DNA from: Torpedo marmorata
Taxonomy: Eukaryota
Length of the DNA: 64,000 nucleotides
Assembly (NCBI GenBank): GCA_977017645.1
Contig: OZ360236.1
Coordinates: 31,682,001-31,746,000 of the forward strand
Direction: 5' to 3'
Numbering within the stretch: the first letter of the stretch is position 1; every line of letters starts with the position of its first letter. The position numbers were made by a program, and so were the translations under genes. Below the pieces are notes generated by a model. That model saw only the letters and a program-made list of their open reading frames with translations. It was not told the origin of the DNA and ran no database searches. Shown here piece by piece: positions 1-64,000 of the stretch.

Positions 1-1275
1 CCATTGTAAATCGCTATCCTTACATTTTGAATGGAAGTAATCTATGTAAACATGTCATATGATAATTATTCCCTTCCTAGTGATGGCATCACAGCACTTC
101 TCAGAGGACAAGATGTAATTACTTTGACATTTTTACATAAGCACGTGTCAGAAAATCAATGCAAAATCTGATGCCAATTGTCACCATCTGAGATATCTTG
201 AATAATTTGTTTTAATTAAAAGCTCAAAAATTTAACTTCTAATTGTCAATTTTAATGTGATGTTCACAATTACCATAAACCATTTTCTTCAATAGCTTCT
301 TACTTATTTTTTTGTATTATGTCTTTAGTAGTTGATAATGGTTGATACCAGGTTCATCAAGAATACACAATTTTGAAACTTCTAAAAATAGTTCTCATAG
401 TTTTATTTTATCCCCCTCTAACAAGAGATTTAGATTGAATTAGATTTAATCATTGATATCTAAATCAGTCTTCAAATCAATTAATTTCAAGTAGTTGTTA
501 AAGTGGATTGAACACGTTGAAATAAGCATGATTGAGGATTTGATACGTTATTAACAAAAAGGACAAACATTTGGATGATGCTTTTGAAATGCTTTGAGGA
601 CCTCCCAAAGGGTTTCACAGTTCAGGAGTATATTTGAAGTGTCGAGGAAGAAACAGGGCAGCCAATTTGCACAATGCAAACTCCGAGAAAGAACAAAGCA
701 AACAAGGCCTGATAACTTGCGTTTGGTCAGGTTTGGTGGGAGATGAACCTTGGCAGACATCATGGGTATAATTATCTTTTCCATTTTAAAATAATTATGA
801 GACTTTTCATCCACCTGAGTAAGCCTTGTTTCCTCATAGTATCTGAAAGGCAGCAGTTCTGAGAATGTAGTGTTGCAACAGAATCCTAACCGAGACAAAT
901 CTTGAAGGTTATCAACACTCATTCATTTCTGAGCACTTTCTGAAATGTTTTTTTTAAAACAAGAGCACAGGTCATGTTTCTCCTTGAGAGCAAGTACAGC
1001 TGTAATGGGGCAAATCATCTTGTTTATACATGTTGTGCAATCATACCATTTTAAACCCATTTTTTAGCAATGCTTGTACTCACGTATTATGGGTTCAACA
1101 TCAAGGAATGTATAATCTTGCAGTGATCACATCCTGAGAGATTTAAACTGAATTTTTGCTGTTTTGCAATCTCTGTTACAGTTATTATACTGTATCAGAA
1201 ATAAATATTGGAAACATGCACATATACAATGTTTTCAGTGAATAAACATTCCTCAAATAAATAGCATTTATTGTA

Positions 1276-1769
1276 CCGTATATACTCGTGTAATAGCCGA
1301 GTTTTTTGGACCAATTTTTTTGGTAAAATCTGGGCGGGTTGACTTTTACATGGGTCATTCTTTTGACCGTGGTAAGTACCTGCGTCATTCAAGGCGTCGG
1401 GAGCTCTGATGGCCGGGACCAGGTGGTAGATCTGTGTTTGAGGCATTGGGAGCTAGGATGGGCAGGCGGGCGGCTGGGTGGTAAGTCTGCATTCGGGGCA
1501 TTGGGAGCTAGGATGGGAGGGCGGCTGGGGCCTAGGAGAGAGATTATAGCCGGGGCGTCGGGTGCTTGGATGGGTGGATGGCTGGAGCCTAGGAGAGAGT
1601 CTGTGGCTGGGGCGTTGGGAACTCGGATGGGCGGGTGGTCGAGGCCAAAAATAGGGGGTGGGGTCGACTTTTACACGGGTCATATGGAAAACGTGTGATT
1701 TTTGGGCCATAAAAGCCGGGGGGGGGGTCAACTATTACATGGGATCGACTATTACACAAGTATATACGG
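1276..1769. mobile_element. Non-autonomous pogo/Tigger-like MITE
   Basis: TIRs CCGTATATACT(C/T)GTGTAATAG(C/T)CGA, TA on both sides (1274-75, 1770-71), no transposase. The interior has degenerate G-rich ~59-bp repeats. Confidence 0.85.
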
Positions 1770-1799
1770 TATTTATAATAGAGGAAGAAAAATCCCAAT

Positions 1800-2360
1800 G
1801 AACTGTTTACAACACATTACCTGCAAAACCAGGGGAGCCAACACACTTTACCACTGCTACACCACCATTAAGAACGAATACCGAGCCACCCCACGACTGC
1901 ACTTCGGCAAGTCTGATCACCTGGCTGTACTACTCCCAGCATACAAGCAGAGACTGAGGATTACAGCACCAGTGGTGAAGACAGTGAGAGTATGGTCGAG
2001 GGAGGCGGAGGAGCGCTTGCAGGATTGCTTTGAATCGGTGGATTGGACCATATTCAAGGACTCATCCCCAAACTTGAATGAATAAGCCACTGCTGTCACT
2101 GACTTCATCCAGACCTGCGTGGATGAGTATGAGCTCACTCGCACATACCGGGAATCCTCCAACCAGAAGCCATGGATGAATCAAAAGGTTTGCAACCTGC
2201 TGAAGGTGAGGATGAGGCTGGGGATCCAGATCTCTACAAGAAGCCCAGGTACGACATATGGAAGGCTATCACAGCAGCAGAGGCATTCTGACGGAAGCTA
2301 GAGACAGAATCAGATACTCTGTAGCTATGGCAGGGACTGCAAGTGATTACATCCTATAAG
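1800..2360 (+). mobile_element. Rex1/Babar LINE fragment (endonuclease-linker region)
   Basis: Translation QHITCKTRGANTLYHCYTT...HFGKSDHLAVLL...EERLQDCFESVDW matches the longer copy at 27495-28241. Confidence 0.8.
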
Positions 2361-2369
2361 GCCCATGGA

Positions 2370-2492
2370 TAAAACCCATGCAGACACCGGGAGAATGTAT
2401 AAACTCCTTATAGACAGCGCGGGATTCAAACCCCGGTCCCGATCGCTGGTGCTGTAAAGGCATTGCGCTAACCACTACACCAACCATGCCTC
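2370..2492 (-). mobile_element. tRNA-derived SINE fragment (HE1/V-SINE type)
   Basis: Reverse-complement similarity to the SINE at 16857 (tRNA-like head, CTGTAAGGAGTTTATAC...CTGCATGGGTTT). Confidence 0.7.
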
Positions 2493-3744
2493 CCATAGCA
2501 GGTCAGAGGACAAGCATCGTGCAAGAGTTGGCATACCTCTTAACATTCAACATGGTTTCATCATTTGCAAGTGGGGCTGCTGTGAAATATTCTCCACATT
2601 CTTAAATGTTCCAAGAACAAAAATTTCACTGGCAAAAGCAATTCACTTGATTGGTATCGCTTAACCGTTCCCTTCCGCAACTGCTAGCCCAGCGAGGCTG
2701 AATTGTGCATCAGCAAGATCAAATGAAGAAACTCAAACAGTGGTCTTGATGGGGACTCCTACATTACTACAAAATAAACTTTGAAAAAACTCATGTACCC
2801 AAATATTACACAAACTAGGTGTTGGCCAGTGGTCTTACACAAGTGGAAACTATCCATGGGATTAGGATTCACAGACTAAAGGGGCTGATCTGGTAAATGA
2901 AGTTTAAGTAGCAAGAGTGTAATAAAATTTATATCCCACAATCACTCATCAGGCTTTTAGTACATGTCAGAGGAGTAGTACAACCATTCATTCTAAAGGG
3001 GACATTAATGATACACAAATTACTTTGGTAGCATGGACCTCACTGTGAATGTGCTACTTAACATGCCATTCTCCACTTACATCATCACCATGAAATCTGA
3101 AAAATACATTAAGGAGAGAAAATCATTTTTGCACAAAGAAATGGATAAATTAACTTGCATTTATATGGTGCTTTACTGCATTTCTTAGAATCATTCCAAA
3201 TTGGTTCACATCTAATAAACAATTCTGAAGTGCAGATTCTTAAGGTACAGGCAAAAATTGTACACATCAAACCTACACAAACAGCAATGGGACAAATATG
3301 AAATATTTTAATTTCAGTCCGATTAGTGGAGGAAGAACATTGGCTTGGCGGCAGGAAAATTTCCAAGTTCTTTGATTAATGATTTGAGAACATTACCGAA
3401 CACATACACAGATCGGCAAAACTTCAGTTCAGAATTTCTTTTTCAAAAAGGTGCTATGCAGATCTAATTGCATCTTATCCTTAAACTGGCTCCCTATTTG
3501 TTAAAAGGCATTTAATTTGTTAAAGAGGCAATTTAATCGCGAACAATAGCATTATGCTCATTTATACTGGTTTCTCATTTATGTATACTCTGTCAGAAAT
3601 TATGCTCTTTATGTTTGCCAGCTACTGCTCATTTGGTAGAAACCTCACTTCTGAATCCAAGCCTCATCTCAGAATTTAAAACCACCACCTTGTTGGTGAT
3701 GGATTTAAATTCCATTCCAGAGCTATGAATCACAATACCAATTA

Positions 3745-5124
3745 CAGTTTGGTATAGGGACACCAATACCTGAGAGGAAAGCCCTGCAAAAGTTAGTGGA
3801 CACAGCCCAGGACATCACAGGCAAAACCCTCCCCACCATCGAGAACATCCACAGGGAACGCTGCTGTCGGAGAGCATTAGCAATCATCAAAGATCCAAAC
3901 CACGCAGCACATGCTCTGTTCTTGCTGCTGCCATCAGGAAAGAGGTATAGGTGCCACAAGACTTGCACCACCAGGATCAGGAACAGCTGCTACCCCTCCA
4001 CAATCAGACTCGTCAACAACAAACTCAATAAGAGACTCATAAGGAATCTTGCATTTGCACTTTATTGATTTTTTTTCCTCTCTGTATTGCACAGTTTGTT
4101 TACATTTTTTATTGTGTTACAAACTCAAACCAGCAACGACAGAAGAAGCAATGCAAAATGGGTAAAATTGAAATTTATATTTATTAAAGACAATTAAACA
4201 TAATTTCTTAACAATTAACCCCACTATAAATGTCTATAGACACTATTCATATCTAAAGAGTGTGTGTATAAAGCCCAGACCATTACAGTCTATGCTCAAC
4301 CCTCATGTAAAAATGGAAAAACCTTCCCCAAAACCCCAGGTCAGTCATAAAAATAAGTCAGTCCCAAAAATACAGTCCACAAAAATCACTCTCTACGTTC
4401 AGGGTCCAAATTCAGCAATGTGTACTGGCACGAAGGACTTCTTAATGAACGTTGGAGAGAGAGAGACAATGACTGTTTAAGCTTACGAATGCTTGGCCTG
4501 CTTTTCTTCTCTGATGACTTTCCCTTTTGTTAGGTACACGAGGATTGCTGTTCCAAATCAGTTTTGATTGAGGATTATACTTGGATCTCACAGCCTGTCT
4601 CGCTGATCTCACGCCTGTTCTCCACGAAAGTTGCTTTATCTCAGGGTTTTGCTGATTCAAGAGGCCATGTGCTATTTTCCCCAGTCTTTTACTGGAATGC
4701 ACAAGCCTGGTTTTTGTGTTGTTGCTCTAGCCTTTTACAACTCCAGACTGAATGCTTTTTGCAGGGGTTTGCACCTGCTTTTGCAAAAGTGCAAGAAAGT
4801 ATCTTTCCACAGCCTGTCTCTCTCTCTCTGTGTCTCTCTCTCTCTCTCTGTGAGCACACCCAGTCCTGGGCAAGTTAACTCTTTCAGTACCTGGTCCCAG
4901 TGTGTACTCCAAAAGACTTCATCCTTCCTGCTGACCGTCCGCAGTCCAAATGGTCAGTCATGGTCCATAACAATTGGTTTACATGTATATAGTACTTATC
5001 TTCTCGACTACAGTTTTTCGCAGTACCAATAAGTGGTAATTCTGCCTTGCCCAGGAAAAATAATCTCAGGGTTGTACTGCATGTGATATCATGTATGTAC
5101 TCTGACAATAAATCTGAACTTTGA
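3745..5124 (+). mobile_element. Rex1/Babar LINE 3' end, interrupted by a solo LTR
   Basis: C-terminal IIKDPNHAAHALFLLLPSGKRYR motif. The 3' UTR resumes after the LTR and ends AATAAATCTGAACTTTGAAC. Confidence 0.8.
4115..4972 (-). mobile_element. Solo LTR of the Gmr1-like family
   Basis: TG...CA termini, 4-bp TSD ATTG (4111-14 and 4973-76), homologous to the LTR at 31909-32762. Confidence 0.93.
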
Positions 5125-6012
5125 ACAAAGAGGGCACTGCAATGCACCAATGCATTTCAGGAGCCAATCTTTCAGATGAGACATCAAACAGAAAATTTGG
5201 AGAAGTTAAACTTTGAACTGTATCCAATCTTTTTGCCTAAATTAAGACGACCGAAACATTTACTGTTGCCACTTTGCAGTGAATGCTGATATGCACAAAT
5301 TGCAATCAAGGAAGCAGTATCACTGTCAGACAGAAGGAAGTCAGTGTGGAACATTCTGAGGTTACAAAGGTGCATAAGAAAATGCACATCTTTATTTTTT
5401 CTGCGTGGTACAAGTTTTTCCATAATTGATTTTGCTGGATCAAGTTATTCATGATTTAATATCATGTTTGGTGATACATTAGTGGAATCCCCATGCACGT
5501 CTACAACCACGTTGAAGAATAAATGCCAGCGGATTATTCCCCATTTCACAAAAAAAATGTTCACAGTTGTTTCATAACACTTCAAAGTTCTTCTCAGCCA
5601 GGGGAAGACAAATTACCCACAGAGTCCAGAAAAAGGAAAGACGATGAGACCAGAAAATGAGAAATAAAATATTGGATTGCAAGGAAATGAACTCCTCTGA
5701 AAAATTTTCAAATAGTTGGAAACAACATGATCCAATTCCTCAAATCCATTAACCACACTGCTTACAGGACTTATTTTTCATTATTAATACTGCTTGTAGA
5801 ATAGTTAAAATATAGCAAATCTGCAAGTGCCATAGACTTTAATGAGAATGATACGGTTATAATTACACATTTACATTTTCTGCCTGGAGTCTTAGCTGAT
5901 AAAAAGATTGCTAAAATCATCAATGTTCCTCAGTAGATTGATGTGTCAGAAGGCCTTTGACAAGGTGTCACACGAGGCTGCTAAACAAAATAGGAGCTCA
6001 TGGTATTATGGG

Positions 6013-7306
6013 CATAGGCGTATCTAAGGTATGGCAGCTAGGGCACATGCCCTGGGCGCCACTGTCCTCGCCTCGCCCGCCCAATATCCGAGTCCCTAGC
6101 CCAACAATGAATCTCCATCCCAGGGGTGCAGTGCTGCCGGGGCTCACTTGAGCACGCCGGAGCGCTGCTCCGGCACCTCACCGGGCCATTCTGGGCTGGT
6201 ATCTCATCGAGCCGCTTCGGCACCTCGCTCAATGCTGGATCAATGGGAAAAATGGCCGTCTTCCTTTCCCATAATCCCCCACGCAGCTGGAACTGTTCTG
6301 CCAGTGCTAGTGCCAGGGAAACGCAGAGCGGTTCCAGCTCCGTGAGGGATTATGGGTAAGGAAGACGGCCATTTTGCCCATTGATCCCGCATTGAGCGAG
6401 GTGCCGGAGCAGCTCCGGTGAGCTCCGGCAGCACTGCACTCAGGGCCGCACTACCATTAGGCGAACCAGACCTCTGAACAATCGCAGGTAAGACTTTATT
6501 TTGCCCTGAAGTGGCAGCAACGTTTATGTTTGAATCCTGCAAAGTGCAAGGGGAGAGATTATGTGCGTGGAGCGGGGGGAAAAGACCCGCCCCTGACTAG
6601 CCCAATGTTTATCTTCACCGGGACACCCCTTGTGTTATCCGTGGCCTGCAGCAGACTCTTGCAAAACAAAAGTGAGTCGGAGTTTTCATTGAAGTAAGCT
6701 GGGAATTGCAGCAGTGAGAATTCAAGAGTTCACCCCAACCCCCCATGTGCATGTTCTGTTCCCCACTGAAGCCGGGCAGAGTTATTCCGGGATAAGAAAG
6801 GAAGTTCAGGTACAGGCTGCCCTTCTCGGCTCCACTGTCAGGCCGGTTTGGCCCAGCCTTGGGTGCAGAAGAGGCAGCATTCAGTCACCGCCGGTGCGAC
6901 GGCAGTTAACAGCAATGCGCTTGCAGTTCTCCAGACAGCACGCTCCTGTGCCCGGCTCTGGAGTGGTCGCACGTCAATATACTGTATATTCAACACGCTG
7001 GATTCTCGAACAAAGCAAACGAGTCTAATCGCATGGCAGGCACAGAGGCCATAAACCTTTCGCCCGTCTCACTTCTAATCCTGTTACAATGAACCCGACT
7101 GTGAGGAACGGGCCTAATTTAGGGAACGGGAATTCATGACCTCTGAGAAAGTGCCCAATACACATGCGGCCGATCTTCAAAACTAGCCCAATTGTGCGTG
7201 AAAACCTCCCAACTGCCAACTTCATGTGCGATTTTTTAACGGGGGGGTGGGGGAGGCGCAATTTCAGTGCATGCCATAGGCACTATTTTACCTAGATACG
7301 CCACTG
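6013..7306. mobile_element. Non-autonomous hAT-type DNA transposon
   Basis: Imperfect TIRs CATAGGCGTATCTA / TAGATACGCCACTG, 8-bp TSD ATTATGGG (6005-12 and 7307-14). The CR1 sequence is contiguous across the insertion. Confidence 0.88.
6123..6441. repeat. Long fold-back inverted repeat inside the hAT element
   Basis: Inner arms ~6215-6301 and ~6323-6410 are near-perfect reverse complements. Outer arms are ~6123-6147 and ~6418-6441. Confidence 0.9.
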
Positions 7307-8635
7307 ATTATGGGAAGGTACCAGCATGGTCAGAAGGCAAAGAGTGAATAAACGAGCATTTTCTGGCTGGCTTTAGGTGACTAGTGGTGTTCCGCAGAAA
7401 TCAGTGTTGAGTCCGCTAAATTTCACGCTGTACGAAAATGATTTAGATGATGAAATTGATGATTTTGTGGCCAAGTTTGAGGGTGATACGAAGATAGATC
7501 GAGGGGCAGGTGGTGTTGGAAGAGGGACCTGGATAGGTTGGGAGAACGGGCAAAGAGGTGGCAGATGAAATATAGCGTCGGGAAGTGTATGGTCATGCAC
7601 TTTGGAAGAAGGATTAAAGAAGTAGGTATCTGATTGGTCAGGGTATAAAGGGATATGGGGAAAAGGCCGTAAATTGGAATTAGATGTGAGAACAGTTTAG
7701 CTCAGGGTGGAGTTGCGTACAGACTCAATGGGCCGAATGGCCTATTTCTGTTCTTTTATCCTGTGATCTTGTGAAGTATAATATCTTCTGAATGGGGAGA
7801 GAATTCAGAAAGTGAAGGTCAAATGGGATTTAGGACTGCTAGTGCAGGATTCTTTCAAGGTTAACTTGCAGGTTGAGTCAGGAGTAAGGAAGGCAAATGC
7901 AGTGATTGTATTGTACTCCTTTTGAATTGAATGCTAAGTAAAAGATGTAATGCTGTCGGTTCACAAGGCGTTGGTCAGACCACATTTGGAGTATTGCAAG
8001 TGGTTTCAGGCCCCATATCCAAGGAAGGATGTGCTGGTATTGACAGGATCCAGAGGTTCACGAAAATGATCCCAAGGATGAGAGGGTTAATGTATGAGTC
8101 GCTTTTGATGGCTCTGAGCTGCACTCACTGCAGTTTAGAAGGATGAGGGGAGATCTCATTAAAACATTGCAAATATTGAAAGGAGTGGATAGAGTGGACA
8201 TGGAGAAGATATTTTCAGTCGGGGAAGAGTCTAGGACCAGAGGGCACAGACTCAGATTAGAACATAGAACATTACAGCACAGTACAGGCCCTTCAGCCCA
8301 TGATTTTGTGCTGACCCATATATGCACCTACCAAAACAAAAAAACTAAACCCTCCCTACCGCAATCATCTATTTTTCTTTCATCCATGTGCCTGTCCAAG
8401 AGTCTTCTAAATGTCCCTATTGTTGCACCCTCCACCACAAACCCTGGCAAGGCATTCTAGGCACCCACAACTCTAAAAAAAAAAAACCAAAAAAAAAACT
8501 TGCCCCTAATGTCTCCCCTAAACATTCCTCCCTTCACTTTGTACAGAGATGAGGTAAATTTCTTCAGTCAGAAGGCCATGAATCTGTGGAATTCAGTGCC
8601 ACATATGGCTGTGGAGGCCAAGTCATTGGGTATAT

Positions 8636-9029
8636 TCCTCCTCCACAATCTGCATCAGTACCGGAGCACCACAGGGCTGCGTATTTAGCCCCCTGCTCTA
8701 CTCGCTTTACACCCATGACTATATAGCTTGGTACGACAACAACACCATCTACAAATTTGCTGATGATACCATGGTAGTGGGGTGTATAAAAAGGGGCGAT
8801 GACTCACTATACAGGAGGGAGATTGAAAACTTGGCTGAATGGTGCACTAACAACAACCTCGCACTCAATGTCCCCAAAACCAAGGAGCTGATTGTGGACT
8901 TTTGGAAGGGAAAAGCAGAGGTGTCCGATTCAGTGATCACTGGTGAAATCAGAAATGGAGAGTGTGAGCAAATTTAAATTCCTGGGAGTCACTATCTCCG
9001 AGGACCTTTCCTGGACCCAACACACTAAT
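8636..9029 (+). mobile_element. Rex1/Babar RT fragment
   Basis: [19 protein letters not shown]...KFADDT...LAEWCTNNNLALN. Confidence 0.8.
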
Positions 9030-9876
9030 TTCAGATTTATTGTCAGAGTACATACATGACATCACATACAACCCTGCGATTCCTTTATCCTGTGGGCGCG
9101 GCAGAATTACCACTAATTGGTAGTGCAAAAAATAAACTGTACACAGTGTAAAACGTAAACAAACAAAGAACTGTAAACAAACTGACTGTTCAATACAGAG
9201 AGAACAAAAATAAAATCAAGAAAGTGCACAAGAGTCCTTAAACGAGTCTCTGATTGAGTTTGTCATTGAGGAGTTTGATGGTGGAGGGGTAGCAGCTGTT
9301 TGTGAACCTGGTGGTGAGAGTCTTGTGGCACCTATACCTCTTTCCTGATGGTAGCAGCGAGAAAAGATCGTGTGCTGGGTGGTGTGGATCCTTGATGATT
9401 GCTGCTGCTCTCCGACGGCAGCGCTCCCTGTAGATGTGCTCAATAGCGGGGAGGGTTTTGCCTGTAATGTCCTGGGCTGTGTCCACTACCTTTTGGAGGG
9501 CTTTACGCTCAGGGGTATTGGTGTTCCCATACCAGACCGTGATGCAGCCGGTCAGCACACTTTCCACCACACCTCTGTTGAAATTTGCCAGGGTTTCTGA
9601 TGTCATACCAAGCCTCCGCAAACTCCTGAGGAAGTAGAGGCGCTGTCGTGCTTTCTTCACGATGCCATTAGTGTGTTGGGTCCAGGAAAGATCCTCCGTG
9701 ATAGTGACTACCAAGAACTTAAATTTGCTCACCCTCTCCACCTCTGATCCTCCAATGATCACTGGATCGTACACCTCTGGTTTTTCCTTCCTGAAGTCAA
9801 CAATCAGCTCCTTAGTTTTGGTGACATTAGGTGCAAGGTTGTTGTTGGTGCACCATTCAGCCAGTTTTTCAATCAA
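9030..9876 (-). mobile_element. Rex1/Babar LINE, 5'-truncated
   Basis: ORF 9238-9876 is the RT C-terminus (KKARQRLYFLR...IIKDPHHPAH.LFSLLPSGKRYR), followed by a 3' UTR with an AATAAATCTGAA tail. Confidence 0.88.
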
Positions 9877-9966
9877 ATGAATGTGTCACCAAAAGTTAAG
9901 AGAATGGGAGGAACACTGCCGCTCCACGACTATGAACTTTCCAATCAGATACCAGTGATGTCCATG

Positions 9967-11590
9967 AAACACGAAAGTCTGCAGACACTGTGATTGTAGT
10001 AAAAACGCAGAGATGCTGGAGGAATTCAGCTGGTCTCCAAGCATCCATAGGAGGTAAAGATATATTACCGGTGTTTCGGACCTGAGCCCTTCCTTAAGAT
10101 ATGAGTGAACATATGAAGGCATCTATGTAGAAGGCTGGGGTAAAAGAATGGGAGGGTGAAGAGTACAGATAAAAGGTCTTAATTGGATATGATAAGAGGA
10201 TGAGAGAGAGAGACAGAGAGAGAGAAAGATTGGGGAGAAGTTGATATTAGTGCCATCCGGTTGGAGGGTGCCCAAACAGAATACGAGGTGTTGTTCCTCC
10301 AATTTGTGGGTGGTTTCAGTCTGGCAGTGCATGAGACCGTGGACGGACATGTCAGCAAGGGAATGGGGCGGGGAATTGAAATGGGAGGCCACTGGGAGAT
10401 CCAGCCTATTGTGGCGGACAGAGCTGAGGTGCTCAATGAAGCGATCTCCCAGTCTGCATCCAGTCTCTCTGATGTAGCAGAGACCACAACGGGAGCACCG
10501 GATGCAGTAGATGACCCCTGCAGATTCACAAGTGAAGTGCTGCTTCACTTGGAATGACTGTTCAGGGAGGGAGGAGTAGACAAAGGAGTCACAGAGGGAG
10601 CCATCCCAGCAGAAGGCAGAGAGGGGAATATGGCTTGTGGTTGGATCACATAGTAGGTGGCGGAAATAGTGGAGGATAAAATGATGGGTGCGGAGGCTGG
10701 TGGGGTGGTAGGTGAGGAGCAGGGGAATCCTGTCCTTGCTGTGTGTGGGGATGGAAGGGGCCAGGGCAGATGTGCAGGTAATGGAGGATATGCGGGTGAG
10801 GGCCGAGTTATTGTTGGTAGAGGGGAAGCCACGTTGTTTGAAGGAGGACATCTCTAATGATCTGGCATGGAAGACCTCGTTCTGTGAGCAGATGCGACGG
10901 AGATGGAGGAATTGAGAGAAAGGAATGGAATCCTTCCAGGGGACAGGGTGTGAAGAGGTGTCGTCAAGGTAGCTGTGGGAGTTGGTGTGTTTGTTGAAGA
11001 TGTCTGTCGAGAGTTTATCTTCCGAGATGGAGACAGGGATCAAGAAAAGAGAGAGTATTGCAAGAGATGGACAAAGTGAATTTGAGGTCTGGGTGGAAGT
11101 TGGCAGCAAAGTGGTTAAAGTCGATGAGCTCATCATGAGTGCATGAGGCAGCACCAAAGTAATCATCGATGTAGCAGAGGAAGAGTTGAGGGGTCTTGTC
11201 TGTGTAGGATTGTAGCATGAATTGCTCCACCTATCCAACAAAAAGGCAGGCATAGCTGGGGCCAATGCGGGTACCCATGGCTACCCCTTTGACTTGGAGA
11301 AAGTGGGATGACTCAAAGGAGAAGTTATTGAGGGTGAGGACAAGTTCTGCCAACTGGAGGAGGGTGGTGGAGGGGGACTGGTTGGTTTGTTGTCGAGAAA
11401 GAAACAAAGGGCTTTGAGGCCTTCAGTGTGGGGGATGGAGGTGTATAGTGATTGGATGTCCATGGTAAAGATCAAGTTAAAGTTCAGGGAACTGGAAGTT
11501 GTTGAAGTGATGGAGGGCATGTGAAGCATCCCAGATATAGGTGGGAAGGGACCGGGGGGACAAAACGGAGTCAAGGTAAACAGATACCAG
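9967..11590 (-). mobile_element. Degenerate Penelope-like element (RT + GIY-YIG)
   Basis: FTMDIQSLYTSIPH, YIDD and VIYCIRCSRCGLCYI.ETG motifs across frameshifts. Boundaries are approximate. Confidence 0.85.
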
Positions 11591-14500
11591 TTCTCTCCAT
11601 CAGTGCTGTCCACCAGGGCTTGGAATGAGAAGCAAGAAAAAAGCTAGCAAGTTTATCATCACTGTCAAACTTAAGGAAGAAAGAGCCATTTGTACCTTAA
11701 TATTATCATTGAAATTGCAAACACGTAAAGAACACAGTCACCTCACCACTACTAACTTCTCTCAAATCCTTAAAAAGGGATGAAAGGAAAAGCATAAGCA
11801 ACAGAGGGAAACGGGCCTAAACGGTGAATGGTGTGGAGGGAAATAGTAGTGAAGAGCATTAGTGGTCTGATATAAAGTACATTTTTGCTGACATGCCACA
11901 GTGATTTGTTCAGATGTACTGGGTTATTCAGAATGCAGCTGCTATATTTAGAGTGCCTCTGGCAGGTGTCATCTTCTTCATTTACATATGTATGACTCTT
12001 TTTGGGTATGAGCTCTGGATGCCCTTTCATTGAGCAAAATCTACCAACATTAGTGGTGGCACTCAGCCAGCTCATGAGGGCACATTATATTAGAGGCTAA
12101 GTGGAATGTTTGGCAGCCAAACTAAGAGTACAGCCCTATTGAATTTGCAAGCCTCCTTCTCTGATGAATAGTACAGTACAAGATTAATGAACTGCTGTGT
12201 AGACACTTACCAGCCCTTACCTGTTACCATTGCCTGCCATACTTAGCTGATATGAAAGATAAATGGAAGTTTGAGCTGTCAAAATATATAATTACACTCA
12301 TCTTTCCTATGCAGTTTCTAAACTTGTATCTCCAACCAGTGCTTCTGTGACATTGTGTTTTCCTCCATTAAGTTGCTCCTTTATATCCCTTCACTTTATC
12401 TCCCTCCTCCAACTGCTTGAAAGTTTTAACTCAACCTCAATTTGACTCTCTTCACCCCAACTCCTTGACATTACTTCCATCCCTAAAAGCCACCTGAAAC
12501 TGTATCACTATTTCCCTTACCACCAATACCTCACAAAGAACGATTGCCTCAGCTGTCCAGTCACCACTGACAGCACAAAAGAAACCTGAATCGCCCTTCA
12601 GCTCTGTCAAAGTATTCAGAAGGAAAGCGAAAGCGAGAGTGAGAGAAACATAGGCTAAGTAGCAATAGCTAATACTGCTCCTGCAGCAGTACCATAGGAG
12701 GTCAGTCTTTTGTTCAGAGTGCATCGGTCATATACTGTCGGGTAGAAAATAATCACAGCATGGTCAGGACATTCATTCAACTGGACACAAATTTAGAACC
12801 ACCCTTTGACTGACCCCAGGTTTTAATTGAGTGAAATTGAACAGCTAGCAGCTAAACATTGCCAACATTTTCTTGATTTCAATTTAATTAGAAACAATGC
12901 CACAGGAAATCTGCTAATATTATACGAAAATATGAATAGAGTTAAAAATGTATAAAAAATTAAATTTGTTTTACACTTAAATATATAATGTCAAATGCAC
13001 AATCTTTATCTTGCAGAAGTTCTGGATGCAAAGGTATGGCTCCGCAGCAGTCAGTCACAAGTTCAGTCCTTCACTGGTGCAAGTTGCAGCTTGATTCAAC
13101 TGGTAACAACCTCATCATTCAAGTCATGTTTCATTCAAAAACTCACCTTATAATCTATGCTGATAAGTCACTGCTGCACTATGGGAATTGTTACAGACAC
13201 TGCTTTCTGATAAGTGGCTGAAAGGTCTACTTAGTCATGGCAGTATTCAGAGAGCATCACATTTTCCTGGGCACTATTCCAGTTCCAACAGTCACCGAAC
13301 TCAGTCTAATACAATATTCATCTCTCAGATTGGCCGTCATTTGTTTACATAATATCTCATGGCACACCAATACCAAATAATTGTCCAATACTAAGATGTC
13401 TTGAGGCATTGATATATTTGTCCTCCTGTGAATTATCACCCACATGAAGAATTTGAACTCCTCCTGGGAGATGGGACAGATGTTGCAGGGAAATGCCAGT
13501 GTCGTAAATTACCAGGAAGTTCAGGATTTCCACATATATATCTTTGTACAAGGCCTAAACTGTTCATGGGTTGTTTTTAATTATGCAATTACACTGCACT
13601 TAGTGGGGAATCTCCTGGAACAATTTGTACCAGGTCAGAAGGGGGGCAGGAAGCCCTCCACCATTTGATTTCAAGAAGAAAAGCTATGAGAAATTAATAT
13701 ATTGATTGCCATGACTAGATTAATTTTTATTGTTTGACATCAGTTGACATGTTTTCCATATGTAGCATTTTAGTTTTATTTCTTGACTTGTATTATTTTT
13801 TTAAAAATTGTTCCCCAAATAGTTTGAATGCTGTATTTCCATGGTTTTCCAACAGCTTAGAAATCTGGCTGAGCCAAGTGACGCATTTTAGATTGATATC
13901 AATATTCTTCAAACAAATTTTTTAATGGGCTTATTCTGCTCACTTCCTATGTTGCACAATTTAGTCAGCACTGATCTAGACTGGGGCTCGTTGCTGGGGT
14001 TGGAGCAGGCTTTATCCAGAGAGTGGCAGATTCACACAAGGCAGGTGCAGACTTTATTCAAAGGACAGCAGCGTTTGTGGATGTATTACCATGTTCCGCA
14101 AAAGTTCACCCATTAGCACAAAAGGAAGTTGCACCTACATAGAACGTTCTCCAAGAGCTTTTGGGGTCTCCCATACAGGATCACACTGTGCAGTTTAGAA
14201 GCTTGGGAGCAGAGATGGTTGTCACTTAAAGAATTAACTTTACCATTCTCAGTCTCTGTTCATGTGAGCAGACATGCAGACTCTGCTTGGTAAGACTGCT
14301 TATACTACAGCTGAGAACCCAAAGCAACCATCAGGTGTGATCGGGCAGCATCTGTCATGATGGAAACACTGTTAACACTTCAGATTTGTGACCCTTCGTG
14401 AGAACTGGAGGATGATTCTGGAGGATGAACTGGAGGAGAAAGCTGCAGTGATATAGGAATAGAAAGTTGGAAAGGAATGTCTGCAGGGAGAAAAATTAAT

Positions 14501-14922
14501 TTTACAGCAGGATGATCGGCCATTTTGGCAGACAAAGGCTGGTTATCTGAAATTATTGAAGTCAATATAAAGACCCATTGAGCTGTATTGGACTATGTGG
14601 GAGGCAAATAGGTTAGAGAGGGAATGAGATGGGGACAAGCAATTGAAAATAAAGGGACAGGAATAAAACAGTTCCGCTTGTCAGGAACTGAAACTGCAAC
14701 TGCAGCCACAATTTCAGGATGGTACAGGACAATCCCCTTGAGAGAAATAAGCCAGAGGCTATTTACAATTCCTTCACCACCTCCCTCCAACTAGCTTTCT
14801 GAAGCAACCTTTTGCAGCTGCCTCACCTCTGTGCCACATAACTCGTTTTTTTTTAAAAACAGATTATTTTGACACAACTTTGAATAAATTGACCTCACAT
14901 ACCAAAACACTTCCCAATATCA

Positions 14923-16846
14923 CCGTATATTTCGGCGTATAAGTCGACCGGCAGATAAGTCGACCCCCCTTTTTCAGCCTAATTTTAATGGTTTTATGGT
15001 ATATCCGGCGTATAAGTCGATCCCCAAAAATCGCAATGCCTGAGATGTTGCGCATTGACCGGCGTATAAGTCGACCCTCAAAAATCGCGATGATTGAGCT
15101 GCTGGGCGTTGACAGGCGTATAGGTCGACCCACAACGATCGCGCTGATTGAGCTGCTGGGCGTTGGCTGGAGGTGATTGTTATCATGGAGGGTCAATTGA
15201 AACGACAAAAGTATGAGGCGAGTTTTAAATTGAAAGTTATAGAAATGGCCAAGAAAACCAACAACTGTGCTGCTGCAAGAAAATTTGATATATATGAGAA
15301 GTTGGTAAGAGATTGGAGGAAGAAAGAAGATACTTTAAGAAAAATACCAAAAAGGCAATGTTCGATGAGAAGAGGAATCACTCGTTGGCCAGAGTTGGAA
15401 AATCACGTCGCAACATGGGTACGTGAACAGAGGCAAGATTGCTACATAGTCACCCGAAATAAAATAAGAACATTTGCACTGAACTGGGCAAAGTCGCACC
15501 CAGAACTCAGTAATGATTTTGAAGCTACAGTAGGCTGGTGCAACCGTTTTATGAACAGGAAAAATCTGGTATTACGACAAAAAACTAAAATTGCTCAGAA
15601 GACAAAAAACTAAAATTGCTCAGAAACTACCAAAAGAACTTGATCATAAAGTTGTAAGTTTTCACCAGTTTATTTTACGTAACCGGCAGAAACACAAGTT
15701 TGCATTGGCAAATATTGGAAACATGGACGAAACCCCCATGAATTTTGACATGATAGGCAGTAGAACAGTGGAATGGAAAGGTGTGAAAACTGTGCAAATG
15801 AGGAGTACAGGACATGAAAGGACCAGGTTTACCGTGGTGTTATCATGCATGGCCGACGGGACAAAGTTAAGACCCATGGTAATCTTCAAATGCAAATTTA
15901 AACCTAAAATAAAATTCCCTGCAGGTATTTTTGTACATTTTCATGAAAAAGGATGGATGGATGAAAATGGTGTAAAACTATGGATAGACAATGTGTGGAA
16001 CAGGAGGCCAGGCGGTTTACGCAAGGAACGGAGTTTGCTGGTCTGGGATATGTTTCGTAGCCACTTAACTGAGAAGACTAAAAGTACATTAGCACAACAT
16101 AATACTTACATGGCGGTTATCCCGGGTGGTTTGACGTCTATATTGCAACCTCTCGATGTCTGCTTGAACAAGCCATTCAAAGACCATGTGCGTGAAGAGT
16201 GGAATACATGGATGTCGAGTGCAGAAAAATCATTTACAAAAGGCGGGGCAATGCGTGCTGCATCGCTTGATGTGCTGGTGACTTCGTGCTCAAGGCATGG
16301 GACAAAGTGAAAGTAGAGACTATAATAAAATCGTTTAAAAAATGCGGTATCTCTTGTGCAATTGATGGCACGGAAGATGATTTATCGTGGGACACTGACG
16401 ACGAAGCTGAAGACGCCTCATCAGATACAGACTGGGACCCGTACGATGACTGTTTAAACAGTGAGACCCCGGATGTGCTTGCCGAGATCTTTGCCTCAGA
16501 CGATGATAGCGAAAGTGATTTTGAAGGGTTCTAAATGTCTTGTTGTTTTCAATAAAAATGTCAATGAAAATTTGTTGCAGTCAGGTTTTTTTTTGGTTTT
16601 TCAAGGGTCGACTTATACGCCGAATCGTGTTTTCAGGGGTCGACTTATACACCAAATCGTGTTTTCAGGCGTCGACTTATACGCCGAATCGTGTTTTCAG
16701 GGGTCGACTTATACGCCGAATCGGCGTGAACTCGATTTTGAGCTGATTTTAAGGTCTCAAAAGTATATCCGGCGTATAAGTCGACCCCCGTTTTTTGAGA
16801 CATTTTTGAGGGTTTCAAGGGTCGACTTATACGCCGAAATATACGG
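14923..16846 (+). mobile_element. Full-length pogo-superfamily (DD35D, Passer/POGK-like) DNA transposon
   Basis: TIRs CCGTATATTTCGGCGTATAAGTCGAC. TA flanks the right end and CA the left. Subterminal GTCGACTTATACGCCG repeats are present. Confidence 0.93.
15185..16534 (+). pseudogene. pogo transposase (Brinker-like DBD, CENP-B HTH, DDD), two frameshifts
   Basis: YEASFKLKVIE, GWCNRFMNR, NMDET, VWDMFRSH and QPLD, with 35 residues between D2 and D3. Broken by a 25-bp duplication (15576-15625) and a 1-nt loss near 16277. Confidence 0.9.
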
Positions 16847-16856
16847 TATATTCCTT

Positions 16857-17100
16857 GGGCGGCATGGCTAGCGTAGCGGTTAGTGCAATGCTACTACAGC
16901 GCTACCAACCCAGGTTCAAACCCGACGTTGCTGTAAGGAGATTGTACGTTCTCTCTGTGTCTGCGTGGGTTTCCTTCGGGTGCTCTGGTTTCCTCCCTCC
17001 TTAAAATAAAACAAGTACGGGGGTTGTAAGTTAATTGTGGTATTTGGGCAGCACGGACTCATGGGCCGGAAGGGCCTGTTACCATGCTGTATGTCTAAAT
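16857..17100 (+). mobile_element. HE1-like V-SINE
   Basis: tRNA-like head with a GGTTCAAACCC B box, V-domain GTGTCTGCGTGGGTTTCC.CGGGTGCTC.GGTTTCCTCCC, and a CR1-like tail ATGGGCCG.AAGGGCCTGTT. Confidence 0.85.
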
Positions 17101-17757
17101 TTAAAAATTATATTTAATACAATTTTTTCATGCAGATTTCAATCCTTTTCAACATAGTTGGCTGGCATGGAGGATTCAGGCACAAACTTTATTGATCGGG
17201 AGTCTCCAATAAATTGTGATCACTGTAGGCACATGAACACTTTACAAATTTACAGCCTTTACAAATTCCTCCCTTCTTTATTCCAGAGGAGGTGTTAACC
17301 CATTTGTTTTAAGTGGCTAATGAAGTTCTCAAAATATTCCTCTGGAATTATGTTTTGACATTATATAATTCCTTGTATTTTCCAGGGTAAACAAGTTAAA
17401 TGCAGATTTACTTCTCTGGTTGGTACACTTCAAATCAAAGCACACATGGTCTAGAAAATATCAAAAAGGCATCTTGCTAGTTCTATTGGAATTAGATCTT
17501 TCACTCTGTCAACTTGAAACAACAAGAATTTAAATTGAAATTAAAACAGAATTATGGGGCTGGGCCTTAACTAATGCCACATGACAGGACTCTTGGAAAA
17601 GAAAGCACATTTTCCTTGCTGTTCAACCATGTGTTCATTATTGGATAAAACTCTAGAAAATTGCATTTTACCTGCAGATTACCATGGATTAATTTACCAT
17701 TACAATTTAAAATGAGTAGACTTACAAAACTAAAGATCACAAAACTGACCATGTCCT

Positions 17758-17859
17758 CAGCTCAGTGATTCATGATTTGATATTGTGGGTGTCATTTGCG
17801 ATCCAATGCATTCCTTCAAAAACAGCACTCACAATATCAAATCGTGCTTCACTGAGCTG
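17758..17859 (+). repeat. Hairpin with 34-bp arms
   Basis: Arms 17758-17791 and 17826-17859 pair with 2 mismatches and 2 G-U pairs on the + strand. Confidence 0.85.
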
Positions 17860-18554
17860 GGAGGAAATTCCACCAAAATAAATGAGCAAACATCTGCACC
17901 ATTGAGGGTTAAACTAGAATGGCCATTGGGGGTTAACGCTTAGAAACTATATACGTCAGCACTGCTTGCTGGACCCAAGGATTGTGTTCACTTTGTGCTG
18001 TTGGTGACTTGACTGATATTGGCACTCAACAGGAATGACCAGAAGCCTCTAGAACAGCAGACTTCATTTGAACAACACCCTTCAACATCACTGACATTTC
18101 AAGCACCACAATCAAATTCCCCATTCACCAGAAAAATGTTTGGTTCTTTAAGCTTCTTCAATTAATTTTCTAAGACTGGTTTTCCCCAGGTTATCCCTTA
18201 GGTCACCCTTTTGGTGTTCACATACAAATTCCCTTTCAATTAATTTCAGAATTTTTAAAAGTGTCCTAGCTTTTGAAATCTTCTTGACAATCTGAATAAT
18301 TCGCCTTGGTCAATACTATTATCCTGGTGATCCTTGCGTCTTCTTGAAACGCCACTTCCTTGGAACATACATACCCACATCATGAGACAAAGGGCCTGAT
18401 TTCGTGGGGGTGTGCCAACATTTGGGATCTTTACGAATGCACTGAAGCAGTTTCAAACTTGGCAAAACCTGTTCACCTGCAATTTTCTTCCAATACTCCA
18501 TCACTGGACTCTTTGCAAAAGAGTTCAGAGGCAAAGCATAAAGTTGCTTTAATT

Positions 18555-18835
18555 CCCAGGCCATGCCCTCTTCACTCTGCTTCCATCGGGAAAAAGGCAC
18601 AGGAGCCTAAAGACGAGCACTCAACGGCACAAGGACAGCTTCTTCCCCGCTGCCATCAGATTCCTGAATAATCAATGAACCAAAGACACTGCCTTACTTT
18701 TCGTGCACTATTGTTTATAATTTTTTATAGTAATGTCGTAAGATGGTTAATATTAATGTTAATTGTACTATGATGCTGCCGCAAAACACCGAATTTCATG
18801 ACTTGTTCATGATAATAAATTCTGATTCTGATTCT
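18555..18835 (+). mobile_element. Rex1/Babar LINE 3' end
   Basis: PGHALFTLLPSGKR motif and AATAAATTCTGATTCTGATTC tail. Confidence 0.85.
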
Positions 18836-20578
18836 TAGCATGCAACACTGGAGAATACTCTTAATAACCTCATTCACTAGGCATGTGGAGTTCGCTTCAT
18901 CAATTTCAATAAGAGAGGACTAGTGTACATGTTAGAAACTTTGGGTCCTCTTTACATGGCTTTGAGTTTAAACAACCTTTTGAAAGACCAATTTTAAATG
19001 TTTTAATCATCTCCTATCCTCACGAACTTCAGGTCATCACTGATAGTTTTAATAACTAATCAGAGGGCATGACTCAGCTGCCCATCAAAATGATTTCAAC
19101 ATTGAATGCTAAAGTTGTATTTTGTTTCTCTCTGTGACCACCAGGGCCGGATTAAGCTAGTGCGGGGCCTGTAGCATATGTTATAATGGGGCCCTAAATT
19201 AAAAAATACACATAAATATTAAAACATCTAGTGGTTTAAAAGAGAGAACAAAAGGGGCAAGTAGGACACCAAATGCCAGGGGAAGCTAAATTCAGAGAAG
19301 AGAGATGAACTCAAAGCGATAAATCATTGCAAATGCAGCCTCTCGCATTTTATGAATGGATACAAACTTACGTGGGTGACTTGAGGACATAGGTCCTCCG
19401 GCTTAGTGGCGACTCGGAGAAAGTCTGCCGTGGTCTATTCTAAACACGGCAGTGTAACAAACCGCATGCTATTGTTTTTTTCAGAATGACGGAGTGAGGG
19501 GGTGCGCTTTAAGCTTATCGGGTAGCAGGCGGATAAATTTTTTCCCTTAGGGGATTGCGTAATTTTTAGGGCGGCTATAGAAGGGCTACCTGGCTACGGC
19601 AACTCTTTTAGCCCACAACTAGATTAGCATATTCATGAGGCTGTAATTTAATCCAGAATTGTCCACACTTGCATAGTGGCCAGGATTTACTGTGCAAATA
19701 GACTGGTTTTACAGGCTGCTGCTTAATTAACTCATCAAGGCCATCTTCTCACTAAAAGACAATCTAGCTAGATTAATCTGCCTTTGTTTGCTGCTGTTCC
19801 TTCCTTTTGTGGTAAACATCAGGATTTGTAAAGGGAAGCAAGAGTCATTGCTTTGCACTTAGTCAATGTTATTTTCAGCTAACCCTTCCTCACAACTACT
19901 AACTACATGACCTGAAAGATTTTGTTTCCTGAACGCAACATTATCATCCGCCTATGAACTTCTAGTGTAACTGCTTTTGCACAGTCACTGCGTGATTTTC
20001 AACATAATTGGTAAATCAGTTATCACCGTGCTTCTTCTAATCCACCAGCAATAATGTTGCCTTCCTTGCAGATTGCTGCGGCTTCGTGCCATGTCGCCTG
20101 TTTTGTCTTTAGGATGGGTGGGGAGTGGGGGATCGCTTTCTCAGCTTTGTTGAAAATAACAATTGTTTTAGCTTGCCTTTATTATCCTACCTTTTAACAA
20201 GAACCGTTGTGCTTATTTAATAGGATGTATTGTTATTTGCATAATCATCCATGTATTAAAACAGCATTTGGTCTTTTGACGAAAGATTGCCTCTTTCAAA
20301 AGAAAGCAGGCAAAAAGTGTTACAAAGTTAAAAAAAAAGTGCAGAAGAATTCGTTCTTTGTTCAGACCAGATTCGATCACCTCATGGCGATCTTTTAGAT
20401 CACCTGGTTTTTGCGGGGATGGAAAGATGTGTCCCTATCTCTGGATCCATCCCATTCCGAAGCGAAAAGGTGCATGTCAGAGCTGAGTCAGCTGGTTCTG
20501 CCTGGGATTCCCTGTCCCGAGCAAACCAGTTTGACGATTTGCCTCTGCAAAGGTATTGTTATTGAGCAATAAAGAAGT

Positions 20579-22685
20579 AAACACGAAAATCTGTAGACAC
20601 CGTAATAATGTAGTAAAAAACACAAAAGCTGGAGAACTCAGCAGGTCAAACAGTGTCTTTTATGTAGCAAAGGTAGAAATACATAACCGACGTTTCGGGC
20701 TTGAGCCCTTCATCAAAGTATGAGAAAATGCCGGCAGGCGTCCGAACAAAGGAGTGAGGGGGGAAGGGGGTGGCAAAGGCAGGAGATGATAGGTGGAGAA
20801 AGGAGGGAGGGGACAGCAACAAAGAGGGGGAGGAGGGATGGCTGGGTGGGTGGAAAAAAACAGGAAGGACAGGTGAGGGGGGAGGGGAAGGGAACGACAA
20901 GCAGGTTTAGTGAAAAGCAGAAAAGTCAATGTTAATGCCATCTGGTTGGAGAGTGCCGAGACGGAATATGAGATGTTGTTCCTCCAATTTGCGGGTAGTC
21001 TGGGTGGGATAGTACATGAGGCCATGGACAGACATGTGAGCGTGGCAGTGTGACCCAGAATTGAAATGGTTGGCTACTGGGAGGTCGCTGTTGTTGCGGA
21101 CGGAGAGGAGGTGCTCAGCAAAGCGGTCTCCCAATCTACGACCGGTCTCTCCAATGTATAGAAAGCCACAAAGGGAGCACCGGATGCAGTAGATAAGTCC
21201 TCTGGATGTACAAGTGAAGTGTAGTTTCACTTGGAAGGCCTGTTTGGGGCCCTGGACCGTGGTGAGGTGTGGGCGCAGGAGTTGCACCTCCTGCGGGCAC
21301 AGGGGAAGGTTCCGGGGGTGCGATGGGTGGGGAGGGACGAGTGCACGAGTGAATCGCGGAGGGAGCGGTCCCTATGGAAGGCCGAGAGGGGAGGAGAAGC
21401 AAAAATGTGTCTGGTGGTGGGATCCTGCAGCAAGTGCCGGAAATTCCGGCGGATAATGTGTTGGACGCGGAGGCTGGTGGGGTGGTAGGTGAGGATGAGG
21501 GGTACTCTATGTTTGTTGCGTCTGGGGGCAGAGGGGGCCAGGGCAGATGAGCGGGAAATGGAGGAGATGCGGGTGAGGGCTGAGTTGATGGTGGTGGAGG
21601 GGAAGCCACGTTTGTGGAAAAAGGCAGACATTTCAGAAGATCTGGAGTGGAACACCTCATCTTGGGAACAGATGCGGCGGAGGCGGAGAAATTGAGAGAA
21701 GGGGATGGAGTCCTTGCAGGGGACAGGGTGTGAGGATGTGTAGTCCAGATAGTTGTGGGAGTTGGAGGGTTTGTAGTAAATGTCGGTGGAAAGCTTGTCT
21801 CCCGAGATGGAGACAGAGAGATCCAGGAAGGGGAGAGTGTTATCGGAGATGGACCAGGTGATTTTGAGATCGTGGTGAAAGTTGGATGCGAAGTGGATGA
21901 AGTTGACAAGCTCATCGTGGGTGCATGAGGCAGCCCCGATGTAGTCGTCGATATACCAGAGGAAGAGATGAGGGGTCTTGCCTGTGTAGGCTTGCAGTAT
22001 GGATTGCTCCACAAAGCCCACAAACAGGCAGGCGTAGCTGGGACCCATGCGGGTACCCATGGCTACTCCTTTGATTTGGAGGAAGTGGGATGAGTTGAAG
22101 GAGAAGTTATTGATAGTGAGGACAAGTTCTGCCAGGCGGAGGAGGGTGGTGGTAGAGGGTGACTGGTCGGGTCTTTGGTCCAGGAAGAAGCGAAGTGCTT
22201 TCAGACCTTCTGTGTGGGGGATAGAGGTATAAAGGGATTGGACATCCATGGTGAAGATGATGCGGTCCGGTTCAGGGAATCTGAAGTCATTGAGGAGATG
22301 GAGGGCATGTGAGGTGTCGCGGATGTAGGTGGGGAGGGATTGGACCAGGGGAGAAAAGATGGAGTCAAGGTAAGATGAAACTAGTTCGGTGGGGCAGGAG
22401 CAGGCAGAAACAATGGGTCTGCCCGGATGGTTGGGTTTGTGTATCTTGGGTAGAAGGTAGAAACGGGCAGTGCGGGGGTGGAGGAGAATGAGGTTGGTGG
22501 CCGTGGAGGGGAGGTGACCGTAGGTGATGAGGTCGGAGATGGTGTTGGAGACAGTGGCTTGATGTGCTGTGGTGGGGTCCTGTGGGAGGGGTAGGTAGGA
22601 GGAGGTGTCTGAGAGTTGTCGACTGGCCTCGGCAAGGTAGAGGTCAGTGCGCCAGACCACAACCGCACCGCCCTTGTCTGCGGGT
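20579..22685 (-). mobile_element. Penelope-like element, 5'-truncated, young
   Basis: ORF 21227-22660 is RT (GRPIVS, MDVQSLYTSIP, GVAMGTRMGPSYA, YIDD). A frameshift leads to the GIY-YIG endonuclease 20907-21287 (LIYCIRC..C..LYIGETGR). Confidence 0.93.
20682..20722 (-). ncRNA. Minimal type I hammerhead ribozyme motif (U3 variant) in the PLE terminal repeat
   Basis: The minus strand reads CAUACU-UUGAUGA-A-GGGC-UCAA-GCCC-GAAACGUC-GGUUAUG: core, stem II, palindromic ACGU stem III, GUC site and a bulged stem I. Confidence 0.75.
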
Positions 22686-23154
22686 GTTGGAACAATGAAT
22701 CATTTGCTTTTTTACATTTCAAATCACGCCCTGTGCTCTCCACGTTCCTTAAAATGTAAAGTAAAAGATGATATATGTACTCCTACCCCCAAACTGCATG
22801 GCAGATAATCATGTTTTGAATCCGTTAATGTGAGCTCTGGCAGCACTGCACCCCTGTATAGAGCAAGTGCAGAATCACTGAATTGGAATTGATAGCTTGC
22901 AAGCATTTAGCGTGGGGCCCTTGAAAATGCGGTGCCCGTAGCATATGCTACTTTTGCTACTCGGTTAATCCGGCCCTGGTGACCACCTCACCATGATGCA
23001 TTCAGAAATTGATGATCCTGTTGGTATGCAGGGTGGCACTGCTGTACTAGGAGTTGGCAACCTAAGCAAGTTTAACAGATGATGCCATAAAATGTTAATT
23101 GAATCTGTTTCATGGGCTCAACACAGATCACAAATTCTAGGCCATTTCTGAATC

Positions 23155-23325
23155 ACCGGGATTCGAATCCCGCGCTCTCTGTAAGGAGTTTATACGTTCT
23201 CCCTGTGTCTGCATGGGTTTCCTCCCACTATTCAAAATATACCAGGGGTTGTAGGTCAATTGGGTGTAATTGGGCAGCACGGGCTTGTGGGCCGAAAGGG
23301 CCTGTTACCGTGCTGTATGTCTAAT
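23155..23325 (+). mobile_element. HE1-like SINE fragment
   Basis: GGATTCGAATCCC B box, V-domain remnant and GGGCCGAAAGGGCCTGTT tail. Confidence 0.75.
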
Positions 23326-24454
23326 AAAAAAGTTGTTCAGTGTGGCACATACACGTGTTACTGGACTGGTGGTCTCAACACTTTAAAATTCTACACTTAT
23401 ATCTGTTAAATTTAAATTATATGTAATTAAATAAAATGTGCATCATAAAGCTATTGTCAGGAGTAGTGACCTGGAAACTGACAGGGTGAGAGTTAAACTC
23501 ATTGCTTCATAAATCATCCCCAAAAGGACTGGGCTGATATTTTCAACAAATACTTCTCTCAATCCTCAATCTTTAAGCACATTTTTAATTTGCAAAGTCG
23601 TTCCTAGCTGTGCACTCCTGCTGGATTCATAACTGCTACTTTAAAAACAAGAGTTAAGCCGCCCTGAAATTTTAATCAACCTGCAATATTTTTGTTGATA
23701 CAAATCTTTTTGCACCAATAACATAATCCTTCTTTGGTCATTAATAACTATCCCTCTGGATAACTCAGGCTGGTGGTGTTTTCCAAGTGAGTTCAACTGC
23801 AATGATTTTGATCAAACTTCTTAACTCTTTAAAATAGCTGAATTTGGGCTTTGTCCTGAAAGAAAAAAAAATACCAATCTCTTACATGGCGAGTTTGTAC
23901 ATCAGCTTTTTTTTTCCCCTCTGTCAGCTGTGATGACAGAGCCTTCAAGAGAAATTTAACACAAATAAAATTTGTCAACTTGATTCACATTCTTGTGGCC
24001 CAAAAACCTATTGGCTCAAGATTTCCTCCCACAACTTCTGCATGAGAATTTATGTTTTTCAGATGTATTACACTAATTCTCAAAAAGTTAGAAATTTGTT
24101 TTAAATCACGCGTTAAAAATGCAAGAAATTGCATACTACTCTCCTGAAATTTGGCTTCATTGATCTCAATGAAATCAAGAATTGAATTTTGTGTTTAACG
24201 CATGCAAAAAAAAAAAAAAATTCCCAGTGTAATGGTCAGCACAATTCACATAACCACTAAAAAGTTCTTTCATTCATGTGCTATTTGTTGCAATGTGCAG
24301 CTTGTGCATACATTTAAAACAAATTCACCAAGAGACATTACAAGTTTCATTTTTTTCAGTGCAGTGTACATTTCTGCTTCTGCTTAATAAAATACTTCTT
24401 ACAATAATTGTGTGGCCACTTTAATTCTTCTCTTCTGCTCATAATATTTTTAAT

Positions 24455-24622
24455 TTTTGACATACATCACGGTAATCGGCCATTTCAGCCCATAAACGGT
24501 GGGAGGAAACCAGAGCCCCCGGGAAAGCCCACTCAGACGCGGGGAGAACGTACTGACAGCGCGGGATTCGAACCCCGGTCCCAATCGCTGGCGCTGTAAC
24601 AGCGTTGTGCTAACCGCTACCA
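24455..24622 (-). mobile_element. HE1-like SINE
   Basis: Reverse complement of tRNA head (GGGTTCGAATCCC), V-domain and tail. Confidence 0.75.
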
Positions 24623-24997
24623 CCTAATAATTCTTGGGAGAGGCCACCCCTGCAACTAATAGGTTACTCTGGACAGGAAGCACACAAGGTACAGGCAAAA
24701 CACCTCTCGCCTCTACAGGTGCTGCTTGACCTGCTGAGTTCTTCCAGCATTCGTTTATTTTTATTCTGGATTCCAGCATCTGCAATCTCTTGCACCCAGT
24801 ACATGTGTGATTTGGTCTATATATACATTTAGGTCAATTGCAATGAAATTGAAGTCAGGTGAATAAATCATAGAATATCACAGTGCAGGATAAGAATCAG
24901 AATTTATTGTCATGAACAAGTCATGAAATTCGGTGTTTTGCAGCAGCATCACAGTGCAATTAACATCCATATTATAACCATCTTACGACATTACTAT

Positions 24998-25851
24998 TGT
25001 TATGGACCATGACTGACCATTTGGACTGCGGACGGTCAGCAGGAAGGATGAAGTCTTTTGGAGTACACACTGGGACCAGGTACTGAAAGAGTTAACTTGC
25101 CCAGGACTTGGTGTACCCAGAGAGAGAGAGAGAGAGCAGAGAGAGACAGGCTGTGGAAAAGATACTTTGTTGCACTTTTGCAAAAGCAGGTGCAGACCTC
25201 TGAAAAAAGCAAGCCGTTTGGAGTTGCAAAGGCTAGAGAACACAGCAAAATCCAGGCTTGTGCATCCCAGAGAAAAGGCTGGAAGAATAGCACATGGCCT
25301 CCTGTCTCAGAGAAATCCTGAGTTAAAGCAACTTTTGTGGAGAACAGGCATGAGATCAGCGAGACCAGCTGTGAGATCCAAGCACACGCCTCAATCAGTG
25401 GTATACTGATTTGGAGTCGCAATCCTCGTGAATCCAAAAGGGAAAGTCATCAGAGAAGAAAAAAACAAGCCAAGTATTCGTAAGCATAAACAGTCATTGT
25501 CTCTCTCCAACGTTCATTGAAAAGTCCTTCTACCAGCACACAGAGCTGAATTTGGAACCTGAACTTAGAGAGTAAATTTTTGTGGACTGTATTATATTTT
25601 TTTGACTGACTTGTTTTTATGACTGACCTGGGGTTTTTGGGGAACGTTTTTCCATTTTTACATGAGGGTTTGGCACAGACTGTAATGGTCTGGGCTTTAC
25701 ACACACACACACACCTTTTAGATAAGAATAGTGTTTATAGTGGGGTTAATTGTTGTGAAATTATATGTTTAATTGTCTTTAATAAATATAAATTTCAATT
25801 TTACCCCTTTTGCATTGCGTCTTCTGTCGTTGCTGGTTTGATTTTGTAACA
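24998..25851 (+). mobile_element. Solo LTR of the Gmr1-like family
   Basis: TGTTATGG...TGTAACA termini and 4-bp TSD CTAT (24994-97 and 25852-55). Confidence 0.93.
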
Positions 25852-25901
25852 CTATAAAAAATTATAAATAATAGTGCACGAAAAGTAAGGCAGTGTCTGG
25901 T

Positions 25902-28241
25902 TCATTGGTTATTCAGGAATCTGATGGCAGCGGGGAAGAAGCTGTCCTTGTGCCGTTGAATGCTCGTCTTTAGGCTCCTGTACCTTTTTCCCGATGGTAG
26001 CAGAGTGAAGAGGGCATGGCCTGGGTGGTGGGGGTCTTTGAGGATAAAGGCTGCTTTTTTAAGACACCGCCTCATGTAGATGTCCTCGATGGAGTGACGT
26101 TTGGTGCCTGTGATGTCATAGGCCGAGTTAACAGCCCTCTGGAGTTTACTCTTGTCCTCAGTGTTGGCGCCTCCATACCAGGCAGTGATGCAACCAGCCA
26201 GAATGCTCTCCACGGTACACCTGTAGAAGTTTACGAGAGTCTTCGGTGACATACCGAATCTCCTCAGACACCTCACAAAGTATAGCCGCTGACAAGCCTT
26301 CTTTGTGATTGCATCAACGTGGAGGCTCCAGGACAGATCCTCGGAGATGTTGACACCCAGAAATTTGAAGTTCTTGACCCTCTCCACTACTGAGCCCTCG
26401 ATGAGGACTGGGTCGTGTTCCCCTGACTTCCTCCTGAAGTCCACAATCATCTCCTTGGTTTTGCTGACGTTGAGCTCAAGGTTGTTGTTGTTACACCATT
26501 CAACGAGCTGATCTATCTTCCTCCTGTACGCTTCCTCATTGCCGTTTGTGATTCTGCCGACAACTGTGGTATCATCGGCGAACTTGTAGATGGCATTGGA
26601 ATTGTGCCTGGTCACACAGTCATGGGTGTATAACGAGTAAAGCAGTGGACTAAGCACGCATCCTTGGGGTGCGCCTGTGTTGATAATCAGTGAGGAGGAA
26701 ACGTTGTTTCCAATTTGTACTGACTGTGGTCTTCCGATGAGAAAGTCAAGGATCCATTTGCAGAGTGGGGTACAGAGGCCGAGAGTTTGTTTCTTCTTGA
26801 CCAGCACTGAGGGAATAATGGTATTGAAGGCCAAGCTGTAGGCGATGAAGAGCAGCCGTATGTAAGAATTGCTGCTTTCGAGGTGATCCAGAGATGAGTG
26901 GAGAGCCAGCGATATTGCATCTGCTGTGGAGTGATTGTGACGATAGGCAAATTGCAGTGGGTCCAGATCTTTGCTTAGGTACGTGTTAGTTCTGGCCATG
27001 ACCAGCCTCTCAAAGCATTTAATCAAAGTAGAAGTTAGTGCGACTGGGCGGTAGACGTTGAGGCAGCCCACACTACTCTTCTTGGGTACCGGGATGATTG
27101 ATGCCCTTTTGAAGCAGGTGGGAACCTCTGACTGCCGCAATGAGAGGTTGAAAATGTCCGTGAACACTCTGGCTAGTTGGTTGGTGCAGATTTTCAGTAC
27201 CCTGCCAGGTACGCCTTCTGGGCCTGACGCCTTGCGAGGGTTCACCCTCTTGAATGATGTTCTGACGTTGCCCTCAGAGACAGATATCACAGAGTCCTCA
27301 GCCTTTTCAGGGATTCTAGTAGGCACTGTTTGGTTATTCTTCTCAAAGCAGGCATAGAAGGTGTTCAGCTCATCGGGTAGTGAAGCATCACAGCCGTCTA
27401 TAGTGTTCGCCCTCGCTTTGTAGGCTGTAGTGGCCTGCACTCCCTGCCATAGCTGGCGTGTATCTGTCTCTGTCACCAGCTTCCTCCGGAGTTGCTACTT
27501 TGCTTCAGAGATGGCCTTCCGCAGGTCGTGCCTGGACTTCTTGTAAAGATCCCGGTCCCTGGCCTTAAACGACCTTGTTCTCGCCCTCAGCAGGTTGCGA
27601 ATTCTCTGATTCATCCAGGGCTTCTGATTGGGGAACACCCGGTATTTGCGCGTGGGCACACACTCATCCACGCAGGTCTTGATGAAGTCGTTGATACCTG
27701 TTGCATATTCATTCAGGTCTATGGATGAGTGCTTGAATATGTTCCAGTCCACCAATTCAAAGCAGTCCTGCAGACGCTCCTCCGCCCCCCTTGACCATAC
27801 TTTCGCTGTCCTCACCACTGGTGCTGTGGTCTTCAGTCCCTGCTTGTACGCCGGGAGTAGAAGTACAGCCAGGTGATCAGACTTTCCAAAGTGCAGTCGT
27901 GGTATGGCTCTGTATGCATTCTTCACGGTGGTGTAGCAGTGGTCGAGTGTGTTGGTTCCCCTGGTCTTGCATGTGACGTGTTGGTGGTAGTTTGTCAGTG
28001 ACTTCTTCAGATTGACCTGATTGAAGTCTCCCACAATGATCGGGAAGGCATCAGGATGTGCTGTCTCATGGCTGTTTATCACAGTGCTCAGTCCCTCCAG
28101 TGCCAGTCTGACGTTAGCCTGGGGTGGAATGTACACTGTGACCAGGATGATGGTGGTGAACTCCCTCGGCAGATAGAATGGGCGACACTTGATCGCCAGA
28201 TGTTCCAGGTCGGGGGAGCAGGACTGGGACACGACTGTCAC
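25902..28241 (-). pseudogene. Rex1/Babar EN-RT polyprotein with one in-frame stop near 27495
   Basis: ORFs 27495-28241 and 25902-27476 are in the same frame, separated by a stop codon. Confidence 0.88.
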
Positions 28242-29311
28242 GTCTGTGCACCACGATGAACTGATGATGGCACAAAGTCAGCTTTCCCTCCCTCAACAAA
28301 CATGTGCTAGTGTACTCTCCACTCAAATCACTGAGATTAATATCAGTGTCCTGCTTGCTCCCCATACCTTTTAATAAGCCCACTTAAGCAACCATCAAAT
28401 TCTTTTGCAGCGACTTTTTTTCTTAGATGCTGCTTTGACAATTAAAAAGCAGAAATCTCCATGTAGTATCCATGCTGTGAAATAATTACTTTCTCACCCC
28501 CCACATTTTCATTGCTTTGATATCCTTCTTTGAATGTGGCAATTAAGACGACACATGGTTCTCCAACTATAATCCATGCTCTTGTACATTTTTAATGCCT
28601 GCATCCTCACTGGTGCCATGTCATACTTTATATTTGATTGAAATTGGTTGATTAAAATCAGCATATATTTTAAGTTACCCAGCTCATGAAATGTCAGTAA
28701 ATAAGTAATCAATTTGGAATAAGACCTTACTTTTATTATAAAATATCCTTGATAAATTATGATTAAAGATCTTAATACCCTTCTTTCTAAACACTTCACA
28801 GCAAGAGAATGCTGCAATTACAGCACATGCAAGACTGCTTATTGTGCACATTTTCAATAAACACTTCTGGGCTTCAATTATTAGATGGCAAAGGGCAATG
28901 TAATAGTCAACAGCTGCACAGAATGTTAAACAGCATCTTGTATAATACGCAAAAAGGTGTTAAAAAGAGCCGAGACATTTCTGCCTCTACAAGCAAAATT
29001 CACATGCCAGTGCTCATGGGGTGTTTAAAACCTGCTGGAGAGTTATTTTCAACAAATTGAAATGGGAAATACTTTGACATGTACAGAACATGCCATGTAG
29101 AAACACTTAACATTTAGGTTTATATTTTCGGCAGCAATTCTGACTTGATAGTCACTTGCTTTGACATCTAGCATCTTAATTAGAGATACACGCTTGGTGT
29201 CTCTATCACTTTCTTTCTCGAAGATGAATATTTTCAGGAATTTTCCTTCAGCCATTGGTAACATTCTTGCCCAGATTAGTTTACAAGATTCAAAACCCAC
29301 ACAAGATTTTT

Positions 29312-29776
29312 AAAAAAAACAACAATGCTGGAGAAGCTCAGCAGGTCAAACAGTGTACTTTACATAGCAAAGACAAAGATACATAACCAACGTTTTGGGC
29401 TTGAGCCCTTCATCAAGGTATGGAAAGATGTCGGCAGACGTCCGAACATATGGTGCAGGGGAAGGGTGGGGGGGGAGGAGCACGGTCCCATGGGGTGGCA
29501 TGAGGAAATGGGTGGATAAGGGAGGGAAGGTACAGCAGTCAGTAGGGGGAGGAGGGATGGAGAGACGGAAGGGAGTGAAGAGCTAAGGGAAAGAAGATAA
29601 GGGGAAAGGGAAGGGAGGGAGAATTTATTGTTGTAAGGTGGTTTTTTGAATGTTTGCACTGTGATGCTGCTGCAAAACAATGAATTTCATGACATGTTCA
29701 TGACAATAAATTCTGATTCTGAATGGAGAGTAGGTAAGCAGAAACCGGAAAAGTCAATGTCAATGTTAATGCCTTC
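29312..29776 (-). mobile_element. Penelope 3' terminal fragment with an embedded Rex1 tail (~29622-29722, + strand)
   Basis: Matches 20620-20940. It carries a decayed hammerhead at 29382-29422 (GAAA changed to AAAA). Confidence 0.75.
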
Positions 29777-31908
29777 TATGGCAGTAGCCAGGTTCCCCTC
29801 ACTGCAGGAAGCTTGACCAACCACATGAAAAATCACAGCATCTTAAAGGGTTCCTGCTTCATTGATATATCCAAAATGGCAATTGTCTCTGGGGATAAGT
29901 TGGTTACGCACCTGATTTTAAATCTAAAAATCTGGACATTGGTGGGAGGTTGGAGTTGGACTCTACACACTCTCCCCAGATTCCTTGCAATGTCTGCTTT
30001 CAAACCCAAGTCTAAAGCTATGCTCAGAGTGCACAAGTTGCAAGTGTAGTTTCCATCAGAAGTGTAACTGCAATGGGAATCCAATTTCACATAGGATCAG
30101 GGACAAAACTGACATCATATTCCAGTGATTACTGCCTGATGACACATCAGCATGCTGTGGAGCTTTGGCACTTTCTAAATAATTTATTATGCAACGCCAC
30201 ATGAGGTTCTTCAACACTGCTGTGCAAAAGGTCACATCTGAAATATTGCAGTCAACAATGGCTTAAACACAGTAAAATTTCCCAAAAAATCATCAAACAA
30301 AATCAGCTACATGAGAATATTTGGGTAGATGACCAAAAGATAGGTTTTAAGCTTTAAAGATCCTGAGATAGGGCCTTTGGCAGTTGTATTTCAACCAATT
30401 GCAATGTGTCAAATGAGATAACCATGTGGTCAGAAATGGGAAAAGTGCAGGTTTAAAGGAGATTTGCACAAAAAGATAAAGCAGGTGGGATTTGATTATA
30501 TGAGAAATGTAAAATCAAGATGCTGCTTAACTCAGACACAGTCAAGCAATCTCATGACATGGGAGATTATTTGTTTTATTGAGTCAATACAATTTCAATC
30601 TCATTTTGTTGCCTATTTCCTGATGATACCATTCACATAAAGATCTGCAATGCTCTACCTCAAAGAGCAGAGGAATCAGATTCCACAGGAACATCTAAGA
30701 GGTATCAGAAATGCATGTGGGGCAAACTGGGACGTGGGACTAATTAGACACTTCTTTCAAAGAGCCAGCATAGAAAAGGTGAGCTGAATGTTTCTCTTTT
30801 ATGCTTTAAGACACTCTAAGATTCAATGCAGATTAAATTATAGTTTGTATATGTGCATGGAAACAGTAGTTCCTATTCTTTGTAATTGAAATCAATTAGT
30901 GTTTGCCGTCTATAAAATATGTACCTCCTCAAAGACACTGGATGTCATGGGACATTCTTTTTGAGGGTTTGGGGCTTTCTTGGGGACAGAAAGCAGCACC
31001 ACAGTCAAGACAGGTAACAAGAGGAGTACATATATTTATTTTCAGTTAATTTACTTTGTTAATGTTCCAATGAAATTAGCACATCACTGAAGCCTCATGG
31101 ATCGACTGTAACTTTGGCATTTTTCTCTCACATTCCTCCTCCTAAAGAGCTGAAGCATTCCATATTGACAAGCATAGGTTTACAATATCCATACCTTCAT
31201 TACATTCGTTTTAAACATCATGGAAAGAACAAGTTAATAATTTGCTGTAAAATTTTTATTGACCAAGTGCATGACATGTTGGCAATGGACACAATGTGCT
31301 GCTTTAAAGTTTTTCCACATAGAAACTTAGTCCGAGTCTACCGTATATACTCGTGAAATTGTCAATTTTTTTGGACCACTTTCAGGCCAAAAAGGAGGGG
31401 GGGGGGGAAGAGGAGGGTCGATTTTTACATGGGTCAAACTTTTGAGGCTCAAGGCATTGTGAGCTCGGATGGCCAGGACCGGGTGGTAAGTCTGCGTTCA
31501 GGGCATCAGGAGCTCAGATGGGCGGGCGGCCGGGGCATCAGGATTTCGGATTGGCAGGCGGCCGGGGGGCAGCCACGGCGAGAATCAGCGGTTGGGAGCT
31601 GGGATAGGCAGGGGGGCCGAGGCGAGGATCCGCGGTCGGGAGCTTGGATGGGGGGGGGGGGTCGGCCGGTGAGTCGGGAGCTACGGTGGACGGGGGGCGA
31701 GGTTCCGCTGTAGAGACATCGGTAGCTCAGGAGGGCAGGCAGCCGGGTGAGGATCCATGGTCGAGAGCTTGGATGGGGAGGGCGTCAGGCACTCCGGTGG
31801 ACGGGCGGCCGGGTCTGACTGTTACACGGGTCATATAAAAACACCTGATTTTTGGGTAAAAGGGGTGGGGTCAACTATTACACGGTATCGATGATTACAC
31901 GAGTATAT

Positions 31909-32762
31909 TGTTATGGACAATGACTGACCATTTGGACTGTGGACGGTCAGCAGGAAGGATGAAGTCTTTTGGAGTACACACTGGGACCAGGTACTGAAAG
32001 AGTTAACTTGCCCAGGACTGGGTGTACTCAGAGAGAGACACACACACCGAGAGAGAAACAGGCTGTGGAAAGATACTTCGTTGCACTTTTGCAAAAGCAG
32101 GTACAAACCTCTGCAAAAAGCATTCAGATTCACTTTGGAGTTGCAAGAGGCTGGAAGAACACAGCCAAAATCCAGTCTTGTGCATCCCAGGGGAAAAGGC
32201 TGGGAGAAAAGCACATGGCCTCCTGTATCAGCAAAATCCTGAGTTAAAACAACTTTCGTGAAGAACAGGCGTGAGATCAGCGAGACCGGCTGTGAGATCC
32301 AAGTATACGCCTCAATCAAAACTGATTTGGAATCGCAATCCTCATGTACCTACCAAAAGGGAAAGTCATCAGGGAAGAAAAGCAGGCCAAGCATTCGTAA
32401 GCTTAAACAGTCAATGTCTCTTTCTCTCTCCAACGTTCATTAAGAAGTCCTTCATGCCAGCACACAGAGCTGAATTTGGACCCTGAACACAGTGATTTTT
32501 GTGGACTATTTTTGGGACTGACTTATTTTTATGACTGACCTGGGGTTTTGGGGAAGGTTTTTCCCTTTTTACATGAGGGTTGGGCACACACTAATGGTCT
32601 GGGCTTCACACACACTCTTTAGATAAGAATAGTGTTTATAGACATTTATAGTGTGGTTATTTGTTAAGAAATTATATGTTTAATTGTCTTTAATAAATAT
32701 AAATTTCAATTTTACCCCTTTTCCATTGCATCTTCTGTCGTTGCTGGTTTGAGTTTGTAACA
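31909..32762 (+). repeat. 5' LTR of copy A
   Basis: TG...CA termini, followed by AAT and the PBS. Confidence 0.93.
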
Positions 32763-32765
32763 AAT

Positions 32766-32778
32766 TGGGGGCTCGTCC
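32766..32778 (+). promoter_or_regulatory. Primer-binding site, tRNA-Pro (copy A)
   Basis: TGGGGGCTCGTCC equals the first 13 nt of the MLV-type tRNA-Pro PBS. Confidence 0.9.
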
Positions 32779-32839
32779 AAGGATTTGAATCAAGATCCAT
32801 CTTGGTAATTGAAGGAATCCCAGTCTGGTTTAAGACATT

Positions 32840-33443
32840 TAAGTCAAGTCACCTTTATTTGTCGTTCATTACCATATACACAAGTAAGACGAGATAGCGT
32901 TTCTCCAGGACCATGGGCAGATGTACATAAATATCATAATACAATAATAAAACTATAACATGCTAATACACATATATATCTAGGAATTGAGGAACCTGAT
33001 GACTTGGGGGAAAAAATTGCTGCACAGTCTGGACGTACGAGCCCAAGTGCTTCGGTACCTCCTTCCAGATGGCAAAAGGGAAAACAGTTTACCAAAGGGG
33101 TGTGAGAAGTCCTTCACAATGTCACAATGTTATTAGCCTTCCTCATGCATCTTGTGTTGTAGATGTCTGTCATGGTGGGAAGAGAGACACCAATAATTTT
33201 CTCTGCTAACCCCACTATCCTCTGCAGGGTCTTTCAGTCCGAGATGGTAGTTTCCAAGCCAAGCGGTGTTGCAATTGCTCAGAATACTCTCAATAAATCC
33301 CCTGTAGAATGTAATAAGGATAGAGGGTGGAAGATGAACTTTCCTCAGCCTTCGCAGGAAGTAAAGACGCTGCTGGGCTTTCTTGACTATGGAACTGGTG
33401 TTGAGGGACCAGGTGAGACTCTCTGCCAAGTGCACTCCTTTAG
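32840..33443 (-). mobile_element. Rex1/Babar-like LINE 3' end inserted in the leader of copy A
   Basis: [15 protein letters not shown] motif and (GACTT)n tail. It is absent from copies B and C. Confidence 0.8.
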
Positions 33444-33499
33444 TTCCTTTTGTAAAGCTAATTAAAAGTGTGTGTGTGTGTAACAAAAAACCAGCAACA

Positions 33500-36400
33500 A
33501 TGGATGTAGAAAATCTTTTGGAATCACCTGAACCTGATACTTTAAAAAAGGCTAAAAAGGAACAGTTAGTGGCTTTTGCAACAGAGTTGGGCATTGCTTC
33601 TGTAAAACCATCAATGAAAAAGGCAGAGATTTGGAGAAAAATTGCCAAATACTATATAAAAAGAAAAAAGTTTGAGGAGAGCGTGTTAGAGCAGTTTCCC
33701 AAGGGTAAACCTTCCGAGAACATACAGTTGGAACTAAAGAAATTGGAATTGGAACAAAAGAAATTAGACAGGGAAATGGAACAAAAGAGATTAGACTTGG
33801 ATGTAGTCAGGGAACAAAAGAGATTAGACACGGAATTGGAACAAAGATATTTGATTTAGAGAAAGAGGAGAACATTAGGCGATATGAGCCGGAAAAGATT
33901 AAGTTGGAAAATGAGAGGAGACAAGAAGAGCACCAAGATCAAATTCATCATCCTGTTGAGATGTTTTTGGCCAGTAGAGAAGTTAGGTTGGTTCCTCCAT
34001 TTGAGGAGGCGGAAATAGATAAGTACTTCCAGCATTTTAAGAAGGTGGCTGTGAAATTAAAATGGCCACAAGACCAATGGTCTCTTATGTTACAAAGTGT
34101 AATAAAAAGAAAAGCTCAGCAAGCTTATTCTACTATTACCACGGAGCAAGCTGCTGATTATGAAATGTTGAAAAAGGCTATACTCCAGGCTTATGAGTTA
34201 GTTCCAGAGGCTTATAGACAGAAGTTTAGAAATTTAAAAAGATCAGCAACCCAATCTTACACAGAGTTTGCCTATGAAAAGGTTGTGTTTTGACCGGTGG
34301 TACACGTCTAAGGCGGTAAACAATGATTACAATCAATTGAGAGAATTGATAATAATTGAGGAGATTAAAAGGTGTGTTCCTGAGGATATTAAGGCATACT
34401 TAGATGAAAAGGAGGTGCAAACTTGGCAAAATTCAGCTAAGTTAGCAGATGAATATGCTTTAACCCACAAGCCTAAGTGGACGTCAGGCAGAATTTTCCA
34501 AAAGGGCACTATGGATAATCCCAAACAAGTGGAAAGTAAATTTGGAAGTGGTGTTAAGGAAAGAGATGAAGGAAAGTGGAAAAGGGAAAACCCTTCGGGT
34601 CCCATTTGCCACTACTGTAGGAAGGCTGGTCATTTGCTAGCAAGCTGTCCAGTGTTGAAAAAGAGAGAAAAGGATGCAACACCTAATGCTTGTATTCAGA
34701 GTGAGAAGAGGCATAACACCCAGGAAGGAGACCAATTTACTGACAAAGTTAGGGATGTATTTAAACCTTTTGTGACTGATGGTTTTGTTTCAGTTAAGGC
34801 AGTATCAAAGCAAGTTCCAGTGAAAATCTTACGAGATACTGGAGCTGCTCAGTCCCTTGTGTTAGATAGTGTCTTGGAATTTTGTGATGAGACAGACACC
34901 GGTGAAATGAATTTAATTAAAGGAAATGGGGGTGATGTTGAGTCCATTCCTTTGCACAAAATAGTGTTAAACTCAGCCTTGGTGGAAGGACCTGTTATAA
35001 TAGGAGTGAGATCAGAGTTGCCAGTAGAAGGAGTCTCACTGTTGCTCGGCAATGACTTGGCTGAGAGTAAAGTAGTTCCTGCAGTGCAAATGACCACTAA
35101 GCCAGTCATTGATAAGTCAGAGGACTCTGATATTTATCCGGCACGTGCCATAACCAGGGCCATGTCTAAGAAAAATGTCACTGTAGAGAAGGCAGTGGAA
35201 AATAAATTGGTGAAAGAAAAAGTCAGTGATAATCAAAACCACCTGGAAAAGGTTGAGAAATCTCTTGTGTTCCACCCATACACTAATAAGACACCTAAAG
35301 GCACAGATTTGTCACTATCCCGACAGGAGCTAATAGCAAGGCAAAAGGAGGATCCTGATCTTCCTGAGGTGAGGGATAAGGTTCTCTCTAAAGAGGAGAT
35401 TAAGAAGGTGCCAGTGGGTTATGATGAACAAGATGGGGTGTTGATGAGAAAGTGGAGAACATGTGATGTTACTGCCAGTGAAGAATGGGCAGTAGTGCAG
35501 CATGTTGTGATCCCAAAAGTATATAGGGATGAAATAATAACTTTGGCTCATAGCACACCTTTAGGTGGTCACCTTGGGGTGAAGAAAACTATACTGAAGA
35601 TAATGAAACAATTTTATTGGCCCAGTTTGAGAAGGGAGGTTGTAAGCTTTTGCCGGGCCTGTCACACTTGTCAGGTGGTGGGTAAACCGAATCCGAGTCC
35701 CCCGGTGGCACCCTTGCAACCTATCCCTGCATTCAGTGAGCCTTTCTCGAGAGTGATTGTGGACTGTGTTGGCCCATTGCCAAAAACCAAAGCAGGGAAT
35801 GAGTATTTGTTAACAATTATGTGTGCAGCCACCAGATTTCCAGAGGTCATTCCTCTGAAAAACATTAAAGCAAAAGCAATTGTAAAGGCTATGGTAAAGT
35901 TTTTCACCTGGGTAGGTTTGCCAAGGGAAATTCAATCAGATCAGGGTAGTAATTTCATGTCAGGCATATTCCAAAAGGTGGTTGATAGACTGGGAGTTAA
36001 ACAGATTGTATCCTCTGCATACCATCCAGAAACTCAAGGGGCCTTGGAGAGGTCCCATTCGACTTTGAAAAACACGATTAAAAGTTATTGTTGTGAGAAG
36101 GAAAAGTATTGGGATGAGGAGGTTCATTTGTTGTTATTTGCATTGAGGGAGTCTGTCCAAGAATCACTTGGTTTTACTCCATTCAAGTTAGTTTTCGGAC
36201 ATGAGGTGAGAGGTCCTTTAAGTTTATTAAAAGTACAGTGGATTAATAGTGATGTGCATTTAAATCTATTGGATTATGTTTCCAAATTTAAGGATCGGTT
36301 GCATAAAACTTGCGAGATGGCAAGGGAGACTTTAAAGGCCACTCAACAGAGAATGAAGGTTTGGTATGATCGAAAGGCCAAGATGAGAACTTGGAAACCT

Positions 36401-38823
36401 GGTGAGAACATATTAGCTCTGTTTCCCACATATTCCAATCCTCTGAGGGCTAGATTTTCAGGACCCTATAGACAAAAATTAATGAGGTCACCTATGTCAT
36501 AGAAACACCTAATCGCAGACAAGACACACGGGTCTGTCATGTGAATATGATTAAGCCATATTTTGAACAGTTGCCACTCAAAGAGACTGAACATTTACTA
36601 GAGGGGCTGGTTATCGACCGGGGTAAGGAGGAGACAGATAAAACCAGTTTCAGAGAGGGTCATGGGACTTTTAATTATTTGGATTATGTGGTAGGACAGG
36701 GACAGTTGGCACCAGTAGAGGAAAAGGTCAGAATCAGAATTTATTGTCATGAACCAGTCATGAAATTCGGTGTTTTGCGGCAGCATCATAGAGCAATTAA
36801 CATTCATATTAATCATCTAACGACATTACTATAAAAAAATTATAAACAATAGTGCATGAAAAGTAAGGCAGTGTCTTTGGTTCATTGATTATTCAGGAAT
36901 CTGATGGCAGCAGGGAAGAAGCTGTCCTTGTGCCGTTGAGTTCTCGTCTTTAGGCTCCTGTACCTTTTTCCCCGATGGAAGCAGAGTGAAGAGGGCATGG
37001 CCTGGGTGGTGGGGGTCCTTGAGGATAGAGGTTGCTTTTTTAAGACACCGCCTCATGTAGATGTCCTCGATGAAGTGAAGTTTGGTGCCTGTGATGTCAC
37101 AGGCCGAGTTAACAACCTTCTGGAGTTTACTCTTGTCCTGGGAGTTGGAGCCTCCATACCAGGCTGTGATGCAACCAGCCAGAATGCTCTCCACGGTACA
37201 CCTGTAGAAGTTTACGAGAGTCTTTGGTGACATACCGAATCTCCGCAAACACCTTACAAAGTATAGCCGCTGACGAGCCTTCTTTGTGATTGCATCCATG
37301 TGGATGCTCCACGACAGATCCTCGGAGATGTTGACACCCAGGAATTTGAATTTCTTGACCCTCCCCATGACTGAGCCTTCGATGAGGACAGGGTCATGTT
37401 CCCCTGACTTCCTCCTGAAGTCCACAATCATCTCCTTGGTTTTGCTGACGTTGAGCTCAAGGTTGTTGTCATTACACCATTCAACGAGCTGATCTATCTC
37501 CCTCCTGTACGCTTCCTCATTGCCGTTTGTTATTCTGCCGACAATTGTGGTGTCATCGGCAAACTTGTAGATGGCATTGGAATTGTGCCTGGCCACAGTC
37601 ATGAGTGTATAACGAGTAGAGCAGTGGACTAAGCACGCATCCTTGGGGTGCGCCTGTGTTGATAATCAGTGAGGACGAGACGTTGTTTCCAATTGGTACT
37701 GACTGTGGTCTTCCGATGAGAAAGTCAAGGATCCAGTTGCAGAGGGGGGTACAGAGGCCTAGAGTTTGTAGCTTCTTGACCAGCACTGAGGGAATAATGG
37801 TATTGAAGGCCGAGCTGGAGTCGATGAAGAGCAACCGTATGTATGAATTGCTGTTTTCGAGGTGGTCCAGAGCTGAGTGGAGAGCCAGCGATATTGCATC
37901 TGCTGTGCAGCGATTGTGGCGATAGGCGAATTGCAGTGGGTCCATATCTTTGCTTAGGTATGTGTTAATTCTGGCCATGACCAGCCTCTCAAAGCATTTC
38001 ATCACAGTAGAAGTTAGTGCAACTGGGCGGTAGTCGTTGAGGCAGCTCACACTACTCTTCTTGGGTACCGGGATGATTGATGCACTTTTGAAGCAGGTCG
38101 GAACCTCTGACTGCCGCAATGAGAGGTTGAAAATGTCCGTGAACACTCCGGCTTGTTGGTTGGCACAGATTTTCAATACCCTGCCAGGTACGCCGTCACC
38201 CTCTTGAATGATGTTCTGATGTTGTGACTATTTCCGAGTTCCCTGTTCCAACTGGTAAGAAAACTCTGAGGAGGTTCCCGGGAATGATTGGCTACTACCG
38301 CAAGTTCTGTGAAAACTTTGCAGATCTTGCGCTCCCTCTCACAAATTTGCTTAGAAAGGGAGAAAAATTTGTATGGTCGACAGGGTGTCAGGAAGCATTT
38401 GTCAAATTGAAAGCCATTTTATGCCACCAACCTGTGCTTAAATCACCTGATATAGAAAAGCCATTTTCTTTAGCCGTGGATGCTAGCGATAAAGCTGTGG
38501 GTGCGGTGCTGTTACAGAGGAAGAACGAAGAGGACATTGACCATCCGGAATCCTTCTTCTCGAAGAGGTTTAATGATCATCAAAGGAATTATTCCACCAT
38601 AGAAAAAGAGTTGTTAGCTCTACAACACTTTGTGGGTATATCTGTACAGCTCAAAAACCACTCAGTGTATACTGACCATAATCCATTGGTTTTTCTTTGT
38701 AAAATGAAAAATAAGAATCGACGGTTGAAGAATTGGAGTCTAATTTTGCAAGAATATGATTTAATAATAACACATATAAAAGGGAAAGACTATGTAATCG
38801 CTGATTGTCTTTCAAGATGCTAA
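33500..38823 (+). pseudogene. Gag-PR-IN-(RT remnant)-RNase H polyprotein of copy A, frameshifted
   Basis: CHYCRKAGHLLASC knuckle, LRDTGA protease, HHCC and D-D-E integrase, then GMIGYYRKF and VDASD...ADCLSR. No YxDD. Confidence 0.9.
36729..38220 (-). mobile_element. Rex1/Babar LINE inserted in the RT remnant of copy A
   Basis: RT ORFs 37553-38176 and 36889-37602 with a TTCTGA tail. The Gypsy sequence is contiguous across it (AAAAGGT|TGTGACT). Confidence 0.92.
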
Positions 38824-40046
38824 ACTGTATAAATGAAAATAGTTCATATTTTTGTGTTTGTGGATGAACATTGTGGGTTTTTTGTATATTGTAACACCTC
38901 AATTTCCAAAATTTTGTTCTTGCAGATCAAAGTTTTCTTTGTGGGTGGGAGGTGTTATGGACCAGGACTGACCATTTGGACTGCGGACGGTCAGCAGGAA
39001 GGATGAAGTCTTTTGTAGTACTGTTATGGACTATAACTGACCATATGGACTGCGGACGGTCAGCAGGAAGGATTAAGTCTTTTGGAGTATACACTGGGGC
39101 CAGGTACTGAAAGAGTTAACTTCCCCAGCTACTTGGTGTACCCAGACAAGATACATTGTTGCACTCTTGGTGTACCCAGACAGAGAGAGACCAGAGAGAG
39201 AGATAGACTAGACAAGATACATTTGTTTCACTTCTGCAAAAAGCAGGGGCAGATCTCTGCAAAGCACACAGTTTGTGAGTTGCAAAGGCTACAGGACACA
39301 GCCAAATCCAGGCTTGTGTGAAGTCAGAGAAAAGACTGACAGGATAGCACATGGATTCCTGTCTCAGAGAAATTCTGAGAAAAAGCAACTTCTGTGGAGA
39401 ACAGGCGTGAGATCAGCGAGACTAGCTGTGAGATTCAAGCATACGCCTAAATCAGTGGTATACTGATCTGGAACTTGCAATCCTTATGAACCTACAAGAA
39501 GGGGACATCATCAGAGAAGAAAACAAGTACTTGTAAGCATAAACAGTCATTGTCTCTCTCCAACGTTCATTCAGAAGTAATTCTACCAGACACAGAGCTG
39601 AAGTTGAAGCCTGAACTTAGAGAGTGGATTTTGTGGACTGTATTATTCTTTTTTTTGACTGACTTGTTTTTTTATGACTGACCTGGGGTTTTGGGGAAAG
39701 TTTTTCCATTTTTACATAAGGGTTGGGCACAGACTGTAATGGTCTGGGCTTTACACACACACACCTTTTAGATAAGAATAGTGTTATAGACATTTATAGT
39801 GGGGTTAATTGTTGTGAAATTATATGTTTAATTGTGTTTAATAAATAGTAATTTCAATTTTACCCCTTTTGCATTGCGTCTTCTGTCATTGCTGGTTTGA
39901 ATTTGTAACAAATTGGGGGCTCGTCCTAGGATTTGAATCAAAATCCATCTTGGTAATTGAAGGAATCCCAGTTTGGTTTAAGGCATTCCTTTTGGTAAAG
40001 CTAATTAAAAGCTCGTGTGTGTGTAACAAAAAAAAACCCAGCAACA

Positions 40047-43000
40047 ATGGATGTAGAATATTTTTTGGAATCACCTGAACCTGATACTTTAAAAAAGGCG
40101 AAAAAGGAACAGTTAGTGGCTATAGCAACAGAGTTGGGCATTGCTTCTGTAAAACCATCTATGAAAAAGGCAGAGATTGGGAGAAAAATTGTCAAATACT
40201 ATATAAAAGAAAAAAAATTTGAGGAGAGCATGTTAAACCTTCTGAAAACATACAGTTGGAACTAAAGAAATTGGAGGCAGACAGGGAACAAAAGAACAGG
40301 GAATTGGAACAAAAGAAATTAGAATTGGAATTGGAACGAAAGAGATTAGACTTAGAGAACGATGAGAAAAATAGGAGATATGAGCTGGAAAAGATGAGGT
40401 TGGAAAATGGGAGGAGACAAGAAGAGCGCCAAGATCAAATTCGTCATACTGCTGAGGGGTTTTTGGCGAGGAGAGAAGTTAGGTTGGTTCCTCCATTTGA
40501 GGAGGCAGAAATAGATGTACTTCCAACATTTTGAGAAAGTGGCTGTGAAATTAAAATGGCCACAAGACCAATGGTCTCTTATGTTACAAAGTGTAATAAA
40601 AGGAAAAGCTCAGCAAGCTTATTCTACTCTTACCACAGAACAAGCTGCTGATTATGAAACGGTGAAGAAGGCTATACTCCAGGCTTATGAGTTAGTTCCA
40701 GAGGCTTATAGACAGAAGTTTAGAAATTTAAAAAGATCAGCAACCCAATCTTATACAGAGTTTGCCTATGAAAAAGTTGTGTGTTTTGACAGATGGTGCA
40801 CATCTAAGGAAGTAAACAATGATTACAATCAATTGAGAGAATTGATAATAATCGAGGAGATAAAAAGGTGTGTTCCTGAGGATATTAAGGCATACTTAGA
40901 TGAAAAGGAGGTGAAAACTTGGCAAAATTCAGCTAAGTTAGCAGATGAATATGCTTTAACCCACAAGCCTAAGTGGACGTCAGGTAGAATTTTCCAAAAG
41001 GTCACGGTGGAAAATCAGAAGCCAGTGGAAAGTAAATTTGGAAGTGGTGTTAAGGAAAGGGATGAAGGAAAGTGGAAAAGGGAAGACAATTCGGGTCCCA
41101 TTTGCCACTACTGTAGGAAGGCTGGTCATATGCTAGCAAGCTGTCCAGTGTTGAAAAAGAAGAGAGAAAAGGATGCAACACCTAATGCTTGTATTCAGAG
41201 TGAGAAGATGCATAACACCCAGGAAGGAGATAAATTTACTGACAAAGTTAAAGATGTATTTAAACCTTTTGTGACTGATGGTTTTGTTTCAGTTAAGGCA
41301 GGATCAAAACAAGTGCCAGTGAAAATCTTGCGAGATACTGGAGCTGCTCAGTCACTTGTGTTAGATAGTGTCTTGGAATTTTGTGAAGCTACTGACACCG
41401 GTGACATAAATTTAATAAAAGGAATTGGTGGTGAGGTAGAGTCCATTTCTTTGCACAAAATAGTATTGGACTCAGACTTGGTGGAAGGACCAGTTATAAT
41501 CGGAGTGAGATCAGAGTTGCCAGTAGAAGGAGTCTCACTGTTGTTAGGCAATGACTTGGCCAAGGGTAAAGTAGTTCCTGCAGTGCGAATGACCACTAAG
41601 CCCGTCATTGATAAGTCAGAGAAAGACTCTGATATTTATCCGGCATGTGCCATAACCAGGGCCATGTCTAAGAAAAATGTCACTGTAGAGAAGGCAGTGG
41701 AAAATAACTTGGTAAATGAAAAAGAAACTGATAATCAAGAAAACCTGGAAAAGGTTGAGCAATCTCCTATGTTACACCCATCCACTGATAAGACACCTAA
41801 AGGCACAGATTTGTCACTATCCCGACAGGAGTTAATAGCAAGGCAAAAGGACGATCCTGATCTTGTTCAGGTGAGGGATAATGTTCTCTCTGAAGAGGAG
41901 ATTAAAAAGGTGCCAGTAGGTTATTATGAAAAAGATGGGGTGTTGATGAGAAAGTGGAGACCACGTGATGTGCCTGCCAATGAAGAATGGGCAGTAGTGC
42001 AGCAGGTTGTAATCCCTAAAGTATATAGGGATGCAATAATAACTTTGGCTCATAGTACACCCTTAGGTGGTCATCTTGGGGTGAAGAAAACTATAAGGAA
42101 GATAATGAAACAATTTTATTGGCCCAGTTTGAGAAGGGAGGATGTAAGCTTTTGCCGGGCCTGTCACACTTGTCAGGTGGTGGGTAAACCTAATCAGGGT
42201 CCCCCGGTGGCACCCTTGCAACCTATCCCTGCTTTCAGTGAGCCTTTCTCGAGAGTAATTGTGGACTGTGTTGGCCCATTGCCCAAAACCAAAGCGGGGA
42301 ATGAATATTTGTTAACAATTATGTGTGCAGCCACCAGATTTCCAGAGGCCATTCCTCTGAGAAACATAAAAGCAAAGTCAATTGTAAAGGCTATGGTAAA
42401 GTTTTTCACCTTGGTAGGTTTGCCAAGGGAAATTCTATCAGATCAGGGCAGTAATTTCATGTCAGGCGTTTTCCAGCAAATGGTTGATGGACTAGGAGTT
42501 AAACAGATTGTATCTTCTGCGTACCATCCAGAAAGTCAAGGGGCCTTGGAGAGGTTCCATTCGACTTTGAAAACCATGATTAGAACCTATTGTTGTGAGA
42601 AGGAAAAGGATTGGGATGAGGGGGTTCATTTGTTGTTATTTGCAGCGAGGGAGTCTGTCCAAGATTCACTTGGATTTAGTCCATTCGAGTTAGTTTTCGG
42701 ACATGAGGTGAGAGGTCCTTTAAGATTATTAAAAGAACAGTGGATTAATCGTGATGTGCATTTAAATCTGTTAGATTTTGTTTCCAAATTTAAGGATCGA
42801 TTGCATAGGGCTTGTGAGATGGCAAAGGAGAATTTAAAGGCCACTCAACAGAGAATGAAGGTTTGGTATGATCGAAAGGCAAAGATTAGAACTTTTAAAC
42901 CTGGTGAGAACGTATTAGTTCTGTTTCCCATCCATTCAAATCATCTTAGGACTAGATTTTCAGGACCCTATAGAGTTAAGTCAAAAATTAATGATGTCAC

Positions 43001-43428
43001 CTATGTCATAGAAACACCTAATCGCAGATGAGACACACAGGTCTGTCATGTGAATATGATTAAGCCATATTTTGAACAGGTGCCACACAAAGGGACTGAA
43101 CATTTACCAGAGATACTGGTTATTGACAGGGGTAAGGAGGAGACAGATAAAACCAGTTTCAGAGAGGGTCATGGGACTGTTAATTCTCGGGGTTATGTAG
43201 TAGGACAGGGGCAGTTGGCGCCAGTAGAGGCAAAGGTTGTGACTATTTCCGAGTTCCCTGTTCCAACTGGTAAGAAAACTCTGAGGAGGTTCCTGGGAAT
43301 GATTGGCTACTACCGCAAGTTCTGTAAAAACTTTGCTGATCTTGCGCTCCCTCTCACAAATTTGCTTAGAAAGAAAGAAAAATTTGTATGGTCAACAGGT
43401 TGTCAGGAAGCATTTGTCAAATTGAAAG
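40047..43428 (+). pseudogene. Copy B Gag-PR-IN-RT remnant (continues at 49283)
   Basis: An 838-aa open stretch at 40515-43031 covers capsid, knuckle, protease and integrase. There are frameshifts in the N-terminal Gag. Confidence 0.9.
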
Positions 43429-46400
43429 TGTTACAAAATCAAACCAGCAACGACAGAAGACGCAATGCAAAAGGGGTAAAATTGAAATTATTATTTATTA
43501 AACACAAGTAAACATATAATTTCACAACAATTAACCCCACTATAAACGTCTATAAACTCTATTCTTATCTAAAAAGGTGTATGTGTGTGTGTGTAAAGCC
43601 CAGACCATTAGTCTGTGCCCAACCCTTATGTAAAAATGGAAAAACTTTCCCCAAAAACCCCTGGTCAGTCAAAAAAAAGAGAATAATACAGTCCACAAGA
43701 TCCACTCTCTAAGTTCAGGCTTCAATACAGCTCTGAGTCTGGTAGAAGTACTTCTGAATGAACGTTGGAGAGAGACAATGAATGTTTATGCTTACAAATA
43801 CTTGTTTTCTTCTCTGATGACGTCCCCTTCTTGTAGGTTCATAAGGATTGCAAGTTCCAGATCAGTTTACCACTGATTTAGGCGTATGCTTGAATCTCAC
43901 AGCTAGTCTCGCTGATCTCACGCCTGTTCTCCACAGAAGTTGCTTTTTCTCAGAATTTCTCTGAGACAGGAGGTCATGTGCTATCCTGTCAGTCTTTTCT
44001 CTGACTTGCACAAGCCTGGATTTGGCTGTGTCCTGCAGCCTTTGCAACTCACAAACTGTGTGCTTTGCAGAGATCTGCCCCTGCTTTTTGCAGAAGTGAA
44101 ACAAATGTATCTTGTCTAGTCTGTCTCTCTCTCTCTGGTCTCTCTCTGTCTGGGTACACCAAGAGTGCAACAATGTATCTTGTCTGGGTACACCAAGTAG
44201 CTGGGGAAGTTAACTCTTTCAGTACCTGTCCCCAGTGTATACTCCAAAAGACTTCATCCTTCCTGCTGACCGTCCGCAGTCCAAATGGTCAGTCATGGTC
44301 CATAACACCTCCCACCCACAAAAGAAATTTTGGTCTGCAAGAACAAAATTTAGGAAAGTAAGTGAGGTGTCAGAATATAAACAAAATCTACAATGTTCAT
44401 CCACAAATACAAAATATGAACTATTTTCATTGATAAAGTTTAACATCTAGAAAGACAATCAGCAATTACATTATCTCTCCCTTTTATATGATTACCAAAT
44501 TATATTCTTGTAAAATTAGACTCCAATTCAACAACCGTCGATTCTTATTTTTCATTTTTCAAAGAAAAACCAATGGATTATGGTCAGTATACACCATGAG
44601 TGGTTTTTGAGCTGTACAGATATACACATCAAAATGTTGTAGAGCCAACACAAGAGCCAACAACTCTTTCTCTATAGTTGAATAATTCCTTTGATGATCA
44701 TTGAACTTCTTCGAGAAGTAGGATACCGGGTGGTCAATGTCCTCTTCGTTCTTCTTCTGTAACAGCACCGCACCCACAGCTTCATCACTCGCATCCACGG
44801 CTAAAGAAAACGACTGTTCTAAATAAGGTGACTTAAGCACAGGTTGGTGGCATAACATGGCTTTCAATTTGACAAATGTTTCCTGACAACCTGTTGACCA
44901 TACAAATTTCTCTTTCTTTCTAAGCAAATTTGTGAGAGGGAGCGCAAGATCAGCAAAGTTTTTACAGAACTTGCGGTAGTAGCCAATCATTCCCAGGAAC
45001 CTCCTCAGAGTTTTCTTACCAGTTGGAACAGGGAACTCGGAAATAGCGACAACCTTTGCCTCTACTGGCGCCAACTTCCCCTGCCCTACAACATAACCCC
45101 GAGAATTAACAGTAGCATTACCCTCTCTGAAACTGGTTTTATCTGTCTCCTCCTTACCCCTGTCAATAACCAGTACCTCTGGTACATTTTCAGTCCCTTT
45201 GTGAGGCACCTGTTCAAAATACAGCTTAATCATATTCACATGATAGACCTGTGTGTCTCGTCTGCGATTAGGTGTTTCTATGACATAGGTGATTCTATGA
45301 CATAGGTGACATCATTAATTTTTGACTTAACTCTATAGGGTCCTGAAAATCTAGCCCTAAGAGGATTTGAATGGATGGGAAACAGAACTAATACGTTCTC
45401 ACCAGGTTTAAAAGTTCTCATCTTCGCCTTTCGATCATACCAAACCTTCATTCTCTGTTGAGTGGCCTTTAAATTCTCCTTTGCCATCTCACAAGCCCTA
45501 TGTAACCGATCCTTAAATTTGGAAACATAATCGTAACAGATTTAAATGCACATCACGATTAATCCACTGTTCTTTTAATAATCTTAAAGGACCTCTCACC
45601 TCATGTCCGAAAACTAACTCGAATGGACTAAAACCAAGTGAGTCTTGGACAGACTCCCTCGCTGCAAATAACAACAAATGAACCCCCTCATCCCAATGCT
45701 TTTCCTTCTCACAACAATAGGTTCTAATCATGGTTTTCAAAGTCGTTTGGAACCTCTCCAAGGCCCCTTGACTTTCTGGATGGTACGCAGAGGATACAAT
45801 CTGTTTAACTCCCAGTCCATCAACCAATTGTTGGAAAACGCCTGACATGAAATTACTGCCCTGATCTGATTGAATTTCCCTTGGCAAACCTACCAAGGTG
45901 AAAAACTTTACCATAGCCTTTACAATTGACTTTGCTTTTATGTTTCTCAGAGGAATGGCCTCTGGAAATCTGATGGCTGCACACATAATTGTTCACAAAT
46001 ATTCATTCCCCGCTTTGGTTTTGGGCAATGGGCCAACACAGTCCACAATCACTCTCGAGAAAGGCTCACTGAAAGCAGGGATAGGTTGCAAGGGTGCCAC
46101 CGGGGGACCCTGATTAGGTTTACCCACCACCTGACAAGTGTGACAGGCCCTGCAAAAGCTTACAACCTCCCTTCTTAAACTGGGCCAATAAAATTGTTTC
46201 ATTATCTTCCTTATAGTTTTCTTCACCCCAAGATGACCACCTAAGGGTGTACTATGAGCCAAAGTTATTATTGCATCCTTATATACTTTAGGGATCACAA
46301 CCTGCTGCACTACTGCCCAATCTTCATTGGCAGGAACATCACGTGGTCTCCACTTTCTCATCAACACCCCATCTTTTTCATAATAACCCACTGGCACCTT

Positions 46401-49278
46401 TTTAATCTCCTCTTCAGAGAGAACCTTATCCCTCACCTGAACAAGATCAGGATCGTCCTTTTGCCTTGCTATTAACTCCTGTCGGGATAGTGACAAATCT
46501 GTGCCTTTAGGTGTCTTATCAGTGGATGGGTGTAACATAAGAGATTGCTCAACCGTTTCCAGGTTTTCTTGATTATCAGTGTCTTTTTCATTTACCAAGT
46601 TATTTTCCACTGCCTTCTCAACAGTGGCATTTTTCTTAGACATGGCCCTGGTTATGGCACATGCCGGATAAATATCAGAGTCTTTCTCTGACTTATCAAT
46701 GACTGGCTTAGTGGTCATTCGCACTGCAGGAACTACTTTACCCTTGGCCAAGTCATTGCCTAACAACAGTGAGACTCCTTCTACTGGCAACTCTGATCTC
46801 ACTCCTATTTTCACTGGTCCTTCCACCAAGTGTGAGTCCAATACTATTTTGTGCAAAGGAATGGACTCTACCTCACCACCAATTCCTTTAATTAAATTTA
46901 TGTCACCGGTGTCAGTAGCTTCACAAAATTCCAAGACACTATCTAACACAAGTGACTGAGCAGCTCCAGTATCTCGCAAGATTTTCACTGGCACTTGTTT
47001 TGATCCTGCCTTAACTGAAACAAAACCATCAGTCACAAAAGGTTTAAATACATCTTTAACTTGGTCAGTAAATTTATCTCCTTCCTGGGTGTTATGCATC
47101 TTCTCACTCTGAATACAAGCATTAGGTGTTGCATCCTTTTCTCTCTTCTTTTTCAACACTGGACAGCTTGCTAGCATATGACCAGCCTTCCTACAGTAGT
47201 GGCAAATGGGACCCGAATTGTCTTCCCTTTTCCACTTTCCTTCATCCCTTTCCTTAACACCACTTCCAAATTTACTTTCCACTGGCTTCTGATTTTCCAC
47301 CGTGACCTTTTGGAAAATTCTACCTGACGTCCACTTAGGCTTGTGGGTTAAAGCATATTCATCTGCTAACTTAGCTGAATTTTGCCAAGTTTTCACCTCC
47401 TTTTCATCTAAGTATGCCTTAATATCCTCAGGAACACACCTTTTTATCTCCTCGATTATTATCAATTCTCTCAATTGATTGTAATCATTGTTTACTTCCT
47501 TAGATGTGCACCATCTGTCAAAACACACAACTTTTTCATAAGCAAACTCTGTATAAGATTGGGTTGCTGATCTTTTTAAATTTCTAAACTTCTGTCTATA
47601 AGCCTCTGGAACTAACTCATAAGCCTGGAGTATAGCCTTCTTCACCGTTTCATAATCAGCAGCTTGTTCTGTGGTAAGAGTAGAATAAGCTTGCTGAGCT
47701 TTTCCTTTTATTACACTTTGTAACATAAGAGACCATTGGTCTTGTGGCCATTTTAATTTCACAGCCACCTTCTCAAAATGTTGGAAGTACTTATCTATTC
47801 CTGCCTCCTCAAATGGAGGAACCAACCTAACTTCTCTACTAGCCAAAAACCCCTCAGCAGGATGACGAATTTGATCTTGGCGCTCTTCTTGTCTCCTCTC
47901 ATTTTCCAACCTCATCTTTTCCAACTCATATTTCCTATTTCTCTCATCGTTCTCTAAGTCTAATCTCTTTTGTTCTAATTCCAATTCTAATTTCTTTTGT
48001 TCCCTGGCTGCCTCCAATTCCAATTTCTTTAGTTCCAACTGTATGTTTTCAGACGGTTTACCCTTGGGAAACTGCTCTAACACGCTCTCCTCAAACTTTT
48101 TTTCTTTTATATAGTATTTGACTATTTTTCTCCCAATCTCTGCCTTTTTCATAGATGGTTTTACAGAAGCAATGCCCAACTCTGTTGCTATAGCCACTAA
48201 CTGTTCCTTTTTCGCCTTTTTTAAAGTATCAGGTTCAGGTGATTCCAAAAAATGTTCTACATCCATTGTTGCTGGTTTTTTGTTACACACACACTAGCTT
48301 TTAATTAGCTTTACAAAAGGAATGCCTTAAACCAAACTGGGATTCCTTCAATTACCAAGATGGATTTTGATTCAAATCCTAGGACGAGCCCCCAATTTGT
48401 TACGAAATCAAACCAGCAACGACAGAAGACGCAATGCAAAAGGGGTAAAATTGAAATTATTATTTATTAAACACAAGTAAACATATAATTTCACAACAAT
48501 TAACCCCACTATAAACGTCTATAAACTCCATTCTTATCTAAAAGGTGTATGTGTGTGTGTGTAAAGCCCAGACCATTACAGTCTGTGCCCAACCCTTATG
48601 TAAAAATGGAAAAACTTTCCCTAAAAACCCCAGGTCAGTTTAAAAAAAAGAGAATAATACAGTCCACAAGATCCACTCTCTACGTTCAGGCTTCAATACA
48701 GCTCTGAGTCTGGTAGAAGAACTTCTGAATGAACGTTGGAGAGAGACAATGACTGTTTATGCTTACAAATACTTGTTTTCTTCTCTGATGACGTCCCCTT
48801 CTTGTAGGTTCATAAGGATTGCAAGTTCCAGATCAGTATTCCACTGATTTAGGCGTATGCTTGAATCTCACAGCTAGTCTCGCTGATCTCACGCCTGTTC
48901 TCCACAGAAGTTGCTTTTTCTCAGAATTTTTCTGAGACAGGAGGCCATGTGCTATTTTGTCAGTCTTTTCTCTGACTTCACACAAGCCTGGATCTGGCTG
49001 TGTCTTGTAGCCTTTGCAACTCACAACTGTGTGCTTTGCAGAGATCTGCCCCTGCTTTTTGCAGAAGTGAAACAAATGTATCTTGTCTAGCCTGTCTCTC
49101 TCTCTCTGGTCTCTCTCTGTCTGGGTACACCAAGAGTGCAACAATGTATCTTGTCTGGGTACACCAAGTAGCTGGGGAAGTTAACTCTTTCAGTACCTGG
49201 CCCGAGTGTATACTCCAAAAGACTTCATCCTTCCTGCTGACCGTCTGCAGTCCAAATGGTCAGTCATAGTCCATAACA
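43429..49278 (-). mobile_element. Gmr1-like copy C, inserted antisense inside copy B
   Basis: 5' LTR 48398-49278, 3' LTR 43429-44307, TSD AAAG (43425-28 and 49279-82), PBS 48382-94, PPT 44308-19. Total length 5850 bp. Confidence 0.95.
44440..48266 (-). pseudogene. Copy C Gag-PR-IN-(RT remnant)-RNase H polyprotein
   Basis: Open from ATG 48266 to a premature stop at 45993. Integrase core, RT thumb and RNase H follow, with small indels. Confidence 0.9.
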
Positions 49279-49282
49279 AAAG

Positions 49283-49705
49283 CCATGTTATGCCACAAAC
49301 CTGTGCTTAAGTCACCTAATTTAGAACAGTCGTTTTCTTTAGCCGTGGATGCCAGCGATGAAGCTGTGGGTGCGGTGCTGTTACAGAAGAAGAACGAAGA
49401 GGACGTTGACCATCCGGTATCCTACTTCTCGAAGAAGTTCAATGATCATCAAAGGAATTATTCAACTATAGAAAAAGAGTTGTTGGCTCTTGTGTTGGCT
49501 CTACAACACTTTGATGTGTATATCTGTACAGCTCAAAAACCACTCAGTGTATACTGACCATAATCCATTGGTTTTTCTTTGTAAAATGAAAAATAAGAAT
49601 CGACGGTTGTTGAATTGGAGTCTAATTTTACAAGAATATAATTTGGTAATCACTCATATAAAAGGGAAAGATAATGTAATTGCTGATTGTCTTTCTAGAT
49701 GTTAA
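49283..49705 (+). pseudogene. RNase H part of copy B
   Basis: LAVDASD, EKELLA, YTDH and IADCLSRC-stop, with one frameshift. Confidence 0.88.
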
Positions 49706-52355
49706 GCTTTATCAATGAAAATAGTTCATATTTTGTATTTGTGGATGAACATTGTAGATTTTGTTTATATTCTGACACCTCAATTACTTTCCTAAATTTT
49801 GTTCTTGCAGACCAAAATTTCCTTTGTGGGTGGGAGGTGTTATGGACCATGACTGACCATTTGGACTGCGGACGGTCAGCAGGAAGGATGAAGTCTTTTG
49901 GAGTATACACTGGGGACAGGTACTGAAAGAGTTAACTTCCCCAGCTACTTGGTGTACCCAGACAAGATACATTGTTGCACTCTTGGTGTACCCAGACAGA
50001 GAGAGACCAGAGAGACAGAGACAGACTAGACAAGATACATTTGTTTCACTTCTGCAAAAAGCAGGGGCAGATCTCTGCAAAGCACACAGTTTGTGAGTTG
50101 CAAAGGCTGCAGGACACAGCCAAATCCAGGCTTGTGCAAGTCAGAGAAAAGACTGACAGGATAGCACATGACCTCCTGTCTCAGAGAAATTCTGAGAAAA
50201 AGCAACTTCTGTGGAGAACAGGCGTGAGATCAGCGAGACTAGCTGTGAGATTCAAGCATACGCCTAAATCAGTGGTATACTGATCTGTAACTTGCAATCC
50301 TTATGAACCTACAAGAAGGGGACGTCATCAGAGAAGAAAACAAGTATTTGTAAGCATAAACAGTCATTGTCTCTCTCCAACGTTCATTCAAAAGTAATTC
50401 TACCAGACACAGAGCTGAAGTTGAAGCCTGAACTTAGAGAGTGGATTTTGTGGACTGTATTATTCTTTTTTTTGACTGACTTGTTTTTTTATGACTGACC
50501 TGGCGTTTTTGGGGAAAGTTTTTCCATTTTTACATAAGGGTTGGGCACAGACTGTAATGGTCTTTTAGATAAGAATAGTGTTATAGACGTTTATAGTGGG
50601 GTTAATTGTTGTGAAATTATATGTTTAATTGTGTTTAATAAATAGTAATTTCAATTTTACCCCTTTTCCATTGCGTCTTGTGTCGTTGCTGGTTTGATTT
50701 TGTAACAGTACACACTGGGACCAGGTACTGAAAGAGTTAACTTGCCCAGGACTGGGTGTTCTCAGAGAGAGACACCGAGAGAGAGAGACAGGATGTGGAA
50801 AGATACTTTGTTGCACTTTTGCAAAAGCAGGTGCAAACCACTGCAAAAAGCATTCAGATTCAGTTTGGAGTTGCAAGAGGCTGGAAGAACACAGCCAAAA
50901 TCCAGTCTTGTGCATCCCAGGGGAAAAGTCTGGGAGAATAGCACATGGACTCCTGTATCAACAAAATCCTAAGTTAAAACAACTTTCGTGAAGAACAGGT
51001 GTGAGATCAGCAAGACCGGCTGTGAGATCCAAGTATACGCCTCAATCAAAACTGATTTGGAATCGCAATCCTCGTGCACCCACCAAAAGGGAAAGTCATC
51101 ATTGAAGAAAAGCAGGCCAAGCATTCGTAAGCTTAAACAGTCATTGTCTCTCTCTCCAACATTCATTAAGAAGTCCTTCATGCCAGCACACAGAGCTGAA
51201 TTTGGACCCTGAACATAGAGAGTGATTTTTGTGGACTGTATTTTTTGGGACTGACTTATTTTTATGACTGACCTGGGGTTTTGGGGAAGGTTTTTCCATT
51301 TTTACATGAGGGTTGGGCACAGACTGTAATGGTCTAGATTTTACACACACACACTCTTTAGATAAGAATAATGTTTATAGATGTTTATAGTGGGGTTAAT
51401 TGTTAAGAAATTATATGTTTAATTGTCTTTAATAAATATAAATTTCAATTTTACCCCTTTTGCATTGCATCTTCTGTCGTTGCTGGTTTGAATTTGTAAC
51501 AATATACAGTATTTTTATAGGTTCTTGTGACAGTATTTTTATAGGTTCTTGTGAAAGATCACTCCAATTTTTCTATCACCACAAATGTTGCCTGACCTGC
51601 TAAGAATTCCTAACATCTGCAGCATTTTGTTTTTCGATGATGCAACAATTAACCTGCTAGAAACCGCTTTTGGTCAAAAACATGAGTGTTTGGCTGCCAA
51701 TTTTTCAAATGTAGCACCTTGACTCCGAGGTCCGTGGCAGTGAGCTACCCGCTCACTTAAGTTCAACTCTTTTTAAAAGTCAATAATAAAATTTCAATTG
51801 TCTTCAACTAGTTAAAATAAAGTGTACAACAGCAACACCCACATTTATGGCAGTTCACAGCGTACGAGTTTAAAAAGAAGCTTGCTCCAAGAATCTGTTT
51901 AATCAAAAATACAGACAGAAAATATTGGAAATACACAAGGTCAAGTTGCATCTGCTCAGAGTGAATGTTTCAGGTTGATGATCCATCACAGAGGTCATTG
52001 CCCTGATACATTAACACTGTCTGAACATGTTGAGTTTTCCAGCATTTTTTTTTTTTTTTTTAAATTTTGATTTCCTTGCAACTTTTGCTTTTAAAGCCTG
52101 CTTAGCCAAATGGTTGGGTTTTCCATCAAAAAACTGCAACAAGATCAATGTTAACATCAATGTAGGAACCACTTATATTTGTATAACAGTCACACCTGTT
52201 TTTCTGGCAGTTAATAGAACATTATAGCACAGAAAACAGGCCCTTTGACCCTTGTAGTCTGTGCTGTGCAGAACTATTATTCTGCCTAAAAAACACAAAT
52301 GCTGGAGAAACTCAGCAGGTCAAACAGTGTCTTTTATGTAGCAAAGGTAGAAATA

Positions 52356-52396
52356 CATAACCGACGTTTCGGGCTTGAGCCCTTCATCAAAGTATG
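52356..52396 (-). ncRNA. Minimal hammerhead ribozyme motif
   Basis: Identical to the motif at 20682-20722. Confidence 0.72.
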
Positions 52397-53115
52397 AGAA
52401 AATGCCGGCAGGCGTCCGAACAAAAGAGTGAGGGGGGATGGCAAAGGCAGGAGATGATAGGTGGAGAAAGGAGGGAGGGGACAGCAGCAAAGAGGGGGAG
52501 GAGGGATGGCTGGGTAGGTGGAGAAAAACAGGAAGGACAGGTGAGGGGGAGGGGAAGGGAACAACAAACAGGTTTAGTGGAAAGCAGAAAAGTCAATGTT
52601 AATGCCATCTGGCTGGAGAGTGCCTAGACGGAAAATGAGATGTTGTTCTTCCAATTTGCGGGTAGTCTGGGTGGGATAGTACATAAGGCCATGGACAGAC
52701 ATGTGAGTGAGGGAGTGTGACCCGGAATTGAAATGGTTGGCTACTGGGAGGTCGCTGTTGTTGCGGACGGAGAGGAGGTGCTCAGCAAAGCGGTCTCCCA
52801 ATCTACGACCGGTCTCTCCAATGTAGAGAAAGCCACAAAGGGAGCACCGGATGCAGTAAATAAGTTCTCTGGATGTACAATTGAAGTGTAGTTTCACTTG
52901 GAAAGCCTGTTTGGGGCCCTGGACCGTGGTGAGGGGGGAGGTGTGGGCGCAGGTGTTGCACCTCCTGCGGGCACAGGGGAAGGTGCCGGGGGTGCGATGG
53001 GTGGGGAGGGATGAGTGCACGAGTGAATCGCGGAGGGAGCGGTCCCTACGGAAGGCCGAGAGGGTAGGTGAAGGAAAAATGTGTCTGGTGGTGGGATCCT
53101 GTAGTAAGTGCCGGA

Positions 53116-53217
53116 AAGCCCGAAACGTCGGTTCTCATACTTTGATGAAGGGCTCAAGCCTGAAACGTCGGTTCTCATACTTTGATGAAGGGCTCAAGCC
53201 CGAAACATCAGTTATGT
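53116..53217 (+). ncRNA. Tandem 40-nt hammerhead units (~2.5 copies)
   Basis: Unit AAGCCCGAAACGTCGGTTCTCATACTTTGATGAAGGGCTC starts at 53116, 53156 and (partially) 53196. Confidence 0.7.
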
Positions 53218-55469
53218 ATTTCTACCTTTGCTACATAAAAGGCACTGCTTGACCTGCTGAGTTTCTCCAGCATTTGTGTTTTTTACTTCAACCACGGTGT
53301 CTGCAGATATTCGTTTTTTACTTATTATTCTGCCTAGTCCCACTGACCTGCACCTATTCCATATCCCTCCTATCCATGTTCATGTCCAAATTTTTCTTGT
53401 ATGTTACAAATGAACCCACATTCACCACTTCAGCTGGCAGCTCATTCCATGCTCCCACTAATCTGTGTGAAGAAGTTTCCCCCTAATGTTCTTACCTCCC
53501 ACCCTTAAACCATGCTCTCTGGTTTGTATCTTCCCTAACCTCAGTGAGAAAAGCTTACTTTCATTTACTCTATCTATACCCCTCATAATTTTGTTTATCT
53601 CCATCAAATATCCCCTTATTCTTCTACACTCCAGGGAATAAAGTCCTAACCTGTTTAACTTTCCCTGAACTCGGTTCCTTAAGTCCTGGCAACATCCTAG
53701 TAAATCCACTCTGCACTCTTTCAATCTTATTGATATCTTTCCTTTAGTTATGTGGCCAAAACTCCAAATTTGGCCTCAATGTCTTATACAACTTTACTAT
53801 AACATTCCAAATCCTATACTCAATACTTTATGAAAGCCAAAGTGCCAAAAGCTCTGTTTACGACCCTATCTACCTGAAACACCACTTTCAGGGAATTATG
53901 TATCTGTATTCCCAGATCCCTCTGTTCTACCGCACTCCTCTGTGCCCTACCATTTACTGTGTATGTCATACCATGGTTTGTCCTTCCAAAATGTAACACC
54001 TCAGACTTGTCTGTATTAAATTACATCTGCTATTCTGCAGCTAATTTTTTCCAACTGGTCCAGATCCCTCTGCAAGCTTTGAAAGCCTTCCTTGCTGTCC
54101 ACTACACCTCCGATCTTTGTGTCATCTGCAAACTTGCTGATCCAATTTACCACCTTATCATCTAGATCATTGATATCGATGACAAACAACAATAGACCTA
54201 GCATTGATCCTTAAGGCACACCACTAGTCACAGGCCTCCAGTCAGAGAGGCAATCATCCATTACCACTCTCTGGCTTCTCCCATAAAGCCAATATCGAAT
54301 GCAGTTTACTACCTCACCATGAATACAGAGAGACTGAACCTTCCTGACTAACCTCCCGTGTGGGACCTTGTCAAAGGCCTTACTAAAGTCCATGTAGACA
54401 ACATCCACAGCCTTTCCTTCAACTTTCATGGTGACCTCCTTGAAAAATTCTATGATTTGTTAAATATGACCTACCACACACAAAGCCATGTTGACTATCC
54501 CTAATCAGTCGTTGACTATGCAAATACTTGTATATCCGATCTCTTAGAACACCTTCCAATAACTTACCTACTACAGATTTCAGGCTCACTGGCCTACAAC
54601 TTCGGTTATATTTGATGCAAGAGTTTACTGTGCATCCCATTATTATTGTATAAAAAGAAACATCTTGCAGCAAAGAAAACATCTCCATGAATTGCAAATT
54701 GGCATATGCTGATGACTTACTCGACAACTATTATTTGTTCCACAACACAAAACTTTCTTAAATTACAAAATATAAATTTGACTAGTTTCTACAATTTTGC
54801 TATTTCTAATTAGACAAATTCATCCAACTTCCTTCTCCCTCATTTGTGATTCCTTTTCCTGTCCTTAAGTTAAATAAATTGAGGTAAATCATTTGCTCGC
54901 TTATTCACTAATGTCCCAGAGTCTTTGATTAGTTTGTAGTTCTTGCCATTGGGAGCATGCAAGCAATTGGCACCAAAAATGGAGAGAGTACGATTCATAT
55001 CATGGCATATGCCACAAGATGCCTTGCTCCAAAACAATGGTAAATTTTACTGTAATACTTTGGAAGCCACCTTAGCAACAGAATAGCGAACAACAATAAA
55101 TCAGTATCACACTGGAATGCAAGAACTGCTGGATGGAAAAGGTTAATGGCCCATCTAAAGCACTTCCAAAAATTTGGTAAACCACAATGTCATTGATTCA
55201 TCATAACAATCAATATCTGTGAATAACCATCATCTACAAATTTAGTCATAATGTCTGTGATTCAGATTATTTGTAAAATAATAATCTCCAAACTCCATCT
55301 CAGCAGTATCCTGATGGAAATAATAGATCATCCTGGGCTCTATTGATCAAGCTTACATATCCCATGTAAAATAATCACACACACTTCATTTTTCCAATTC
55401 ACTGTGACAACACAAACAGGTTAAGCAAAATACTGGAATTGAACATTTGATTAATATGTTAGAAATATT

Positions 55470-55960
55470 ACATTGAAGATATTAGATTATTTGTTGGAAA
55501 ACCTGCGGCAAATTATGATAATGGCCATATACATGGTATAATGCACATTCTTACTTGGTGCAGTTGAACGGGTGCTTTGCAAAACAAAACTACAATAGTA
55601 TACATAACTGAATTAAAAAAGACAATAAATGCAAAAAAGATAGATATATTCAGTTATCCTTGTGAAAAAAGTGACTGAAATAATGCACACAGTCCTTCTG
55701 TGGTGTCAGAGCAGTCCATGATTAGAGTAACAAGGGGAGAATAAGAGCCTGATAGCTCTTAACCTGAACCGAGAGGTGCTGGTCTTCAGGCTTCTATACC
55801 TTCTGCCCCAGGGTAACAGTGAGAAGAGGTATGACAGGGTGATGGCAGCTCTTTATGATGTTGGTGGCCTTCTTGAGTCAGTGCCTCACATAGATGTCTT
55901 CAATGGACAAGAGGTCAGAGCCTGTGATGGGCCTGACTATGTTTGCTGCCTTCCACATAA
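55470..55960 (-). mobile_element. Old Rex1/L2-like LINE 3' remnant
   Basis: ITGSDLLSIEDIY and LLP.GRRYRSLKTS-like remnants. Confidence 0.55.
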
Positions 55961-58900
55961 AACAATGGAAACTACAACTGAAACAAGCAGATATTTGAGT
56001 TCTTGTTATCTTGTTAAGAAAGGCAATACAAAAAATTCTAAAACCAGGAGATAGAGACTCCAAGACTAGAATAGATTCAGAAGTTCATAGTTGGAAGTCT
56101 ATTCAAATGCCTTATAAAAATCAATATGGACTACACCAAATGCATTTGCTTTATCTATTGAATTAGTCACTTTGTAGAAAAACTCATTAAATCTGTATGA
56201 ACTCAAACCTTTGAGGAGGGTTACAGGATTAATTAGCAGGCAGAATTGCAAAGTAAACAGAACCAAATCACATTTTATTAAAGGCTTCACTCGGAAACCA
56301 GGAGTAAATAAAATGATTTAAAGTTTAACACCAAGATCACAGTAATTTTGGAACAGTTTTGAAACAAAATTAAACAAAATTACAATACTGAATACTGGGA
56401 GTCATGCACTTGTCGATTTCCATTTGCAGAAATAAGAAATAGGATAGCAGAGAGCAGCATGCAAGTAGAAGCTAAAGTCTACAAAGGAATTAGAAGTTAC
56501 ATGCAAAATAAATGGAATGCTGAGGCCAGAATTCACAATTTAAGAAATTGTGGTGACAATACTGAAGAACTTTCTTCAATTTTAAGAATGGAATTTACTT
56601 CAGAGAAATGTACGAGGAGTTTATCTTATTTATGAAACAATGCTGACATGGTACTTGGAGAAACTAAAGTAGTTTAAAGCTTTTAGCCTAATTTAACTAG
56701 TGGACATGAAACGGAAACAGCAAAATAGTACAAAGATGGAAAAAATATTAACGTAGTATCCTGTTCCCACCAGAATCTTACTGAGCACCATTCTAACTGG
56801 GGAACTGACTTTGTGATAACTGGATATTGACCAAGGATTCAATTTCATGGATTATGAATGATACCAAGCAGGGCTGGGCAGAATCCGTTAAGTAAAACCA
56901 CACTGCAGCAAATGAAGGCACTTTTTAAAAAGAGTGCTCATGTTACAAAGATCAATATCCTGTTGTGCTTAGTGGATCCTAACGGTTTGGAGATTGAGTA
57001 AAAGTTTTATGTTCCTTTTCTGCTCATGTGGATGAAACACTTACTGTTGATTGTGGATACTCTTTGTTCTCCTCCATAGAGGATGAACAAGGAAAAGGCA
57101 TCTGCCGCTTCATTAATGAGGATGAGCAGCAGGTGGACTGAGTAAGATTGACTGCAGATGGGAGGGGAGGATTGTGGATGACCATGCCTAACAGGATGAG
57201 TTGGCCAGTTTCCTCTAATCCTTCCCACAGGATGTTTGGTCAGTTTTGTGCAAATGAGGAGCAACATGCTTCACTAAGGCTGTCAGAGGAGGGCTATTGC
57301 ATCAAATTAAAATAACCTGCTTGACCCATCTGGACACAAGATTCATTTTAATGCTCTATGAGCCTTATTAAATAGTAACCAAAGTGTTTTGCTGATTGCT
57401 CAAATTTCAATCCCCTTGATCAGACACCCATCTGTATGCATTTCTCATTCTACTAATAAGACACATCTGCTTCACTCAAACAAATCCTGTTTGAAAATAG
57501 ATTAGAAGAATTCACGAACCATCTTCAGCACCACTGCATTGCTAACGTTACTTTTCTCTATCTTCAGCATTCTATTTGCATCCCAAAGTAATTATGACAT
57601 TTTTTTTATATATATATACCAACTCATTCCAATCTATTGCTGGAGAAAGATATTTTCCAGCCAATGTTAAATCAGATTTATCATTAGATGATGCCAGTGA
57701 AGGAATAGTTCATGGCTTTCTTCACAGATGTTGCAAGACCTGATGAGAAATTCTAGCATTTGATGGTTTTTTTTTTTTAAAATTCAGATCATCCTCGCTA
57801 TATTCCTTTTGAAAACAAATCATTGCTCTGGAGGAAAGTAGCAAAGGAAAACCACTCATGTTCTTGAAGGAGCTGAAGAAATGCAGAGCTTTACTTTACT
57901 GTTCCTGAAGCACTCCTTGCAGTGGGATCCAGGTTCTGAGCAAAGCAGATAGGAGTCTGCTATTGAACATCCACACTACCAATCTCTCTTCACACCCAGT
58001 GCAGCCTCAATACATTGCTGAGATAAACTTTGTCGATTCTCACATCTCGGAAGGTTCCTCTACAATTTTGGTTACTGGGGATTTTGGAGGTTGGGTTAGC
58101 AATGGTATTGTTGATAATTTACCAGCGGCTCCTTTCTTCAAAAGCAGCCAGGAAGAGTTAGAGTTCTGAGTCGAAATGAGCTGTATCCAGACTTTAAGTG
58201 ACACTCTGGTTGATTGGTTATAAACTGAATTAAAGGGGGGTGTGGGGGAGATGAAATACTAATTCATCTGAAATTTGAGGAGAAAACACTAAATCGGTCA
58301 GATTTAACCGAGGGTAAGGAGTTAAAATACCATGGATATTATTTTTCCAGATACACCAATTAGATTTGTAACAAATCAGTGCAAAGAATCATGTTATACA
58401 CAATACCCTGCTTCTATGGTATATTGGGATATTGAGGAGTGAATGCAGAAAAATGGGTTATTAGAGTCAGCATCCACTTCCTTCAAATTAATAATCCCTC
58501 TCTACACATGTAGAAAAGAATTTGACTCACAGCACTGAAGCAAAATTTAAAATGAACTTTCAAGTCTTCCATTCTGAACAATTTCAATTTCCTTGGAGAA
58601 TTTCAGAGCCACAGCACAAGCTTCTACTAACAATATCATTTATTGCAGAATTTAAGCAAGCATTCCAACCTAGAATCAGTACACAGCAAACTTGATGCAA
58701 AAAAAAAAAGGAAGATTGATAAAACAGGCAAGTTGCAGTCTGCATCTATTGCCCCAAAAGACAAATTGTCGATGTGGATTAGCACAGGAGAATCTGCCGC
58801 ATGGATGGCAGTGGGATTTAATGCAAATCTGGTTCCACAATAAAGCAAAAGGAATTTTAAAAAAAATCCCAGAAGGCAGCACTGTCCAGAAGGCACACTC

Positions 58901-60080
58901 ATGGATGCTCTTCAGGGAGCAGTTTTCCCATCATTATTAATTCACTTGTGCTTCACCATGGAGACAGTTACCAAGCAATACCACTACTATGGCCACCAGT
59001 CAATCCCCAACCAAGGCATTGACAGCATCAGCCACGCTCACTGTGGTCCTCAACTTTCATCTCCCCACCTGCTTTCATTTCGAATAAAAATGTACTAAAA
59101 CGGCTGTTATTATTAAGATTGCAATCACTAGAGCAATTTATCAAATCATTGTCACTGCAGCCAATATCCAATCACAGAAATGGCAGCTAAATTTCAAGTA
59201 ATCAAGTTGTTACAAGCCACATGCATTTTTAACTTGGAATTTTTCATTTCACTTTGCTAGACAGTGGAGCATGATAAAAGGATGAAAATAATTCAGCCTG
59301 CAGGGAAAGCAACAAACTGGTGTTTATTTTCTCTACTTTCAGTCTACTTGCCAGAATAAGGGATTCAAACCAAAATCATAACCTAACTGCACACTAACAA
59401 TACAAGATTTTTGTCACTGCAGCAGTCACATTGGATAAAGACTTCCTTCAACACTTCCAAATGTTAGGCATTCATGTGTAACTATAATCAGCAAAACTGA
59501 TACATTTTCCTTGTCCTGCTAAATCCATCATTAGTGTGAAGCAAATTTATTTACTGGTCAGTTCATTTACTAGCTGGCAAAGGTTAATATTATCATAGTA
59601 AATGATCAAATAAACTTTGATAAAGGGATTCTAGGTTGAGTGGTAATGTTTGCACAAAATACATTATCTGAGGATACAAAACCAAGAAATGGTAAATGAA
59701 AATGGAAGATGCATCTAAATGCCATCAAGCAGTACATCTTACATCTTACATAGACCATACAAAAAGATATGGAAAGATGACCAACAAAAATTGTTTCTAT
59801 ACCTCAACAGTACAAGACAAAATGTCAGGATGTAAAAGACACAATATCAATGTCACTTCTTTGCACAAGTGACAAATCCTTATGATGTGCAACTGTAGCA
59901 GGTTTGATTATTAAATAATAAGAACCGACAGGGAACAAGCTTTAAGAATGCAAAACACGACAGAAAATTTAGAGTCAGCATTCAGATCATTAAGCTTTTG
60001 GAGCACAATATTATTTTATAACCTACTGGTTTTCAAGCCAAGTCCTTCAAGAAACAACCTGTAGCAGGTTCTTCATCTAA

Positions 60081-61160
60081 AGTTCAAATTTATTGTCAGA
60101 GCACATACAGTACAGGACATCAAATACAACTCTAAGATTCTTTTTCCCTGCAGGCCAGGCAAAGGTTCTACTGATTGGTAGTGCAAAAACAATCTGTACT
60201 CATGAAAAGATACGAATACAAAAGAGAGAAATGTAAACAAACTGACTGTGCAATACAGAAAAAATATTCAGTAATAAATAATGTGCAAAGTAAGAGTCCT
60301 TAAATGAGTCTCTGATTGAGTTTGTTGATTAGGAGTCTGATGCTGGAGGGGTAGTGTTATGTATTCTAGGCTTAGAAATACACTGCAGACGAAGACGTGA
60401 TGCTTCATTCATTGTTTAATACAAATCTAATATGGTTCCCCGCAGCACACAGTGTATATGAGTGACGACGTCATACGCATGCAGGCGTATATACATAACA
60501 GGTAGCAACTGTTTCTGAACCCGGTGGTACAAGCCTTGTGGCACCTACATCTCTTTCCTGATGGTAGCATCGATCCTTGATGATTGCTGCTGCTCTCTGA
60601 CGGCAGCGTTCCATGTAGATTTTCTCATTGGGGGAAGGGGGGGGAAGAAAGAGTTTTGCCAGTGATGTACTGGACACTATCCACTAGCTTTTGTAGGGCT
60701 TTCCACTCAGAGGTATTGGTGCCCCCATGCCAGGTCAGTGAGCACACATTCCACCACACATCTGTAGAAGTTTGCCAGGGTTTCCGATGTCATACCAAAC
60801 CTCTGCAAACCCGAGGAACTCGAGGCGCTGACGTGCTTTCTTCATTATGACATTCGTATGTTGAGTCCAGGAAAGATCCTCCCAGATAGTGACTCCCAGG
60901 AATTTAAATTTGCTCACTCTCTCCACCTCTGATCCCCATGACCACTGGATCATACACCTCTTGTTTTCCCTTCCTAAGTCCACAATCAGCTCTTTGGTTT
61001 TGGTGACATTGAGTGCGAGATTGTTGTTAGTATACCATTCAGCCAAGTTTTCCATCTCCCTCATCGCCCCTTTTTATGCATCCAACTACCGTGGTATCGT
61101 TAGCAAATTTGTAGATGGTGTTGTAGTTGTACCGAACCTCACAGTCATAGGTGTAAAGCG
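60081..61160 (-). mobile_element. Rex1/Babar LINE 3' part, degenerate
   Basis: LAEWYTNNNLALNVTKTKELIVD...KFLGVTI, with the same 3' UTR as 9030-9240. Confidence 0.85.
60355..60500 (-). mobile_element. 146-bp solo LTR (second, unrelated LTR family)
   Basis: TGTTATGTAT...ATACATAACA termini and 5-bp TSD GGTAG (60350-54 and 60501-05). ATTAAA on the minus strand suggests the orientation. Confidence 0.8.
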
Positions 61161-61324
61161 AGACCATCTGTACCAACTATTAACTAAACATCCAGCTGCA
61201 GTAGTTCAACAGTCTAATAAATAACATCCTTTCAAGTAATGTAGGAAAATATCTGAACTTTTGCACATCAATCATGAATAGCATTAATAGGCTCAGAGGA
61301 CCTTTTCAATTAATACTTTATGTT

Positions 61325-61951
61325 CTGTATATTTCGGCATACAAGTCAAGTCTTGAAACCCTCAAAAAGCACTCAAAAATCAGGGGTCGACTTATACGCC
61401 AGATACAAAAATGAGACCTTAAATTCAACTAAAAAAAACCGCACTACGTAGATTCGGCAAATAAGACGACCCGGAAGCACCTCCCCACCCAGACATTTTA
61501 CAATTGTAGAGCCCGAGGTCCCCGCTCCTGCCCAGGAGCCGACACATAGCCGTGGTTCCTGCGCCGAGCACACTTAGGCAGCGAGGCAACTTCTTCGATA
61601 CTGACGGCACCGCACCCGATGTTGAGAATGGAGTCGCCCGTCGCCAACTCCGGCTGCAGCCGATGCTGAAGACTTGGACCCAGCACCGTTTGGCATCTTC
61701 CCGGCCAGAAGCAAAGGTTTTTTTTTTTAAAACGTGCTTAATTTACAGATTTGTTATTTGGCGATTGGGGTGTTGTAACAAAGTTTGGGTTGTTGCTGGG
61801 AGGCCCGGACACCAGTCTCTGGCACGTTCCTTGCAAAAAATTGGGGGGGGGGGTCGACTTATACGCCTGATAAATGATAAAACCATGAAAATGAGGCTGA
61901 AAATGGGGACTCGACTTATCTGAACGTCGACTTATACGCCAAAATATACGG
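61325..61951. mobile_element. MITE of the pogo element at 14923
   Basis: Same TIR and GTCGACTTATACGCC subterminal repeats, with an unrelated GC-rich interior. Confidence 0.85.
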
Positions 61952-62983
61952 TACTTTCTTTATCCAAATTCCATTGCCATTCTATTAACAAATGCACTTC
62001 TATGACAGTCTTCTCACAAATCTGTAATGGGAGTGTGCCAACTCTTTCCAGATTTATTCCCTCTCTTTATTCATATGCAGTGCATTAAGAAATTTCATAG
62101 TCAGTTGTGTGAACAAAACAGTATGGTTTAAGTCAAGGAAGTTGGATTTTGGGTGTATAATGTGTATTTTTTAAAAAATATTCTCCCCTTAGGAAGGCAA
62201 TGAATTTCTATCGCAATATTGTTCTCAATGCCATGATAGAGCTCAAACCAAGCAGAAAAGATTTGAAGATAGATTTTATCTCTTTGGTCTGAAGCATGTA
62301 GCTTGTTTCAGATCAAAGGAAGGTTTTTAAAAAAAATAAATGTATCCTTATGAGCTCAATTTCTACAGTCGCAAGAATGTTTTTGATAGTCAATTCAGAT
62401 AACAACCAATTGTGCATGGTGACGGGTCGAATAATGCTCCATTGTTTTCTGAATATCCATTTTGCACCTTGAAAGTGGTTAAAAGGCAAATGGTGTTAAA
62501 AATGCTTTTTAACTACTGCACTGAGATGAGAGTCACTAAACTGTGGCATAATGATTATGCGGGATTGTCATTTTGTAAACATGTGGACTGGTGCAGAACA
62601 CTTAGCATTACAGATTACCCCATGTGGGAGGATAACAAACTCTCGGCAGGAAATCCATATTTGAATAGAGCACAAATCAGACACATGACAAACCTCCCAG
62701 CTTTCAATTCCTTGGAGTGTAACTCAGAGCAGCCTACCTGTAAAACAGGATCGCATTTTTTTTTTCGTTGATAATGTTTCATTCAGCCACTGACAGCATT
62801 CAATTCCCATTCCAATTTTATTCCTTGCAATGAGTGGGAGGTATCCAATTTTAATACAAGATCTGTCTGTCGAAATTGTCTGGTCCTTGCTTTCTTCTTG
62901 CATGGACTGTCCATTTCGGGCAACCTCACATTCTCATTGCTCCCACAGTTGAAATTACTCTATTATCGATCAGCGTTGTTTAC

Positions 62984-63096
62984 CTGCAAAGATGGGGAAG
63001 GTGGATCATGGTATTTGATCTGCATCTTCGACAGGATTTGGGCAACAGAAGTTCCTTGAGAAACCACAAACTACTGGGGAGGGGCAGTGGAACAAT
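62984..63096 (-). other. Candidate 113-nt host exon
   Basis: Strong acceptor TTTTTTTTCCTCTTGCATTCCTTCAG and donor CAG|GTAAAC. No recognisable protein. Confidence 0.3.
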
Positions 63097-64000
63097 CTGA
63101 AGGAATGCAAGAGGAAAAAAAATATAGAGCTTTGCTAATTCAGCTAGAAGATATACAAAAAAAAATGCAGAATATTCTTCAGGAAATTAAATAAATGGAG
63201 TCATCCACAGTGGGGAAGAATGTAATGGAGCCGATTTTGACATACTAATTGGCCTTTACTCACTGAATGCTTCATTATGTAGAAATATTCATACAGGCTG
63301 CAATCTCTCAACACTCTTTTGAAATAGTTGTTCACAAATTTAAATGAACTTCATGCTTCCTTGCACTCATCAATATTTTTCACATGTAGTGTGCATTAAA
63401 TGCCATTAATTGCAAGATTTAAGAGTGTACAAAATCAGGATTGAAATGCACGTACCTTTTACTAAATAGGTTAAGATTATAGACATTATTGGACTATAAG
63501 ATGCCTTTAAATTGAGATATTACAAATCCAATTTGTACCTTTTTTGCACCACGTTTTACACTGCCTTACAAATGGATATTAAAATCATTCACTGATGGTA
63601 GGAGATTGCATGGACTCTTAATTTGCCTATGTAGGTTGCATTTTAAATTAAATTCGATACAGCTGCTTTGCATAATCATATGTGGAACATTTAGATTTCA
63701 TCTTCTTCAACCCTCAGTTCCAAAAGAAAATTCATCTACAGCTATCTTTACCACTAACTGAATTCGAGACACGATCTCCATTTCCTTTTAATTTTTGAGG
63801 GCTTGGGAGAATGAATTGAGTGAAAAAATATCTATTTTATTTGTAAATGCCATTCCTGCTGGCCACGAAACTAGACATCAATTATTAACAGACGTCATTC
63901 ATACAATGTGGAGTCTGCAGTAGCAATGATGTCTTGCCTAGCTCAGGATTCAGTTAAGTAAATACCAGTACATTAAATCTTGATAGGTAATGACGTCCTT

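Follow-up and report, generated by a model that had tools for sequence, protein, structure and literature searches.

A retrotransposon family of Torpedo marmorata in which a form lacking the reverse transcriptase core predominates and probably recombines with its complete helpers

The stretch of Torpedo marmorata DNA analyzed here (64,000 nt, called the window below) holds three LTR retrotransposons, A, B and C, nested within one another, as found by self-comparison and by reading of the insertion junctions (Table 1). Each has TG...CA LTRs, a primer binding site (PBS), a polypurine tract and its own 4-nt target site duplication (TSD). The two LTRs of an element differ by 4.7% in A, 2.4% in B and 2.6% in C, and the A-type LTRs are approximately 12% divergent from those of B and C, in keeping with the two LTR subtypes distinguished by a first-pass annotation of this DNA. 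The PBS of A is presumably of the tRNA-Pro type; a search for tRNA primer sequences returned 5,435 matching places, many of which were element PBSs. Pfam domains in the window frames came in the order SCAN, CCHC, protease (weak), Integrase_H2C2, rve, Integrase_p58_C and RT_RNaseH. A gypsy-type pol with the integrase (IN) upstream of reverse transcriptase (RT) was thus found in the window frames as well as in the homologues P0001 and P0002, and RT-complete siblings have the arrangement IN-linker-RT-RNase H (RH). Judging from domain order and homologues, the family belongs to the Gmr1 clade of Ty3/gypsy elements, and both Pfam and the junctions agree with the annotation, which had described three copies of Gmr1-type order with separate TSDs. 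None of the three copies is intact today, each being interrupted by stops, frameshifts or insertions.

Table 1. Positions in the window of the three nested elements and their parts.
Feature	Position	Strand	Remarks
Element A	31909-51501	+	TSD ATAT (31905-31908, 51502-51505)
Element B	39022-50707	+	TSD GTAC; inserted in the 3' LTR of A
Element C	43429-49278	-	TSD AAAG; inserted, inverted, in the RNase H region of B
A 5' LTR	31909-32762	+	Older LTR subtype, TG...CA; preceded by TSD ATAT (31905-31908)
A primer binding site	32766-32778	+	
A coding region, Gag-PR-IN-linker-[RT core missing]-thumb-RNase H	33500-38820	+	Three frameshifts, LINE insertion
RT-deletion junction in A	36658-36668	+	Older haplotype, palm Y and L kept
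Later antisense LINE fragment in the thumb region of A	36728-38221	-	Sole RVT_1 source inside A
A polypurine tract	38941-38952	+	
A 3' LTR, first part	38953-39021	+	Ends in TSD GTAC of B
B 5' LTR	39022-39910	+	Younger subtype
B coding region, Gag-PR-IN-linker-thumb	40047-43428	+	Two frameshifts, one stop; interrupted by C
RT-deletion junction in B	43167-43177	+	One copy of the imperfect 11-nt direct repeat
C 3' LTR	43429-44307	-	TSD AAAG at 43425-43428 and 49279-49282
C coding region, Gag-PR-IN-linker-thumb-RNase H	44443-48266	-	Two stops, three frameshifts
RT-deletion junction in C	45112-45122	-	
C 5' LTR	48398-49278	-	
B RNase H, remainder	49279-49702	+	One frameshift
B 3' LTR	49838-50707	+	Followed by TSD GTAC (50708-50711)
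A 3' LTR, remainder	50708-51501	+	Followed by TSD ATAT (51502-51505)

Compared with RT-complete members of the family, the same in-frame stretch of 771 nt (257 codons) is missing from A, B and C. The lost piece comprises the RT fingers and palm, including the YxDD motif; the native linker, the end of the palm, the thumb and RNase H are retained. The junction lies at the same point in the three elements, as expected from the annotation, which had placed the loss of fingers and palm at one common point. A Pfam scan of 12 frames gave no RVT_1 match in the 10 element-derived window frames, and the matches in the other two come from the inserted antisense LINE fragment and not from an RT of the element. 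The GHGT..GYVVGQG stretch, which had been taken for the RT thumb, instead closes the palm and precedes the thumb. Similarly, the approximately 30 residues that follow HVNMIKPYF do run on in frame, but they represent the native IN-RT linker, present in RT-complete copies too. Among the sampled copies, YxDD was found in 82 of 95 RT-complete and in 0 of 101 RT-less ones. The 771-nt core of RT-complete copies is flanked by imperfect 11-nt direct repeats, alike at 8 of 11 positions. Splicing was rejected as the cause of the deletion, as the skipped piece ends AC..CT and not GT-AG.

A genome search with P0004 retrieved the RT-complete members of the family (hereafter also helpers), many of them open over 1,500-1,600 aa, whose DNA shares 95-97% identity with B and C and 91% with A. 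Both forms were counted in the 6.2-Gb genome using exact sequence patterns for the deleted junction and for two intact arms. This yielded 17,944 + 1,360, i.e., at least 19,304, deleted junctions and 6,010 and 6,419 matches to the intact arms, all lower bounds, with 0 matches for the reversed-pattern controls. RT-less copies outnumber RT-complete ones by approximately 3:1 and make up about three quarters of the family, which is therefore not mostly RT-complete. For comparisons we took from each list the 60 matches that come first on contig C1, along with 40 + 40 further loci picked by markers seen in young copies, the young-helper marker being taken from top-scoring open copies and possibly favoring intact helpers. 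After removal of 4 near-duplicate rows (tandem or near-identical pairs), the sample totaled 196 of approximately 25,000 copies, mostly from one contig and picked by exact patterns.

In the random sets, TSD-matched LTR divergence was 0-3.8% for RT-less copies (n=28) versus 0.8-3.3% for RT-complete ones (n=19; p=0.84), arguing against a single short-lived burst. PBS variants were common to both samples. As LTRs, PBS and ages are shared with RT-complete copies, the polymerase donor is likely a full-length sibling of the same family, one of two candidates put forward initially; the other, a complementary RT-only partner, is unneeded, since RT-bearing copies carry Gag, protease (PR) and IN over most of their length. 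The annotation had also portrayed a long-lived, still-transposing RT-less form whose deletion is older than the insertions. Both points hold: one 771-nt junction recurs at least 19,304 times, with separate TSDs and the above range of LTR divergence. Polyproteins of Gmr1 order made up the homologues of the junction peptide; rays supplied the best named ones, and the batoid proteins P0001 and P0004 were 61-66% identical to the family. None of the best 120 longer homologues was devoid of RVT_1; among the best 120 short ones, two (P0153 and P0164) had the IN C terminus joined to thumb-RH without RVT_1, with different breakpoints.

The RT-less copies had been thought to form a family or lineage of their own. 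However, the two forms differed hardly anywhere except at the deletion. Fst between RT-less and RT-complete copies (60 versus 59 rows) was 0-0.05 along the element and reached 0.21-0.29 only in two 150-nt windows at the junction, and linkage to the deletion was lost within approximately 50-80 nt on both sides, with r2 at background beyond approximately 80 nt. The nearest neighbor of a copy was of the same form at chance level (44/90 for gag, 56/97 for PR-IN, 59/110 for IN, 57/112 for RH and 49/92 for the LTR). On the Gag-PR, IN, thumb-RH and LTR trees we counted 25-34 state changes versus 27-36 with shuffled labels; the tree of the junction flanks, from which the pattern columns were excluded, had 6 versus 38.4 for shuffles, none of 300 being as low. 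Young RT-less and young RT-complete copies were as close between groups as within them in every domain, and the nearest IN relatives of the window copies were RT-complete. Recombinants close beside the junction were found as well, 4 of the 40 loci chosen by the young-helper left-flank marker being RT-less. By these comparisons of sequence, RT-less copies are not a clade, and the deletion likely acts as a cheater variant of long standing that belongs to one family. The near-equal sequence outside approximately 80 nt of the junction points to constant recombination with helpers. Template switching between co-packaged RNAs is an established route for such mixing, and gene conversion between genomic copies may contribute.

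Bases linked to the deletion were found outside the search pattern at positions -31 to -29 (r2 of 0.64-0.78) and +28 (r2 of 0.83). The derived base at -29 was seen at 56:3 in RT-less copies versus 4:54 in helpers, and that at +28 at 49:5 versus 0:55. The palm remnant of RT-less copies displays graded junction haplotypes, IYLG, NYLG, NSLG and NSLS/NSRG, and helpers keep IYLG. An apparently fixed difference at +25 proved in a control search to be an artefact of the search pattern and was left uncounted. The same 771-nt skip was present in five of seven public runs (X1, X2, X3, X4 and X5), from four studies and under four organism labels, one of which may be the source organism; the joint was unseen in X6 and X7, whose contigs show presence and not absence. 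Of these runs, X1 may be RNA. The deletion looks old and of single origin. Because the skip and the linked left-flank bases also occur in public runs under other organism labels, the data suggest that the deletion predates several species. Helper-type bases at +25 in 1,360 deleted junctions, accompanied in 1 of 12 examined by a helper-type left codon, may reflect a second origin or close recombination.

The proposal that the RT-less form borrows polymerase activity only was weakened by a 7-nt frameshift in RNase H, located before the later catalytic residues and found in 1,260 copies versus 21,791 intact ones. The first 30 carriers comprised 23 RT-less, 3 RT-complete and 4 unclassified copies; the RT-less share of the classified ones, 23/26 versus 75% expected, was not significant (p=0.17). 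Newborn copies, including some with LTR divergence of 0 and 0.2%, carry the frameshift, whose site lies between short repeats, with some recurrence possible. Since this allele has propagated in 1,260 copies, RNase H in cis is probably unneeded. At each catalytic site, 92-99 of 94-101 RT-less copies retain the residue. In Ty3, RT forms an asymmetric dimer, one active site coming from each subunit (PMC3851607), and by analogy a role as RNase H donor is conceivable; the spread of the frameshift allele argues that such a role is not required. We also question the stable IN-thumb-RNase H fusion protein that had been postulated. A hydrophobic stretch of the linker, conserved in homologues and kept in RT-less copies, is a plausible protease site at which IN-thumb-RH is likely still cut.

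Pairwise dN/dS values among A, B and C of 0.26-0.62 bore out the synonymous bias noticed between them, and common variants, with a relative omega of 0.32 (p=5e-17), are under purifying selection. The bias had been read as use of the RT-less form's own proteins, but helpers have the same variants, so that it is not creditable to that form. Three versions of a test for purifying selection on RT-less-private variants were inconsistent. Their relative omega was 0.41 in the first sample (24N/17S, p=0.008). With more copies, Gag-PR alone remained low (1N/5S, p=0.002), counts being 14N/4S in IN and 4N/2S in thumb-RH, and a mirror test on RT-complete-private variants was erratic (11N/3S in Gag-PR). 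When haplotype support was required, values were 0.60 (p=0.19) for RT-less copies versus 0.72 for helpers, and the set included 4 stops common to RT-less copies only.

At LTR divergence below 0.25%, frames were free of lesions in 14/26 RT-less versus 14/24 RT-complete copies, and the stop intercepts were 0.18+-0.20 and 0.08+-0.17, respectively; 2 of 57 random RT-less copies were still open. That newborn RT-less frames are open as often as those of helpers hints at a benefit in cis, though an open frame could also be maintained by recombination and young templates, in the absence of such selection. Both common lesions, the RT deletion and the RNase H frameshift, map 3' of Gag-PR-IN. Within Gag-PR-IN itself, no lesion is as frequent as the RNase H frameshift allele, with the exception of a 1-nt loss in an A-run (5/101 RT-less and 2/94 RT-complete copies).

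We propose, with a probability of approximately 0.75, that a shared in-frame 771-nt deletion has become the majority allele of the family, that the RT of helpers copies the deleted form, that the two recombine frequently, and that the deleted form probably gains an advantage from Gag translation. The deletion would have arisen once, probably by a template switch at the microhomology of the 11-nt repeats. RT-less and helper RNAs would be co-packaged, the helper supplying the whole RT including RNase H, and template switching in mixed particles would continually replace sequence in Gag, PR, IN, RH and the LTRs; the palm remnant beside the junction would meanwhile erode. The open frame might be favored in cis, as in the IAP 1-delta-1 elements of the mouse, and the shorter RT-less RNA might outcompete that of the helper by approximately 3:1. 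By the same analogy, we lean slightly towards the view that translation through Gag helps the RT-less RNA get packaged. An extended form of this scheme, which we regard as doubtful, is a stable division of labor in which the RT-less allele of a single-frame gag-pol element, older than several species, is kept by frequency-dependent selection at a share near 75% and supplies surplus Gag and protease, perhaps also integrase, while the minority allele supplies RT, with re-assortment in nearly every cycle.

The same pool could harbor a pure passenger, comparable to a defective-interfering genome, whose RNA needs cis signals only and whose frame stays open through recombination with helpers and young templates. 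Near-zero Fst outside the junction, the nonsignificant private signal in the haplotype-supported set, the neutral look of IN-private variants and the spread of the RNase H frameshift would all follow, and a deletion is in frame one time in three by chance. A passenger accounts less readily for the dearth of Gag-PR-IN lesions at the frequency of the RNase H allele (the A-run loss aside), for the lesion load of newborn RT-less copies, no higher than that of helpers, and for the 1N/5S count in Gag-PR. Moreover, the coverage map indicates that larger deletions, which would shorten the RNA further, never took over. We see it as a possibility of some weight, though not the one that we expect. Little credence goes to a separate semi-autonomous lineage with its own particle, integrase and RNase H that borrows polymerase alone. 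Retained catalytic residues, low pairwise dN/dS and the RNase H donor conceivable from the Ty3 RT dimer (PMC3851607) speak for it, but no clade exists outside the junction, the conservation is shared with helpers, and 23 of the 26 classified carriers of the propagated RNase H frameshift are RT-less.

Another way to obtain mixed forms on all domain trees is a deletion hot spot, where microhomology (8/11) yields the same deletion repeatedly from different helpers with no persistent allele; the 1,360 junctions with a helper-type base would fit. Nevertheless, derived bases that helpers almost never carry stand on both sides of the junction, the YLG motif was lost stepwise, and the linked left-flank bases recur in runs under other labels, leaving this explanation very improbable and, for the bulk of the copies, refuted. 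An assembly artefact, or duplication at the DNA level instead of retrotransposition, is hardly credible: a few tandem or near-identical pairs do occur (the 4 rows dropped), but 28/32 random and 33/39 young RT-less copies with LTR pairs have matching, diverse 4-nt TSDs, insertions lie on both strands of many contigs, and the joint is found in independent public runs.

Under the favored reading, that of a cheater allele recombining with its helpers, the family is a natural record, very large at approximately 25,000 datable copies and apparently spanning several species, of a defective genome together with its helper. Sequence data alone then allow tests of how a cheater can rise to 75% while its helper survives, at what rate co-packaged RNAs recombine, and which proteins are required in cis. 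A low dN/dS in a non-autonomous element that recombines with its helper is no proof that its proteins are used. Furthermore, repeat surveys based on RT would miss three quarters of the family, which may amount to approximately 0.1 Gb at most if most copies are whole, many being truncated.

The closest analogue is the mouse IAP 1-delta-1 element, which according to the account in PMC6466679 has an internal deletion and an open fused frame, depends on complete elements for proteins supplied in trans, transposes more than they do, and is reportedly helped in cis by its fusion protein. The elements described here similarly have an in-frame deletion and a fused frame that is open in newborn copies (14/26 of the youngest lesion-free). 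In contrast, IAP is derived from a retrovirus and its 1.9-kb deletion affects gag and pol, whereas here a gypsy element has lost only RT fingers and palm, exists in approximately 19,000 copies and is in linkage equilibrium with its helper. Integrase upstream of RT and a single Gag-PR-IN-RT-RH frame are as outlined for Gmr1-clade Ty3/gypsy elements in PMC8220671; our literature search retrieved no report of an RT-less majority form in that clade. A limited search likewise found no report of a gypsy form lacking nothing but the RT core, or of such a deletion in linkage equilibrium with a helper.

Partial coding capacity, borrowed enzymes, long co-existence with an autonomous partner and a PBS and LTR ends in common with it are features shared with semi-autonomous plant elements, namely wheat RLG_Sabrina_SA/WHAM, whose autonomous partner is Wilma (PMC9744471), TR-GAG (PMC4350172), and Quinta/Cereba and BARE-2 (bioRxiv 10.64898/2026.03.01.708851). 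As these sources outline them, the plant semi-autonomous elements are without RT and IN (or Gag), whereas IN and RH stay here. They also form families separate from those of their partners, to which some have hardly any homology, in contrast to the single recombining pool of the present family. In the non-autonomous endogenous pararetroviruses of grasses, frequent recombination keeps the defective form compatible with its partner, as here; that homogenization, as the source presents it, concerns non-coding regulatory sequence of distinct viruses, and here it extends over the whole element except for approximately 100-150 nt (PMC5491270). That part-coding defective elements outrun their helpers is already known, as far as these accounts go, from IAP 1-delta-1, Sabrina_SA, a sugar beet survey and the pararetrovirus partners; what is unusual here is the scale, the age and the clarity.

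The three RT-less copies in the window, A, B and C, belong to one family and lie nested one inside the next (31909-51501). Same-family neighbours and tandems with a shared LTR also occur among the sampled loci of this Gmr1-type family. The window further carries two solo LTRs of the family, a LINE-like insertion in the 5′ leader of A and two Penelope-like fragments; LINE fragments are numerous in its remainder. The plus-strand solo LTR differs by 8-9% from both the A subtype and the B/C subtype, at about equal distances, and is perhaps a recombinant or a third LTR subtype.

Solo LTRs and other repeats in the window
Feature	Position	Strand	Remarks
Solo LTR, family under study	4115-4972	-	TSD ATTG
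Penelope-like GIY-YIG fragment	20572-21443		inverted tails
Solo LTR, family under study	24998-25851	+	TSD CTAT
Insertion in 5′ leader of A	32840-33447		~600 nt; LINE-like frame on - strand
Penelope-like GIY-YIG fragment	52574-53326		inverted tails

Among the sampled copies, the same primer-binding site (PBS) variant was the most frequent in the RT-less form (31/80) and in the RT-complete form (23/78), and this variant diverges, past 11 bases, from the one that resembles a tRNA end. The RNase H region of the family has a 7-nt frameshift allele, which is present in 1,260 copies (5.5%) genome-wide and was found among old and newborn copies alike.

Loci L031-L048 and L058 from the genome search represent a second, older Gmr1-like family, which is RT-complete, shows ~75% DNA identity and consists mostly of decayed copies. 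Among the best 120 short homologues, two database proteins, P0153 (whose cluster has 5 members) and P0164, likewise lack the RT core and have thumb-RNase H fused to an integrase C-terminus, with breakpoints that differ from those of the RT-less form.
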